DNA of 60,553 nt, taken from the NCBI GenBank assembly GCA_022750375.1, contig JAKIVU010000001.1, forward strand, positions 96,695 through 157,247, in the 5' to 3' direction. The translations under genes were made by a program, and so were the position numbers. Source of the stretch: Thermoplasmata archaeon (lineage in GTDB: Archaea > Thermoplasmatota > Thermoplasmata > Lutacidiplasmatales > UBA184). The notes below the pieces were generated by a model. That model worked only from the letters and a program-made list of their open reading frames with translations, ran no database searches and had not been told where the DNA came from. Each line of letters begins with the position of its first letter. Position 1 is the stretch's first letter. Shown one piece after another: positions 1-60,553 of the stretch.

Positions 1-3000
1 CGGGGTAGACGCCGAGGGCGAGGGACGGCGACGAGACGGTGAGCTCCGCGGAGTCGGTGAGGCTCGCATAGGGGAGCCAGCTCCCCACGGAGCCGGCGCC
101 CAGCACGCATTTCTCGAGCTGATGGGACGCGGTCGTGTTCACCACCGAGCAGCCCGGAGGTAGGTCGCTCCAGGAGAACGTGAACGGCTGCCAACCGTCA
201 ACGCCGGTAAGACCGAAGTAGACCGTTTGGCCGACCTCCGCGATGCTCGCGGAGGAGTTGAGGAAGATCTGCGGATCCGGGGCCACGTTCAACGAGTTCA
301 ACCACGTGCTCGACTGGAGTGTGGTGATCTCGGGGAATCCGCTCGTATCGGTGATGACCGCGCTCGGGTCGTAGTACGTCCCATAGGTGTAACTCGAGCC
401 GTACTGGCCGAACCCCGGGTAGTCGACGGAGCAGGTAAACGACGTGACGAGGGCGGACGGGGGAGCGCAGCCGGTCGGGAGGCCACTCCAATCGAGATGG
501 TAGCTACCGGTTCCCCCGCCCGTGGCGCCGAGAGAGAACGTGACCTGTTGGCCCAGGTCGACGTACGTCGGGGTGAATCCCGGCCCCTGGGAGCTCAGGA
601 ACTGGCCGAACGCCCAAGAATACGGAACGTAAAATTCCGTGAATTCTCCGAGAGCGTAGTTGTAGAATGCCGAGGAGCCCCCGGCCGTGATCAAGTATCC
701 GTCCGCCGCGTCGTAGGCGGCGGACGTCTGGACTAGGTATGTACTTATGCCGTAAAGGTACCCAAAACAGGTCGCGCCACCGCACTGGTACCACTGCGTT
801 CCCTGGAACAGGAACGTCACGCCGGCGTACCCGGTCCCCACGAGCACGAGCGCCTTCGCGGCCCCGTCGTAGACCAGGACAGCGTCGGCGATGTATCCGG
901 GGGTAGGCGACGCGCAGGCCGGTTGGGATGGTCCGCCGCAGCTCCCGAGCTGCGTCCACCCCGAGTACAGGTCGGTCAAGAGCCAGGTATCACCGAAACT
1001 GTTGGTGTAATTCTGACCGCCGAAGAGAACGATCTCGCTATCGTGGGGGTCCCACGCCATCGCCATCACGAACCGGGGGGAGGGGGCATGGACCCCCTCG
1101 TACGCGGTGAAGTTCGTCCAGTAGCCGGTGTGGGAGCCGGTGGACGTGAACGCCCACGTCTCCCCGTTCGGTCCGTGATCGGTGTAACCCCCGAAGAGCA
1201 CCATATCGCCGGTCGACTGGTCGAAAGCCAAGCCGGCGCTCGCCCGAGGGGACGGTGCGTATTCCCCGTCGCAAAGTTCCATGCAAATCAGGAACCAGTC
1301 TCCCCCTTGGAATCCCCAGGTTTCGTTCGAGGTGCCGATGACGGAAGAGACTCCCCCGAAGAGCAGTAGGTACCCCGCCGTGGGGTCGTACGACATGCTT
1401 GCGGCTTCGAGGGTCGGAGGAGAATCCGCGGGTTCCAGCTCGGTCCATGACCCCGCGGAGAACTTCCATGTGGCGGACGAAATCGACAGGCTGGGCTGCA
1501 GGTACCCCCCGAACAGGACGACGTATCCGTCCGCGTTGTCGTACGCCATGGCGGCATTGAAGAGCGTTCCCGGTCCGACGCTCGCCGGCGGAGTCAACGC
1601 GTTCCAGTTGCCCCCGAGGAATCCATAGAGCAGGTCGGGAGGAGTGTAGAGGTCCGACTCACCCCCGAAGAGGAGCAGATATTCGTCCCCCGCGGAGAAA
1701 TCGAACGTCAGCCCCGCTCCGTTCCTTCCGTCCGGGACGGTTGAGGGGGCGAGCAGGGTCCACGTTCCCGCGGTGAATTTCCAGGAGTCGGTGAGGACGA
1801 ATGAACTTCCGGGCGCGCTGGATTGATTGTTTCCCCCGAACAACACCGCGTACCCATCCACCGGGTCGTAGGCGAAGGAAGCTTCCGTCCGCCCGGACGG
1901 CGCCCTACCGGCGGGACACGGACCGGTCGCAGCGTTCCCGCAGAGGATCGGGGTCGGTACCTGCACCCAGCCGTCGGTCGAGTTGAACTCCCAAGTGTCG
2001 TTACAGAAGCCGGTGGGGGCCAAACAGCCACTCCCACCGTAACCTCCGAAGAGGATCGCATGCTGACTATCGGAGTCGTACTCCATCGACAGTTCGTATC
2101 GCGCCGGCGGGACGCCCGCCGAGTGCACCCGGGTCCAGCTGTCGGACGCCCAGTACCAGGTATCGTTGCAGAGGAAGGCGGCGCATTGAGGGGAGCTTCC
2201 ACCGAACAGCACGTCCGCCCCGATTCCCACCGGCTGAACGATCGACGGATCGTACACGAGGCCGAATCCGAAGCGGGGGGTCGGTCCCTCGACGTGCATC
2301 TGGGTCCAGACGCCGGCCTTGAACAGCCAAGTATCGTTGAGGTAGCCGCCGGTGCCCGGGGTGTATCCTCCGAACAACATGACCGCGTTATCCCATCCGG
2401 AGTAGGCGAGTCCCGACGAGTCCCGTGCCTCGGGCGAAATGAGGGGGGCCAGCTCGGTCCAGACTCCGCCCTGATACGTCCACGTGTCGCCGAGATAGGT
2501 TCCCGAGGCGTTCGAGCCTCCGAACAGGACGACGTAGTTGTCCGCAGGATCCCAGGTCATCGCGAAGTTGATGTATCCCCTAGAAGAGGGCACCCCGACG
2601 ACCTCCCATCCGACGTTCGTCGCGGGGGTCTCGGCGCCGGCGGCGAGCGTTGCCGCGGGGCCGCGGGGAGAAGAATCCCCGCCGCACCGGACGGATTCGA
2701 GTGCGGACGTCGAGCCTTGGCAGCCGAGGGATGCGCCCTCGGCCGGGCCGAGCCCTCGTTCGAGTGAGGTTTCCGCAGATTGGAGTTCAGCCTCGGGTGC
2801 GCTCGGTGGAGGGAGCGCCGATGTCCCCAAGGCGTTCGGGCTCGATGGGGTTCGAGGCGCCGGCACGCTCGGAGAGCTCGAAGGCGAGAGAAGGTGGGAA
2901 ATCACGCTGGGGCCCCGGTTCGAAATATTGGCGAGTGCCCCCGAGACGAGGACGATGGCGACGATCGCGAACACCGCGAGAGCGGTCCTCCAGATCCCGC

Positions 3001-3079
3001 GGGTCCGTCCTTTCCCGACCGCGCCTCTCCTCAGGGGAGGGCGTCTCTTCCGGAAGGGTCCGGCAAGCACCACGGACAT
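1..3079 (-). CDS. Large surface Kelch-repeat (double beta-propeller) protein with downstream Ig/PKD-like domains; 3' end runs off the window
   Basis: Absent from the ORF track because it has no stop in the window. Manual translation from ATG 3079 (MSVVLAGPFRKRR...TALAVFAIVAIVLVSG, signal/TM) stays open to position 1. Twelve repeats of type 'AYD...YVVLFGG...DTW.F..G.W', then 'WSGLPTGC' and 'WSDLPPGC' beta-rich domains. Confidence 0.85.
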   Translation of the reverse strand, partial: MSVVLAGPFRKRRPPLRRGAVGKGRTRGIWRTALAVFAIVAIVLVSGALANISNRGPSVISHLLSPSSSPSVPAPRTPSSPNALGTSALPPPSAPEAELQSAETSLERGLGPAEGASLGCQGSTSALESVRCGGDSSPRGPAATLAAGAETPATNVGWEVVGVPSSRGYINFAMTWDPADNYVVLFGGSNASGTYLGDTWTYQGGVWTELAPLISPEARDSSGLAYSGWDNAVMLFGGYTPGTGGYLNDTWLFKAGVWTQMHVEGPTPRFGFGLVYDPSIVQPVGIGADVLFGGSSPQCAAFLCNDTWYWASDSWTRVHSAGVPPARYELSMEYDSDSQHAILFGGYGGSGCLAPTGFCNDTWEFNSTDGWVQVPTPILCGNAATGPCPAGRAPSGRTEASFAYDPVDGYAVLFGGNNQSSAPGSSFVLTDSWKFTAGTWTLLAPSTVPDGRNGAGLTFDFSAGDEYLLLFGGESDLYTPPDLLYGFLGGNWNALTPPASVGPGTLFNAAMAYDNADGYVVLFGGYLQPSLSISSATWKFSAGSWTELEPADSPPTLEAASMSYDPTAGYLLLFGGVSSVIGTSNETWGFQGGDWFLICMELCDGEYAPSPRASAGLAFDQSTGDMVLFGGYTDHGPNGETWAFTSTGSHTGYWTNFTAYEGVHAPSPRFVMAMAWDPHDSEIVLFGGQNYTNSFGDTWLLTDLYSGWTQLGSCGGPSQPACASPTPGYIADAVLVYDGAAKALVLVGTGYAGVTFLFQGTQWYQCGGATCFGYLYGISTYLVQTSAAYDAADGYLITAGGSSAFYNYALGEFTEFYVPYSWAFGQFLSSQGPGFTPTYVDLGQQVTFSLGATGGGTGSYHLDWSGLPTGCAPPSALVTSFTCSVDYPGFGQYGSSYTYGTYYDPSAVITDTSGFPEITTLQSSTWLNSLNVAPDPQIFLNSSASIAEVGQTVYFGLTGVDGWQPFTFSWSDLPPGCSVVNTTASHQLEKCVLGAGSVGSWLPYASLTDSAELTVSSPSLALGVYP

Positions 3080-3282
3080 TTTGGAGCTCGTTCTCCCCAC
3101 CCCCGGGCAGAGGGCCGTCGAAACCGAACCAGAATCCTGGGCATAAACTCTCGTCGAACTCCCACCGCCGGCGGTCGGACCACGAAGTGCTTAGTAGGAG
3201 GAAGAACCCCGACACGATCTCCCGAGTCGCGCCCGGGCGAAGGAACCGGTCGGGTCGCCCACACCCACCAGGAACTGGACCC

Positions 3283-4350
3283 TCAACTCAGCACCTCGGC
3301 GAGCCGACCCTCGGCTCGTCCGCGCTTGATCTCTCGGGCGATGCGCCGCCCGGTCGAGAGCCCGGGTTCGATGAGGTCGGAGTACGGACTTCCCGAAATG
3401 AACAGATTCGTCCCCGCGACAATTCGGGTGGAGATCTCGAAGACCTTGAACTCGAGGTCCTCGGTCATGATTCCCTCGATACAGAACGGACCGACCATCC
3501 CCCCGAACAGGTCGATCGAGCGCTCCACGATGCGCGCGGCGACTTCGAAGGCTCGCGGGAGGAGCGACTCGCGCAGAATGACCGGTACGTTGCCTGTGAC
3601 CACAAACGTCGGCCGGAGCCCGGCTTTCATCAGTTCCTCCTGAGCACCGAGCTTGTAGAGCTCGTCGATGTTCGCCTCGTCCCGTCGGTCCATCCCGAGG
3701 AGTTCGAGCGACCCCTCGCGGAGCCGGTAGCCGCCGTCGGTGATCGGCGAGTAGAAGAAATGCATGTAGTACCGGGTTCCCAACACGTACTCTTGGATGA
3801 CGTGTGGACCCGTGGGGTGGAACCCTTCGAGCGCTTCGCGGTTCTTGGCGAGGAAGAAGCCCTTGCCGCCCTTCGCGCCGTAATACTTCACGATCACCGG
3901 ACCGTCGATCTGCTTAGGGTCCTCGAAGAGCTTCGGCATCGTGACGCCCGCGGACTCGAGCCAGTCGCGCTCTTTTCGCCGGTCCGATTCCCAGCCGAGG
4001 ACCGCGCGGTTGCCGAATACGGGCACGTCCATCGTCGCGAACGCCTCGGGACCGAGGTACTCCACGAACGATCCGTGGGGGACGATGATCGCGCCGTCCT
4101 CGCGCAACTTGTCCGTGACCTTGGGCAGGTCCTTGACCGTTGGAACGGAGAGGAACTGGTCGGGCCGCGCCAGCGGGAACGCGTCGTAGAACTTCGGTGG
4201 GGACCCTACGCAGATGCCGAGCGTCGGGAAACCTTCGATGCGGGCCCCGTGAAAGATCTGCAGCGAAGAGTGGGAACAAAGGGTCGCGATCGTCGGGGTT
4301 CGGCCGTTCACGGACTCGAGACGCGCTTCCGATGCGAGGGGAATCCCCAT
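3283..4350 (-). CDS. purP: 5-formaminoimidazole-4-carboxamide ribonucleotide synthetase (PurP family, ATP-grasp)
   Basis: IATLCSHSSLQIFHGA, VPHGSFVEY, GAKGGKGFF, VFEISTRIVAGTN, STGRRIAREIK are PurP signatures. Start moved to ATG 4350. Confidence 0.92.
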   Translation of the reverse strand: MGIPLASEARLESVNGRTPTIATLCSHSSLQIFHGARIEGFPTLGICVGSPPKFYDAFPLARPDQFLSVPTVKDLPKVTDKLREDGAIIVPHGSFVEYLGPEAFATMDVPVFGNRAVLGWESDRRKERDWLESAGVTMPKLFEDPKQIDGPVIVKYYGAKGGKGFFLAKNREALEGFHPTGPHVIQEYVLGTRYYMHFFYSPITDGGYRLREGSLELLGMDRRDEANIDELYKLGAQEELMKAGLRPTFVVTGNVPVILRESLLPRAFEVAARIVERSIDLFGGMVGPFCIEGIMTEDLEFKVFEISTRIVAGTNLFISGSPYSDLIEPGLSTGRRIAREIKRGRAEGRLAEVLS

Positions 4351-4409
4351 ACGGGGGAGTATTGGGAGACCAACATAGCCCTTACGGGCGCCGCTCCTCG
4401 AACGGGGAG

Positions 4410-5612
4410 TTATCCGTCGCCGGCCGTGCCTTCCAGCTCCCAGTACCACTTCACGCGACGCGCTCCGGTCTCCGCGAGCTTGCGTCGAAGTTCGGGGTCG
4501 ACCGACGGGTCCCGGACGAGACGGCGAACCTCTTCGGGGCGGCCGGTCGGGAGGCGCGAGGTGAGTCCGAGTCTGTCGAGCTCGGGCCGCACGCCTTCGA
4601 GCGAGTATTGCCAGGCTTCCTCTCGCCGGCGCACAGCCACTGACCGCGAGCCGGGCAGCCGATGGATCCCCAACTCCTCCGCGGCGTGGTGGAGCTCCTC
4701 CGCCGTATCGCGAAGCTCAGTTCCCACCCGAGCCTCCTCGTTCCGGAGCCGGTCGAACCGGTCCACCAAGTCTCGGAGACGCGTCTCGTCGGAGACGGGC
4801 ACGGTCCGGAACTCGGGGCAGATCGACCGGAAATCGCATCGACTGCAATGGCGACCGGGCGTGGGCTCGTACGCTTCCGCCCGCAGGCCGTCACTCACCG
4901 TGCCCATCCGGTCGTAGAGGGTCGTGAGCGAACTCCGGTCGCGCGGGGGCACACGAAGTGGGGTCAGCGAACGCAGGTGGTAGAGCGTCAGTCCCCCCAC
5001 CGGCTCAGAGTAATTGCTCTCGACCAGTACCTGATAGATCGACAGCTGATCGGATTCCTTCGCATCCCCGGCCGTCAACTCGCGCGACGTCTTGTAGTCG
5101 AGAATCTCGAGGCCCCCGGTGGGATTGCGATCGATCCGGTCGATGTATCCGTGGATGGGGATCCCGTCCCATCGGGCCTCCAAGTGTTGCTCGATTGCGA
5201 CCGGCTGCGGCGGTTCCCGCACGAGCCGGTCGTAGTACCGCGTGAGCAGATCGCGGCCCAACGTCCGGTATCTCGCTTCCTCTTCCGGGGTCGTGTAGCC
5301 TTCCCCGGTCCAGGACCGGTCGTACTGCGATAGCATCTGCTCCCGAGACATCAGCGCAGGCGCGGCCGCCGCTCGCGCCCGCGACTGCCAGTCGTCGAGT
5401 GTTCGCTGGGAGTCCGACTCGCCGGCCCGTCGAGCGCTCGGAACCACCAGCGGCCGTAGGAGTTCCTCGAGGACCGAGTGAACGACTCGACCGAACGTGA
5501 AGTACCCGTGGGGCGTTTCGGGAAGTCGGTCGATGTAGAGGAACTTCCAACGAAGGGGGCACTCGAGGTAGGTTCGGTACGAGGAGTAGCTCAGCGCGGA
5601 GGTAGAGGGCAC
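4410..5612 (-). CDS. PD-(D/E)XK nuclease, RecB/AddB/Cas4-like, with 4-Cys Fe-S motif
   Basis: LSYSS...ECPLRW, G...HS.LE, GYIDRID, ILDYKT, QLSIY, C-terminal CSRCDFRSIC; coiled-coil-like tail. Confidence 0.85.
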   Translation of the reverse strand: MPSTSALSYSSYRTYLECPLRWKFLYIDRLPETPHGYFTFGRVVHSVLEELLRPLVVPSARRAGESDSQRTLDDWQSRARAAAAPALMSREQMLSQYDRSWTGEGYTTPEEEARYRTLGRDLLTRYYDRLVREPPQPVAIEQHLEARWDGIPIHGYIDRIDRNPTGGLEILDYKTSRELTAGDAKESDQLSIYQVLVESNYSEPVGGLTLYHLRSLTPLRVPPRDRSSLTTLYDRMGTVSDGLRAEAYEPTPGRHCSRCDFRSICPEFRTVPVSDETRLRDLVDRFDRLRNEEARVGTELRDTAEELHHAAEELGIHRLPGSRSVAVRRREEAWQYSLEGVRPELDRLGLTSRLPTGRPEEVRRLVRDPSVDPELRRKLAETGARRVKWYWELEGTAGDG

Positions 5613-5676
5613 ACCGGGCGAGCCGCCCGGGAGTTCAAGTGGTTTCCGGGGGCTCTCGCCCCCGGGGGCCTCGCGA

Positions 5677-6771
5677 CTAGTGGCCCGCAGCCGCGGCGTC
5701 CGCCTCGACCTTCTCGCCGGTTTCAGAGGGGAGGCTCCCTCGTGCCTGAGGGTTGGTCAGGTTCTTCGGGAGGCCCAAGAGGTCGAGGAGCTCCTTGTAG
5801 TGGTTGCGGATCGTTACCGGGGTAACGTTCGCCACGGCCGCGATACGGTCCTGGCTGCGCGGCTCTCCCATCAGGTTCGACGCGATGTAGATGATCGTCG
5901 CGAGGATCCCGTTCGGGAGCACACCGCTCGTCGAGTAGACCTGCTCGACCTGTTCCAAGAGCGAGAGCACCTTCTGGCGGACCTCCTTCGAGAGGTTGAG
6001 GTCCTGCGTGAACCGAACGAGGTAGTCGCGCGGTTCCACAGGCTTGAGCCCCAGCTTGAGTTCGCGGGCGAGAAGTGTGTACGCTCGGCCGACCTCGATC
6101 TTCGTCGCCTTCGAGTGGGCGATGATCTCCTTCATTGTCCGGGGGACGTGGCACTGACGGCACGCGGCGTAAACGCTGGCGGCCACGAGCGCGACAATCT
6201 TCTTACCGCGAGTCGCCTTGTGCTCGAGCGCGCGACGATAGATGTAGGTCGCCGACTCCTTGACCTCCCGCGAGAGCCCCAAGACGCCCGCGAGTCGATT
6301 CAATTCGCCCAACGCGACCACGAGGTTTCGTTGGTGGGTTCGGGCGGCGCGCAGTCGGTGGTTGAGCTTGCGCAGGTGGTAGAACTTGAGCGAGGTGTTC
6401 CGGGAAAGAGAATTCCCCTGGAAGTCCCGCGTTGGCACGCCGATTTCGCTGAACAGGCCCTTGTCGGGCATGAGCGGCGAGATGACCGGGCCCCAGCCTC
6501 GGGCCTCGCGTCCCGTGTCTTCCTTCGAGCCCCGCTGGCCGCGGTCGCTCACCAGAGCGCTTGCGTCCACTACGAGGCCACAATCGGCGCAGACGATCTC
6601 CCCACGGATCTCGTCACGGATGAGGTGAGACGAGCCGCAATTCGGACAAACGTCCGAGTCGGGAGGAATGGCAGGGACCACCATCGGCGTCGCGGCGGGA
6701 GCGGGCGCCCGGCGGGCAGTCTTAGGACTGGCGGAGCGGCTACGCGTAGAGGAGGTAGATGACGCGCTCAT
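5677..6771 (-). CDS. tfb: Transcription initiation factor IIB (TFB), divergent paralog
   Basis: Zn ribbon CPNC...CADCG, two cyclin repeats (AASVYAACRQ...PRT; IYIAS...Q..IA.VANVTPVTIRNHYKEL). Confidence 0.93.
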   Translation of the reverse strand: MSASSTSSTRSRSASPKTARRAPAPAATPMVVPAIPPDSDVCPNCGSSHLIRDEIRGEIVCADCGLVVDASALVSDRGQRGSKEDTGREARGWGPVISPLMPDKGLFSEIGVPTRDFQGNSLSRNTSLKFYHLRKLNHRLRAARTHQRNLVVALGELNRLAGVLGLSREVKESATYIYRRALEHKATRGKKIVALVAASVYAACRQCHVPRTMKEIIAHSKATKIEVGRAYTLLARELKLGLKPVEPRDYLVRFTQDLNLSKEVRQKVLSLLEQVEQVYSTSGVLPNGILATIIYIASNLMGEPRSQDRIAAVANVTPVTIRNHYKELLDLLGLPKNLTNPQARGSLPSETGEKVEADAAAAGH

Positions 6772-6800
6772 GGTTTCTGGGCGGCATAATCGAAGGCCCG

Positions 6801-6809
6801 TATATATAA
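6801..6809 (-). promoter_or_regulatory. TATA box upstream of tfb
   Basis: TTATATATA on the minus strand about 30 nt upstream of the tfb ATG in a GC-rich background. Confidence 0.6.
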
Positions 6810-6959
6810 CTTAGGCCTTGCGATGTCGCTCTTGTTTGATACAGGTGCTACACCGTGAGCAACTATAGCATGGCTTTGGGACGCGATTGCTTCTGGCAGA
6901 GCCATTTCGTTTCACCTCGGGGGATATCGTTTCAGCACATCAGGGATTGGGTTCGTTGA

Positions 6960-7229
6960 ATGCGTGGCCCTTACCTTGGGCTTCTGATAGTCTCGGGCAT
7001 ACTCATCAGCGTGGGGTTCATCGTATTCATTTCGGCCTACGACGCGGGATGTGGCCCCTCGCCGCGGTCGGGCTGCCCGGTCTCGGGATGCCACTCGGGT
7101 ACGACGTCCCACTGTATCGCTCCGTCTGTGGAGACCTTGGGGGGCCTTCTGATGGGCGGGGGTCTTGCGATTGCCGGTGGATCTACGGCATGGGCGAAAT
7201 GGCCCAAACACGCCCAAGCTCACAGCTGA
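6960..7229 (+). CDS. Small hypothetical membrane protein (two TM helices flanking a 4-Cys loop)
   Basis: 89 aa: hydrophobic segment, loop GCGPSPRSGCPVSGCHSGTTSHC, second hydrophobic segment, basic tail. Confidence 0.5.
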   Translation: MRGPYLGLLIVSGILISVGFIVFISAYDAGCGPSPRSGCPVSGCHSGTTSHCIAPSVETLGGLLMGGGLAIAGGSTAWAKWPKHAQAHS

Positions 7230-7391
7230 TCGGACCCCCGAGCCGTGGAGAAAGCCGGTGCAATACCGTTCTCAAACATCTCGTGCACCACAACAGTCAG
7301 ATTGTACGCGATCAGCTTGCACAAGACTTCGTTCACCTGCGCGACCCGGTTCTTTAGCCGGATGTTCTCCCCGAACTTTCGCTTTAGGGCC
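7220..7391 (-). pseudogene. C-terminal remnant of a DDE transposase (IS4/IS5-like)
   Basis: ALKRKFGENIRLKNRVAQVNEVLCKLIAYNLTVVVHEMFENGI matches the K-R-K-FG...LxYNL C-terminus of DDE transposases; the catalytic upstream part is missing. Confidence 0.7.
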
Positions 7392-7798
7392 TTCAATCGG
7401 ATGGCCCCGACCGACTCTATTCGCCGGGGAGAGCCCGGGCTCCCCAATCAGCCCACCCCCAGAGGGGATGCGGTTCTTGGACTCACCACTGGAACGAGAT
7501 GGACCCACGTACCCCGAGATCGTCCCGAGTCACTGACCTCGTCCCAAAGCCCTATGGCATGGCCATTAAACCCGGATGGGCGGTGTCGGCCAACCTTGTT
7601 TCGGGACGGCTCATCAATTTTCACGGATGCCGTCACCAATAGCCGAGTTTGCCTTTGCAGGGGCGACGACGTGGGGGTCGTCGCTCGCGGCTCCGACACG
7701 GTTGAATACCCTCGTCCTTCCATGGTGGCACCAGACAACCTCGACGGGACCAAAGACGGCACGAAATTGGATTCTCGAAAGGTAGAGGAGTCCCGAAG

Positions 7799-8362
7799 AT
7801 GAGAGAAGTCGTTGCGCACCTGATCATTACCCTCGATGGAGTGGTGACCTTCGAGGCCGTGCACGACGCCGTGGTTCGGATGTCCAACGGTAAGGTTGCG
7901 AAAGACATGGCACGGCAGCTCGCACAGGAAGACGCAATGCTCCTGGGGCGGAAGACCTACGACGCGTGGTCGCAGTTTTGGCCGTCCTCGAACATCCAGC
8001 CGTTCGCCGACCACATCAACTCGGTGCGAAAGTACGTTGTGACCAATTCGTTGAAGGAGGTACCCTGGGGCATCGCCGGAAACGCGACCGTGGTCTCGGG
8101 TGACGTTCGAAAGTCCATCCTCAAACTCAAGTCACAGCGAGGGAAAACCATCGGGGTGCATGGGAGCCCGTCTCTCGCTCGCTCTCTGATACGGAACAAT
8201 CTTCTCGACCGACTCCACCTCATGCTATTCCCGGTCGTCGCGGGCACGGGCGCGCGCCTCTTCGAAGGCGAGTTCGTCTCGCAGAAAATGAAAATTGTCG
8301 ACCTGATCAGGAATCAAAACGGGGTCCTTGCCGTCACGTACCGACCTACAGGACACCTGTGA
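7799..8362 (+). CDS. Dihydrofolate reductase-like / RibD C-terminal domain protein
   Basis: ITLDGV, MLLGRKTYD, KYVVT, IGVHGSPSLA, LLDRLHLMLFPVVAGTGARLF. Confidence 0.88.
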   Translation: MREVVAHLIITLDGVVTFEAVHDAVVRMSNGKVAKDMARQLAQEDAMLLGRKTYDAWSQFWPSSNIQPFADHINSVRKYVVTNSLKEVPWGIAGNATVVSGDVRKSILKLKSQRGKTIGVHGSPSLARSLIRNNLLDRLHLMLFPVVAGTGARLFEGEFVSQKMKIVDLIRNQNGVLAVTYRPTGHL

Positions 8363-8468
8363 AGACTTCCAGGTGATAGACGAACGCAGGGTCCGAGATT
8401 GGACTCTTGACTATCTCAGGGTACACAACCGATTTAGTGTGCGCCGATTAAGCGTTCATGAGGGTGAT

Positions 8469-8957
8469 GTGAGCGGAGTAACCAAGAGTGCGTTCAATGA
8501 CGCTCCCCTGGGCGGCCCAGAGAGCTGCATCAACCCATCGTTTCCGCCGAAGCGTTACCTCAAGGTTCGATTTAGTAAGTGTCCGGTCGGACTGTCCGTC
8601 GGCGTCCTCGGACGGAAGTGGGCCCTGCTGATTCTTCGCGACATCGGGGCCTACGGAGTGGACCGGTTCAACCGCCTACTGGAGTCGATCCCGGGAATTC
8701 CTCCCAAGGTTCTGAGCACGCGTCTGCGGGAACTCGAATCATTGGGGCTCATCCAGAAGTTGGAAACGAGCCGCACTCCCATCCGGGTCCGATGGGGCCT
8801 CACGGACCGAGGGAGAGACCTGATCCCGGTCATGATGATGATCACCGCGTTTCAGTCCAAACATAATCCCGAACTAATCCACCCAGGAAAATCCTCAATG
8901 AAGGTCCACGAGATGTACGACCAAGAGGCCATGCGAATTCTCAACGAGATGCTCTGA
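8469..8957 (+). CDS. HxlR-family winged-helix transcriptional regulator
   Basis: CPV...VLGRKWALLILRD, RFNRLLESIPGIPPKVLSTRLRELE, LTDRGRDL. Start placed at GTG 8469 (uncertain). Confidence 0.88.
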   Translation: MSGVTKSAFNDAPLGGPESCINPSFPPKRYLKVRFSKCPVGLSVGVLGRKWALLILRDIGAYGVDRFNRLLESIPGIPPKVLSTRLRELESLGLIQKLETSRTPIRVRWGLTDRGRDLIPVMMMITAFQSKHNPELIHPGKSSMKVHEMYDQEAMRILNEML

Positions 8958-9120
8958 AGCGCTCTCGTCGAAGTGTCGTTGGTCCGTTGAACATCGTGGG
9001 TACCTGTCGCCTCCGTTTCCCTCTCATCGGGGTCCCGTTCGTCCAAACTTCTAGTATTAACTGCTAAGGGAGCGAAAGGACTGCTGCTAACTCTTCTACG
9101 TAGTCGGCGTGGCGAGATTC

Positions 9121-9564
9121 ATGCCGATGATCGACGTCTACGCGGCCGCGAACCTCTTTCCGGCAGGAACGGACCGCCAGCTGGGCGAGGAGCTCACGAT
9201 GGCGGTTCTTCGTGCCGAGGGAGTGGCGACCCCCGGTCCCTTCCACTTGAACAACACAGCGGCGTACATCCACCGAATGGACCCCAAGGCGGTGCACACT
9301 GCGGCGACTGACTCCGCCCGCACGGTGCGCGTTCAGGTCATCACGCCTCCCGCGGCATTGACGCGTGAGGGTCAGAAGCAGCTCGTGAAGGAGATCACCG
9401 AAATTGTCACCAAGATCTCCGGCGACCCCACTCAAGCCGGCCGCACCTGGGTGCTGCTGACCGAGGCCGCCGAAGGCGGATGGGGGCTCGCGGGCACCGC
9501 CTTTGGCCGAGAGGAGTTCGCGGCCCTCGCCGCGAAAGCGGCCGCCGCGCGCGGCGCAAAGTGA
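9121..9564 (+). CDS. Tautomerase superfamily protein (two fused beta-alpha-beta units)
   Basis: Begins M-P-MIDVY (catalytic Pro1 after Met removal); VRVQVITP...QKQLVKEITE...TWVLLTE...GGWG. Confidence 0.85.
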   Translation: MPMIDVYAAANLFPAGTDRQLGEELTMAVLRAEGVATPGPFHLNNTAAYIHRMDPKAVHTAATDSARTVRVQVITPPAALTREGQKQLVKEITEIVTKISGDPTQAGRTWVLLTEAAEGGWGLAGTAFGREEFAALAAKAAAARGAK

Positions 9565-9615
9565 ACTGGCGGGGAAGTCCGAGAGGGGCCGCCGGCCCAG
9601 TAGACACTCCGGGAT

Positions 9616-10224
9616 TCAGACGCCCGATCGCTTGCGTCCTCGCGAAGAAGTCGCCCGCGGGGGAGATGGGCCGCCGGCGCCGGGCGCCGCCGAGGAACCG
9701 ATCGCCTCGAGGAGTACATCGAGTTCGTAGGAGCCGTTGTGCCGAATGCCGTTGATGTAGAATGTGGGAGTCCCGTTCACTCCGCTCCGAACACCACTGG
9801 AGAAGTCCTCCTGGACCCGGTCTACGTAGACGGGCCGACGCAACTCTGTAGTGAACGTTTCGCGGTCGACTCCGAGCCCCCGAGCGTAGCGGAGTAGGTC
9901 GGACTCCGTCAGCGCCGTCTGGTGCTCGTAGAGCGTGTCGTGCATCTCCCAAAACTTCCCTTGGGCCCCGACCACTTCGGCCGCTTCCGCCGCCAAGGTC
10001 GCGTGCGGGTGCGCGTTCGCCAGAGGAAAGTTGCGAAACACGAAACGCAACCCTTTCCCCAATCGTTTCTGGACCTCCTTCACGATAGGATAGGCCGCTC
10101 CACAGTAGGGGCACTCGTAGTCTCCGTACTCGAGGAGGGTCGCGGGCGCGGTGGCGACCCCCTGGACGTGATCTCGCGGACCCACCGGCAGAGTGAGACG
10201 AGGGGAATCATCGTCGCCCATCAT
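9616..10224 (-). CDS. DsbA-like thioredoxin-fold protein
   Basis: EYGDYECPYC active site, FRNFPL, GVNGTPTFYING cis-Pro loop; no signal peptide. Confidence 0.9.
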   Translation of the reverse strand: MMGDDDSPRLTLPVGPRDHVQGVATAPATLLEYGDYECPYCGAAYPIVKEVQKRLGKGLRFVFRNFPLANAHPHATLAAEAAEVVGAQGKFWEMHDTLYEHQTALTESDLLRYARGLGVDRETFTTELRRPVYVDRVQEDFSSGVRSGVNGTPTFYINGIRHNGSYELDVLLEAIGSSAAPGAGGPSPPRATSSRGRKRSGV

Positions 10225-10703
10225 TTGGAGGTCTTTCCTTTGCCGAGGCGGTCGAGCGCCGCAAGAATTCCGTTCGCTCCCGGATTAATCCCCGTCGCCG
10301 AAAGGTAGCTCCATCGGATCACGCCTCTCTGGTCAAGAACAAAAAGGGCGCGCTCGCTCTCCCCCTCCCGATCCGAGTAGACGCCGTATCGGCGGGATAC
10401 GTCGCCCTTCGGTTCGAAATCGGCGAGCAGGGGAAAGTGCAGTTTCCGGTCTCGAGCGAACGCGGCGTGGGACCAAACCCCATCCACCGAGATTCCCATG
10501 ATCTCCGCGTCGTACTTCTCAAACTCCGGCAACATTTCGTTGTACATTCCCATCTGGTCCGAACACACGGGACTCCAATCCGCCGGATAGAATGCCAGTA
10601 CTACCGGTCGCCCTCGAAGTTCGCTCAACGAGACCTTCTGGTCGGGGGTGGAAGGGAGAATGAATTCCGGGGCCTGTGTGCCCGCGGGAAGCAGACGATA
10701 CAT
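10221..10703 (-). CDS. Peroxiredoxin (AhpC/TSA, AhpE-like, single Cys)
   Basis: FYPADWSPVC (PxxxS/TxxC), GISVD, FPLLADF, ERALFVLD. Start at ATG 10703; an upstream GTG is possible. 4-bp overlap with the DsbA-like gene. Confidence 0.88.
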   Translation of the reverse strand: MYRLLPAGTQAPEFILPSTPDQKVSLSELRGRPVVLAFYPADWSPVCSDQMGMYNEMLPEFEKYDAEIMGISVDGVWSHAAFARDRKLHFPLLADFEPKGDVSRRYGVYSDREGESERALFVLDQRGVIRWSYLSATGINPGANGILAALDRLGKGKTSK

Positions 10704-10962
10704 GTCCGGGGTGGCGGAAATGCCGCTCGAGCCTACAGACGAGCTTGCGGGCGGCCCTGGACTCTTGGTCCTTTTCGAGAGGTCTGAGCTCGAAGTTCTG
10801 GGGGACACACGGCCCCGACTGACACGGGCGTATTTGAACCGCACAGGGAGCCCGAGGGTGAGGATCACCACGCCGGTTAGATGGCCGAGACAAGAGATCT
10901 CGGACGCTGGTGCGATGGCCGGCGGGATTGGTAGAACGTCTCGGCGGGGCCTGAGCCCACTC

Positions 10963-12237
10963 CTACGCGGGGGTCGCAGTGAACACACAGCCGCGAGTCG
11001 CGTGCTTGGTGGGGTCGGGCTTCGAGACTTCCCAGCGTTGACCGAGCCGGGTCTCCAGCACGGTGCGCATGAGCTGGGGGCACATCACACGGCCGATCTC
11101 CGGCGAGTCCGATGTGCACGCAAAGCAACCCGTCACGCGCAGGGTGAGCGGTCGCTCTCGCGTGACGGCGAGGTGACCCATCGTTTGGGTCTCGTAGTAG
11201 GCGCTCAGCGATTTCGCAACCTTTTCTGGGGTATCGCCCTCGACTTGTCCGGCGATCTCACGGCCCAGCTGGCGGGAGATCGTCTCGATCAACTCGGGCA
11301 AATGGAAGTGGAACTCCCGGACTCCCGAGGCCCGCATCCCGAGCTTCGCGATCTCCTTCAACCGCTGGAACGGGACGGTCTCCTTCCCCAGCAGCACCGG
11401 TAGGGTGGCCGCCGACGGGTTTTCCAGGTCGACGAACCGCGACTCGGATCGTTCCCCAGGAATCCAGAGACGGCGATGATAATCGCGGGCGAGCTGGATG
11501 AACATCGGCGCCGACGACCAGAGCGCCACCTGTTCCTCCCCCGTACGACCGAATCCCTCCTCACCGGAAACATACACCAGCGCTCCCAGCCGGTCGATAA
11601 CGACCGACCGGTTCATGACCGGCCCCGAGGAGTGGCGAAGCTCCGCGAAGGAGGAGAGGTGCTTCGCGTCGACCAGGTTCTGAGGATAGACCTCCGTGAC
11701 GATCCGGACTTTCACGCCGCGCGCGTGGGCCTCGCGCAGCGCCCGGTCGGTCCCCGCGTCGATCACTCGGGGCAGGGAAACGCCACTCGTGCTGAGAAGG
11801 ACCTGTCGTTCCGCGGTGCCGAGACGCTTCAGGAGGAATCGGTGGATCGTCTCGCGACCCTCGAGCACGGCGAACTTGCGCGGGTCCCCCTCATCGAATT
11901 CGGTGCGGGCATCCTCCCAGTCGGTGAGGATCTTGCCCCGGTCCTGTTCGAGCCGGTGGACGTGGTCGGACGCCCGACGGATCCAGCGGTCAAGCAGCTC
12001 GTCGGGGGGGAGGGCCGCGAATCGCATCGGACGACCGCCGGTCGCCCGGAGCAGTCCGTCCGCGGCGAGCTGCTTGATCTGGCGATACGCTTCGACGCGG
12101 CTCACCGCCGAGAGCCGCGCGAGCTCGCTCGCAGTTTGGGGCCCCGCGCGGCACGCCGCGAGGTAGACCCTCCCACCTTTCGCCGGAACGCCGTGCTGGG
12201 CAAGAAGGTCCAAGAGGTCGGAACCCGGCCGCCCCAC
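10963..12237 (-). CDS. TrmB-family regulator with PLD-like effector domain and C-terminal Cys-containing V4R-like domain
   Basis: N-terminal TrmB HTH (VYLA...TASELARLSAVSRVEAYR...L..GL), middle domain (GVKVRIVT, RSVVID), C-terminal GCFAC...VMC...GC. Confidence 0.8.
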   Translation of the reverse strand: MGRPGSDLLDLLAQHGVPAKGGRVYLAACRAGPQTASELARLSAVSRVEAYRQIKQLAADGLLRATGGRPMRFAALPPDELLDRWIRRASDHVHRLEQDRGKILTDWEDARTEFDEGDPRKFAVLEGRETIHRFLLKRLGTAERQVLLSTSGVSLPRVIDAGTDRALREAHARGVKVRIVTEVYPQNLVDAKHLSSFAELRHSSGPVMNRSVVIDRLGALVYVSGEEGFGRTGEEQVALWSSAPMFIQLARDYHRRLWIPGERSESRFVDLENPSAATLPVLLGKETVPFQRLKEIAKLGMRASGVREFHFHLPELIETISRQLGREIAGQVEGDTPEKVAKSLSAYYETQTMGHLAVTRERPLTLRVTGCFACTSDSPEIGRVMCPQLMRTVLETRLGQRWEVSKPDPTKHATRGCVFTATPA

Positions 12238-12290
12238 GCTCTGACGAGCCGACGGGGGGTTAAAACCCTGCCCGAGGACGATCTCTCTCG

Positions 12291-12947
12291 TCAGAGCGCG
12301 GCTTGGAAGTCCTCGATCGTCAGCGTGTACGGGACCTCGGTCCCGCCCCCGCGTCCCTTGAGGATCTCGCGGGCCAGTAGCCAGTAGACCGTCGCGAGCG
12401 CGACGCGCCCCTTGTTGTTGGCCGGGATCACGAGGTCGACGTCCCGCGTCTCGTTGTTCACGTCACAGAGACCGACGACCGGGATTCCGATCGACACGGC
12501 TTCGCTGAGCGCTTGCTGGTCGGTGGCGGGGTCGGTGACGAGGAGGACTTTCGGTTCGAAGTATTCGGCGAGGTTCGGGTTGGTCAGGCATCCCGGGACG
12601 AAGCGCTCGGCGAAGGAGACCGCCCCGGTGGTCTTCGCAAACACCCGCACCGGCTTCTGCCCGTACTGACGTTGGGAGACGACCAGGATCCGGTCGGCCG
12701 GGAAGCGGTTGAGGAACTGGGCGGCGAATCGGATCCGTCGGTCCGTTTCGCGGACGTCCAGGACGTGAAGGCCATCGAAGCGCACCTTGTAGACGAACCG
12801 GCGCATGCTCGCCGACTTCTGCTGGGTGCCGATGTGGACGCCGGAGGTGAGGTAGGTCTCCTCGGGAACCAGGAGCTCGCCGGGACGAATGTCCTGACCG
12901 TCCGTGTCGGCGACCCGCTCCTCCACCATGACCTCGTCGTCGGGCAT
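12291..12947 (-). CDS. rps2: 30S ribosomal protein S2 (uS2)
   Basis: [33 protein letters not shown]. Start at ATG 12947 or 12929. Confidence 0.96.
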
Positions 12948-12951
12948 CCCG

Positions 12952-14166
12952 TTATCCTTCCGTGGCGCGGCGGAGCCGCACGAGTTCATTTAGCTTTGCC
13001 ACCCGCTCTCCGCCGACCACTCCACACTTTAGGGCGCGGGCCCCCGTCCCCAGGGCGACGTGGGCGAGCCACCCTTCCGGTACCTCCCCCGACCGGTGGG
13101 AGGTCACGGTGGCGAGGCCGTGGGCTCGGGCGTAGTCCACCGTGGCGGTCGCGTCGGAGATCGTTCCGACTTGGTTGACCTTGATCAGGACCGCGTTCGA
13201 CGCGCCGCGGGCGACCCCGTCGGTCAGGCGACGCACGTCGGTCGTGTAAATGTCGTCCCCTACCACCAGGGCCTTCTTCCCCACCGCGCGGGTCACGGCC
13301 GCGAATCCGTCGAACGACTCCTCGTCGAGCGGGTCCTCGAGATACCGGAGCCGGTAACGGTCGACGAGTTCCCCGACATAGGCGACCTGACCTTCCGTGT
13401 CGAGCGTACGATCCTTGTAGCGATACGATCCGTCGCGGAAGAACTCGCTTGCGGCGAGGTCGAGGCCGGGATGGACCTCCACGTGGAGATCGTCCCTCGT
13501 ACGTGCGCACGCGTCGGTGAGGACGCCGAGGGCCTCCTCGTTGGAGAGCGGGGCTACCCAGCCCCCTTCGTCGCCGCGACCGAGCGCCACGGTGGGGAGA
13601 CGCCGATGCAACTCGGCGCCGATCAACCCGTGGACGTGGATCGCCGCCGCTACGGATTTCCGTGGGTCCGGCGATTCCGCGTAGGCGATGAACTCCTGGA
13701 TGTCCGGACCGCCGATCGCGTGCGCGCCTCCGTTCATGCAATTCCCGACGATCGCCGGGAACGAAGTTCCGTCCACGCCCGGCCGCGCAAGGACCTGCCA
13801 CAACGGGCGGTGCGTCTCTTCCGCGTACGCCATCGCGTTCGCGACCGAGATCGCCGTCGCGGTGTTCCCTCCGATCCGGCCGAAATCGGGGGTTCCGTCT
13901 ACCTCGTGAAGTGTACGATCGATCGCTGCCTGATCGCCAGGGTCCAAGCCGACCAACGCGGGCCCGACGTGCGTGCGGGCCGTTGCTACTGCTTCGGGAA
14001 CGCCCCCGGGAGGAAAGGCTCGCACCTCGTGGGTTCCCGTGCTCGCGCCGCTCGGCGCCCCGGCCCGTGCCCGGGCGCGCGAGTCGAGCACAACGGTCGC
14101 CTCGACCGTTGCGCGGCCCCGACTATCGAACAACGACTCGACGACGACCGTAGAAATCCGGCTCAT
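12952..14166 (-). CDS. eno: Enolase (phosphopyruvate hydratase)
   Basis: [45 protein letters not shown]. Start ATG 14166 overlaps the mce stop. Confidence 0.95.
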
Positions 14167-14558
14167 GGACCTTCCACAAACTCGACCAGCACGCCCCCGA
14201 ACGCCGAAGGGTGGGCGAAACCGACGCGGCGGCCGCGAGCGCCGGGGCGCGCGCGCTCGTCCACGACCCGCAGTCCGCGAGCGCGGACCTCGGCGAGGGC
14301 GGTGTCGACTCTGGGCACCGAGAACGCAAGATGGTGAACCCCGGGTCCCCGGCTCTCGAGGAAGCGTGCCACGGGAGAGGTCTCGTCCGCCGGTTCGAGG
14401 AGCTCGATATGGGTCTCTCCGACGGCGACGAAGGCCACCCGGACCCGGTTCGAGGGGACTTCCTCCGGCGGGCTCTCGGGTGGGCCGACCAGGGGACGCC
14501 ACTGTTCGATGGCGGCCGCCAGGTTCGGGACGGCAATCCCCACATGGTCGAGCTTCAC
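14163..14558 (-). CDS. mce: Methylmalonyl-CoA epimerase
   Basis: LDHVGIAV, IELLEP, GPGVHHLAF.V, GARG..V.FAHP...GVLVEFVE; adjacent to the mutase. Confidence 0.93.
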   Translation of the reverse strand: MKLDHVGIAVPNLAAAIEQWRPLVGPPESPPEEVPSNRVRVAFVAVGETHIELLEPADETSPVARFLESRGPGVHHLAFSVPRVDTALAEVRARGLRVVDERARPGARGRRVGFAHPSAFGGVLVEFVEGP

Positions 14559-14570
14559 CGGGACCTCCGC

Positions 14571-16250
14571 TCAGAACGCGCGGGACGGCTTATGCTCGCC
14601 GAACAGTCCGCGCCAGACGTCGGCGACCTCGCCGAGCGTGGCCCCGGCGTTGATGCTCGCGAGCACGGGCGGGAGGACGTTCTCTCCGTCGCGCGTCGCC
14701 TGCTCCAGGCGCGCGATCGCGGCGCGAAACTTCGCCGAGTCGCGCTCCTTTCTCCAGCGCCGAACCTGTCCGACCTGCCGCTGCTCCTCCGCGGGGGTGA
14801 TTCGCTGCACCGCGACACCACGACCCCCTACCTCAGGGAAGAGAGTGAAGTCGGTGTTACCGTCGGTGAACTCGTTCACTCCGACGACGACTTCTTGGTG
14901 CGCCTCGCGCGCCCGGGCGATTCGGTAGGCTTCGCGGGCGATCTCGGAGGCGAGGAAGCCGCGCTCGATCGCGAGCAACGCCCCTCCCATCTCTTCGATC
15001 CGGGCGAGATACTCGCGCGCCTCGCGCTCGATGCGGTCCGTCAGGTACTCGATCTCGTACGCTCCCCCGAGCGGGTCGACGGTGTTCGTTACCCCGGACT
15101 CCTCGGCAAGGATCTGCTGGGTCCGGAGCGCCAATCGGGCCGACGGCTCGGTCGGAAGACCGAGCGCCTCGTCCAGGGCGTTCGTGTGGAGCGACTGCGT
15201 GCCACCGAGCACGGCGGCAAGCGCCTCGAGCGTCGTGCGCACCACGTTCAGTTCCGGCTGCTGCGCGGTGAGGCTCGAGCCGGCGGTCTGCGTATGGAAC
15301 CGGAGCTGTTTGGATCGGGCGGAACGCGCGCCGAATGTCTCCTGAACGATCGTCGCCCACAATCTCCGGGCGGCGCGGTACTTCGCGATCTCCTCGAGAA
15401 AATTGCGGTCCGACGAGAAGAAGAACGAGAGGCGGGGAAGGAATTCGTCGAGGTCGAGGCCGCGTTCCTGCACCGCTCGGACGTACGCGATCGCGTTGGC
15501 GATCGTGAAGGCGACCTCCTGGACCGCCGTGGCCCCCGCTTCGCGCATGTGGTAGCCGGAGACGGAGATGTAGTTCCATTGCGGCATCTCGCGCGTGGCG
15601 AACTCGATCAAGTCGACCGCGAGGCGGAGCGACGCCTTCGGAGGGTAGATGTAGGTCCCGCGGGCGACGTACTCCTTTAGTATGTCATTCTGGACGGTGC
15701 CGCCCAGCCGGGCTCGCGGGACGCCGCTCTCCTCGGCGACCGCGACCAGGAGGGCGGTGAGGATCGGTGCGGTGGCGTTGATCGTCATCGAGACCGTAGC
15801 TTTGTCGAGGGGGAGACCCCGGAAGAGGGTCCGCATATCCCCGAGGGAGGCGATCGGGACGCCGCACCGGCCCACCTCTCCCACGGCCCGCGTGTGGTCA
15901 GAGTCGTAGCCGTTCTGCGTCGGGAGGTCGAACGCGACCGAGAGCCCGGTCTGTCCGCCTTTCAGAAGGAAATGGAATCGGCGGTTGGTCGCCTCGGCGC
16001 TTCCGAAGCCGGAGTACTGCCGAAGGGTCCAGAGCCGGCCCCGGTACATCGTCGGCTGGATCCCTCGCGTGTACGGGTACGACCCGGGAAATCCGACCTT
16101 GTCGAGGAACTCTCCGTCGGGGTCGTCGGGGGGTCCCACGAGGAGCGGAAGCTGACCTCCCTCGACCTTCGGGCCGATCGCCGCACGCGCGTCGGCCTCC
16201 CAACGCGCGCGGCCGGTCGCCTTCTTGGACGGTCGCCGGGAGCGGGCCAT
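14571..16250 (-). CDS. Methylmalonyl-CoA mutase, large (substrate-binding) subunit
   Basis: YPYTRG, WTLRQYSGFG, GLSVAFDLPTQ.GYDSD, QNDILKEY.ARG, GGTQSLHTN; no cobalamin-binding domain (split archaeal type). Confidence 0.93.
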   Translation of the reverse strand: MARSRRPSKKATGRARWEADARAAIGPKVEGGQLPLLVGPPDDPDGEFLDKVGFPGSYPYTRGIQPTMYRGRLWTLRQYSGFGSAEATNRRFHFLLKGGQTGLSVAFDLPTQNGYDSDHTRAVGEVGRCGVPIASLGDMRTLFRGLPLDKATVSMTINATAPILTALLVAVAEESGVPRARLGGTVQNDILKEYVARGTYIYPPKASLRLAVDLIEFATREMPQWNYISVSGYHMREAGATAVQEVAFTIANAIAYVRAVQERGLDLDEFLPRLSFFFSSDRNFLEEIAKYRAARRLWATIVQETFGARSARSKQLRFHTQTAGSSLTAQQPELNVVRTTLEALAAVLGGTQSLHTNALDEALGLPTEPSARLALRTQQILAEESGVTNTVDPLGGAYEIEYLTDRIEREAREYLARIEEMGGALLAIERGFLASEIAREAYRIARAREAHQEVVVGVNEFTDGNTDFTLFPEVGGRGVAVQRITPAEEQRQVGQVRRWRKERDSAKFRAAIARLEQATRDGENVLPPVLASINAGATLGEVADVWRGLFGEHKPSRAF

Positions 16251-16279
16251 CGCCGTCGGACCGGGGGGCTCTATTAATC

Positions 16280-17968
16280 CTATTCGCGGCCGCCGAGGAG
16301 AGGGAAGAGCTGGGTCAGGTCGAGCTCGGCCCAGGCGACGGGCACCGGCACCCCCATCCCCGCAAGAACTCCGGGGTGGACCTCGCCTACCTCTCCCACC
16401 GTCTCTCCTGCGACCCGCACCCGGGCCGCGCGCCCGGGTGTCATTCCCGGCAGCTCGGCGGGTTCACGCACCGCTCCGATGTCCAGCGTCCGGAGCAGGT
16501 AATCGAGCAGCGCCGCCGCATCGGCGAATCCGGCCGTCTCTCGCGCCAGTATCATTCCCGCGTGGTACCGGGTCTCCCCGCCGGCCTCGGCGGTCGGGAG
16601 CGGGACGATCACCGGCGCCACCTCGCCGAACGTCTGGGGGTAGCCGTGCCGCGTATTCCGGCTCAGGACCTCGAGGTGCGACAACAGCAGGCGATCCCGA
16701 ACGTACGCGAACTCCGAGGACGGTGGGTTCGAGAGCCGTATCGGGGCCGCGCCGGGGACGCGTTGCACCGCATTTTCGGAGACGAGGAGTGACGTATAGG
16801 GAGCGGCGAGCCCGAGCCCGAGCAGCGCCGTGGCGATGCGCCGGCGGAACACGGACTCCCGTCGGCGACGTCCGCGCGTGAGGCCGGCGGGCACGATCCC
16901 CTCCTCCGGTTGGATCACCTGGGCGAGGATCACCTCCTCGATCAGGTCGACCCCCGTCAGGAGGTCCGGCCTCCACGAGGGCACGTCGACCTTCCAGCCT
17001 CCGGAGTGGGCGTGCGCGGTCAGCCGGATCCGGCCCAAGCGCCGCTCGACTTCCCCGGGGGCGTAGAACGTACCGGACAGCGAATGCAGCGCCTCTGCCA
17101 GCAGGTCCACCGATCGTGGCGTGAAGACGTCGCGGCCGTCGGAGGAAGTCCCTACCTCGGTCCGGAGGGGAACAGGAGCGACCGACCAGCCCCGACTCAC
17201 GAAGACGACCAGCAGGAGCCCGAGGGCCTCGCGGACCGTTCGCTCGCGGATGCCGGTCGATTCGAGCAGGAGGACTCGGTCGCCCACGCGCGCCTCCCCG
17301 CCGGTCCGGCCGTTGAGGATTGGCGGAAGACTGAGGACCGTCCCGTTCGAGTCACGGATCGTCAGGCACGCGTTCTCGACGCGTCCGAGCACCCCGTACT
17401 TCGTCGCCATCGGGTGGTCACGGAAGAACTCCTCGCCGGAGACCTCCTCCGAGGCGCCGAGAGGGACGAAACGAACGCCCCGCAGCGATTCGAGGGCGTA
17501 TCGGAACGGTGGGACGAGACGCTCGTAGGGGTAGATACCGAGGCTCGCCGCCCGTCGGTCCCTTCCGAGGGTCGCATGCAAAAGCTCCTGGAACCGCACG
17601 GCCTCGGCGAGGGTGCCTTCATCGAGGCCGGCGTCGGTGGGCGCGGTGATGAGCACGCCGGCGATCGCGGGCCGGAGCGCGTGCACCGATGGGTCGACCT
17701 CGAACGAAGGCGCGGTGCCGAGTCCCTCAACGATGTGTGGGCGCAGGATCCCCTTCGCGTGGTCGGTCGCGCCCTCGACGTAGAGTGCCAAGCCCCCCTC
17801 GGAGAGGAGGTCGAGCCGGTCCGGCGTGACCGAGACGGTGAGCGTGTCGGCGTCCTGCGCTTCCAACTCGGCCTTGGAAACCGACAAGATGTCTTCGAGC
17901 GCTGCGGCGGAGAGCGGTTGGGGAAGCCGTCCCGTCACCCGTTCACGGCAGAGTACCGACTGCGGCAA
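16280..17968 (-). CDS. pheT: Phenylalanine--tRNA ligase beta subunit
   Basis: TPDRLDLLSE.G, FQE.LH...GRDRR, VLSLPPILN, VPSWRPDL...DLIEEV, GEVHP. TTG start at 17968 just after pheS. Confidence 0.9.
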   Translation of the reverse strand: MPQSVLCRERVTGRLPQPLSAAALEDILSVSKAELEAQDADTLTVSVTPDRLDLLSEGGLALYVEGATDHAKGILRPHIVEGLGTAPSFEVDPSVHALRPAIAGVLITAPTDAGLDEGTLAEAVRFQELLHATLGRDRRAASLGIYPYERLVPPFRYALESLRGVRFVPLGASEEVSGEEFFRDHPMATKYGVLGRVENACLTIRDSNGTVLSLPPILNGRTGGEARVGDRVLLLESTGIRERTVREALGLLLVVFVSRGWSVAPVPLRTEVGTSSDGRDVFTPRSVDLLAEALHSLSGTFYAPGEVERRLGRIRLTAHAHSGGWKVDVPSWRPDLLTGVDLIEEVILAQVIQPEEGIVPAGLTRGRRRRESVFRRRIATALLGLGLAAPYTSLLVSENAVQRVPGAAPIRLSNPPSSEFAYVRDRLLLSHLEVLSRNTRHGYPQTFGEVAPVIVPLPTAEAGGETRYHAGMILARETAGFADAAALLDYLLRTLDIGAVREPAELPGMTPGRAARVRVAGETVGEVGEVHPGVLAGMGVPVPVAWAELDLTQLFPLLGGRE

Positions 17969-17970
17969 GG

Positions 17971-19500
17971 TTAGGGCCCCCCACCGCGCAAACGGTCGAG
18001 GTCGTCCTCGAACAGGTCCCGGATGTCGTTGCATCCGAGCGCGACCATCGCGAGTCGAGTGATCCCGATCCCCCACGCGGCGACCGGAACTTCCACGCCG
18101 AGCGGCCGTAGGACCTCCGGACGGAACATCCCGCCCGGCAACACTTCCATCCAGCCGAGTCGCGGATGGCGGACATACCCCTCCACCGACGGTTCCGTGA
18201 AGGGAAAGTAGCTGGGTCGGATCTTGAGCTCTCGGATGCCGATCGCCTCCGCGAGCGCTCCGAACATCCCCACGAGGTGGCGAATGCTGGTCCCCTCGCC
18301 GCCGAGCACGCCCTCGCACTGACCGAACTCCACGCCGTGACGTGCGTCTACCTCTTCGCGCCGGAAGTTTCGGTCGATCGAGTACATCCGGAACGGCGGG
18401 CGCGGGTGCCCGGCGAGAAAGCGTGCGGAGACGGCCGTCGTCTGGGAGCGGAGCACGGGGCGTGCAGCGATCGTCGGGTCGTACTCCCCACCCCACCCTG
18501 GGCCGACCGGCGTCGGCTCCCCCGGCAGTGGTCGACCGTCGTGCACATCGGCCACCCTTCCGAGCAGGTCCGCCGGTGGAAGATGTCCCTGAATCCCGTT
18601 CAGGGAGAGCGCGTCGTGGATCGAGCGTGCCGGGTGGTCCTGCGGCATGTTGAGGACGTCGTTGTTCCAGAACTCGGTCTCGAGCAGGGGGCCCTCCGCT
18701 TGCTCGAATCCGAGGCCGATCAGGATCTCCTCGAACTCCTCGAGCCACGCGACATACGGGTTCGGGCGAGCGGCGGTCAAGAACGGTACCGGCGCCCGAA
18801 CATCGTAAGGCCGGAACGTGTGATCCCTCCACGCGCCGGAAGCGAGCAAGACCGGGGTCAGGGCGCCGAGCATCTCCTCCCCTTCCGCCGGGACGGTCAG
18901 CCGTCGACCTTCTTCGGACGGGGACCAGCGTTTGATCGAACGGCGTTCCGTGCGGACGAGGCCACGACGCTCGAGCGCGGAAACGATCGCCTCATCGACC
19001 TCCTCCTCCTCGTTCACCAATTGCTTGAGAACGACCTCTTCCGGCAGGAGCGTCGGCCGCGACGCATCGCCCTTGCGCAGTCGGAACGGCATCCCGTCCT
19101 CGAGCAGTCCCCGGCGTCGTAGGATTCCGATCGCCGCGGAGCGCTCCTCTTCGTCGAGGCCCTCCGCTGCCGCGGTCTCGGGGGTCAGGGTCCCGCCGTG
19201 TCGATCGAGCGCCGCGAGGAACCGCCGCTCGGGCAGACCGCGAGCCAGCGCCGTCTCACCGCGCGGGGTCAGTCGACGGGTGGTCAGGTGCTCTTCTTCG
19301 ACCGCCACCAGGTGCTTTGCCCGCAGTCGTTGGAGACTCCCGCGTACCTGGTCGAGGCCGAGGCCGGTCCGGCTCGCGAGCTCCTCCTCTTCGATGGACA
19401 ACTCTGGAGTCGATCGAAGTGCGACCAGCACCGAACGCTCGGGCCCCGAGAGGGTCACCGGGGCCGCCCCGTCCGATGCACCTTCCGATGCACCGGGCAC
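17971..19500 (-). CDS. pheS: Phenylalanine--tRNA ligase alpha subunit
   Basis: FWNND.L.MPQDHPAR, LRSQTTAVS, FRRE.VDA.H..EF.Q.EG, PSYFPFTEPSVE, AWGIGITRL. Start GTG 19500 chosen from TATA spacing (alternative 19512). Confidence 0.95.
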   Translation of the reverse strand: MPGASEGASDGAAPVTLSGPERSVLVALRSTPELSIEEEELASRTGLGLDQVRGSLQRLRAKHLVAVEEEHLTTRRLTPRGETALARGLPERRFLAALDRHGGTLTPETAAAEGLDEEERSAAIGILRRRGLLEDGMPFRLRKGDASRPTLLPEEVVLKQLVNEEEEVDEAIVSALERRGLVRTERRSIKRWSPSEEGRRLTVPAEGEEMLGALTPVLLASGAWRDHTFRPYDVRAPVPFLTAARPNPYVAWLEEFEEILIGLGFEQAEGPLLETEFWNNDVLNMPQDHPARSIHDALSLNGIQGHLPPADLLGRVADVHDGRPLPGEPTPVGPGWGGEYDPTIAARPVLRSQTTAVSARFLAGHPRPPFRMYSIDRNFRREEVDARHGVEFGQCEGVLGGEGTSIRHLVGMFGALAEAIGIRELKIRPSYFPFTEPSVEGYVRHPRLGWMEVLPGGMFRPEVLRPLGVEVPVAAWGIGITRLAMVALGCNDIRDLFEDDLDRLRGGGP

Positions 19501-19589
19501 GAGGTCGACCAAGAGGGAGCGCGATTAAGTCTTTTCCCGCGGCGCGCCGGTAGGGCCTTGGGGATTTCTCGGCGACCGGTCTCGGACCT

Positions 19590-21989
19590 CTATCCAGGCG
19601 GGTTCGGAGGGACCGCATCCTCGGCGGGCGCAGCGGGAACCGCGGGGGATGGAGCCATCGCCGGGGGCGGAGCCGGGTCCGGAGCGGGGGCGGGCGCGCG
19701 GGGGGTTGGGTAGGTGGGGGATGGAGGCGGGGACTCCGCAGAATCGGGTCCTCGTCCGATCAGCCAGCCGACCACGATACTGAGCGTCATGAGGACGACG
19801 TACAGGACGACATTATTGGGATAGGTCGAGAGCGGCGCGAGCGCCGGGTCGAAGCCAAGGAGGTTCACGCTGACGGTCGTCGATACGTTACCGTAGTACC
19901 CGCCGTTCGAGACCAGCGCCGTCGCCACGGCGCTCGACCCCAGGTAGCAGTACGGGACGGTGATCGACGCGAGAGCCGTTCCGGACCCGTTGGACACGGG
20001 GCCGGCCAACCCAAACACTCCCGAACAGGGCCCCCCGATCCCGGCGGAGGAGAGCGAGACGACGATCGATACCCCGGGGATGGCGGCCCCGCTAGTCGAG
20101 TTCGCGATCGTGACGAGGATCGACACTTGCCCACCCGGTGCGACGGGAGACGGCGAGGCGCCGATCGAAAGATTCACAAAGCTCGAAACGAGGTGTTCGT
20201 AGAGGTAGACGCCGATGGGGGATCCCCAGCCCGTCGCCGTGTCCCAGCCCGGACCCGCGGCCCCGAGGCAGTTCGAGCCGGAGTTGACGTCGTTCAACGG
20301 GTAGTCCTTCGTGGAGCTGTTGGCCGCCAGAGCGTAGATCGCCGGGGTCAGGAATCCGAAGTTGTCGCCGCGCAGGGCGTCCATCTCGGTCACCATCCCG
20401 GCCCAGAGGGGAGTGGCGAAGCTCGTTCCTCCTCCGGCGTCCTCCTGGCCGTTGAAGTAGATGAAATTGTAGTCCGCGGTCGCTGCCACATCGGGACCGC
20501 CCCGGTGGCCGTTCGCCTCGATGGGCGCTTTCGCGCTTCCGACCTCCTGCCACGACGGGGCACCGAACTGCGTAGAGAACCCGCCTCCGCTCTCGGGCCA
20601 GGCCGACTCACTGAATCCGGTGAGCGCCCCGAGGACGCTTCGTTGGAGCGTTACGCTGGTGCCGCCCACGGCGACCACTTGCGGGGATGCCGACGGATAC
20701 TGGGCCTGCGCTCCCCCGGTACAACCGGCCGTCGCGTCGCCGCCCGTGTCCCCGGTCGCCGCGAAGAGGCTGATCTTTTCGTGGGCCGCGACCGCGAAAT
20801 CCGTCTCGAATCCGTCGGTGAGGGTCATGTCCGCGCCGTCCGCGGAACCGAACGACATCGAGATCGCCGCGACGTTCGGGATGCGCGCCGGGTCGACCGC
20901 CATGTTCAACGCGTCGATCATCGACGTATCGCTCGGGGAGTAGGAGTCCATGGCCGGCCCGGCGGGGGCATAGACCGCGTCGAGCGTGGCGCCGGGGGCC
21001 ATCGACCCTGACCATTCGATGTCGAGCGTGAGCTCTCGAGAACCGTTGCTCGGGTCGTTGACCGCGTTCGCGGACGGCGCCGAAGCGCCATCGACCGGGT
21101 ATGCCACGACGTTGGGCGAGGGAAAACCCGAAGGGTAGTCCTGAGCAAAGAACGTCTGAATGTCGTTCGGCGCGTAGCCAAGACCCCACAGGAGCAACAC
21201 GATGCCTTTGCCCGAAGCGTAGGTCGGCGAAGGGGTGAGGTTGTAGAGTCCCGAAACATCGTAGATGTCGCGAGCGATCGATGGGGTGACGAGGTTGGCC
21301 GGGTTCTGGGCCGGTCCGTTGACCGTGGGCGAGATCTCGGGCAATTCGGGCAGCGAGAACTGGTCGAAGCCACTTGCGAGGCCGGTCACCGATTGGACCT
21401 CGGCCTCCAGGTTCGGGGGAAGCGAGGGCGCGGCGGCGGGGAAGCTCACGGAACGTCCGTCGTAGGTTCCGGAGAGTATCGAGGTGCCGAAAGCTCGGTC
21501 GACGGCCGCGGGGGTCCCGCTCAGACCGAGGGAGAGCCGGTCGGGCCAGGCGTGAGAGACCACGAGTCCGTTCGATTCGAAGTACTGCTCGGCAGAAGCG
21601 TACTCCGCGGTCGATAGCCCGTACTCATCCGCGATCTCCGTGACGGTCATCGGCGCGGCGTTCCCGCTTGGCGCGTCGTAGAACGTTGCGTTCGAGGGCG
21701 TGAAGGTAACTTCGAGGTTCTGAAGGTTCGAGGCCGGAAGAAGGCCCTCGGCATCGCGGGCGACCGCGGGGGAGAAACCGGCGCGCTCGGCGAAGCTCAC
21801 TGTGCCGAGGGCATCCGGGGTGATCACCGTCATAGGACCCGTCGACCGTGCGGCGGCCGGCGCCAGCGCGCCGGCCGGCAAGATCATCACGGCGGCGAGG
21901 AGAAGAACGAGGAGCAGCCCCGGCGCCGCGTGCGGTCGCCGACGCCGTCCGGGGAGAGGGGGCCCCACGACAATGGGAGGCTCGCTCAC
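19590..21989 (-). CDS. Membrane-anchored S53 (sedolisin/kumamolisin) serine-carboxyl peptidase with prodomain
   Basis: Signal peptide, pro-kumamolisin domain, ELTLDIEW (E-x3-D), AATGD, GGTSFATP, GWDTATGWGSP, C-terminal TM and Pro-rich tail. Start GTG 21989. Confidence 0.9.
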   Translation of the reverse strand: MSEPPIVVGPPLPGRRRRPHAAPGLLLVLLLAAVMILPAGALAPAAARSTGPMTVITPDALGTVSFAERAGFSPAVARDAEGLLPASNLQNLEVTFTPSNATFYDAPSGNAAPMTVTEIADEYGLSTAEYASAEQYFESNGLVVSHAWPDRLSLGLSGTPAAVDRAFGTSILSGTYDGRSVSFPAAAPSLPPNLEAEVQSVTGLASGFDQFSLPELPEISPTVNGPAQNPANLVTPSIARDIYDVSGLYNLTPSPTYASGKGIVLLLWGLGYAPNDIQTFFAQDYPSGFPSPNVVAYPVDGASAPSANAVNDPSNGSRELTLDIEWSGSMAPGATLDAVYAPAGPAMDSYSPSDTSMIDALNMAVDPARIPNVAAISMSFGSADGADMTLTDGFETDFAVAAHEKISLFAATGDTGGDATAGCTGGAQAQYPSASPQVVAVGGTSVTLQRSVLGALTGFSESAWPESGGGFSTQFGAPSWQEVGSAKAPIEANGHRGGPDVAATADYNFIYFNGQEDAGGGTSFATPLWAGMVTEMDALRGDNFGFLTPAIYALAANSSTKDYPLNDVNSGSNCLGAAGPGWDTATGWGSPIGVYLYEHLVSSFVNLSIGASPSPVAPGGQVSILVTIANSTSGAAIPGVSIVVSLSSAGIGGPCSGVFGLAGPVSNGSGTALASITVPYCYLGSSAVATALVSNGGYYGNVSTTVSVNLLGFDPALAPLSTYPNNVVLYVVLMTLSIVVGWLIGRGPDSAESPPPSPTYPTPRAPAPAPDPAPPPAMAPSPAVPAAPAEDAVPPNPPG

Positions 21990-22021
21990 CGCTGAAATAG
22001 CTTCCCCCCGGGGAGGAGCGC

Positions 22022-23479
22022 TCAGCTCCGAATCGCCGCAGTGTACCCCGCGGGGAGGTGGTAGGTGCCCTCGCCCCCGAGCGGGTCCGGCCGGGGAGTA
22101 GCGATTTCGCCCCGCTTCGCCGCGAGGTAGGCGTCGATCGCCTCGGCCGCCTGCGTCGCGGTTCCCATCGCGTAGACGACCGACCGGCCGCCCGCGGAGA
22201 AGATTCCCGGCACGGCCGTCTCGAACCCCTTTCCCTTCCCCTCGGGCCAGCCCTGGTTGGTGATCTTGAGGTCGAGCTCGGGACCGAACCCGAGCAGGTC
22301 GGCCTTCTGGCCGACCGCGACGATCACCGTGTCGCACGGGATCGTCTCTTCGGAGCCCGGGACCGGCGTGGGACTCCGTCGTCCACCGGCGTCGGGGGGT
22401 CCGAGCTCGATCGATTGGACGACCAGCCCTTCGACGTGGCCGTTCCCCACGATCCGGACCGGGGCTTTCTGGAACAGGAAGCGGATCCCTTCGTGTTCCG
22501 CGCCGCGGACCTCCTCGGGATCGGCGGGCATCTCCTCGCGTCCGCGCCGGTAGACGAGGGTGACCCGGCCCCCGTTCGACTTACGCAGCGCGCTGCGCAC
22601 CGAGTCCATGGCGACGTCCCCGCCTCCGACGACGACGATCTCCTTCCCGACGGTGACCGGGCGGTCGTGGTTGATCTCCTTCAGGAACGAGAGAGCGTGG
22701 ACCACGCCCTCCATCTCCTCTCCGGGAACGTTCAAGGTCCGGTGGGTGGAGGTTCCGATCGAAACGAACACCGCCTGGTAGCCGTCCTTGAGCAGTTGCT
22801 CGACCGGGAGGTCCTTTCCTACCTTCGTCGCGGTGACGAACGTGACGTCGAGGTCCCGGAACCGTGCCCGGTCCGTGAGGACATCCGCGTCGGTCATTCG
22901 GTACGCAGGAATCGTCTGCATCAGTCCCCCGAGCCGGTCTTCCTGCTCGTAGACCGTGACGGAGTAGCCCCGCACGCCCAGCTCCCACGCCGCCATCATC
23001 CCGGCCGGACCTGCACCGACCACGGCCACGCGTTGGTTCTTCGGCTTCGAGGCAACGTAGGCGAGGTCGCTCTGGCCGTAGTCGAGGGCGACCCGCTTCA
23101 GGTGCCGGATCGCGATCGGGACGCCTTTCTTCTTCACGACGCAGGCGTCCTCACAGTAGTGGTAGCAAACCTTGCAGAGACTCGTGGAGAGCGGGTTCTC
23201 TCGGAGGGTCACCTTCGCGGCCCCGTCGAAATCCTCGACGGCGATCAGCCGGATGTACTCCCGGGCGTCCTGGGAGATGGGGCACGCCTCGATGCACCAG
23301 GGACGGCGACACTGGATGCACCGCTTCGCCTCCAGGACGGCGTCCTCCTTCGAGTAGGCGTGAAGGACCTCGCGGAAATCCGTCGTCCGGTCGGGGACCG
23401 GCTCTTCCACGATCGGGACCCGTACCGGGTTCAGTTTCGGAGGGGTCGGCCTCGGTGCGACGGGCGCCTCTGCGGACAT
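22022..23479 (-). CDS. GltD/SudA/NfnB-like Fe-S flavoprotein (NAD(P)-dependent oxidoreductase)
   Basis: EAKRCIQC..P.C...CP, CKVC...CEDAC, VVGAGPAG, VVGGGDVAMD, YRR...EMPA. Start ATG 23479. Confidence 0.88.
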   Translation of the reverse strand: MSAEAPVAPRPTPPKLNPVRVPIVEEPVPDRTTDFREVLHAYSKEDAVLEAKRCIQCRRPWCIEACPISQDAREYIRLIAVEDFDGAAKVTLRENPLSTSLCKVCYHYCEDACVVKKKGVPIAIRHLKRVALDYGQSDLAYVASKPKNQRVAVVGAGPAGMMAAWELGVRGYSVTVYEQEDRLGGLMQTIPAYRMTDADVLTDRARFRDLDVTFVTATKVGKDLPVEQLLKDGYQAVFVSIGTSTHRTLNVPGEEMEGVVHALSFLKEINHDRPVTVGKEIVVVGGGDVAMDSVRSALRKSNGGRVTLVYRRGREEMPADPEEVRGAEHEGIRFLFQKAPVRIVGNGHVEGLVVQSIELGPPDAGGRRSPTPVPGSEETIPCDTVIVAVGQKADLLGFGPELDLKITNQGWPEGKGKGFETAVPGIFSAGGRSVVYAMGTATQAAEAIDAYLAAKRGEIATPRPDPLGGEGTYHLPAGYTAAIRS

Positions 23480-23630
23480 AGAACCACCGAAAGAAGCCCC
23501 TACGATTCTTAAGAGCGTTCCGCGCCCCACGCAAGGACACGACGGGGAATCGGTCGCCTCCGCGGCCCCGGCACCCAAAGCTATAGGGGGACCCCTCGTC
23601 CCTACGAACATCCCGGAAGGGAGTGCGACC

Positions 23631-24971
23631 ATGGTCCTGGATTCCCTGGGAAAGTCCCTCCGCAGCGTCCTCCAGAAGATCGCGCGCGGGTCGACCGTCG
23701 ACGAGGCACTCCTCGCCGAGGTCGTCCGCGACATCCAACGCGCGCTGCTCCAGGCCGACGTGAACGTCCAGCTGACCCTCGACCTTACCCAGCGGGTGCG
23801 ACGCCGCGCGACCGAGGAGAAGCCGCCGGCGGGCGCCAGTCTACGGGACTTCTTGATCCGCATCATCTACGAGGAAATCCGGGGGATCCTCGGAAAGGAG
23901 GGGGTGTTCGAGCTCAAACCGAAGAAGATCCTCCTCGCGGGCCTATTCGGCCAAGGGAAGACGACGACCGCCGGCAAGCTCGCCCGCTACTTCCAGAAGA
24001 AGGGAGTACGGGTCGGGCTCGTCGCCGCCGATGTCCACCGCCCGGCCGCGATCGACCAACTCGAACAGCTCGCCAAGAAGGTCGGCGCCGAGTTCTACGC
24101 GAACCGCGCCGAAGCGAAGGCCGAGGTCGTCGTCCGCGAGGCGCTCGCCAAGTTCCCGCCGCACCTCGCCGTCATCGTGGACACGGCCGGAAGGAGCGGG
24201 ATCGACGCGCAGCTGATCGCCGAGCTCCAGCGGGTCCGCACGACCCTCGCACCCGACGATACGATCCTCGTCCTCGACGCCGCGATGGGTCAGAGCGCTG
24301 GGCGGAGCGCGGAGGCGTTCCACAAGGCGGTCGGTCTCACCGGGGTCATCCTGACGAAGCTCGACGGCTCCGCGAAAGGGGGCGGCGCACTCTCGGCGGT
24401 CGCCGTCAGCGGTGCGCCGATCCTCTTCATCGGGACGGGCGAGCACTTGGACGAGCTCGAACGGTTCGAACCGACCCGATTCGTCTCTCGGCTCCTCGGC
24501 ATGGGGGATATCCAGACGCTCCTCGAACGGTTCGAGGAGCTGACGGACAAGGAGGCCGCCGAGACCGCCGCCAAGAACCTGATGGGCGGGAAGTTCACCC
24601 TCCGGGACATGAGGGCCCAGCTCGCCTCGCTCGGCGAGATGGGCCCGTTCTCGAAGCTCATGTCGATGGTGCCGGGGCTTGGAGGCGGCAAGGTCGACGA
24701 GAAGCAGCTGGACGCGACCCAGGTCCGCCTCCAACAGTTCCGCACGATCCTCGATTCGATGACCCCCCAGGAGCTCGACGAACCCGCCCTCCTCAAGTCG
24801 GAGCGGATCCACCGGATCGCGCGCGGCAGCGGGCGCAAACCGCAGGAAGTTCGCGCGCTCCTGAAGCACTACGAGACGACTCGGAAGGCGGCGCACGGGC
24901 TGGCATCGAACCGTCGACTGCGACGCCAGCTGGAGAAGCAGTTCGCCGCCGGCGAAGCCCCGACGGAGTGA
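23631..24971 (+). CDS. srp54: Signal recognition particle protein SRP54
   Basis: ALLQADVN, GLFGQGKTTT, DTAGR, TKLDGSAKGGGALS, M domain RIARGSG. Confidence 0.97.
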   Translation: MVLDSLGKSLRSVLQKIARGSTVDEALLAEVVRDIQRALLQADVNVQLTLDLTQRVRRRATEEKPPAGASLRDFLIRIIYEEIRGILGKEGVFELKPKKILLAGLFGQGKTTTAGKLARYFQKKGVRVGLVAADVHRPAAIDQLEQLAKKVGAEFYANRAEAKAEVVVREALAKFPPHLAVIVDTAGRSGIDAQLIAELQRVRTTLAPDDTILVLDAAMGQSAGRSAEAFHKAVGLTGVILTKLDGSAKGGGALSAVAVSGAPILFIGTGEHLDELERFEPTRFVSRLLGMGDIQTLLERFEELTDKEAAETAAKNLMGGKFTLRDMRAQLASLGEMGPFSKLMSMVPGLGGGKVDEKQLDATQVRLQQFRTILDSMTPQELDEPALLKSERIHRIARGSGRKPQEVRALLKHYETTRKAAHGLASNRRLRRQLEKQFAAGEAPTE

Positions 24972-24986
24972 GGGGCGCACCGTCCG

Positions 24987-25529
24987 ATGGTGGGCGCGAA
25001 TCTCGCGGAGGAGGCCGCAGGACTCCTGCTGGTCTTCTTCGTGCCGGGATACACTCTCACGAAGGCGACGTTCCCCGAATGGCGGCTCCGCGGCTCCGAC
25101 GCGCTGCTGCGGCTCCTGGAGACCGTCACACTGGCGCTCGTGCTGAGCGTCGTGCTGACCCTCCTTGTGGGCTACGCCCTGCTCGCCGCCGCCCCGGGAG
25201 GGTTCCAAGCATACTGGTCTGACCCACTGCTCGAGGCGTGCCTCGCGGGGATCGCCGCGGTCGGGTTCGTTTTCGGCTGGGTTCGAGGCGCCTACCGTAA
25301 ACAGCCCCCACCGCCCGCGGCGTCCGAGGGCGAATCGGGCGAGGACGGAGCGTGGGAGCTTACCCGGGAGCTCGAACGTCTCGGCCGGGAGGAACGGCGA
25401 CTCAGTCACCTGCTCCGCACCCTAGGCAACGACCCGGCCGCGACCGGGCAGTTCCGGGAGGAGCTCGACCACGTGCGGTCGATGCGGGCAGAGCTTCAGG
25501 AGCGACGGGAGGCCGAGTATGGGACGTAG
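24987..25529 (+). CDS. DUF1616-like membrane protein with C-terminal coiled coil
   Basis: LLVFFVPGY.L..A.FP...LE...L...LS motif, three TM segments, charged helical tail. Confidence 0.7.
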   Translation: MVGANLAEEAAGLLLVFFVPGYTLTKATFPEWRLRGSDALLRLLETVTLALVLSVVLTLLVGYALLAAAPGGFQAYWSDPLLEACLAGIAAVGFVFGWVRGAYRKQPPPPAASEGESGEDGAWELTRELERLGREERRLSHLLRTLGNDPAATGQFREELDHVRSMRAELQERREAEYGT

Positions 25530-25896
25530 GGGCTCCGCTCCCGGGGGCTACAAGATGGTACTCGTCCTTCGGGGCGAGCTCCGCCTAACGGCCGGGAAGG
25601 CTGCGGTCCAAGCCGCCCACGCCGCGGTGATGCTCACCCTCGCCGCGGAGAAACGCGACGCGTCGGCGTTCGACGCGTGGCAGGCCGGGGGCCAGAAGAA
25701 GATCGCCCTCGTGGTTCCCACGCTCAGCGACCTCGAGTCCCTCGAGCGAACGGCCCGGGGTAAGAAGATCCCGACGGTCTGGGTCGAGGACGCCGGTCTG
25801 ACCGAAGTCGCCCCCGGGACGCGGACCTGTCTTGGTCTCGGACCCGCTCCCGCCTCGGAGGTCGACGCGATCACTGGGGAACTACCGCTGCTCTGA
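25519..25896 (+). CDS. pth2: Peptidyl-tRNA hydrolase Pth2
   Basis: YKMVLVLR, GKAAVQAAHA, GQKKIAL, DAGLTEVAPGT.TCLGLGP. Confidence 0.94.
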   Translation: MGRRGSAPGGYKMVLVLRGELRLTAGKAAVQAAHAAVMLTLAAEKRDASAFDAWQAGGQKKIALVVPTLSDLESLERTARGKKIPTVWVEDAGLTEVAPGTRTCLGLGPAPASEVDAITGELPLL

Positions 25897-26014
25897 ATCC
25901 ACGGCTATCCCTTGCGCCCCGAGTCCGGCCCCCCGGGACCGAGAGTGACGGAGTCGGGGGGTCCGCGACAACCCCGGCAGGACTCTCTAGCCTACGACGG
26001 CGTTCCTGATTCTC

Positions 26015-26059
26015 GAAAAGAAAGAGGGAGGAAAGGGTTCGACTGAGCAGTGCCTGCTC
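26015..26059 (-). terminator. Putative terminator of the binding-protein gene
   Basis: Hairpin GAGCAG-tgc-CTGCTC (26045-26059) followed on the minus strand by a pyrimidine/U-rich run (26015-26037), just after the stop at 26063. Confidence 0.5.
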
Positions 26060-26062
26060 GGC

Positions 26063-29000
26063 TCAGCTCGACGGCGGAGAGGAACCTTCGTTCGACTCCG
26101 TGGTGGGCTTGTCGCCAGACTCCCACGACTGGGGCGGGGCGGCCGACGGGGGCTCCCGGCCGCGCCAGTAGAGCGCGAGCGCCAGGAAGATTACCGCCAG
26201 CACGGCAAACAGACCGATCAGCGCGTAGGCGAGGGTGCTGAACCCGGTCGTCGTGGTCGTGCTCCCACCACCGGTGACCTGGGTGAATCCGATGCTCACC
26301 GTCTGGTTCGCTCCGTTGACGGTCACCGTGCCGCCGCTCGGCGATGCCACCCATCCGCTCGGCGCCGTGATCGCGTAGGTCCACGGCCCGTTCGTGGTCG
26401 TGAAGCTGACCGAGTCCGCGGTTCCCGTAATCGGGGTCTGACTACCGAAGTAGACCGTCCAAGTCGCACCCGTGGGGAGGGTGCTCGTCGTGAAGGTCAC
26501 CGTGTAGGTAGGCAACACCGGTCCGTAGATGATGACCTGCGTGGCCGGGCCCGCCGCGACGATCACGTTACCGGAGCCAGGAGTCGCAGTGTAACCCGCG
26601 ATCGCCGGCACCGTGAACGCGTACGTCCCGTTGGGGAGCTGGACCGAGGTGAAGTAGTTCGAAGTCGGGGTCGTCGCTACTCCGTTCACGGTCACAGACC
26701 ACATGACACCCGCCGCCAGACCACCCTCGAAGAACGTCACCGCGTAGGTGAAGGGCACGAAGACGACCTTCACTGTCGCCGCAGTGCCGTTGAGGACTTC
26801 GCTTCCGGTCCACGTGGTGGTCCATCCGCCGATGGTCGCCACGGCCCAGCTGTACGTCCCGTTCGGCAGCTGGAACGAGATCGTAGTCCCGTTGCTCAGA
26901 ATCCCGAACCCGTTCACCGTCACGCTCCACGGGGTGTTTGCTGGGAGCCCCGATTGCACGAAGTTCAGCGCGAACCCGTTGAGCGGCGTTGTCATCGGAA
27001 TCGCGACTACTACGTTCGCTCCCGCGACCGTGACCTGGCCGGCGTTGGCCGGAGCGCTCAGACCCGCGGGCACGCTCAGCGTGAAGTCGTACGTGTTGTT
27101 CTCCTCGTAGAACGTGATGTTCGCCGCCGTCGACGTCAGCGTGAACCCATCGAGACTGACCGTCCACGAGTCGCTGGGCGGGAGGCCCGTTGACGCGAAG
27201 GTGACGGCGTACGTCGTCAGGATCACACCGGTGTAGGTGACGTTCACGTTCACCGCGAGGAGGCCCGTGAAGGCCGCCGTGGTGCCCGGTCCGCTGTCCG
27301 TGTAGCCGATCACGACCTGGGGTGCGTAGGCCCATCCCGACACGTTAGCGGGTAACGTGAACGGAATCGCCGGCATCTGGCTCGTGAGCGCGCCCACGTT
27401 CTGAACGACCATGGTCCAGGACGTGTTCGATACGAGACCCGCCTCCGTGAACGTCAGCGTGTCGGTGGGTCCGCTGAACGCCGCGAAGGTGATCGCGATC
27501 GTGTCGTTCGCTCCCGAGATGACCGCGGTTCCGTTGCTCGGAGACGCCCCGTACCCGCTCACGAACCCGACCGTGTAGGTGTACGAGCCGTTGGCGAGCC
27601 CGGTGAAGTTCACGTAGTCGTTGGTGGACGCCACTCCGGTCGAGGAGAGCGTCTTCCCATCGAGTGTCGCCGACCAGACCGTGGTTCCCGGCAGAGTCGT
27701 CTGCTTGAGGTCCACGTTGAACACGTTCGTCTCGTAGGCCCACGTGTACCAGGTCTGGACACCGCCTCCGCCGACCGAGGGGTTGACGTTGATGCCCGTC
27801 GGGGCGATCCACGTTCCGTAGTCGACGACCAAGGTCGAGGTGTACGCATAGACCTCGAACGCGAGCAGGTTACCCACGTGCTCAATCATGTTGTATTCGA
27901 GCACCCGGAAGGTGATGTTCGACTCGTGCGCCGCGAGCGCGTTCCACGTCACCAGCGCCGAGTACGCGATCCCCTGGCATTCGGAGAGGATCGAGGTCTG
28001 CCCGGCCCAGTAGGCGAGGTCCGCGAACGAGCCGGAGGCGTGACCGCACGCGGCGACGTTGTTGTAGGCCGGCTCGGCGAAGGTCGAGTAGAGCCCCTGG
28101 GCATACGAGAACGTCCCGTTCGGTAGCCAGAACGGCACCATGTAGTCGGTGGGGTCGGCGTAGTCTGGAACCCAGCCCCAGTTGTAGACGGGCAGGCTGC
28201 CCGCCCCGTTCCCGAGACCGACCTGGCCGTACAGCTCACTGCCTGTGATGTCGAAATAGTACATCACGATCGCGCCGTCGGTCAGCGACTTAACGGACGC
28301 AATCCAAGCCGACATCGCCGCATCGAGCGAGGGCGCGCCGACCCAGCCCTGGATGGCGAACGTGCAGGGCGTGGAGGGAGTGCACGCGGAGAGTTCCGAG
28401 TCATACCACGGACTGCCCGAGTTGGTGATGTTCTGCCACCAGGATGCAGCGCCGCCCGCGATCGCCGGGTTGGTGATCGGGTCGCCCGCGGGCCAGGAGA
28501 TGTTCGTGGGGTAGTAGAACGACTGCGCCGGGGGGATCGCCCCGCCGTAGTTCTCCGCATACTTGACCCCGTCCACGGTCCAGATAGTGTTCTCGATCGT
28601 GTTGTACGGATAGGCGTGCACCAGGAACTGCCGCAGCCCGTTGTTCGACAAGAAGTCGCCCGGCACGTTGGTCGCGCCGGCCCCGTTGGGGTCGATCGCG
28701 GCCTCGTTGGTCGTGTTGAACGTCAGCTCGAACATCATGTTCCAGTTGTCCCCCGTCACGATGTTCTGCATCAGTCCGTACACACCCTCGTGCACGAGGT
28801 CGAGGACGGTGGAGGTGTGGCTCTCGTCGTATCCGAAGCCATCCGCCTGTCCTGCGATCGCTTCCTGCAGGCCCAGCGTGTCGTCATTGTCCCAGTAGAC
28901 GACCACGTTGGGAATGTAGTTTCCCGGCGCGGGCAGGCAGTTGGGCTGCCCCGCGCAGCCGGCGGGTGCCACGTAGGTGGGGTCCGCGGCGAGCGTGTAA

Positions 29001-30163
29001 CCACCGCTGCCACCCGGGCCTCCCGAGGCACTGACGGTGATCGCGTAGTAGGGTCCCGATCCAACCATGTTGTACTGGACGCCCGGTTGGGGGGACGGGG
29101 GCGCGGTCAACTCGAGCTCTTGGAGCGAGTCCCAGAGCGTCGGGCTGACGGTACTGACGTAGTTCTTGAACGCCGGGGAGGTCGAGCTGGTCGCGTTCCC
29201 AGGCAGCAGGCAGGGTCCGTCACCCTTCGGGGCGTTGGTCCCGAAGAAGCCCGGCAGTGGTGCGCCGAGATACGTGAAGGTTCCACAGGGCGTAATGCTC
29301 CCGCCGAGAGGGTCCGAGACGAGCTCGAGGTAGTAAGGCCAAGCCGCTCCCGAGCCGCCGACATTGAACGTCACGCAGCCGTTGGTCGGGAGGGTGCTCG
29401 TTGGGCAGTACGCGGAGTCGTTGACCAAGATCGAGGAGTAGACGTAGGCCGGCGTGTTGTTGTAGAGCCCATGAATCCCGCCGTCCCAACTGCCGTTTCC
29501 GGAAGGCAGGAGCGCTTGGGCCTGGATCCATCCGTTGTTGTAGCCGAACGCGGGGAGGTTCGCGAACATCAGCGTCCGGATGAAGGAGTACAGGACGTCC
29601 GAAGGGTAGACGTTCCAGCTCGTTCCGGTCGCAGGGTCGTAGAACTTCGCCGTTGCGGAAATCTCGAAGGTGTAGTATTGGGGCAGGCCGGTCGTCCCGT
29701 TGTTGAAGACCAGGCTGGTCCCGGTCTGTGCCGAACACTCCGCGGAGCCGGGAACGCAGGTCGCGATCTCGGGGACCCAGTTGCTGGGGGTCGGGCCCGT
29801 GTCGGTACCGTTGAAGGAGATCAGGGTTTCGTAAACATTGCTGATCGGTTCGTCGTCCACCGTGTAGTACGCCACGGCGGGGTCCACCGTGGGCGCGCCA
29901 CCAGGGGCGACTTCATAAATTTGGAGAGTGTTAGGATGGGGACCCGCGCCAGAAGCGGGTTTGGCGGTCGTTGTCGCAGACGGTGCGCTGGTAGATTTTG
30001 CTACCGGTGCAGCGGGGGCGGCTGACGCCGCAGGAGTCGCCGTCGTCTTGCCGGCGCTCGATAGCGGGCTGTTACTCAGCGGCGCAAGCACGCTAAGCCC
30101 GAACAACACTACCACCAAGATCGCCAACACCGTCATGAACCGCCCAATACCGCTGCCCTTCAT
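26063..30163 (-). CDS. Giant family-5 (Opp/Dpp-type) ABC substrate-binding protein with six C-terminal Ig-like repeats and TM anchor
   Basis: Signal peptide from ATG 30163; TVDPAV.Y...NVYETL, DVLYSF.R, MVGSGPY, LRQ, WGWVPDYADPTDY; six 'VTFxxxGLPxxxxWSVTxxG...NGTY' repeats; C-terminal TM. Divergent from the permease operon. Confidence 0.88.
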   Translation of the reverse strand: MKGSGIGRFMTVLAILVVVLFGLSVLAPLSNSPLSSAGKTTATPAASAAPAAPVAKSTSAPSATTTAKPASGAGPHPNTLQIYEVAPGGAPTVDPAVAYYTVDDEPISNVYETLISFNGTDTGPTPSNWVPEIATCVPGSAECSAQTGTSLVFNNGTTGLPQYYTFEISATAKFYDPATGTSWNVYPSDVLYSFIRTLMFANLPAFGYNNGWIQAQALLPSGNGSWDGGIHGLYNNTPAYVYSSILVNDSAYCPTSTLPTNGCVTFNVGGSGAAWPYYLELVSDPLGGSITPCGTFTYLGAPLPGFFGTNAPKGDGPCLLPGNATSSTSPAFKNYVSTVSPTLWDSLQELELTAPPSPQPGVQYNMVGSGPYYAITVSASGGPGGSGGYTLAADPTYVAPAGCAGQPNCLPAPGNYIPNVVVYWDNDDTLGLQEAIAGQADGFGYDESHTSTVLDLVHEGVYGLMQNIVTGDNWNMMFELTFNTTNEAAIDPNGAGATNVPGDFLSNNGLRQFLVHAYPYNTIENTIWTVDGVKYAENYGGAIPPAQSFYYPTNISWPAGDPITNPAIAGGAASWWQNITNSGSPWYDSELSACTPSTPCTFAIQGWVGAPSLDAAMSAWIASVKSLTDGAIVMYYFDITGSELYGQVGLGNGAGSLPVYNWGWVPDYADPTDYMVPFWLPNGTFSYAQGLYSTFAEPAYNNVAACGHASGSFADLAYWAGQTSILSECQGIAYSALVTWNALAAHESNITFRVLEYNMIEHVGNLLAFEVYAYTSTLVVDYGTWIAPTGINVNPSVGGGGVQTWYTWAYETNVFNVDLKQTTLPGTTVWSATLDGKTLSSTGVASTNDYVNFTGLANGSYTYTVGFVSGYGASPSNGTAVISGANDTIAITFAAFSGPTDTLTFTEAGLVSNTSWTMVVQNVGALTSQMPAIPFTLPANVSGWAYAPQVVIGYTDSGPGTTAAFTGLLAVNVNVTYTGVILTTYAVTFASTGLPPSDSWTVSLDGFTLTSTAANITFYEENNTYDFTLSVPAGLSAPANAGQVTVAGANVVVAIPMTTPLNGFALNFVQSGLPANTPWSVTVNGFGILSNGTTISFQLPNGTYSWAVATIGGWTTTWTGSEVLNGTAATVKVVFVPFTYAVTFFEGGLAAGVMWSVTVNGVATTPTSNYFTSVQLPNGTYAFTVPAIAGYTATPGSGNVIVAAGPATQVIIYGPVLPTYTVTFTTSTLPTGATWTVYFGSQTPITGTADSVSFTTTNGPWTYAITAPSGWVASPSGGTVTVNGANQTVSIGFTQVTGGGSTTTTTGFSTLAYALIGLFAVLAVIFLALALYWRGREPPSAAPPQSWESGDKPTTESNEGSSPPSS

Positions 30164-30221
30164 TCTCGATACCCCGTGCAAGAGTCCGAAGACCCTCGAG
30201 GCCTCCCCAGCTTGAAGCTCG

Positions 30222-30228
30222 ATATATA
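30222..30228 (-). promoter_or_regulatory. TATA box for the binding-protein gene
   Basis: TATATAT about 60 nt upstream of ATG 30163. Confidence 0.5.
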
Positions 30229-30677
30229 CCTTACATCGAGAAGATTTCGGGATTAGAACGACCAGTAACTCCTGGAGACGGTTCACCGGATGGGGGAGGC
30301 GTCGTGTGAGATCGTTCAAACTGGGATACCCCGAATTCATCGAAAAGAGTGACGGTCGGCCGTTCGAGTCGGGTCGCCCCTGCGTCCCCCGCCCCTTGCG
30401 TCTCGGAAAAAGTTCCTGGTCCGTCCGGTAGTGATTCTCTCGGGCTGTCCTCGGGTCGGTGTAGATCGCAACTATAGGCGGAGCGCGAAACGTCCCACCC
30501 CTCGAAAGTCGTTCTGTCGGTATCGTCGCTCGGGGCCGGTTCCGAATTCGGCACGATTGTCGGGGCGCACCGAAGGGGAAAATCGGCAATAAAGAGCTCA
30601 CTCCGGATGGCGAGAACGGTGGGCTCGGCATCGATTCCTCGAGGTCGGAGTGCGCGCGCGGTGGGAGGCCTTCTGGG

Positions 30678-30685
30678 TTTAAGTA
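30678..30685 (+). promoter_or_regulatory. TATA box for the dppBCDF-like operon
   Basis: TTTAAGTA about 30 nt upstream of ATG 30716. Confidence 0.55.
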
Positions 30686-30715
30686 CCGGCGAAAGGTGTT
30701 GGAGGGCAGGCCCCC

Positions 30716-31960
30716 ATGCGGATGTGGATTTTCATCATCCGCCGCGTGATCCTGCTGATTCCGGTCATTGTCGGGGTGATGACCATCACCTTCGCGCTGG
30801 TCAGTGCGCTGCCCGTCGATCAGCAACTGATCGCCCACTTCGGCCAGCCGGGACCCCACGACCTGTGGCTCTACAACCCGACGTTACAACCTGGACAGGG
30901 GGGGTGCCCGCCAGCTCCCAACACGCATACGTGCTCCAACTCATTCTACTACAACGCTATCGATCAGTTAGGTCTGAACCAGCCGATCCCCGTTCAATGG
31001 GGCGTCTACATCTACCACAGCCTGACGTTCCAATGGGGCACCGTTGACAACCACAGCACGGCGGCCGACGTGTTCCCGGCGATCAAGGGCCTGCCGGTTA
31101 CTACCGTACTCTCGTGGTACCTTCCCTACACCCTAGAGCTCGCTGCGTTGTCGCTCTTCCTGATCTTGCTCATCGCGATCCCACTCGGAAACCTATCGGC
31201 GGTCAGCCGAAACCGTCCCGTGGACCAAGCGGCCCGGGTGTTATCGTTTTCCGGATTCGCCATGCCGTCGTTCCTCCTGGCCTCGTTGTTACTGATGGGT
31301 TTCGTGATCGTGATAGGAACCGCGTCGCATCCTGCCTGGGTCAGCACCACCCCCTGGTGCCCAAGTGGCGAGATCACCTTCTCGGAGTTCTACGGCTCGT
31401 GGCCGTCGGCGTTATGCTTCGGCTCCTCGTCGATCTATCCCACGTGGATGGGGAGCGGGATTCACACGACCCCGACCGGGTTCCCCACGATCGACGCCCT
31501 GGTCGCCGGCCAATACTGGCTCTCCGTCGACACCGTCATCCGGATGATCCTGCCGGCGCTCGCAATCGCTTTTGGAACTATCGCCGTCCTGCTCCGGTTC
31601 GTGCGCAACAGCATGCTCGAGGTGATGAACCTCGATTTCGTGCGCACCGCGCGGGCCGAAGGGATCCCTTCGAAGACCGTCGTTTCCCGGCATGCGGGTC
31701 GCAACTCGCTCAACGTGACAATCACGGTTCTCGGCCTGACCTTCGCGAGCTTCATCGGAGGCTTCCCCGTCATCGAGTATGTCTTCCACCTGAACGGGAT
31801 CGGGCGGATGCTCGCCTATTCGATCCAGCAGAGTCAGGGAACGGTCGACTACGGGCTCATCTTCGGGACGACGCTCCTGTTCACGTTCATCATCGTGATC
31901 GCCAACATCATCGTCGACGTGCTGTACGCCTACCTGGACCCCCGGGTCCGGCTGGGGTGA
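30716..31960 (+). CDS. Opp/Dpp ABC permease (DppB/OppB-like) with Cys-containing extracellular inserts
   Basis: FIIRR.ILLIPV, LGLNQP..VQW, RNSMLEVMNLDFVRTARAEG (EAA loop), DVLYAYLDPRVR. Confidence 0.93.
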   Translation: MRMWIFIIRRVILLIPVIVGVMTITFALVSALPVDQQLIAHFGQPGPHDLWLYNPTLQPGQGGCPPAPNTHTCSNSFYYNAIDQLGLNQPIPVQWGVYIYHSLTFQWGTVDNHSTAADVFPAIKGLPVTTVLSWYLPYTLELAALSLFLILLIAIPLGNLSAVSRNRPVDQAARVLSFSGFAMPSFLLASLLLMGFVIVIGTASHPAWVSTTPWCPSGEITFSEFYGSWPSALCFGSSSIYPTWMGSGIHTTPTGFPTIDALVAGQYWLSVDTVIRMILPALAIAFGTIAVLLRFVRNSMLEVMNLDFVRTARAEGIPSKTVVSRHAGRNSLNVTITVLGLTFASFIGGFPVIEYVFHLNGIGRMLAYSIQQSQGTVDYGLIFGTTLLFTFIIVIANIIVDVLYAYLDPRVRLG

Positions 31961-31963
31961 GCC

Positions 31964-33118
31964 ACGAGCGCGACGGAAGTCTCCGCACCGGTCGCAGGGA
32001 CGCCGACGGGTCGCCGTCCGAACCCGCGGATAGCTCAGTGGAAGCGGACGTGGTACTTCCTGCGGGGCAACACGCTCGCATTGATCGGCCTCGGGATCAT
32101 CCTGGCCATCGTTCTGTTCGCCGTCTACGCCGCGACCCAGCCGACCTCCTGGAACGTCATGACCCAGTACTGTGCGACGAACCAGACCAACGGTTCCGCT
32201 CCCCAGTGCTCCCTCGGATTCCCGACCGTTTGCACGTACCCGGTCGGCTCGCCTCCCCCCGGGCCGAACTGCTACCAGACTCCCACCAATAATCCGTCCG
32301 ATATCGCTCCCACATGGAACTCCCACACGCTATCAGGTGGGCCCCTCCCGCTCGGCGCCTTGACGATCAACCCGGACGGCAACTACTTTTTTAGTACCTA
32401 CCAGGGGCTGCTCCGAGGTGCAGACTGGTCTCTGATCATTTCCGTCTCGGTCGTCGCCGCGGGCGCGCTGATCGGCCTCCTCGTCGGTGCCATCTCCGGC
32501 TTCATGGGGGGCACGGTCGACGAGTCGATCATGCGTATCGTCGACATCTTCCTCTCGATCCCTCAGATACTGTTCGTGATCATTTTCGTGGTGGTCGTTG
32601 TCACGGTGCATCCGACGTTATTCGGCTTGGGGGCCGTCCCCAGTCGAATGTTGATCCTGATCGTCGGGTTCGTGATCATCTGGTGGCCGTTCTACGCACG
32701 GGTCGTGCGCGGCCAGGTGCTCGTCGTACGGGAACAGAAGTACGTGGAAGCGGCACAGGCGAGCGGTGCGAGCCGCGGTCGGATCATCTTACGCCACATC
32801 ATCCCTAACAGCGTGTACCCGGTCTTCATCCAGCTCTCCCTGGACGTGGGGACGATCCCCCTCTTCCTCGGCTCCCTCGTCTATCTCGGATTCAGCACGA
32901 TCTTCCCCTCGCCCTACTTCCCTGAATGGGGGTCCGTCACGGCGTTGGCGGTGACGAACCTCCAGGGATTCCTCGTGACCTGCCAGGTCGCGCCGGGATG
33001 TGTCATCCCGTGGTGGCAGATTCTGTTCCCGGGTCTCGCGCTGTTCATGTACGCCATCAGCGTCAACTTCCTCTCCGACGGTCTGCGCGACGCGCTCGAC
33101 CCTCGCCTGCGGAGGTAA
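31964..33118 (+). CDS. Opp/Dpp ABC permease (DppC/OppC-like); probable start is a non-canonical ACG
   Basis: WKRTWYFLRGNTLALIG (OppC N-terminal motif), YVEAAQASGAS..RII.RHIIPN, PEWG, DGLRDALDPR. No ATG/GTG/TTG before the conserved N-terminus; ACG at 31964 follows GGTGA. ORF-track start is TTG 32081. Confidence 0.85.
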   Translation, partial: TSATEVSAPVAGTPTGRRPNPRIAQWKRTWYFLRGNTLALIGLGIILAIVLFAVYAATQPTSWNVMTQYCATNQTNGSAPQCSLGFPTVCTYPVGSPPPGPNCYQTPTNNPSDIAPTWNSHTLSGGPLPLGALTINPDGNYFFSTYQGLLRGADWSLIISVSVVAAGALIGLLVGAISGFMGGTVDESIMRIVDIFLSIPQILFVIIFVVVVVTVHPTLFGLGAVPSRMLILIVGFVIIWWPFYARVVRGQVLVVREQKYVEAAQASGASRGRIILRHIIPNSVYPVFIQLSLDVGTIPLFLGSLVYLGFSTIFPSPYFPEWGSVTALAVTNLQGFLVTCQVAPGCVIPWWQILFPGLALFMYAISVNFLSDGLRDALDPRLRR

Positions 33119-33130
33119 ATCATCGCAACC

Positions 33131-34744
33131 ATGGCCTCGAGTACCCTGCCGTCGAGCCCGGTCGCGATGCCCGAGGATGGGCCGCCGCTGGCCGATGCGG
33201 GGAACGTCTCCGAGCCCCCGGCAGACAAGGACGACTCGATCCTTTCGATCAAGGACCTACGGACGTACTTCTACACCTACGACGGGGTCGTCAAGGCGCT
33301 CGACGGGGTCACATTCAAGATCCGTCGCGGGGAAACGACCGGGCTCGTCGGTGAGACCGGCTGCGGGAAGAGCGTGACGGCGTTCTCCGTCACCCGATTG
33401 ATCTCCGACCCTCCCGGACGCGTGATGGACGGGAAGATCGTCTTCGACGGGGCCAATCTCCTCTGGCGACTCGAGGGGGAGGCCAAGTACATCACCAAGC
33501 CGAACACTCCTCGCGTGAAGGTGCGCCGGTACTTCCGTCGAATCAAGGCGGCCGACAACCGCATGACGGCGATCCGGGGCCGACGGATCGCGATGATCTT
33601 CCAGGAACCGTCGCAGGCGATGAACCCCGTCTTCTCGATCTCAAACCAGCTGAGCGAGGTCCTTCTCCTCCATCGGGGGATCAAGATCATCGACGAGATG
33701 CTTGCGGCCACCCCCGACGCCCCGGGGGTCCCCGCGGCGATCGATGCGGTAGTGAACGCCGCCAACCGACGTCAGCGTGAGGAGCTCGTAGATGCCGGGA
33801 GACATCTCGGCGACGTCGTGGGCTCCCAAGGGGCGGGCACGGAGGTCTACCATCTCGCGAGGAACGAAGGCGCCGGCAGCGACGACCTCCGTCCGAAGAT
33901 CGAGAAGGCACTCAAGCGGCTCCACCTCCGCACGACCCAGCGCCGTTACCTCGGGTACCGCCGCCACCTGATGGAGCTCCAGAACCAGCTTTACGAGGTC
34001 TATCTTTCTGAGATGCGCGAGGAGAGCCCGAAGAACGGGGAGCGGCGGGAGATCCAGCGCCGTCAGCTGTTCGAACGTCTGAAGCATTTCTACTACGGAC
34101 TCTGGGGGATCCGAGGGCAGGTCCAGAAGCCGCTCAAGACCGAGACGTTCTGGCGCTCGGTACGGCTTCTCGAAGGCGTCTCGATCGCGAACCCCGCCCA
34201 GGTCGCGCGCGGATACCCCCACGAGCTCTCGGGCGGGATGCTGCAGCGCGTCATGATCGCGATGGCGCTCTCCTCCGACCCCGACGTCCTGATCGCGGAC
34301 GAGCCGACGACCGCGCTCGACGTCACGATCCAAGCCCAGATCCTCGAACTGATGCGGGACCTGAAACACCGCGTCGGCACCTCGATCCTACTGATCACGC
34401 ACGACCTCGCGGTCATCGCGGAGGTCGCGGACCGGGTGTGCGTGATGTACGCCGGCCAAATCGTGGAACAGGGTCCGGTCGAGGACGTGTTCCGACAGCC
34501 GCTCCACCCGTATGCGCAAGGGCTGCTTGCGTCGATTCCTCGGTTCGACCAACCCGACAAGGACCTGCAATCGATCCCAGGGTCGGTTCCGAACCTGATC
34601 ACTCCCCCTCAGGGGTGCCGTTTTCACCCCCGGTGCCCCCACGCGATGCCGATCTGCAAGGTCACCCGCCCGCCGGTGACCGTGGAGGGTCCGGGGCACA
34701 CCGTAGCCTGTTATTTATACACGGGACCGGTCGCGGCCGATTAG
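33131..34744 (+). CDS. Opp/Dpp ABC ATPase (DppD-like) with large insertions
   Basis: GETGCGKS, IFQEP, LSGGMLQR, IADEPTTALD, C-terminal GCRFHPRC...C...AC; 537 aa. Confidence 0.93.
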   Translation: MASSTLPSSPVAMPEDGPPLADAGNVSEPPADKDDSILSIKDLRTYFYTYDGVVKALDGVTFKIRRGETTGLVGETGCGKSVTAFSVTRLISDPPGRVMDGKIVFDGANLLWRLEGEAKYITKPNTPRVKVRRYFRRIKAADNRMTAIRGRRIAMIFQEPSQAMNPVFSISNQLSEVLLLHRGIKIIDEMLAATPDAPGVPAAIDAVVNAANRRQREELVDAGRHLGDVVGSQGAGTEVYHLARNEGAGSDDLRPKIEKALKRLHLRTTQRRYLGYRRHLMELQNQLYEVYLSEMREESPKNGERREIQRRQLFERLKHFYYGLWGIRGQVQKPLKTETFWRSVRLLEGVSIANPAQVARGYPHELSGGMLQRVMIAMALSSDPDVLIADEPTTALDVTIQAQILELMRDLKHRVGTSILLITHDLAVIAEVADRVCVMYAGQIVEQGPVEDVFRQPLHPYAQGLLASIPRFDQPDKDLQSIPGSVPNLITPPQGCRFHPRCPHAMPICKVTRPPVTVEGPGHTVACYLYTGPVAAD

Positions 34745-34766
34745 TCGTACAGGGGAATCTGTTTCA

Positions 34767-35963
34767 ATGGAATCCGGCACGGCTCCCACGGTACTCGCGG
34801 TGCGGAACCTCCGGAAGTACTTTCCGATCAAGGGCGGCCTGCTCTCGACTCAGATCGGCGCGGTGCGCGCCGTCGATGGCGTCAGTTTCGATATCGCCCA
34901 AGGCGAGACCGTCGGACTCGTCGGAGAGTCCGGATGCGGCAAGACGACCGTCGGTCGCCTGCTCCTGCGCCTGATCGCCCCGACCGGCGGCCACACGTTC
35001 TACCGGCCGACCGACGATGCCCTCGCCCAGATCAACCGACTCTACACGACGCTCCGCCCGTTTGCCAACCAGATCGACGACGGGCGACGCGCGCTCTCCC
35101 CGAAGGCGAAGGATGCGCTCGCACAGCTCGACGTGCTCGCCGACGAATACTCGCTCTACCGTAAGTCGCGTCGTGAGATGCACGAGCTCCGCGGCAAGCT
35201 GCAGATCGTCTTCCAGGACCCGTTCAGCTCGCTCAGCCCGCGCATGCTGGTGCGCGACATCATCTCGGAGCCGCTCGCGATCCACCACTCCGGTACGCGC
35301 GCCGAGCGGTACCGTCGGGCCTCCGACCTGCTCCGACAGGTCGGTCTGAACCCCGAGCACGAGTGGCGCTTCCCGCACGAGTTCTCTGGCGGTCAACGTC
35401 AGCGGATCGGCATCGCCCGCGCACTCGCGCTCCGCCCGGACTTCATCGTGCTGGACGAGCCCACGAGTGCGCTCGATGTGTCGGTGCAGGCGCAGATCCT
35501 CAACATCCTCCGCCAGCTGCAGAACGAGCAGCGCCTCTCCTACCTGTTCATCTCGCACCACCTCTCCGTCGTGCGGGCGATCAGCCAGAAGGTCGTTGTG
35601 ATGTACCTCGGACGGGTCGTCGAGCGGGCGCCGACCGACCAGCTGTTCTCCCGACCGATGCACCCGTACACCCAGGCGCTCCTCTCGGCGATCCCGATCC
35701 CCGACCCGAGCCTGAAGCGCGAGCGGATCGTCCTGAAGGGCGACGTTCCGAGCCCGGCCGCGCCCCCGTCGGGATGCCACTTCCACACCCGTTGCCCCGC
35801 GGTGATGCCGGTCTGTTCCAAGGTCGACCCGCCGCTCCTTGAGGTCCGCGAGGGCCATTTCGTCGCCTGCCACCTTTACCCGGAGGCGGTCGCCCGGCCG
35901 ACGATGCCGGACACGACCACCCCGCCACCGGTCCCCGAAACGTTCGCCCCGTCGGCGTCGTAG
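34767..35963 (+). CDS. Opp/Dpp ABC ATPase (DppF-like) with insertion
   Basis: [38 protein letters not shown]...C...AC. Confidence 0.93.
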
Positions 35964-35978
35964 CGGGAGCGACGACCG

Positions 35979-36449
35979 ATGGCTCCGCCCGGGGAGGCCA
36001 TCCGCGCGACCGACGCGGACGATGTTCCCGACCCGGCGGCGGAGTTCGCCTTCGAGTCGCAGGTCGACCGGGTCCAGGACGAGAAGCGACTCGCCCGCGA
36101 GGCGCCGGACATCCCGTGGCGTACCTGGTGGTTCCATTCCGGCTCGAAATGGTACGTCGTCCTCGGGTTCCTGATCATCGATATCTGGATCCTCAGCCTC
36201 GGATTCGAGACCGGGCTGCTCGTCGTCACGGCCGCGCTGATGATCCTCGCCTTCTACGGGGAACTTCTGCTCTACCAGTACCTGTACTACTACCCGCCCG
36301 AGCGCCTGCCCGGCCACCGGACATCGTTCCGCCGCACCTGGTTCCGCCCCGTGCCGTACGGCCGATGGACGACCGAAGGGGAGGTCCTCCGGGCGGGGGG
36401 CACGGTCGCGACCCCCGAGCAGGGACCCGACCCGCGCGAGTTCCTGTAG
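35979..36449 (+). CDS. Hypothetical two-TM membrane protein
   Basis: Two hydrophobic helices, aromatic-rich; 15 nt after dppF on the same strand. Confidence 0.7.
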   Translation: MAPPGEAIRATDADDVPDPAAEFAFESQVDRVQDEKRLAREAPDIPWRTWWFHSGSKWYVVLGFLIIDIWILSLGFETGLLVVTAALMILAFYGELLLYQYLYYYPPERLPGHRTSFRRTWFRPVPYGRWTTEGEVLRAGGTVATPEQGPDPREFL

Positions 36450-36493
36450 CTCGGCCCGCCGGGGCCTAAATACGCGACGCGGTTGGCGCCTCC

Positions 36494-37189
36494 GTGCCGG
36501 CCGCCGTGCATCGACTTCGCCTCGCCCCGTCGCTCCTGAGCGCGGATTTCGCGGCGCTCGGCGACGCCGTACGGGCGGTGGAAGCGGGAGGCGCCGACGC
36601 GCTCCACCTCGACGTGATGGACGGCCACTTCGTCCCGAACATCTCCTTCGGACCGGCGCTCGTCGCCGCAGTACGCGCCCGGACCCGGCTGCCGCTCGAC
36701 GTCCACCTCATGATCAGCGAGCCGCTCCGGTACCTCGACGCGTTCCAGAAGGCCGGGGGCGACACCCTCGTCTTCCACGTGGAGTCGAACTCCGAACCGG
36801 AGGAGGTGGTCCGCCGGGTCCATGCCCTCGGGCTGGCGGTCGGGGCGGCGATCCGTCCGGATACCCCGCTCTCCGCCCTCGACCGTTTCGTCGACCGGCT
36901 CGACCAGGTCCTCGTGATGAGCGTACAACCCGGCTTCTCCGGCCAGTCGTTCCATCCCGAGGTCCTCCCGAAGGTGCGGGCGGCTCGCGAACGGATCGAC
37001 CGGGCCGGCCTCTCCGCCGATGTATCGATAGACGGCGGAGTGACGGCGGCCACGGCGACGGGGGCGGCAGAGGCGGGGGCGACGTTCTTCGTCTGCGGGA
37101 ACGCCGTGTTCGCTGGAGGGGTCGTCGCGGATAACCTGCGGCAGCTGCGCGCCGCGGTGGAGGAGGGCGTCCGCCATGCGGTTCGCTGA
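36494..37189 (+). CDS. rpe: Ribulose-phosphate 3-epimerase
   Basis: LAPSLLSADF, LHLDVMDGHFVPNISFG, DVHLMI, MSVQPGFSGQ, IDGGV. Confidence 0.96.
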   Translation: MPAAVHRLRLAPSLLSADFAALGDAVRAVEAGGADALHLDVMDGHFVPNISFGPALVAAVRARTRLPLDVHLMISEPLRYLDAFQKAGGDTLVFHVESNSEPEEVVRRVHALGLAVGAAIRPDTPLSALDRFVDRLDQVLVMSVQPGFSGQSFHPEVLPKVRAARERIDRAGLSADVSIDGGVTAATATGAAEAGATFFVCGNAVFAGGVVADNLRQLRAAVEEGVRHAVR

Positions 37190-38972
37190 GCTCGCCGGCG
37201 CGTACGCGCGCCTGGAAGCAACTCCGAAGCGCCTCGAGATGCGCTCGATCCTGGTCGAACTGATCAAACCGATCCGGCCTCCGGACCTCGCGCACGTGCT
37301 CTACCTGTCGCAGGGCATGCTCCGACCCGAGTACGAAGGCGTGGAGCTCGGGGTCGCCGACTCCCTCGCCCGACGGGCCGTCGCGACGGCGACCGGGACC
37401 GACGAGACCGCGGTCGCGGCACGGACGAAGGCCTCCGGCGACCTGGGGATGACCGCCGCGGAACTCTTGGAGGCGGCCCATCGCGCCGAGACGGACCACC
37501 CCCTCACCGTCGCCTCCGTGTATCGGGAGCTGACGACGATCGCGGAGGCGAAGGGCGCGGGTTCGCAGGACGTCAAGGTCCAGACCCTCGTCGACCTCCT
37601 CTCGCGCGCCACCCCGCTCGAAGGGAAGTTCCTCATCCGGTTCGTCCTCGGAACGCTTCGGGTCGGGGTCCGCGAGATGACGATCCTGGACGCCCTCTCC
37701 CAGGCGTTCGCCGACGGGACGAAGCCGACCCGCCTTCGGATCGAAGCGGCTTACAACCTCTCAAGCGACCTCGGACTCGTGGCGGGAGCGCTCGTCGAAC
37801 ACGGGCTCGACGGCCTCGACGCGATCGGACTCGAGGTCGGACGACCGATCCGGCCGATGCTCGCGGAACGCGAGCCGACGCTCGCCGCGGTCCTCGAGCG
37901 GATGGGCGGCACCGCCGCGCTCGAGTACAAGTACGACGGCCTGCGGGTCCAGGCCCACGTTGCGAAGGACGGCACCGTCCGCCTCTTCTCGCGCCGTCTC
38001 GAGGAGCTCAGCTTGCAGTTCCCTGAGCTCGTCGCCGACCTCCCGAAGGCGCTGCGTCGGTTGCCGGCGATCGTCGAGGGCGAGTGCGTCCCGATCGACG
38101 CGGACACGGGCGAGATCCAGCCGTTCCAGCTCGTTTCCCGGCGGCGAGGACGGAAGCACGACCTCGACACCGCCCCGACGGAACTGCCCGTCTGCCTCTA
38201 CCTGTTCGACGTGCTCATGGCGTCGGGGAAGGCGACGTACTCCGAGCCGTTCCCGGCGCGACGCACGCTCCTCGAGTCGATGCTCACCCCGAACGACCAC
38301 GTGGGGCTCGCCACGCAGCGGATCGTGACGAACGAGGAGGAGGCCGCGACGTTCCTCGATGCGGCGATCGCGGCGGGCGGCGAGGGCGTGATGGCGAAGT
38401 CGGTGAAGGAGGGCAGCGCCTACCGCGCCGGTGCGCGCGGCTACTGGTGGATCAAGTACAAGCGCGATTACACGGTCGGGCTCGCCGACTCGATCGACGG
38501 GGTCGTCGTCGGCGCGTTCCAGGGTCGCGGGCGACGCGCCGGCCGGTACGGCGCCTTCCTGCTGGCCGTCTACAACCCGAAGCGGGACCGGTTCGAGACG
38601 TTCTGCAAGGTGGGGAGTGGATTCGACGACGCGCAGCTCGCGGAGATGCCGAAGCGGCTCGCGAAGTTCGAGAGCGAGACGCCTCCCCCCGAGGTCGAGA
38701 CGGAGATCGTGCCCGACCGGTGGATGCGACCCGGCCTCGTCCTCGAGGTGCGAGGCGCGGAACTGACCGTGAGCCCGATCCACCGGGCCGAGCAGGGGGC
38801 CGTGCGACCGGGCGCAGGGCTCGCGCTCCGGTTCCCGCGGTTCACGGGTCGCATCCGCGACGACAAGGGACCCACGGAAGCCACGACGTCCCAGGAACTC
38901 CTCGAGATGTACCGTCTTCAGGTGCGACAGGAAGCGACGCCCGACGCGGAGAAGGGCGACGACGCCGGATAA
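37176..38972 (+). CDS. lig: ATP-dependent DNA ligase
   Basis: EYKYDGLRVQAH (motif I), EGVMAK, WIKYKRDY, ALRFPRF. Confidence 0.96.
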   Translation: MRFAELAGAYARLEATPKRLEMRSILVELIKPIRPPDLAHVLYLSQGMLRPEYEGVELGVADSLARRAVATATGTDETAVAARTKASGDLGMTAAELLEAAHRAETDHPLTVASVYRELTTIAEAKGAGSQDVKVQTLVDLLSRATPLEGKFLIRFVLGTLRVGVREMTILDALSQAFADGTKPTRLRIEAAYNLSSDLGLVAGALVEHGLDGLDAIGLEVGRPIRPMLAEREPTLAAVLERMGGTAALEYKYDGLRVQAHVAKDGTVRLFSRRLEELSLQFPELVADLPKALRRLPAIVEGECVPIDADTGEIQPFQLVSRRRGRKHDLDTAPTELPVCLYLFDVLMASGKATYSEPFPARRTLLESMLTPNDHVGLATQRIVTNEEEAATFLDAAIAAGGEGVMAKSVKEGSAYRAGARGYWWIKYKRDYTVGLADSIDGVVVGAFQGRGRRAGRYGAFLLAVYNPKRDRFETFCKVGSGFDDAQLAEMPKRLAKFESETPPPEVETEIVPDRWMRPGLVLEVRGAELTVSPIHRAEQGAVRPGAGLALRFPRFTGRIRDDKGPTEATTSQELLEMYRLQVRQEATPDAEKGDDAG

Positions 38973-39065
38973 CCGCCGGAGCCCCGGATCGCCCCGACCC
39001 CCGGCTCCCGTCCGCCCAAAGACATAAGAAGGGTCGACCCCGTCGCCGACGTACGGGAACCCGCT

Positions 39066-39365
39066 ATGCTCGTCGAGATGACCGAACTCCTGGGACGGCA
39101 GATCTACACCCCCGACGGCCGACTGTTGGGCGAAGTCGACAACGTGATCGTGGACGTGGACTCTTCGAAGGTCGACGGCCTGTACGTCGACGAGACGAGC
39201 CCGATGTTAGTCGAGGACTCGCGCCCGACCTCGGTACCGTACCGCTGGGTCTCGGCGGTGAACGACGTGGTTCTGCTGAAGTACTTCCCGAAGCGCGTCT
39301 CGGTGAAGAAAGCCGCCGGACGCCCCGCGAAGGAAGGCGAGCCGGTCGCCCCCACCGCCCGCTAG
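39066..39365 (+). CDS. PRC-barrel domain protein
   Basis: ELLGRQIYTPDG..LGEV.NVIVD...VPYRWVSAVNDVVLL. Confidence 0.85.
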   Translation: MLVEMTELLGRQIYTPDGRLLGEVDNVIVDVDSSKVDGLYVDETSPMLVEDSRPTSVPYRWVSAVNDVVLLKYFPKRVSVKKAAGRPAKEGEPVAPTAR

Positions 39366-39369
39366 AGCT

Positions 39370-39474
39370 GCGGGGATAGCCAAGCTTGGAAACGGCGCAG
39401 GACTTAAACGCCGGGCGACCGGCGAAGAGATCCTGCCGCGAAGGCGTTCGTCGGTTCAAATCCGGCTCCCCGCT
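39370..39474 (+). tRNA. tRNA-Leu(TAA) with a 21-nt intron (39409-39429)
   Basis: Acceptor GCGGGGA/TCCCCGC, D arm GCC..GGC, anticodon stem CAGGA/TCCTG with CT-TAA, long variable arm, T arm GTCGG-TTCAAAT-CCGGC. Intron hairpin GCCGG-GCGA-CCGGC in a relaxed BHB. No encoded CCA. Confidence 0.88.
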
Positions 39475-39537
39475 TCGCCTCCTTTCCCGACGGTGCGGCA
39501 CGACACGGTCAAAGGCGGGACGCACGTCCGTGCCCCG

Positions 39538-40149
39538 ATGCGACGCTCCGAGCTGATCCGCGCGCTCGGCCGGGTGGCGCCTCCCAGCCGCCCACGCGCC
39601 GACCTAGAGCAGGTCGTCTCCCCGCCGGAAGCCGCGGCCGAGCTCTTGTTCAGCGCGCTCGCCGCGGGGGACGTCGAAGGCCGTTCGGTCCTCGACCTCG
39701 GCAGCGGCACCGGCCGGCTCGCGATCGGGGCGGCGCTGCTCGGCGCGGGTCCGGTCGTCGGGGTCGATATGGACCCGGACTCGGTCACTGCCGCGGAAGC
39801 GGCCGCGCGCGCGGAAGGCGTCACGGTCGAATTCGTTGCCGGCGACGTGACTACCTGGGCTCGGCCGGCCGACGTCGTGGTGATGAACCCACCGTTCGGT
39901 GCCCAGCGCGCCCACGCCGACCGGCCGTTCTGGGACGCCGCGTTCCGCCTCGCGCGTCACTCGGTGTACGCCTTCGGCCTCGCCGACTCCCGAACCTTTA
40001 TAGCACGCCGAGCGGTCGCCGCCGAAGCCCACGTCCTTTCGACGCGGCCGGTCGCCTGGGAGTTGCCGCGGACCTTTCCGCACCACACCCGACGACAGGT
40101 GGCGCTCGACGTCGACCTCTGGGCGGTCCGAACGGAGCGAACCCCATGA
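39538..40149 (+). CDS. METTL5-like SAM-dependent N6-adenine (RNA) methyltransferase
   Basis: DLEQ..SP, VLDLGSGTGRLAIGA, VMNPPFG, FPHH. Confidence 0.85.
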   Translation: MRRSELIRALGRVAPPSRPRADLEQVVSPPEAAAELLFSALAAGDVEGRSVLDLGSGTGRLAIGAALLGAGPVVGVDMDPDSVTAAEAAARAEGVTVEFVAGDVTTWARPADVVVMNPPFGAQRAHADRPFWDAAFRLARHSVYAFGLADSRTFIARRAVAAEAHVLSTRPVAWELPRTFPHHTRRQVALDVDLWAVRTERTP

Positions 40150-40739
40150 GCACCCCCTCTCTGCCATCCCTCGTCCTTCCCGGGGATTACCTCGGTGCCG
40201 CCGAGGAGTTCCTCCCCGGCCGCGGTACGTACGAGGACCGCGGACGGATCTACGCCGCCGTCCTGGGCACGCCCCGGCTCGACGTGCAGGACCGCACGGT
40301 GCACATCGTGCCGCGGAACGCGATCCCCGAAGTCGCCGAAGGCGACCTGGTCTACGCAGTCGTGGACGAGCTGAAGACCGCGATGGCGATCTGCACGATC
40401 ATCGCGACCGGCACGAGCCGGCGCACCGTACCGGGCGCTCCCGAAGGGACCGTCCACATCTCGAAGGCGAAGGACGGGTACACCGAATCGCTCTCGACCG
40501 AGTTCGCGGTCGGCGACGTCCTGATCGCGCGCGTGCTGCAGGCCCATCCGTCCGTCAAGCTCACGACCGCCCCGGCGAACCTCGGGGTCGTCTCGGCCCG
40601 CTGTCAGGTCTGCCACGCGCTGCTCACGTCGGGGCCGCACGAGCTCGTCTGCCCCCGGTGCGGCCACCACGAGCATCGGAAGATGGCGCAGGGCGACCTC
40701 TCCTCGAAGCCGGGGCCTAATGGACCCGACCGCGAGTGA
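40146..40739 (+). CDS. csl4: Exosome RNA-binding subunit Csl4
   Basis: VLPGD.L...EEF.PG.GTY, S1 domain (VHIS), LGVV.ARC..C...CPRCG..E.RK Zn ribbon. Confidence 0.93.
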   Translation: MSTPSLPSLVLPGDYLGAAEEFLPGRGTYEDRGRIYAAVLGTPRLDVQDRTVHIVPRNAIPEVAEGDLVYAVVDELKTAMAICTIIATGTSRRTVPGAPEGTVHISKAKDGYTESLSTEFAVGDVLIARVLQAHPSVKLTTAPANLGVVSARCQVCHALLTSGPHELVCPRCGHHEHRKMAQGDLSSKPGPNGPDRE

Positions 40740-41952
40740 AGAGGAGCGCCGCCTTGCGGCGCTCGTCCGCTCCCACGACCGCTGGCGCGGCCGCGACGTC
40801 TTCAATCTCCTCGCGAGCGAGAACGTCGTCTCCCCGACCGCGCGAAAGTACCTTTCGAGCGACCTCGCCGGACGCTACACTCTCCCGCTGACGACCGAGT
40901 TCCACGGAGAGACGATCGACAACAGCTACACCGGCACTCGGTACACCGACCAGATCGAGACGCTCGCGAACGCGGCCGCCGCGCGGCTGTTCCGGGCGAA
41001 GTTCGCGACGACCCGGCCGCTGTCCGGCCACATCGCAGCGCTCTCCGCTCTCGTTCCGCTGCTTCCGCCGAAGGCGAAGATCCTCGCCATCGCCCCGGAC
41101 GAGGGGGGGTACGACGGCTACGCTCCCGGGTTCATCCCGGCCCTGTTCGGTTACACCGTCCGCCCATTGCCCGCGGATGGGCCGGGTCACCGGGTGCAGG
41201 CGTCCGTCGCGGTGGAGACGATCCAGCAGGAGCGCCCCGACGCGGTCGTGCTCGGGCAGAGCTTCTTCCTGTTCCCGTACCCGCTTCGGGAGATCGCGGA
41301 GGCGGCGCACGCAATGAACGCGCTCGTCTTCTACGACGCGTCGCACGTCCTCGGATTGATCGCGGGCGGACAGTTCCAGGACCCCCTGCGGGAGGGAGCG
41401 GACGTCCTCTTCGGGAGCACGCACAAGTCGTTCCCCGGCCCCCAGGGCGGCCTGCTCGTCACCGACCGGGAGGACTTATTCCAGCAACTCGACCCCGCGC
41501 TCGTCTGGCGGATCTTCGACAACGCGCATTGGAACCGGATCGCCGGGCTCGCGCAAACGCTGCTCGAGCTCGAGCGGTGCGGCCGGGAGTACGCGACCAC
41601 GGTCGTCGACGACGCGCGCGCCCTCGGGAAATCACTGAGCGACCTCGGCGTGCCGCTGGTCGGCGCGGACGACGGGTTCACCCGCTCCCACCAGTTGCAT
41701 CTGGACGGCGCGGCGCTTCGGACGTCGGCGAACATCGCACCCGGCGCCCTCGCCCGTCGCCTCGAACGACAACGGCTCCTGATCGACCTGGTGGGCCGTA
41801 TCGGGACGGCCGAGGTCGCGCGACTCGGTCTCACGCCCGCCGACATGCCCCGCCTCGCGGAACTGATCGTCCGCGGGGGTCTGAAGAAGGAGCGCGTCGG
41901 ACGGGAAGTGCTCGCCTGGCGCCGTACCTTCCACGGACTTCGGTTCGTTTAG
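40720..41952 (+). CDS. Serine hydroxymethyltransferase-family PLP enzyme (divergent)
   Basis: NLLASEN, YDASHVLGLIAGG.FQDPL, GSTHKSFPGPQGG (PLP Lys), RIGT; canonical YAEG and GGH motifs altered. Confidence 0.8.
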   Translation: MDPTASEEERRLAALVRSHDRWRGRDVFNLLASENVVSPTARKYLSSDLAGRYTLPLTTEFHGETIDNSYTGTRYTDQIETLANAAAARLFRAKFATTRPLSGHIAALSALVPLLPPKAKILAIAPDEGGYDGYAPGFIPALFGYTVRPLPADGPGHRVQASVAVETIQQERPDAVVLGQSFFLFPYPLREIAEAAHAMNALVFYDASHVLGLIAGGQFQDPLREGADVLFGSTHKSFPGPQGGLLVTDREDLFQQLDPALVWRIFDNAHWNRIAGLAQTLLELERCGREYATTVVDDARALGKSLSDLGVPLVGADDGFTRSHQLHLDGAALRTSANIAPGALARRLERQRLLIDLVGRIGTAEVARLGLTPADMPRLAELIVRGGLKKERVGREVLAWRRTFHGLRFV

Positions 41953-41961
41953 GCCCGTACC

Positions 41962-42507
41962 GTGACCGGCGTCGTCGCGCTGACCGGGACCCCCGGGACC
42001 GGGAAGAGCGTCACCGCGGTGGCCCTCGGCGCCCATTGGCGTACGGTGGAGGTCGCCGACCTCGCCCGACGGTGGGGCGGGGCGCGCTCTTCGGGCCTCG
42101 GGCTCGAGGTCGACCTCGACCGCCTCCGGCGCGCGCTGAGACCGCCGGCCGCCCTCGAGGGCGTGGACATCGTGGTGGGCCACCTCGCCCACTTGCTCCC
42201 GATCCGGGACGTCGTGCTGTTGCGCTGCCACCCCGCCGAACTCGAGCGACGACTGCGGTGCGCCCGGCGGGGCACCGTCTCCGAGCGCCGGGAGAACGTG
42301 CTCGCGGAAGCGACCGACGTCGTGCTGTTCGAATGTGTGTCGTCGCGCCGTCGGATCTGGGAGGTAGACACGACCGGCCGGTCGGTCGAGACCGTGGCGC
42401 GGGAGGTGGTCCGGCGGGTCCGCGCGCGGGGTCCGTCCTCGTACGGAACGGTCGACTGGCTGGCCGACCCCGCGGTGACCGCGCATCTTTTGGACCGGCC
42501 GCGGTAG
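41962..42507 (+). CDS. Putative adenylate kinase (AK6/Fap7-like P-loop kinase)
   Basis: ALTGTPGTGKS, GHLAHLL, VLLRCHP.EL..RL, EN..AE, EVDTTGRS. Confidence 0.85.
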   Translation: MTGVVALTGTPGTGKSVTAVALGAHWRTVEVADLARRWGGARSSGLGLEVDLDRLRRALRPPAALEGVDIVVGHLAHLLPIRDVVLLRCHPAELERRLRCARRGTVSERRENVLAEATDVVLFECVSSRRRIWEVDTTGRSVETVAREVVRRVRARGPSSYGTVDWLADPAVTAHLLDRPR

Positions 42508-42515
42508 GGGCGCCG

Positions 42516-43178
42516 ATGGTACTCGAAGGGTACCGGGCCCGGGTCGCTCCGTACGTCGCCCGTCTCGCCCGACCGTTCCTGGGATGGACACCGAACCAGC
42601 TGAGCTGGCTCGCGCTCGTCCTCGCGGTCGTGGCGGCGGCACTGGCGGCACTCGTTCGCTGGTCGACGCCGCTCCTCTTCCTCCCGGTCGCCGTCCTGAT
42701 CTTCCTCGCCGGACTGTTCGACGTCCTGGACGGAGCCGTAGCACGCACCACGGGGCGCACCTCGGTCCGGGGCGACTTCCTGGACCACGTCATCGACCGG
42801 TACGCCGACCTCGTGATCGTGCTCGGGATCGCGATCTCGGGTTACGCGAACCCGATCCTCGCGTTGCTCGCGCTAGCGAGCCTGTTGCTGACGAGCTACA
42901 TGGGCACGCAGGCCCAGGCCGTGGGACAGGGCCGGAGCTATTCGGGGCTCCTCTCCCGCGCCGACCGTCTGGTCGTCCTCGCGCTCGCCGCCTTCCTCGA
43001 GTTCGACTGGTCGCTGCCGTGGCCGTGGGCCCCGACCGAGCCGTTCAGCCGATTCCACCTCTGGGGGGTCGGCTTCACGGTGATCGACGTCGCCTTCCTT
43101 TACTTTGTCATCGCGGGCCAGTGGACCGCGTTCGCGCGGGCGCTGCGGACGTACCGGGCGTTGCCCCCGACGGGCTGA
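42516..43178 (+). CDS. CDP-alcohol phosphatidyltransferase (archaetidylinositol phosphate synthase-like)
   Basis: TPNQLS, D.LDGAVAR...G.FLDH.IDRYAD signature; multiple TM. Start ATG 42516. Confidence 0.92.
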   Translation: MVLEGYRARVAPYVARLARPFLGWTPNQLSWLALVLAVVAAALAALVRWSTPLLFLPVAVLIFLAGLFDVLDGAVARTTGRTSVRGDFLDHVIDRYADLVIVLGIAISGYANPILALLALASLLLTSYMGTQAQAVGQGRSYSGLLSRADRLVVLALAAFLEFDWSLPWPWAPTEPFSRFHLWGVGFTVIDVAFLYFVIAGQWTAFARALRTYRALPPTG

Positions 43179-44301
43179 GGTCCACGCGGTCGCCGGCTCC
43201 GTCGCGCTCGATGACCTTGCCCCCTTTCGTTCGGTAGTACTGCAGCGGGTGACGAAGCCACTCCTCGAAGCAGAGGGGGTCCCGCGGTCGGTCGGCGGGG
43301 AGGGGGGCCGACGGGTCCCCGTCGCGCACGCACAACCCGTGGCTCCGGAGCGTATCGCACTCCGGAGGACCGTACCCCACGCCGCCGTCGTGGTGCGTGA
43401 TATGCTCGACCTGGTACCGCGTCACGGACTCGTCGAAGTCGGGGGCGCCGCGGTAGGCGTCGACGATCGTTTCGAAGTCGGCGCCGGCCCGGTGGAGGAA
43501 CGCAGCGAGCGCGAAACGGCCCGAGTGCGAGAGGTTCTCCCCCGCCTCCAGCGAGCGTTGCATCTTTCGGATGCAGGGAGGGAACAGGGTCGGCCGAATC
43601 GCTCCGGTCGACGCGGTCCCTCGGGCGACCGGGGCGGGCATCCGGCGCGCGATCGCGTCGAGGAGTTCCGCCTCGCGGTCTCGGACGAGGGCCCGGACGT
43701 CGTCCGCGAGCGGGACCGGGACGCTGAGGCGCCCTCGGACGGCCTCCTGGAGCAGACGAGCGGCGCGATACCGCGCCACGACCACCCATCCGTTGCCGAC
43801 GTCCTGTCGGGCGAGCCGGTAATCCCCTTCCCGGATCGGTACGGCGAGCCGCAGATAATCCACGAGCCGAAGCGCGACACGGTCGTCGGGTCGGGCTTCC
43901 ATGGTGAACCCGAGCCGCTGCGCCACGTCGACGAGCTCGTCGGACGGAACGGTGGAGAGACGCGAGTGGCTTCGCTTCGCCTCCGCGACCGCCCAGCGAC
44001 GGAGTACCGCCGCCGACGGTGCGGCGGCAAGGACGATCTGGTCGAACAGCAGCGACAGGTACCGGACCTCAGGTCCGGCGGCGTCGAGCTCCGCGAGGTT
44101 TTGCGTCGCGCGGGGGTCGTCCGCCGCCGCCAGGACCCGGGCACGTCCGATCGACCGGGCACGCTCGTAGGCCGGGTCCTCGAGCAACGAACGGATCGAC
44201 ACCGGCTCGCCTCCCAGCAGCGATTCGGCGCCGGGAAGGAACGTGTACTCGGCGAACAGCGAGCGTTCGTCGCGCGGCGCCGAACCGTGTCGAGCTGCCA
44301 T
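43108..44301 (-). CDS. priL: DNA primase large subunit
   Basis: FPPCI, NLSHSGRF.LAAFL, PDFDESVTRYQVEHI, Y.PPECDTL...GLC...C...HPL.YY. Confidence 0.93.
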   Translation of the reverse strand: MAARHGSAPRDERSLFAEYTFLPGAESLLGGEPVSIRSLLEDPAYERARSIGRARVLAAADDPRATQNLAELDAAGPEVRYLSLLFDQIVLAAAPSAAVLRRWAVAEAKRSHSRLSTVPSDELVDVAQRLGFTMEARPDDRVALRLVDYLRLAVPIREGDYRLARQDVGNGWVVVARYRAARLLQEAVRGRLSVPVPLADDVRALVRDREAELLDAIARRMPAPVARGTASTGAIRPTLFPPCIRKMQRSLEAGENLSHSGRFALAAFLHRAGADFETIVDAYRGAPDFDESVTRYQVEHITHHDGGVGYGPPECDTLRSHGLCVRDGDPSAPLPADRPRDPLCFEEWLRHPLQYYRTKGGKVIERDGAGDRVDLSPSGATPGTSAAPARTRSTGPR

Positions 44302-44469
44302 GTGGGCTGTTTTCCGCGGTGGACTGCCCGCGCCAGCGAGCCGGACTCCGTGGGTCGCTTTTCCTCGTCCCGCGAGGTCGGGACTCGGTTATAGGGTATC
44401 CCGCGCGAGGATGGGGGGCCGCAAAGGAAGATATGACCTGCGCCCGCTAGGCGACGTTGCGAGGGGGCC

Positions 44470-47400
44470 GTGCGGTCGCAGTTCCACAGCTGTCTACCGA
44501 TTGCCCTCGCGACCGTACTCCTTTTGGGAGCCGTCGTGTCCGCCCCCACCGGACCCGCGGGCCAGGGTGCCGTGACCCCCGTCGGAGGGGCGGTCGCCGC
44601 GCCGGTGACCCCGCAGTTACCGATGGTGTCGCCGGCGACGCGCGGGCCGGTCGAGGTGGCGCCCGGCTTTCAGATGCCGGAGGGGGTCACGCCGCTCGGA
44701 GCGGTGCCGGCCGCGACCCGTCTCTACGTGGCCGTCGGGCTTCCGTCGCGGGACCCAAGCGGCCTGGCCGCGTTCGTCGCGGCGGCTTCGGTCCCCGGGA
44801 GCGCAGGGTACCGTGCCTTCCTGAGCCCGGGGGAGGCCCAGGAGAGATTCGGAGCATCCGCTCAATCGATCTCCGCGGCCCGAGCCTACTTCGCCGGTTT
44901 CGACCTCCCCGCGACCACGAATCCGGACGGCCTCCTGCTATACGTCTCGGGGCCGGCCAGCCGGATCGCGGCGGCGTTCGGAACCGCGTTCGATGCGTAT
45001 CGTTCGACTTCGGGCCGGACCTTCGTGAGCCATCCGACCCCGGCCTCGTTACCGGCGTCCCTGGGGACCAACGGAGTCTTCGGTCTCGGGAACGCGACCC
45101 CCCTCGTGCCATCCACCGTAGAAGTGCCGGGGAACGCGCCGGCCCCCGCCGTCGCCTGCACTGGCCCCGCCGGTGGACTCACTCCCTGCGCGATCGCCCG
45201 CGCATACGACATCACCCCGCTCGAAGCGAACGGTACTGACGGTCACGGCATGGCCATCGCGGTCGTCGACGCCTACGCGTCGAATGAAGGGCAAACTCAG
45301 CTCACGACGGACCTCGCCTCGTTCGCGGCCTCCTCGTCGATCCCGGTCGGCAACGTCAGCTACCTCTACCCGGTCCCTACGTCCGTCGACCTCAATGCCT
45401 CCGGAACGAACATCGACTGGGCGTTCGAGGATGCCCTCGACCTCGAATGGGCCCGCGCCTCCGCTCCCGGCGCCACGGTCGACATGACGTTCTCCCCGAA
45501 TCCGGACGCCGGCCTCTACGACGCCGTCGACTGGCTCGTCTCGGAGGACGCGGTCAACGTCGTGTCGATGAGTTGGGGGGAGCCGGACACGGGCGTCTTC
45601 AACGCGTTCGACCAGCCGTGCAAGACGGCGTGTAACGCCACCACGGACGGTTCCTACGAGATCCTCGATCCGGTGCTCGAGCTCGGCACCGCGGAGGGGA
45701 TGACGTTCTTCGCGGCCTCGGGCGACTGCGGCTCCGCGGACGGGACCTCGGGGGTCGCCACGAACTTTCCGGCGTCGGACCCGTATGTGACCGGCGTCGG
45801 CGGCACTGACCTCACCGTCGGCGTCAACGACAGCTACGCGGCCGAGACCGCCTGGTCGGGGAACGCGACCGGCGCCAGCTCTCCGGGATGCAACAATCAG
45901 GGGGGCTCGGGGGGAGGCTTTGCTCCGTTCCCGGAGCCGTGGTGGCAGTTCGGCATCGCCGACGGAGCGCGCGCCCGCGGCGTCCCGGACGTCGCGATGG
46001 ACGCCGAGAATCCGGTCGCGATCGTCTTCGACGGCGGGGCGACGGGCGTATCCGGAACCAGCGTGGGGACCCCGATCTGGGCGGGGATCGCCGCGCTCGC
46101 CGACCAGTACGCCGGTAAGGGGCTCGGTCTTCTGACCCCCAGCCTCTATGAGATTCTCCGAGGACCATCGTACGCCACGGACTTCCACGACATTACGGCC
46201 GGCAACAACGGGTACGCCGCAGGCCCCGGATGGGACCCCGTGACGGGCATCGGTTCGCCGATCGTGGCCTCGCTCGTTCCGGATCTCGTGCGCGGCGGCG
46301 GTCTCCCTGGCGGGGGTCTGTCGACCACGCTCTACGCCTCGCCGCGAAGCGGCCATGTGCCCCTCGCGGCCTCCTTTGCCGTGAGCGCCTCGGGAGGGAC
46401 CGGGGGATACCCGTTGGAAGGGATCTCGTTCGGCGACGGGGGCTCCGCGTTGGCGAACGGTACCGTCGTGGTGCACACGTACTCGGTGCCGGGCGACTAT
46501 CTCGCCCAATCCTTTGTCGCCGACGACACCGGTAACACTTCGACCTCGCTCCCGGTCCTCGTTACGGTCGGGGGAGGGTCGCTCTCCGTCGCGCTCTCCG
46601 TTTCGAACCCGATCCCCACCGTGCAGGGGTTGGTGACGCTCACAGCGACCGCGATCGGCGGTTCGCCCCCGTACTCCTACCAGTTCTACTTTGGGGACGG
46701 CGGCTCCACGTCGCCCGGCGGCGCGTCGGTCGTTCACGCCTACCAAGTGGTGGGCGGTTTCTGCGCCGAAGTCATCGCGGTCGACTCGGCGAACCCGACG
46801 GACGCGGGCACCAGTCCACGCGTCGCCGTCGCGGTCGGTGGGGCGAGCACCCCGAACTGCGCCGACGGCTCGACCCCGTTCACCGTCGCCGCGAACGAAA
46901 GCGCGCCGGCGCGCGACGCCCCCGCGGACTACGACCAATCGCTGTTCACGACCTCGGGGGGGGCGAGCGCCCCGGACGGCCTGGCGCCGTCGACGAGCCT
47001 CGCCTCGAACGACTCGTACATCGCCGCCTGCGCGTGCGAGATCTTCCGTCACCCCGGCAATTACACCGTGACGGAATGGGCGAACGACACCGTGGACGGC
47101 TCCGCGAATGCGACGCGGAACCTCACCGTCGCCCCGGCGCTCGACGCGACGTTCGCGGCGTCCACCCTTTCCGGTCCCGCGCCGCTCAAGGTCTATTTCT
47201 TCTCCTCCACGAAGGGCGGATTCCTCGCGGACGCGAACCTCACCCACTGGACGTTCGGGAACGGGGGAAGCGCGGTCGGTCACTCGGTCAACGCGACGTA
47301 CTCGATCCCCGGAGAGTACCTCGCCTTCGGACGACTTTCCGACCAGGGCGAGGGGAACGGCAGCGAAGCGTTCCTGATCGACGTGGAACCGGTGAGCACC

Positions 47401-48387
47401 AACCCACCGCTCGGCGTTACGGCCACGGTGACGCCCGTGAGCAACGTATCGTCCGGAGCCTCCGTCCGCTTCACCGCGACCGTCGTCGGTACCGCGAGCG
47501 AGACGAACGGCGTCGGAGTGGAGTGGAATCTCGGGGATGGCCGTTCGGCGTACGGCAATTCGGTCGCCGAGACGTACTATGGTCCGCTCCCCAGCAGCGC
47601 GAACAACACCATCGCGGGCGGGGTCACGATCCAGACCCCGTTCCTGCAGACCCTCTACACCCTCGGGTTCCACCTCCCGTCGTTCTTCGCTGTCGAGGCC
47701 GGCGGGTACGTGCCCCGGGCGAACGCGCTCCAGGCGACCACCAACGTTTCTCCCAGCGAGAACCTCGTGCCGTTCGCCATCTTCGGCAACGCCTCCGCGA
47801 CCGGGCCGCACCCGATCTCGATCGCCTGGCTGTTCGGCGACGGCACGTCCGGCACGGGCTCCCAGGTCGAACACACGGTGTACGGCGCCCAGGGCTACCT
47901 CGTCGAGACGATCGTGACGGACGGATGGGGGGACGTCGGCACGCTGCTGAGCGGCGTCGCGGCGAACGGCCCGCTCGGGATCGCCGGTTCCCCGTCACCG
48001 GGCGAGGGGCCGAAGCCGCTGACCGTCACGATCGCCGCCTCAGGGTACGGCGGAAAGGGCCCCCCGTACGTGTACGATTGGACGTTCGTGAACGGGAGTC
48101 ACTCGAGCAACCCGACCGCGACGTTGTTCTTCCCGAACATCGGCACCTACGTGGTGCGCATCAACGTGACCGACCGTTCGGGAGCGATGGCGGAGCGGAA
48201 CTTCACGATCCTCGTCGAGTATCCGTTCCCGTACGCCCCGCTCGAGATCATCGCGGGAAGCGCGGCGGTCGGCGGTCTCCTCGCGGTGGCGTTGTACCAG
48301 AACTTGGGGTCCCGCCGAGGGAAGCGCCCCGGCGAACCGTGGCTCGACCACCCACGGACGGCGTCCGATGGGACCCCCGTCTGGTAA
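44470..48387 (+). CDS. Membrane-anchored S53 peptidase with multiple PKD domains
   Basis: Signal peptide, prodomain, EDALDLEW, AASGD, SGTSVGTP, GWDPVTGIGSP; several FGDG...H.Y...G.Y PKD repeats; C-terminal TM. Confidence 0.92.
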   Translation: MRSQFHSCLPIALATVLLLGAVVSAPTGPAGQGAVTPVGGAVAAPVTPQLPMVSPATRGPVEVAPGFQMPEGVTPLGAVPAATRLYVAVGLPSRDPSGLAAFVAAASVPGSAGYRAFLSPGEAQERFGASAQSISAARAYFAGFDLPATTNPDGLLLYVSGPASRIAAAFGTAFDAYRSTSGRTFVSHPTPASLPASLGTNGVFGLGNATPLVPSTVEVPGNAPAPAVACTGPAGGLTPCAIARAYDITPLEANGTDGHGMAIAVVDAYASNEGQTQLTTDLASFAASSSIPVGNVSYLYPVPTSVDLNASGTNIDWAFEDALDLEWARASAPGATVDMTFSPNPDAGLYDAVDWLVSEDAVNVVSMSWGEPDTGVFNAFDQPCKTACNATTDGSYEILDPVLELGTAEGMTFFAASGDCGSADGTSGVATNFPASDPYVTGVGGTDLTVGVNDSYAAETAWSGNATGASSPGCNNQGGSGGGFAPFPEPWWQFGIADGARARGVPDVAMDAENPVAIVFDGGATGVSGTSVGTPIWAGIAALADQYAGKGLGLLTPSLYEILRGPSYATDFHDITAGNNGYAAGPGWDPVTGIGSPIVASLVPDLVRGGGLPGGGLSTTLYASPRSGHVPLAASFAVSASGGTGGYPLEGISFGDGGSALANGTVVVHTYSVPGDYLAQSFVADDTGNTSTSLPVLVTVGGGSLSVALSVSNPIPTVQGLVTLTATAIGGSPPYSYQFYFGDGGSTSPGGASVVHAYQVVGGFCAEVIAVDSANPTDAGTSPRVAVAVGGASTPNCADGSTPFTVAANESAPARDAPADYDQSLFTTSGGASAPDGLAPSTSLASNDSYIAACACEIFRHPGNYTVTEWANDTVDGSANATRNLTVAPALDATFAASTLSGPAPLKVYFFSSTKGGFLADANLTHWTFGNGGSAVGHSVNATYSIPGEYLAFGRLSDQGEGNGSEAFLIDVEPVSTNPPLGVTATVTPVSNVSSGASVRFTATVVGTASETNGVGVEWNLGDGRSAYGNSVAETYYGPLPSSANNTIAGGVTIQTPFLQTLYTLGFHLPSFFAVEAGGYVPRANALQATTNVSPSENLVPFAIFGNASATGPHPISIAWLFGDGTSGTGSQVEHTVYGAQGYLVETIVTDGWGDVGTLLSGVAANGPLGIAGSPSPGEGPKPLTVTIAASGYGGKGPPYVYDWTFVNGSHSSNPTATLFFPNIGTYVVRINVTDRSGAMAERNFTILVEYPFPYAPLEIIAGSAAVGGLLAVALYQNLGSRRGKRPGEPWLDHPRTASDGTPVW

Positions 48388-48426
48388 CTTCGGCCGTCGA
48401 CCGCTCGACCGGGACCACCGCGTCGC

Positions 48427-49770
48427 TCAGAGGAGCCGCGGAACGACGAACTGCCAGACGAGGAGGACGAGTACCAGGAGAGACGAGGCGGCGACCGCCC
48501 GGGTGCCGAACTCCTCGAGACGGGCTTCGCTCCATCCTTTGCGGAACCGTGCGGCGACCGAGGCCGCGAAGTCGCGGAACAAGAGCCCGCCGTCGAGCGG
48601 GACGAGCGGGAGCGCGTTCGAGAGCCCGAGCAGGAGGTTCATCCAGGCGAGCCAGTAGAGGATGTTCGCGGCGACCCAGAACGCGGACGGGTTGGCGTTC
48701 GCAAGCGGCCCCGTAAGATGGTAGAACTGGGTCGTCGACCCGCCGACCGGTTCGAGTGTCGCGAGCGGCAGGACGAGCCAGTCGATCGAGCCGATGAGCG
48801 GCCCCGACGGACTCCCGAGCGGCCAGACGAGCGAGTTCCGTAGTTCGCTGGGAGTGAGGAACGATACGCCGACCCCGAGGAATCCCCGGGTGGGCACGGT
48901 CGGGTTCGCGGCGAGCGTCACGTTCGTGAAGACGAGACCGCCCGTCGTGGTGGAGAAGTAGACGACGGGGACGACCTCCCCCGGGTGGGTATTCTCGAGG
49001 GACGACTCGAACAGCGTGTTGTTGGTGGTCATTGTCCCGTTGATGGAGACGATGATGTCGCCGGGAACGAGCGTCGCGTTCGCCGCAGGCGTGCCCGATT
49101 GGACCAGCGCGACGCCGACGCCGTTGGCATTGGGCGCGACCGACGAGGCGATGAGAAGTGACAGGGCGACGAAGAACAGCACCGTCAGTCCGAAGTTCGC
49201 GAGGATCCCGGCCGCCGCGACCCGGTCCCGCTTCCGGCGCGACGCCGCCTGCATCTCCGCATCGTCCTGCTCGACGAACGCTCCGACCGGAACGACGCAC
49301 CAGAGGATGCCGAGCGTTTTCACGCCGATCCCCTGGGACCGGGCGACGACCCCGTGGGCGAGCTCGTGGAGCACGATCCCGACGACGAGAGCGACGATGC
49401 CGTAGCCGATCGGGATGATCGGGTTGATCCCCGGAAGCCCGAGCGCCTCGGTGACCGGCGGTGCCGTCGACGGGTTGAGACGCAGGGAGAGGACCGCGTC
49501 GATCACGAGCAGGACGAGGATGCTGCCCATCGCGACGACCGCGAGAGCGATCCCGAGGTCCGCCGCGGCGGTCCAGAACCGCCGGAACCTCGCCCAGCGT
49601 TCGAGGGCGGAGCGGCCTCGCTTCGTCTTGATCATCAACGCCGGCCCGAGCAGGGAGAGAGCGCGGTCCGGGCCGATGTACCCGGCCCGATAGAGGAGGT
49701 ACACGGCGACGGCGTACGCGACGACGACGACCAGGGCGATCTCGTAGCCGAGATACGGGTCCAACGACAC
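48427..49770 (-). CDS. Site-2 protease (M50 family) with PDZ domain
   Basis: LHELAHG (HExxH), GAFVE, PDZ (TPA...L.PGDIIVSING), NALPLVPLDGG. Confidence 0.93.
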   Translation of the reverse strand: MSLDPYLGYEIALVVVVAYAVAVYLLYRAGYIGPDRALSLLGPALMIKTKRGRSALERWARFRRFWTAAADLGIALAVVAMGSILVLLVIDAVLSLRLNPSTAPPVTEALGLPGINPIIPIGYGIVALVVGIVLHELAHGVVARSQGIGVKTLGILWCVVPVGAFVEQDDAEMQAASRRKRDRVAAAGILANFGLTVLFFVALSLLIASSVAPNANGVGVALVQSGTPAANATLVPGDIIVSINGTMTTNNTLFESSLENTHPGEVVPVVYFSTTTGGLVFTNVTLAANPTVPTRGFLGVGVSFLTPSELRNSLVWPLGSPSGPLIGSIDWLVLPLATLEPVGGSTTQFYHLTGPLANANPSAFWVAANILYWLAWMNLLLGLSNALPLVPLDGGLLFRDFAASVAARFRKGWSEARLEEFGTRAVAASSLLVLVLLVWQFVVPRLL

Positions 49771-49866
49771 TCCTCGGCGGAGACACGCCGGGCTGAGGTT
49801 ATAGTGTCTTTCGACGACCGGCGACCCTTCGTCGGTCGACGGCGGACGGGAGGGACCGCGGAGGGG

Positions 49867-51318
49867 TTACCCCTTCACGACCCCGAGCGGGACCAGGCGG
49901 GCGACGCGACGCGTGAGGCCCGCCCCTTCGGCGACCCGCACGACCTCCTCCACGTTCTTGTAGGCGCCCGGCGCCTCCTCGGTCACGCCCTCGCGGGACG
50001 CGGAGCGGACGATGATCCCTTTGCCCGCCAGGCTGCGGGTCACCTCTTCAAACCGGAACGTGCGGACCGCCGCCTTCCGGGAGAGCCGTCGACCGGCGCC
50101 GTGGCAGGAAGAGCCGAACGACCGTTCCATCGCGGTCGGAAGACCGGCGAGCACGTAGCTCGCGGTACCCATGTCGCCCGGGATCAGGACCGGTTGACCG
50201 AACCGTCGGTAGGCCAACGGGACCTCGTCCCGCCCGGCGGGGAAGGCACGGGTCGCCCCCTTCCGGTGGACGAGGAGCCGCTTCCGCCCGCCGTTGACCG
50301 CGTGCTCCTCGACCTTCGCCATGTTGTGCGAGATGTCGTAGACGACCGAGAGGTCGAGCTCCTCCTCCGTTCGGGCGAACTCCGCCGAGAACGCGCGACG
50401 CACGCCGTGCGTCATCGCCTGCCGGTTGGCCCACGCAAAGTTCGCGGCGGCGGCCATCGCGCGGAGGTACCGTTGGGCGGGCTCGGACGAGATCGGAGCG
50501 CACGACAGTTGCCGGTCGACGAGCGTGATCCCCTGGCCGGCGAGGCCCCGGTCCATCTCCTGAATGTAGTCGGTCGCCACCTGGTGCCCGAGCCCCCGGG
50601 AGCCGGTGTGGAGCATCACGACGACCTGGCCCGACGCGAGCCCGAGCACGGGGGCGAACTCGGGGTCGAACACCTCGTCGACCGCCTGCACCTCGAGAAA
50701 GTGGTTGCCCGACCCGAGCGTGCCGAGCTGTTTCAAACCCCGCTTTCGCGCGCTCTCGGAGACCGCCGCCGGGTCTGCGCCGGCGAGACAGCCCTGCTCC
50801 TCCTGGACCTCGAGGTCCGCCGACCGACCGAGCCCGTGCTCGACCGCCCAGCGGGCCCCTCCGGCGAGGACCTCCTCGACTCCCGAAGGGGAGAGGGGAT
50901 GCCCTCCGCGCGAACCCACGCCCGACGGGACCTCGCGATACAGTCGCTCGAGGAGCGACGCGAGATGCGGGCGGACCTCCTCGGTCCGGAGCGACGTGCG
51001 GATCAGGCGGACGCCGCAATTGATGTCGTACCCGATCCCGCCGGGGGACACGACCCCTTCTTCGAGGTCGAACGCGGCGACGCCGCCGACGGGGAATCCG
51101 TAGCCGAAGTGGATGTCCGGCATCGCGAGGGCGTAGCGTTGGATGCCCGGGAGGGTCGCCACGTTGGCGAGCTGGGCGAGGGAGGGGTCGCCGGCGACTC
51201 CGGAGAGCAGCGCCGCATTGGAGAAGAGGAGTCCCGGGACGCGCATACCGGCGACCGCGTCCTGCGGGATCTCGTAGGTGAACTCGTCCCGCTGGACGAG
51301 CGTTGGCACGCTCGGCAT
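49867..51318 (-). CDS. rtcB: tRNA-splicing ligase RtcB
   Basis: MPDIHFGYGFPVGGV, GYDINCGVR, GSGNHF, HTGSRG.GH, HRKGAT, HGAGR. Confidence 0.97.
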   Translation of the reverse strand: MPSVPTLVQRDEFTYEIPQDAVAGMRVPGLLFSNAALLSGVAGDPSLAQLANVATLPGIQRYALAMPDIHFGYGFPVGGVAAFDLEEGVVSPGGIGYDINCGVRLIRTSLRTEEVRPHLASLLERLYREVPSGVGSRGGHPLSPSGVEEVLAGGARWAVEHGLGRSADLEVQEEQGCLAGADPAAVSESARKRGLKQLGTLGSGNHFLEVQAVDEVFDPEFAPVLGLASGQVVVMLHTGSRGLGHQVATDYIQEMDRGLAGQGITLVDRQLSCAPISSEPAQRYLRAMAAAANFAWANRQAMTHGVRRAFSAEFARTEEELDLSVVYDISHNMAKVEEHAVNGGRKRLLVHRKGATRAFPAGRDEVPLAYRRFGQPVLIPGDMGTASYVLAGLPTAMERSFGSSCHGAGRRLSRKAAVRTFRFEEVTRSLAGKGIIVRSASREGVTEEAPGAYKNVEEVVRVAEGAGLTRRVARLVPLGVVKG

Positions 51319-51435
51319 GGCGGGCGCCCATTCGCGGCCGCTATTATAGTCGCTCGGCGGCGCGGGTCGGAGGACGCCCGCAGGCCAAAGGAGAAGAGCG
51401 TCACGCGACCTTCCTCCGGGTGGCCCGGGTCGTCG

Positions 51436-51780
51436 ATGCAGCTACGCACTCTGCTCACGCTCGTGAACTTCGCCACGATCGCCGCGGCGGTCGCTGTCCT
51501 GCTGGCGTACCCCCAGTGGGCGGGGTACGCGTTCTACATCCTGCTCGGATGGATGTTCGTCAGTCTCGCACTGATCTACTCGCCGTGGGCGAACCGTCGG
51601 GTCGGCCCCGCCGCGAGCGCCGGTCCTGGCCTCGGCGTTTCGCCGGACGCTCCTCTGTCGGCGGGATCCGGCCATGAACACGCGAGCTCGATCGGATTCT
51701 GCATGTACTGCGCCGCTCCCCTCGAACCGGGGACCGCGCGATGCCCGGCGTGCGGTCGCTCGCTGCCACACTTTTCGTAA
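51436..51780 (+). CDS. Small membrane protein with C-terminal zinc ribbon
   Basis: MQLRTLLTLV..., two TM helices, FCMYC...RCPACG. Start ATG 51436. Confidence 0.75.
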   Translation: MQLRTLLTLVNFATIAAAVAVLLAYPQWAGYAFYILLGWMFVSLALIYSPWANRRVGPAASAGPGLGVSPDAPLSAGSGHEHASSIGFCMYCAAPLEPGTARCPACGRSLPHFS

Positions 51781-51790
51781 CGGACCCGAG

Positions 51791-52348
51791 CTAGGGGGGA
51801 GCCCCTTCCGTCGCGACGAACAGCATCGGCTCTTTGGCCCGGGCGTTCGCGCCGGGGCTGACCGCGAGGCCGCGGACGACCCCGTCGACCGGGCTCGTCA
51901 ACTCGTTCCGCATCTTCATCGCTTCGAGGACGAGGAGCACGTCACCCTTGCGCACGCGGTCGCCCTCTTTCACGCGGACCTCGATCACTTTTCCCGGCAT
52001 CGGCGGAACGATCGGCGCGCCGGCGCGGGACGGGGCTCGGGGAGGAGGAGCCGTCGTCGGTAGCGCGGGCGACCGGGACGGTGCGCCGGAGCTCGGGCTT
52101 ACGGCGCTGCGCTCGATCCCGACCTTCCACCGTTCGCCGTTCACGTCGACCGGCCCGGGGGGTTCTGGGAAGTGATCCGGCCAGTTCTCGACCAGCACGC
52201 GTTCGCCCGCGACCTCGAGCTCGACCGCGGTCGGGGTCGCGCGCACGACCGTCACCGGGTACCGCTCGGCACCGACGGTCACGGCGTCGCCTCCCGGGGC
52301 GACCTCGACGGTCGTCGACCTACCGTCCCGCTCGACGATGATTCGCAT
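51791..52348 (-). CDS. Biotin carboxyl carrier protein with N-terminal beta-rich (BT-barrel-like) domain
   Basis: PMPGKV, LEAMKMRNE biotinylation site, Pro/Ala/Ser linker, about 80-aa N-terminal beta domain. Start ATG 52348. Confidence 0.92.
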   Translation of the reverse strand: MRIIVERDGRSTTVEVAPGGDAVTVGAERYPVTVVRATPTAVELEVAGERVLVENWPDHFPEPPGPVDVNGERWKVGIERSAVSPSSGAPSRSPALPTTAPPPRAPSRAGAPIVPPMPGKVIEVRVKEGDRVRKGDVLLVLEAMKMRNELTSPVDGVVRGLAVSPGANARAKEPMLFVATEGAPP

Positions 52349-53852
52349 CGACCCACCTCCGTTGCGATTGCAGGCGGGCGCGACCTTCGTGCGCCCAAGG
52401 GCTGAGCCCACCGGTCGCGGGGGCGTTCGCCGGTGCGATCGTCGGCGGGGGCGAGGGGGCCCGGAGCGCGCCGACCACTCCCAGGGCCGCGCTCGTGAGC
52501 ACATCGGAGGAGAGCCCCCGGTCGATCGCGGTCCGGTACGACCGGTAGACGATAGGAAAGAGGGCGTAGGAGAGCGCTTCGGCGTCGTCGGCCGCTGGGA
52601 CGAGCACCCGCACCTCGGCGAGCATTTTCTCGAACTCGGGGGGGAGAAGGTCCGCTGGGCGGCCCGTGATCGCGGTCACGCCCTCGGTCAGGACCTTCGC
52701 CCGTAGGTCGGGGTCGATCGGCGCCGGCGGGGTCCCGTAGAGGCCCCGGACGTAGTCCCGCACTTCCTGGGTGATCTGCCGATAGCGACCGCCGGTCAGC
52801 ACGTTGAGCACGGCCTGGATCCCGACGATCTGGCTCGTCGGGGTAACGAGGGGAGGGTACCCGAGGTCGGCGCGGACCCGGGGGACTTCCGCTAGCACCT
52901 CGGTGAGACGGTTCAGTGACTCCTGTTCCTGGAGTTGCGAGAGGAGGTTCGAGAGCATCCCACCGGGCACCTGGTGGGTCAGGATCCCCGGGTCGGTCTG
53001 CAGGGAGCGGATGTTGAGCAGGGGGCGATACCGGTCCAGCACGGTTCCGAAGTAGGTGGCGAGGTCGGCGAGCGCGTGGAGGTCGAGGTGGGTGTCGAGG
53101 GCGGTGTGCTGCATGGCACCGACCAGCGTTTCCGTGGGGGGTTGGGAAGCTCCGCCCGAGAACGGGCTGAGGGCGCTGTCGACCGCGGCGGCACCGGCTT
53201 CCGCGACGGCGAGGCAGGTCATGGTGGACATGCCGCTCGACGAATGCGTGTGCACGACGACGGGCAGGCCGACCTTTTTGACGAGCGCCCGTACGAGGGC
53301 GGCGCCTTCGGTCGGCGGGAGAAATCCCGCCATGTCCTTGACGCAGAGCTCGTCGGCCCCCATCGCCGCGAGCCGTTGGCCGAGCTCGACGAACGCCGGC
53401 AAGGTGTGCACGGGGGATTGGGTATAGCAGATCGTCGCCTGTGCGCGAGCGTCCACGGCCCGGACCGCGTCGAGGGCGACCTCCATGTTGCGCGGGTCGT
53501 TCAGCGCGTCGAAGACGCGGAAGATGTCGATGCCCTGGGCCGCCGATTCGGCAACGAACTTTCGGACCAGGTCGTCGGCGTAATGCCGGTAGCCGACGAG
53601 GTTCTGTCCGCGGAGCAGCATCTGGAGGGGCGTCTTCGGCATCGCCCGCTTCAGGAGACGGAGCCGTTCCCACGGGTCTTCCCGAAGGAACCGGAGGCTG
53701 ACGTCGAACGTCGCGCCTCCCCATACCTCGATCGAGCGGTAGCCGATCGCGTCCAGCCGTTCCGCCGCCGGGAGCATGTCCCGCGTCCGCATCCGCGTCG
53801 CGATGAGCGATTGATGCCCGTCGCGCAGGACGGTCTCGGTGATGCCGACCAT
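52320..53852 (-). CDS. Pyruvate/oxaloacetate carboxyltransferase (transcarboxylase 5S / OadA / PycB type) without biotinyl domain
   Basis: VLRDGHQSL.ATRM, WGGATFD, EDPWERL, QMLLRGQNLVGYRHY, KDMAG, HTH, VPGGMLSN, GYPPLVTPTSQIVG; no MKM motif. Confidence 0.93.
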   Translation of the reverse strand: MVGITETVLRDGHQSLIATRMRTRDMLPAAERLDAIGYRSIEVWGGATFDVSLRFLREDPWERLRLLKRAMPKTPLQMLLRGQNLVGYRHYADDLVRKFVAESAAQGIDIFRVFDALNDPRNMEVALDAVRAVDARAQATICYTQSPVHTLPAFVELGQRLAAMGADELCVKDMAGFLPPTEGAALVRALVKKVGLPVVVHTHSSSGMSTMTCLAVAEAGAAAVDSALSPFSGGASQPPTETLVGAMQHTALDTHLDLHALADLATYFGTVLDRYRPLLNIRSLQTDPGILTHQVPGGMLSNLLSQLQEQESLNRLTEVLAEVPRVRADLGYPPLVTPTSQIVGIQAVLNVLTGGRYRQITQEVRDYVRGLYGTPPAPIDPDLRAKVLTEGVTAITGRPADLLPPEFEKMLAEVRVLVPAADDAEALSYALFPIVYRSYRTAIDRGLSSDVLTSAALGVVGALRAPSPPPTIAPANAPATGGLSPWAHEGRARLQSQRRWVDANHRRAGR

Positions 53853-53868
53853 GATCGACGACCCCGCG

Positions 53869-55419
53869 TTAGAGTGGGATGTTCCCGTGCTTCTTCGCGG
53901 GCCGGTCGTCGCGCTTCGAGGAGAGCATCTTGAGGCCAGCGACGAGGCGTGCCCGGGTCTCGGCGGGGTCGATCACGTCGTCGATGTACCCCCGCTCGGC
54001 GGCAAGGTACGGATTCAGGAACTCGGTCCGGTAGTCGGCGATGAGCCGTGCCCGAAGCGTCTCCCGGTCGGCCTCGGGGGTCCGGTCGAGCTCGCGGCGG
54101 TAGAGGATGTTGACCGCCCCATCGGCGCCCATGACGGCGATCTCGGCCGTCGGCCACGCCAGGTTCAGGTCTCCTCCGAGGTGCTTCGAGCACATCACGT
54201 CGTACGCCCCGCCGTACGCCTTCCGTAGGATGACCGTCAGCAGCGGGACGGTGGCCTCGGCATACGCGTACAGCAGCTTCGCCCCGTGACGGATGATCCC
54301 CCCGTGCTCCTGGGCCGTGCCGGGGAGGAAGCCGGGCACATCCACGAACGTGAGGAGCGGGAGATTGAACGCATCGCAGAACCGGACGAAGCGGGCCGCC
54401 TTGGTGGAGGCGTTGATGTCGAGCGTCCCGGCGAGGGCGCCCGGATTGTTCGCGACGACGCCGACCGGATGGCCCGCGAGCCGTGCGAATCCAACGACGA
54501 TGTTCGGGGCCCAGGTGCTGTGCACCTCGAGGAGCGTCTCGGGGTCGAGGACCCGGGCGAGTACCTCGTGCACATCGTAGGGTGCGTTCGCGTTCTCGGG
54601 TACGATTTGGGGGAGCTCGGACGCGGCCGAGTCCGGCGGCGACGTCGCCGCGGAGACCGGGGGCTCCTCCAGATTGTTGAGCGGCAGGTAGGAAAGGAGG
54701 TGGCGCGCGAGGACAATTGCGTCGGCGTCGGAACCCGCCGTGAAGTGGGAGACCCCGCTCAGGGAGGCGTGGGCGTCCGCGCCCCCGAGCGCGTCCATCG
54801 TGACCTCCTCGCCGGTGACGGCACGAACGACGTCCGGCCCCGTGATGAACATCTGCCCGGTGCCTTCCGCCATGATCACGAAGTCGGTGATCGCGGGCGA
54901 GTAGACCGCCCCGCCGGCGCACGGGCCGAGGATGAGAGAAAGTTGAGGGACGACGCCCGATAAGGAGACGTTCCGGAAGAACACCTCACCGTACCCACCG
55001 AGGCTCATCACCCCCTCTTGTATGCGCGCGCCCCCGGAATCGTTCAACCCCACGATCGGGACGCCGGCCTTGCGGGCCGTTTCCATGACCTTGACGATCT
55101 TCATTGCGTGAGCCTCCCCGAGCGCCCCTCCGAACACGGTCGCGTCCTGGGCGAAGGCGCATACCGGACGCCCCTCGACCTCCCCCCATCCGGTGACCAC
55201 CCCGTCCCCCGGAGGTCGTCGGTCGGCGAGACCGAACTTCTCGACGCGGTGCGTGACGAACGGGTCGATCTCCGTGAACGTCCCCGGGTCGAAGAACGAC
55301 TCGAGCCGCTCGCGAGCGGTGAGCTTCCCTGCCGCCCGGTGTTTCTCCACGCGGTCGGCGCCCCCGCCCTCGCGCGCCTTGCGCTTCAGGACCGTCCACC
55401 GGTCGAACGCTTCGCTCAT
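53869..55419 (-). CDS. Acyl-CoA carboxyltransferase (PccB / transcarboxylase 12S / MmdA type)
   Basis: GKLTARER, DSGGARIQEG, GPCAGGAVYSPA, DVPGFLPG..QEHGGIIRHGAKLL, RKAYGGAY, KKHGNIPL. Start ATG 55419. Confidence 0.95.
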   Translation of the reverse strand: MSEAFDRWTVLKRKAREGGGADRVEKHRAAGKLTARERLESFFDPGTFTEIDPFVTHRVEKFGLADRRPPGDGVVTGWGEVEGRPVCAFAQDATVFGGALGEAHAMKIVKVMETARKAGVPIVGLNDSGGARIQEGVMSLGGYGEVFFRNVSLSGVVPQLSLILGPCAGGAVYSPAITDFVIMAEGTGQMFITGPDVVRAVTGEEVTMDALGGADAHASLSGVSHFTAGSDADAIVLARHLLSYLPLNNLEEPPVSAATSPPDSAASELPQIVPENANAPYDVHEVLARVLDPETLLEVHSTWAPNIVVGFARLAGHPVGVVANNPGALAGTLDINASTKAARFVRFCDAFNLPLLTFVDVPGFLPGTAQEHGGIIRHGAKLLYAYAEATVPLLTVILRKAYGGAYDVMCSKHLGGDLNLAWPTAEIAVMGADGAVNILYRRELDRTPEADRETLRARLIADYRTEFLNPYLAAERGYIDDVIDPAETRARLVAGLKMLSSKRDDRPAKKHGNIPL

Positions 55420-56156
55420 GCGACTCCCTCCACACGAACATCTCCGGCTCTTATCGCCACCCGCTCGCCGTCGCCATCCAGGAGCAGCTCCCCCTCCTCG
55501 CCGAGGCCGACGATCGTCCCGGAGTCTTGGCCGTCCACGGCCGCTCGGCGTCCCACCCCGAAGAGCCAACGGCGGCACAACTTTCGGGTCGCTTCGGCCC
55601 CCCCGGTCCCCTGCAGTCCGATCGCCGCGCGCATCGCCGAGCGCACGACGACCGTCTCGACCGCATCCAGTGATGGGGGGGACCCGACTATTTCGGCGAG
55701 TGACGACGCTCGGTCTCGCAGTTCGCCCGGAAACTGATCGCGGCGGGTCGTGACGTTGACCCCGATCCCGGCCACTTCGACGGCCGCCCCGGGAGGGTCG
55801 ACGACCCGGTCGACCAGGACCCCCGCGACTTTACGGGCCGGAACGGAGGGGCGGGTCACGAGGAGGTCGTTGGGCCACTTGACCGAGAAGCGCGCGGAGT
55901 ACTGGTCCGTGAACTCTTGGGCGAGCCGCGCGCCGAGTGCGAGCGGGAGCCAGGTGAGGTGCTCGGGCGGTGCGCGGAGGAGGATCGACACGTAGAGGCC
56001 GCCGGGAGGAGAGGTCCACGTGTGGTCGAGGCGCCCCCGTCCGTGCGTTTGTTGCCGCGCGACGACCCGGGTCCCCTCGGGTGCGCCCGTGCGCGCGAGC
56101 TCGATCGCTCGGTCCTGCGTGGAGGAGAGCCGATCGTGAAACTCTCGAGGACCCAT
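55416..56156 (-). CDS. birA: Biotin protein ligase (no HTH)
   Basis: STQD, QTHGRGR...W.SP.GGLY.S, VKWPNDL, KVAGVL, GIGVN. Start ATG 56156. Confidence 0.93.
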   Translation of the reverse strand: MGPREFHDRLSSTQDRAIELARTGAPEGTRVVARQQTHGRGRLDHTWTSPPGGLYVSILLRAPPEHLTWLPLALGARLAQEFTDQYSARFSVKWPNDLLVTRPSVPARKVAGVLVDRVVDPPGAAVEVAGIGVNVTTRRDQFPGELRDRASSLAEIVGSPPSLDAVETVVVRSAMRAAIGLQGTGGAEATRKLCRRWLFGVGRRAAVDGQDSGTIVGLGEEGELLLDGDGERVAIRAGDVRVEGVA

Positions 56157-56347
56157 GACGGCGCCCCTCGAGGCCGAACGAGGGTCGAAGCCGCTTAACG
56201 ATTTGGCCCCGTAGCGCGGGGTCTCGTGCACCCTCGGGCGTCGCCCAGGGTCGCGCCACGCCCGGAGGGGGGAGCCCTGGTGGAAGGGTCGGAGGAGGAG
56301 GCCCGCGAGCCGTCTTATGTAGTGCCGCCGTCGGTCACCTACCCCCA

Positions 56348-56425
56348 ATGAAGACGGTTCGTTTTTCGGCGGCCGGAGCCACTCTCGAATTCACGATCGA
56401 CGTCGGCGCCATGCTCCTGCCGTAG
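56348..56425 (+). CDS. Candidate 25-aa small ORF (MKTVRFSAAGATLEFTIDVGAMLLP)
   Basis: ATG about 26 nt after a TATA-like TTATGTA; C/G-ending codons in its second half; stop 14 nt before the next ATG. Confidence 0.35.
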   Translation: MKTVRFSAAGATLEFTIDVGAMLLP

Positions 56426-56439
56426 AGAGGCGTTTTCGA

Positions 56440-56796
56440 ATGGGCGAGATCGAACAACTCTTGGCGGACGTCGGTCGTCGGTTCCAGCCGGAGCTCCAGT
56501 CGCGCTTGAAAGGATTGTTCGGTGGGATCATGCAGAGCTACCTGCCCCAGGTGTGGGTCTTCGAGACCGGCGACGAGACCGCCTCCCTGCTCGTCGACAA
56601 ATCCGGTGCGGTCTCTGCGGTCGGCGGCGCGGCGCCCCACCCGGATGTTACCGTAAAGATCCCACGTGAACGCCTCGTCGCCGCGTTGAAGACCCGAGAC
56701 AAGGCGCAGGTCCCTCCCGGACCCCTGACCGTGACGCCCCACACCACGAAGGGCAAGACCGCGTTCGACTACCTTCGGTCGCGCCTGGGACTCTAG
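56440..56796 (+). CDS. Small alpha/beta protein, possibly SCP2 lipid-binding fold
   Basis: 118 aa; WVFE...ASLLVD..G.V..V.G....PDVTVKI pattern resembles SCP2. Confidence 0.6.
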   Translation: MGEIEQLLADVGRRFQPELQSRLKGLFGGIMQSYLPQVWVFETGDETASLLVDKSGAVSAVGGAAPHPDVTVKIPRERLVAALKTRDKAQVPPGPLTVTPHTTKGKTAFDYLRSRLGL

Positions 56797-56932
56797 AGTG
56801 TTCACGCCGAGTGCGCAACGTTATTCCTGAGCTTCCCACTCGAACGCCGGAATCGGTGGGGCGGACGTCGATGCGGTGGTGGGACGAGAACGAGGGGGTC
56901 GCGCGCGTGACGCAGCGACCGCATCCACGAGG

Positions 56933-58237
56933 GTGAGCATCGTGGAATCCTCTCCGCCTCCCGGGGCCGCTCCGTTGCCGCCCTCGGCGCCGCCCAAGGA
57001 CGACCCCAGCGCCCGACCGAGCTTCCGACGCGCGCTCTCGAACCGCCCGTTCTTCCTGCTCTGGAGCTCCCAACTGATCTCCCAGTCGGGCGACTTCATT
57101 TTCGATGTCGCCTTGCTCTGGCTCGTTCTCCAGACGACGGGCTCGGTCTTCGCGGTCAGCCTCGTCGTCGTCGCGACCCTCGTTCCGACCGTCCTGCTCG
57201 GTCCCGTGCTCGGAGTCTACGTGGACCGGTGGCCCCGCCGTACGATCCTGCTCGGGACCAACGTGGCGCAGGGGGTGCTCGTGCTCGTTCTCTCCGGCCT
57301 CGTGCTCGCCCACGCCACCGACCTCACTTTCATCATCGCGATCGTGTTCGCGCTCGGCGTCGGCGCCCAGTTCGTCCGCGTGACCTCGAACGCCCTGATC
57401 CCGCAGACGGTCGGCACGCCGGATCTCGCGACCGCGAACAGTCTGCTCTCGTTCAGCAACTCGACGACCCAGGTCGTCGGCCTTTCGATCGGGGGGGTCG
57501 TGGTCGCCCTGTTCGGGGTCGAACTGCCGATCGCCTACGACGCGCTCACGTTCTTCGCGGCGGCCTTGATCGTACTGTTGATGTCGGCCACGATCGGCCG
57601 ACCCGAACCGTCCCCGACCGGAGCTCCGACCGGATTCGTCGAGGATTTCGTCGAGGGGTTCCGCTACGTGGTCGGGCAACGATTCCTGCTCGAGCTGATC
57701 GCGGTCGGGCTGGTCGTGAACTTCGCCGGGAACGCGGCGTTCACCCTGTGGGCCCCGTACGCCGACCTCGTCCTGCACGGCGGCGCGGCGACGTACGGGT
57801 TCCTCGGGGCGATGATCGCGGTCGGGGCGATCGTCGGCGCGCTCGTCGTCGGCAAGTTGAACATGCGCCCGAACGCGGGCCGGTACATCTTCGCCGGGCT
57901 CTTCGGCTTCGGACTTTTCGTCATTGCCCTCGGACTCACCCGGTCGATCCCGCTCGCGCTCGGCGAGGCGTTCGGGGTCGGGTTCATCACGTCGGTGATC
58001 AACATCCCTCTCCTCACGGCGGTGCAGGCGAGGGTCCCGACGCGGCTGATGGGGCGCGTGATGTCCGTCCTCCTCGGACTGATCCTGGCGGCCGCGCCGT
58101 TCGGGGCGTTCTTCGCCGGCTCGCTCGCGATCGCGACCTCGATCGAGTTCGTCTTCGTCGCCGCGGGCCTGCTCGTCATCGCCGCCGGGGCGGTCGGCGC
58201 GGTGACGATGCGCGACGTCCGCTCCCTGACCTACTGA
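56933..58237 (+). CDS. MFS transporter (macrolide-efflux/EntS-like family)
   Basis: FFLLW.SQLISQ.GD, GVYVDRWPRR (motif A), Q.RVP..LMGRV; about 12 TM. Start approximate. Confidence 0.92.
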   Translation: MSIVESSPPPGAAPLPPSAPPKDDPSARPSFRRALSNRPFFLLWSSQLISQSGDFIFDVALLWLVLQTTGSVFAVSLVVVATLVPTVLLGPVLGVYVDRWPRRTILLGTNVAQGVLVLVLSGLVLAHATDLTFIIAIVFALGVGAQFVRVTSNALIPQTVGTPDLATANSLLSFSNSTTQVVGLSIGGVVVALFGVELPIAYDALTFFAAALIVLLMSATIGRPEPSPTGAPTGFVEDFVEGFRYVVGQRFLLELIAVGLVVNFAGNAAFTLWAPYADLVLHGGAATYGFLGAMIAVGAIVGALVVGKLNMRPNAGRYIFAGLFGFGLFVIALGLTRSIPLALGEAFGVGFITSVINIPLLTAVQARVPTRLMGRVMSVLLGLILAAAPFGAFFAGSLAIATSIEFVFVAAGLLVIAAGAVGAVTMRDVRSLTY

Positions 58238-58270
58238 GCCGGGCGCCGGCCGGGGCGCCGAGGGGGGCGC

Positions 58271-58711
58271 CTAGCCGAGCTCGCGGAGCCGGCGCGTCAT
58301 CTTGACGACGGCCCGTACGGCGTTCCCCGCGTTCTCGATCCGGTCCTGCGCCTGGAGCCGGGTCTCGCCGGGCCCGGAGATGCCGAGGCCCAGCGGCTTC
58401 CCGAACTCGACCGAGAGGTCCGTCAGCTTTCGGGCCGCCTGGTTCATGACGACCTCGTCGTGGTTCGTCTCGCCTTCGATGACGGCACCGAGCGCGACGA
58501 CCGCATCGACCTCCGAGCGCCCGAAGAGGACCTTGACGGCGAGCGGCATGTCGTAGACGCCGGGGGTCTTGACGACCGGTCCGAGCGTGGCGCCGAGGAA
58601 GTCGACCTCCTCCTTCGCCCGCTCGAGCATCATGAGCGTGATGTCGTAGTTGTATTCGCTCGCCACGATCGCCACCGTCACGCCCTTTCCTTCCTTGTTC
58701 TTCTTCGCCAT
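58271..58711 (-). CDS. ribH: 6,7-dimethyl-8-ribityllumazine synthase
   Basis: AIVASEYN, PGVYDMPL, LGAVIEGET.HD, GISGPG. Confidence 0.95.
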   Translation of the reverse strand: MAKKNKEGKGVTVAIVASEYNYDITLMMLERAKEEVDFLGATLGPVVKTPGVYDMPLAVKVLFGRSEVDAVVALGAVIEGETNHDEVVMNQAARKLTDLSVEFGKPLGLGISGPGETRLQAQDRIENAGNAVRAVVKMTRRLRELG

Positions 58712-58732
58712 CGTTGTTGCTCCGTTGGATCG

Positions 58733-60362
<1,630 letters not shown>

Positions 60363-60384
60363 GCCCTGTTCATCCCGATTCGGC

Positions 60385-60417
60385 TAATAAAACAGTTGTA
60401 GATACCCAAAAATGGGT
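60385..60417 (-). promoter_or_regulatory. rib operon promoter (TATA 60385-60392) with an upstream palindrome ACCCA-AAAA-TGGGT (60404-60417)
   Basis: TTTTATTA about 23 nt upstream of the ribB ATG; perfect 5-bp inverted repeat 11 nt further upstream. Confidence 0.6.
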
Positions 60418-60507
60418 TGATGGCCGATAGGAGAGGAGAGACGAGCGTAGTAGCGTCAGCACGTCGGATCGCGACCCGAATCACCGACCGGGACGGTCGG
60501 CGTTCTT

Positions 60508-60553
60508 AGGAGGTGATCCATCTGCAGGTTCCCCTACAGATACCTTGTTACGA
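60508..60553 (-). rRNA. 16S rRNA, 3' end (partial)
   Basis: Reverse complement TCGTAACAAGGTATCTGTAGGGGAACCTGCAGATGGATCACCTCCT: the GTAACAAGG conserved block, helix 45 with GGAA loop, and the anti-SD tail. Confidence 0.97.

What the first reader, a model, noticed from the sequence alone, without database searches (positions are those of the whole stretch)
51791..56156. Candidate archaeal methylmalonyl-CoA:pyruvate transcarboxylase operon (birA-12S-5S-BCCP, no biotin carboxylase, no Na+ pump)
Seen: four tightly coupled genes (4-bp overlap, 16-bp gap, 29-bp overlap) encoding biotin ligase, an acyl-CoA carboxyltransferase, a pyruvate/oxaloacetate carboxyltransferase without its own biotinyl domain, and one biotin carrier. 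There is no ATP-grasp biotin carboxylase and no OadB/MmdB membrane subunit in the operon or window. Established: two different carboxyltransferases sharing one carrier is the composition of Propionibacterium transcarboxylase (12S/5S/1.3S) of the Wood-Werkman cycle. Pyruvate and propionyl-CoA carboxylases need a biotin carboxylase, and Na+-translocating decarboxylases need a membrane beta subunit. The 5S-like protein has VGITE.VLRD, TICYT.SPVHT and RPADLLPPE.EK, as I recall from the Propionibacterium 5S subunit. Inference: this archaeon moves carboxyl groups between (methyl)malonyl-CoA and pyruvate without ATP. I know of no characterised archaeal example.
Basis: partly seen in the sequence, partly recalled or inferred. 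Interest (0 to 1): 0.85.

Follow-up and report, generated by a model that had tools for sequence, protein, structure and literature searches.

The report
Archaeal ATP-free transcarboxylase operon candidate
A soil archaeon carries a conserved four-gene set that most likely passes a carboxyl group between oxaloacetate/pyruvate and propionyl-/methylmalonyl-CoA on biotin without spending ATP, a job that public annotation assigns to ATP-using carboxylases.

Summary
Four co-directional genes on the minus strand encode a biotin ligase, an acyl-CoA carboxyltransferase ("12S-like"), a pyruvate/oxaloacetate carboxyltransferase without a biotinyl domain ("5S-like"), and a 185-aa biotin carrier. They have the stated 4-bp overlap, 16-bp gap and 29-bp overlap.

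The transcarboxylase reading is well supported by genomics but has not been tested biochemically. The clade includes records titled Candidatus Lutacidiplasma.
- In 186 genomes of the order, 164 have the 5S-like gene, 5 have a biotin carboxylase and none has an OadB-type pump subunit.
- Four of the five biotin-carboxylase genomes lack the 5S-like gene. They carry a classical CT–BC–BCCP cassette beside birA instead.
- Elsewhere in the class, all 8 genomes with a strong 5S-like homologue also have a biotin carboxylase or OadB.
- Methylmalonyl-CoA mutase and epimerase lie in the same window.

The proteins are not orthologues of the Propionibacterium subunits. A transcarboxylase has already been inferred from genomes in Asgard archaea. 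For this order the gene was published as pccB.

The parts
55416..56156 (-). Biotin-protein ligase (BirA type, no repressor domain), first gene of the operon
   Evidence: PF03099 at 54.6 bits; TIGR00121 at 115 bits against a cut-off of 83. The stop overlaps the next start by 4 bp. Found upstream of the 12S-like gene in 63 of 68 related loci; the other 5 are cut by contig ends.
53869..55419 (-). Acyl-CoA carboxyltransferase, '12S-like' (PccB/MmdA family), predicted to act on propionyl-/methylmalonyl-CoA
   Evidence: PF01039 at 652 bits. TIGR01117 mmdA scores 766, below its 999 cut-off. Best solved relative is S. coelicolor PccB 1xnv at 688 bits; P. shermanii 12S 1on3 scores 596. The oxyanion-hole glycines are invariant, and the residue equivalent to PccB Asp422 is Asp in 34 of 38 aligned sequences. 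It is the only Carboxyl_trans gene in 36 of 36 genus genomes.
52320..53852 (-). Pyruvate/oxaloacetate carboxyltransferase, '5S-like', with no biotinyl domain. CT core spans residues 1-440, followed by a clade-specific tail (440-510) with a conserved SPWAHEGR..RL..QRRW motif
   Evidence: PF02436 plus PF00682. NF006761 (PycB domain) scores 673 against a cut-off of 402. oadA scores 637 (below 756) and the 5S equivalog NF008984 scores 500 (below 827). PDB scores: 5ks8 PycB 493 bits, 2nx9 OadA 469, 1rqb 5S 421. Metal and carbamyl-lysine positions D11, K172, H201 and H203, and tail residues W486 and G490, are invariant in 42 of 42 sequences.
51791..52348 (-). Biotin carboxyl carrier, 185 aa: N-terminal eight-stranded beta domain (1-80), Pro/Ala-rich linker (about 84-110), and biotinyl domain with EAMKM
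   Evidence: PF00364 at residues 115-175. A-M-K-M is invariant in 52 of 52 sequences. AlphaFold model has pLDDT 85.8. The whole model aligns to the BT-BCCP part of PCC/MCC alpha chains at Foldseek E 1e-8. The N-domain folded alone gave no significant match.
14571..16250 (-). Methylmalonyl-CoA mutase large subunit. A pathway partner 36 kb away, not part of the operon
   Evidence: PF01642 at 681 bits; TIGR00641 at 688 bits against a cut-off of 304. The mutase family is present in 35 of 36 genus genomes, mostly in two copies.
14163..14558 (-). Methylmalonyl-CoA epimerase, directly downstream of the mutase gene
   Evidence: TIGR03081 equivalog at 131.1 bits against a cut-off of 114.95; Glyoxalase_4.

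Best explanation
The operon encodes a biotin-dependent, ATP-independent transcarboxylase. BirA biotinylates the single carrier. The 5S-like subunit moves a carboxyl group between oxaloacetate/pyruvate and the carrier's biotin. The 12S-like subunit moves it between biotin and propionyl-CoA/(S)-methylmalonyl-CoA. The net reaction is propionyl-CoA + oxaloacetate <-> methylmalonyl-CoA + pyruvate.

Together with epimerase, mutase, succinyl-CoA synthetase, succinate dehydrogenase and malate dehydrogenase, this closes a cycle. The cycle oxidises propionyl-CoA (from odd-chain or branched substrates, or from propionate) to pyruvate, and no ATP is spent on carboxylation. The reaction is reversible, so a propionate-forming direction is also possible.

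Shown here: gene content, its conservation, intact catalytic residues, the lack of BC and OadB, and the alternation with a BC cassette. Inferred: the substrates, the direction, and that the three proteins form one complex. I suggest, weakly, that the carrier's N-terminal domain and the 5S-like tail tether the complex.
For: 1. Composition and tight coupling of the four genes.
2. Conservation: 58 of 68 archaeal loci have all four genes in order, and the other 10 are cut by contig ends. None of the 68 has a BC, OadB or mutase gene within 6 kb.
3. Order-wide counts over 186 genomes, including the window's own: 5S-like in 164, Biotin_carb_C in 5, OAD_beta in 0. Among the 72 genomes at least 90% complete and at most 5% contaminated, the counts are 63, 3 and 0. 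The control genomes ring as expected.
4. Alternation: G016, G102, G176 and G061 have BC but no 5S-like hit. Their only Carboxyl_trans gene sits in a CT-BC-BCCP cassette. In G102, G176 and G061 a birA converges on that cassette; G016's 5.1-kb contig is too short to show one. GC is 0.66-0.72. So the 5S-like subunit and BC occupy the same role as carboxyl donor to the acyl-CoA CT.
5. Outside the order, all 8 of 8 class genomes with a strong 5S-like homologue have BC or OadB, usually adjacent.
6. In the five most complete genus genomes, the only biotinyl/lipoyl hits are an E2-like protein, the operon's carrier and a weak GcvH-like hit. The only ATP-grasp hits of the CPSase_L_D2 type are CarB, PurT and weak matches in 300-aa frames.
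7. Pathway partners: epimerase and mutase in the window; mutase in 35 of 36 genus genomes; SucC, SDH flavoprotein, an Ldh/Mdh-family gene and malic enzyme each in 5 of 5.
8. Catalytic positions are invariant across the clade.
Against: - There is no biochemical, proteomic or transcript evidence.
- Neither CT is closest to the Propionibacterium subunits. The 5S, oadA and mmdA equivalog cut-offs are all missed, so substrate assignment rests on family-level similarity and pathway context.
- In two species (L084, L086) a 1064-aa gene on the opposite strand separates the 12S-like and 5S-like genes, so co-transcription is not universal.
- One genome (G111) has both the operon and a BC fragment, the latter on a 1.96-kb contig.
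- No PEPCK (ATP or GTP type) and no archaeal-type PEP carboxylase was found in the five best genomes. A real pyruvate carboxylase would therefore fill a visible gap, although malic enzyme is present. Bacterial-type PEP carboxylase was not searched.
- The window's own assembly is only 69% complete.
Confidence: 0.72

Rival explanations
1. These are two ordinary ATP-dependent carboxylases (propionyl-CoA carboxylase and two-subunit pyruvate carboxylase). They share a carrier and use a biotin carboxylase that is encoded elsewhere or is too divergent to recognise. This is what the current annotations imply ('pyruvate carboxylase subunit B', 'pccB').
For: Source names call the 5S-like protein 'pyruvate carboxylase subunit B'. 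Sheridan et al. 2022 (PMC9287336, passages) list pccB as the marker of a propionate-to-succinate pathway. NF006761 (PycB domain model) is passed. No PEPCK or archaeal-type PEPC was found in 5 of 5 good genomes, so pyruvate carboxylation would be useful.
Against: Biotin_carb_C is missing from 181 of 186 order genomes and from 69 of 72 high-quality ones, while the same search rings in 13 of 14 control genomes. CPSase_L_D2 hits in the five best genomes are CarB, PurT (513 bits against a cut-off of 339) and weak matches in 300-aa frames. Where BC does occur in the clade, it comes with its own CT and the 5S-like gene is gone.
Confidence: 0.07
2. It is a decarboxylase system (oxaloacetate and/or methylmalonyl-CoA decarboxylase). 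Its carboxybiotin would be discharged by an unrecognised membrane or soluble decarboxylase, with or without ion pumping.
For: The nearest bacterial relatives of the 5S-like protein (53-56% identity) sit beside OadB in 10 of 12 loci. Other Thermoplasmata use the same split CT + BCCP with OadB (G043, G051, G056), and G054 has mutase-MmdA-BCCP-OadB.
Against: OAD_beta is found in 0 of 186 order genomes, while the search finds it in 4 class relatives and in the 2 expected controls. No conserved membrane gene lies in the operon. The alternation with an ATP-dependent carboxylase cassette points to carboxylation of an acyl-CoA, not decarboxylation.
Confidence: 0.06
3. It is a transcarboxylase with other physiological substrates, for example acetyl-CoA/malonyl-CoA or another short acyl-CoA on the 12S-like side, or 2-oxobutyrate on the 5S-like side.
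For: No equivalog cut-off is met for either CT. The PccB Asp422-equivalent is Val in 4 of 38 clade sequences. Known enzymes of this family are promiscuous (recalled, not tested).
Against: The best solved relatives are propionyl-CoA carboxylase beta subunits and MmdA. Asp is kept at the specificity position in 34 of 38 sequences. Epimerase and mutase are in the window and the mutase is near-universal in the genus. No obvious use for malonyl-CoA was looked for or found.
Confidence: 0.1

Closest known systems
Methylmalonyl-CoA:pyruvate transcarboxylase of Propionibacterium freudenreichii subsp. shermanii (12S/5S/1.3S, EC 2.1.3.1)
   Same: Two different carboxyltransferases plus one small biotinyl carrier, with no biotin carboxylase and no membrane subunit. 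The predicted chemistry is the same. The 5S-like protein has no biotinyl domain and is about 510 aa.
   Different: Not orthologous. The 5S equivalog NF008984 scores 500 against a cut-off of 827. 1rqb scores 421 bits, below PycB (493) and OadA (469). 1on3 scores 596 bits, below PccB (688). The carrier is 185 aa with an extra N-terminal beta domain; the 1.3S subunit is about 123 aa (recalled). A birA gene is in the operon. The likely direction is propionyl-CoA carboxylation in an aerobic heterotroph rather than propionate fermentation (inferred).
Na+-translocating oxaloacetate decarboxylase (OadA/B/G) and the split OAD-type operons of other Thermoplasmata and Firmicutes
   Same: The 5S-like CT is 53-56% identical to the CTs of OadB-linked operons. 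The metal and carbamyl-lysine positions are conserved in the alignments to PycB and OadA. The split into CT plus a separate BCCP is the same in G043, G051 and G056.
   Different: No OadB in 186 of 186 order genomes. An acyl-CoA CT takes the place of the pump gene in the operon. The oadA equivalog cut-off is missed (637 against 756).
Two-subunit pyruvate carboxylase (PycA/PycB; solved example Methylobacillus flagellatus 5ks8)
   Same: This is the highest-scoring solved relative of the 5S-like protein (493 bits). The PycB domain model is passed. G052 shows a split CT-BCCP-BC version in the same class.
   Different: No PycA-type biotin carboxylase. There is no fused carrier.
Propionyl-/acyl-CoA carboxylase (PccA/PccB), including the CT-BC-BCCP cassette of sister genomes G016, G102, G176 and G061
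   Same: The 12S-like protein is most like PccB (688 bits). The carrier model aligns to the BT-BCCP part of PCC/MCC alpha chains. The product would feed the same epimerase/mutase route.
   Different: The BC is replaced by a pyruvate/oxaloacetate CT. The cassette's CT is only 57-59% identical to the window's 12S-like protein, against 68-92% within the operon-bearing clade.
Methylmalonyl-CoA transcarboxylase inferred for Asgard archaea (Imachi et al. 2020, PMC7015854)
   Same: [quoted passage not shown]
   Different: A different phylum, an anaerobic fermentative setting, and no gene-order or BC/OadB absence statistics in the passages I saw. Their Supplementary Figs 16-18 could not be opened.

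Membership tests
Biotin-dependent transcarboxylase (functional class, EC 2.1.3.1) | An acyl-CoA carboxyltransferase and a pyruvate/oxaloacetate carboxyltransferase encoded together | tested here: met
   PF01039 and PF02436+PF00682 genes lie 16 bp apart. They are adjacent in 66 of 68 related loci and separated by one inserted gene in the other 2.
Biotin-dependent transcarboxylase (functional class, EC 2.1.3.1) | One separate biotinyl carrier with the biotinylated Lys motif | tested here: met
   185-aa protein with EAMKM invariant in 52 of 52 sequences. It is the only non-lipoyl-type carrier found in the five best genomes.
Biotin-dependent transcarboxylase (functional class, EC 2.1.3.1) | No biotin carboxylase and no carboxybiotin-decarboxylase membrane subunit in the organism | tested here: met
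   For the window's own assembly this is only suggestive, at 69% completeness. Across the order, BC is found in 5 of 186 genomes and OadB in 0 of 186. Four of the five BC genomes lack the 5S-like gene.
Biotin-dependent transcarboxylase (functional class, EC 2.1.3.1) | ATP-independent carboxyl transfer between methylmalonyl-CoA and pyruvate, and a stable complex of both CTs with the carrier | not testable with these tools
   Needs enzyme assays and co-purification.
Propionibacterium-type 5S subunit (NCBIfam NF008984 equivalog) | Score above the curated cut-off of 827 bits | tested here: not met
   500 bits. Ten other roughly 480-510-aa representatives of the family also miss it. The clade forms its own branch (support 100) and is not joined to any labelled group.
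Two-subunit pyruvate carboxylase | PycB-type CT together with a PycA biotin carboxylase | tested here: not met
   The CT domain model is passed (673 against 402), but BC is missing.
Na+-pumping oxaloacetate / methylmalonyl-CoA decarboxylase | OadB/MmdB membrane subunit; oadA (756) or mmdA (999) equivalog cut-offs | tested here: not met
   OAD_beta in 0 of 186 genomes. oadA scores 637 and mmdA 766, both below cut-off.
Propionyl-CoA carboxylase | PccB-type CT with a PccA (BC-BT-BCCP) subunit | tested here: not met
   A PccB-like CT is present (688 bits to 1xnv), but there is no BC. A true CT-BC-BCCP cassette exists only in 4 sister genomes that lack the 5S-like gene.

The most novel reading that the evidence does not exclude
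This would be a convergently assembled archaeal transcarboxylase built on a propionyl-CoA-carboxylase-like scaffold. In it, a pyruvate/oxaloacetate CT derived from an OadA/PycB-type enzyme has taken the place of the ATP-dependent biotin carboxylase. The carrier's BT-like N-terminal beta domain and the conserved C-terminal tail of the 5S-like subunit would tether it to the 12S-like core. Module swapping between the BC and the 5S-like CT would still be visible within one order (164 genomes against 4). That would make propionyl-CoA oxidation ATP-free in a widespread group of soil archaea.
Probability: 0.3. Interest if true: 0.65.

Novelty: new variant of a known kind. Interest (0 to 1): 0.52.

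Why it matters
It would be the first transcarboxylase documented for Thermoplasmatota. If assayed, it would be the first characterised from any archaeon that my literature searches could find.

It corrects the working annotation of a whole order, where the genes are called 'pyruvate carboxylase subunit B' and 'pccB'. It changes the energy bookkeeping of propionate, odd-chain and branched-chain substrate oxidation in these soil archaea by one ATP per propionyl-CoA.

The within-order alternation between a BC cassette and a 5S-like CT is a clean natural example of module exchange in biotin enzymes. The pyruvate CT family switches partners (BC, Na+ pump, acyl-CoA CT) repeatedly, so function cannot be called from the CT sequence alone.

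Tried and rejected
- Complex prediction. I sent carrier residues 1-92, 5S-like residues 425-510 and the 12S-like protein as partner. The result was 'no answer' (score 0.17, mark 0.32). It is not used as evidence either way.
- Folding the carrier's N-domain alone. The model had pLDDT 64.4 and Foldseek gave no PDB match at E <= 0.001. ACC/MCC/PCC alpha chains dominate the top of the list (TMq 0.5-0.57), so the BT-like reading stays a lead only.
- BLASTP of the carrier and of the 5S-like protein against a fused 673-aa homologue, P0123. Only the biotinyl domain and the CT core (residues 1-435) align. The N-domain and the tail are clade-specific or too diverged.
- Labelling family representatives by NCBIfam so that the tree could be read functionally. 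None of the 10 reached any 5S, oadA or PycB equivalog cut-off, so only genomic context could label rows.
- Expression. No RNA holder was listed: 7 soil DNA runs from 2 studies.
- A weak ATP-grasp hit in a 479-aa frame was checked as a possible divergent BC. It is PurT.
- I first suspected that the BC+CT contig of G016 was mis-binned. I dropped that idea when the same cassette turned up in G102, G176 and G061, there with a clade-like birA beside it, at clade-like GC.
- The tree used the 'quick' method. Its backbone is unresolved, so no donor lineage is claimed. A 12S tree was not built.
- Supplements were closed. Sheridan et al. Supplementary Data 8 and Imachi et al. Supplementary Figs 16-18 may hold gene presence tables or trees that bear on the novelty claim.
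- Only Imachi et al. (Asgard) infers one; nothing was found for this order.


Full report
**What is there.** On the minus strand, four genes run head to tail:
- birA, 56156..55416
- a 516-aa carboxyltransferase of the PccB/MmdA family, 55419..53869
- a 510-aa pyruvate/oxaloacetate carboxyltransferase, 53852..52320
- a 185-aa biotin carrier, 52348..51791

Pfam and NCBIfam confirm the four identities. They also show that the 5S-like protein has no biotinyl domain and that the carrier has one only at residues 115-175. Other window genes are archaeal in character: TFIIB, RtcB, primase large subunit, ATP-dependent DNA ligase and an archaeal-type PurP. GC content is 61-72%.

**Who carries it.** The window's assembly is 931 kb and 69% complete. 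Named relatives of the 5S-like gene, at 64-91% identity, are 68 records. Sixty-seven are titled as Thermoplasmata or Lutacidiplasma MAGs, and one (L064) is titled only 'bacterium'. They include Candidatus Lutacidiplasma silvani AcS3-62 and a 'Candidatus Lutacidiplasmatales archaeon'. Sheridan et al. 2022 describe that order as having about 69% GC and about 2.1-Mb genomes (PMC9287336, passages). I infer that the window belongs to this clade. I did not test its placement.

**Conservation.** In the 68 archaeal loci, 58 have birA-12S-5S-BCCP in this order. Five lack only birA and five lack only the carrier, each because the contig ends there. None has a BC, OadB or mutase gene within the 6-kb flanks. 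In two loci (L084, L086) a 1064-aa BNR/CarboxypepD_reg/PEGA protein gene on the other strand is inserted between the two CT genes. Mean column identity is 85% for the 12S-like protein, 80% for the 5S-like protein and 51% for the carrier. The following are invariant:
- the metal and carbamyl-lysine positions of the 5S-like CT (D11, K172, H201, H203)
- the oxyanion-hole glycines of the 12S-like CT
- the AMKM biotinylation motif

**The decisive test: is there a biotin carboxylase or a pump subunit elsewhere?** Neither was found in the window's own assembly, but 69% completeness proves little.

In a draw of 36 genus genomes, 34 have the 5S-like gene, 36 have exactly one Carboxyl_trans gene, 1 has Biotin_carb_C and none has OAD_beta.

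Across the whole order (186 genomes including the window's own), the 5S-like gene is in 164, BC is in 5 and OadB is in 0. Among the 72 genomes at least 90% complete and at most 5% contaminated, the counts are 63, 3 and 0. The same searches ring in the expected control genomes.

In the five most complete genus genomes, CPSase_L_D2-type ATP-grasp hits are CarB, PurT (verified) and weak matches in 300-aa frames. Biotinyl/lipoyl hits are an E2-like protein, the operon's carrier and a weak GcvH-like hit.

**Alternation with a real carboxylase.** Four of the five BC-bearing genomes have no 5S-like hit: G016, G102 (91% complete), G176 (93%) and G061 (98%). Their single Carboxyl_trans gene is 57-59% identical to the window's 12S-like protein and lies in a CT-BC-BCCP cassette. 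In G102, G176 and G061 a convergent birA, 37-47% identical to the window's BirA, lies beside the cassette. G016's 5.1-kb contig is too short to show one. GC of these loci is 0.66-0.72. The fifth genome, G111, has the operon plus a BC fragment on a 1.96-kb contig.

Within one order, therefore, the acyl-CoA CT is served either by an ATP-dependent BC or by a pyruvate/oxaloacetate CT. This is what one expects if oxaloacetate replaces ATP plus bicarbonate as the carboxyl donor.

**Contrast outside the order.** Among 18 other genomes of the class, 8 have a strong 5S-like homologue (45-52% identity), and all 8 have BC or OadB. The local context is:
- CT-BCCP-OadB in G043, G051 and G056
- CT-BCCP-BC in G052
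- a solo CT plus a mutase-MmdA-BCCP-OadB operon in G054
- 12S-5S-BCCP in G044, which also has a BC elsewhere

So the lack of a fused biotinyl domain is the norm for this CT in Thermoplasmata, whatever its partner. It is not itself a transcarboxylase signature.

The nearest bacterial relatives (53-56% identity) sit next to OadB in 10 of 12 loci. In the other 2, the partner is a distant CT plus a BCCP.

**Relationship to the Propionibacterium enzyme.**
- The 5S-like protein scores 493 bits to PycB (5ks8), 469 to OadA (2nx9) and 421 to P. shermanii 5S (1rqb).
- It misses the 5S equivalog cut-off (500 against 827) and passes only the PycB domain model.
- The 12S-like protein scores 688 bits to S. 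coelicolor PccB and 596 to P. shermanii 12S.
- In a quick maximum-likelihood tree of 82 rows, rooted on 3 single-chain pyruvate carboxylases, the 15 clade sequences form one branch (support 100). That branch is not joined to the other Thermoplasmata OAD/PYC group or to G044. OAD-type and PYC-type rows are interleaved within the Thermoplasmata group. The backbone is unresolved.

The system therefore works like a transcarboxylase but was assembled independently of the Propionibacterium one.

**Substrates and pathway.** The residue equivalent to PccB Asp422 is Asp in the window and in 34 of 38 clade sequences. I recall, but did not test, that this residue governs the preference for propionyl-CoA over acetyl-CoA.

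The window holds a methylmalonyl-CoA mutase large subunit (14571..16250) and, directly downstream, a methylmalonyl-CoA epimerase that passes its equivalog cut-off (14163..14558). The mutase family is in 35 of 36 genus genomes, mostly as two copies lying tens of kb on either side of the operon.

In the five best genomes:
- SucC, SDH flavoprotein, an Ldh/Mdh-family gene and malic enzyme are each present in 5 of 5.
- PEPCK (GTP and ATP types) and archaeal-type PEP carboxylase are each in 0 of 5.
- Fumarase and bacterial-type PEP carboxylase were not searched.

The simplest pathway is this. Propionyl-CoA + oxaloacetate gives methylmalonyl-CoA + pyruvate. Methylmalonyl-CoA goes to succinyl-CoA, and succinate, fumarate and malate regenerate oxaloacetate. 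This is the logic used by syntrophic propionate oxidisers (recalled; the listings are consistent with it). It fits Sheridan et al.'s 'propionate to succinate pathway', which they based on pccB, mmsA and MCEE without mentioning a biotin carboxylase, pyruvate or oxaloacetate in the main text. The direction is an inference from the alternation with an irreversible carboxylase. The reaction itself is reversible.

**Architecture (weak).** The carrier has three parts: a conserved eight-stranded N-terminal domain (1-80), a variable Pro/Ala linker and the biotinyl domain. The full model aligns over about 185 columns to the BT-BCCP portion of PCC/MCC alpha chains (Foldseek E about 1e-8, low TM because the two domains are loosely connected). 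The N-domain alone gave no significant match.

The 5S-like protein ends in a clade-specific tail with invariant W486 and G490. I suggest that these two clade-specific pieces tether the subunits. This is untested.

**Novelty.** Searches for transcarboxylase together with Thermoplasmata, Thermoplasmatota, archaea or archaeal terms, and for the order's name, found no report for this lineage. Imachi et al. 2020 infer a methylmalonyl-CoA transcarboxylase from Asgard genomes. Lombard and Moreira 2011 explicitly left transcarboxylases out of their survey (PMC3199775, passages). Public protein names for this clade are 'pyruvate carboxylase subunit B' or 'pyruvate/oxaloacetate carboxyltransferase'.

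**Verdict.** It is not yet biochemistry. This is a known kind of enzyme in a new, independently assembled form, and it corrects an annotation across a whole order. Confidence in the transcarboxylase reading is about 0.72. Interest is 0.52.

Noticed in passing
window 14163-16250 (-): A methylmalonyl-CoA mutase large subunit is followed directly by a methylmalonyl-CoA epimerase that passes its equivalog cut-off. Genus genomes mostly carry two mutase paralogues, lying tens of kb on either side of the operon. What the second paralogue does is unknown.
   Followed up: partly
L084 2727-5921 (-) and L086 2092-5286 (-): In two related species a 1064-aa gene (BNR-like, CarboxypepD_reg and PEGA domains) on the opposite strand is inserted between the 12S-like and 5S-like genes. 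This splits the operon into two units.
   Followed up: partly
L120 (G102), L121 (G176), L122 (G061), L028 (G016): Four genomes of the same order carry a CT-BC-BCCP cassette, with a convergent birA in three of them, and have no 5S-like gene. This is the ATP-dependent alternative to the window's operon. Which state is ancestral was not determined.
   Followed up: partly
L111 and L114 (Acutalibacteraceae / Clostridia MAGs): These bacterial loci pair a close 5S-like homologue (55% identity) with a distant carboxyltransferase (34-35% identical to the 12S-like protein) and a BCCP, with no OadB in the flanks. They may be further transcarboxylase-like or glutaconyl-type systems.
   Followed up: no
L035 and L034 (G054): One complete 1.49-Mb Thermoplasmata genome has a mutase-MmdA-BCCP-OadB operon plus a solitary 5S-like CT with no carrier beside it. 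Two CTs may share one carrier and one pump there.
   Followed up: no
window 44470-48387 (+): A 1305-aa protein with a pro-kumamolisin activation domain and several PKD domains. It is probably a secreted sedolisin-type acid protease and would fit a peptide-using acidophile.
   Followed up: no
window 26063-30859 (-) and 23943-25409 (-): A 1598-aa ORF and a 488-aa ORF both show gene-like codon-position GC. Neither has any Pfam match, and the 488-aa ORF has no NCBIfam match either.
   Followed up: no
window 32081-35963 (+): Oligopeptide/dipeptide ABC transporter genes: a permease and two ATPases with the oligo_HPY domain.
   Followed up: no
window 58271-60362 (-): A riboflavin/FAD gene cluster: DMRL synthase, a second DMRL_synthase-like ORF (possibly an archaeal riboflavin synthase), a cytidylyltransferase-like protein (possibly an archaeal FAD synthetase) and DHBP synthase.
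   Followed up: no
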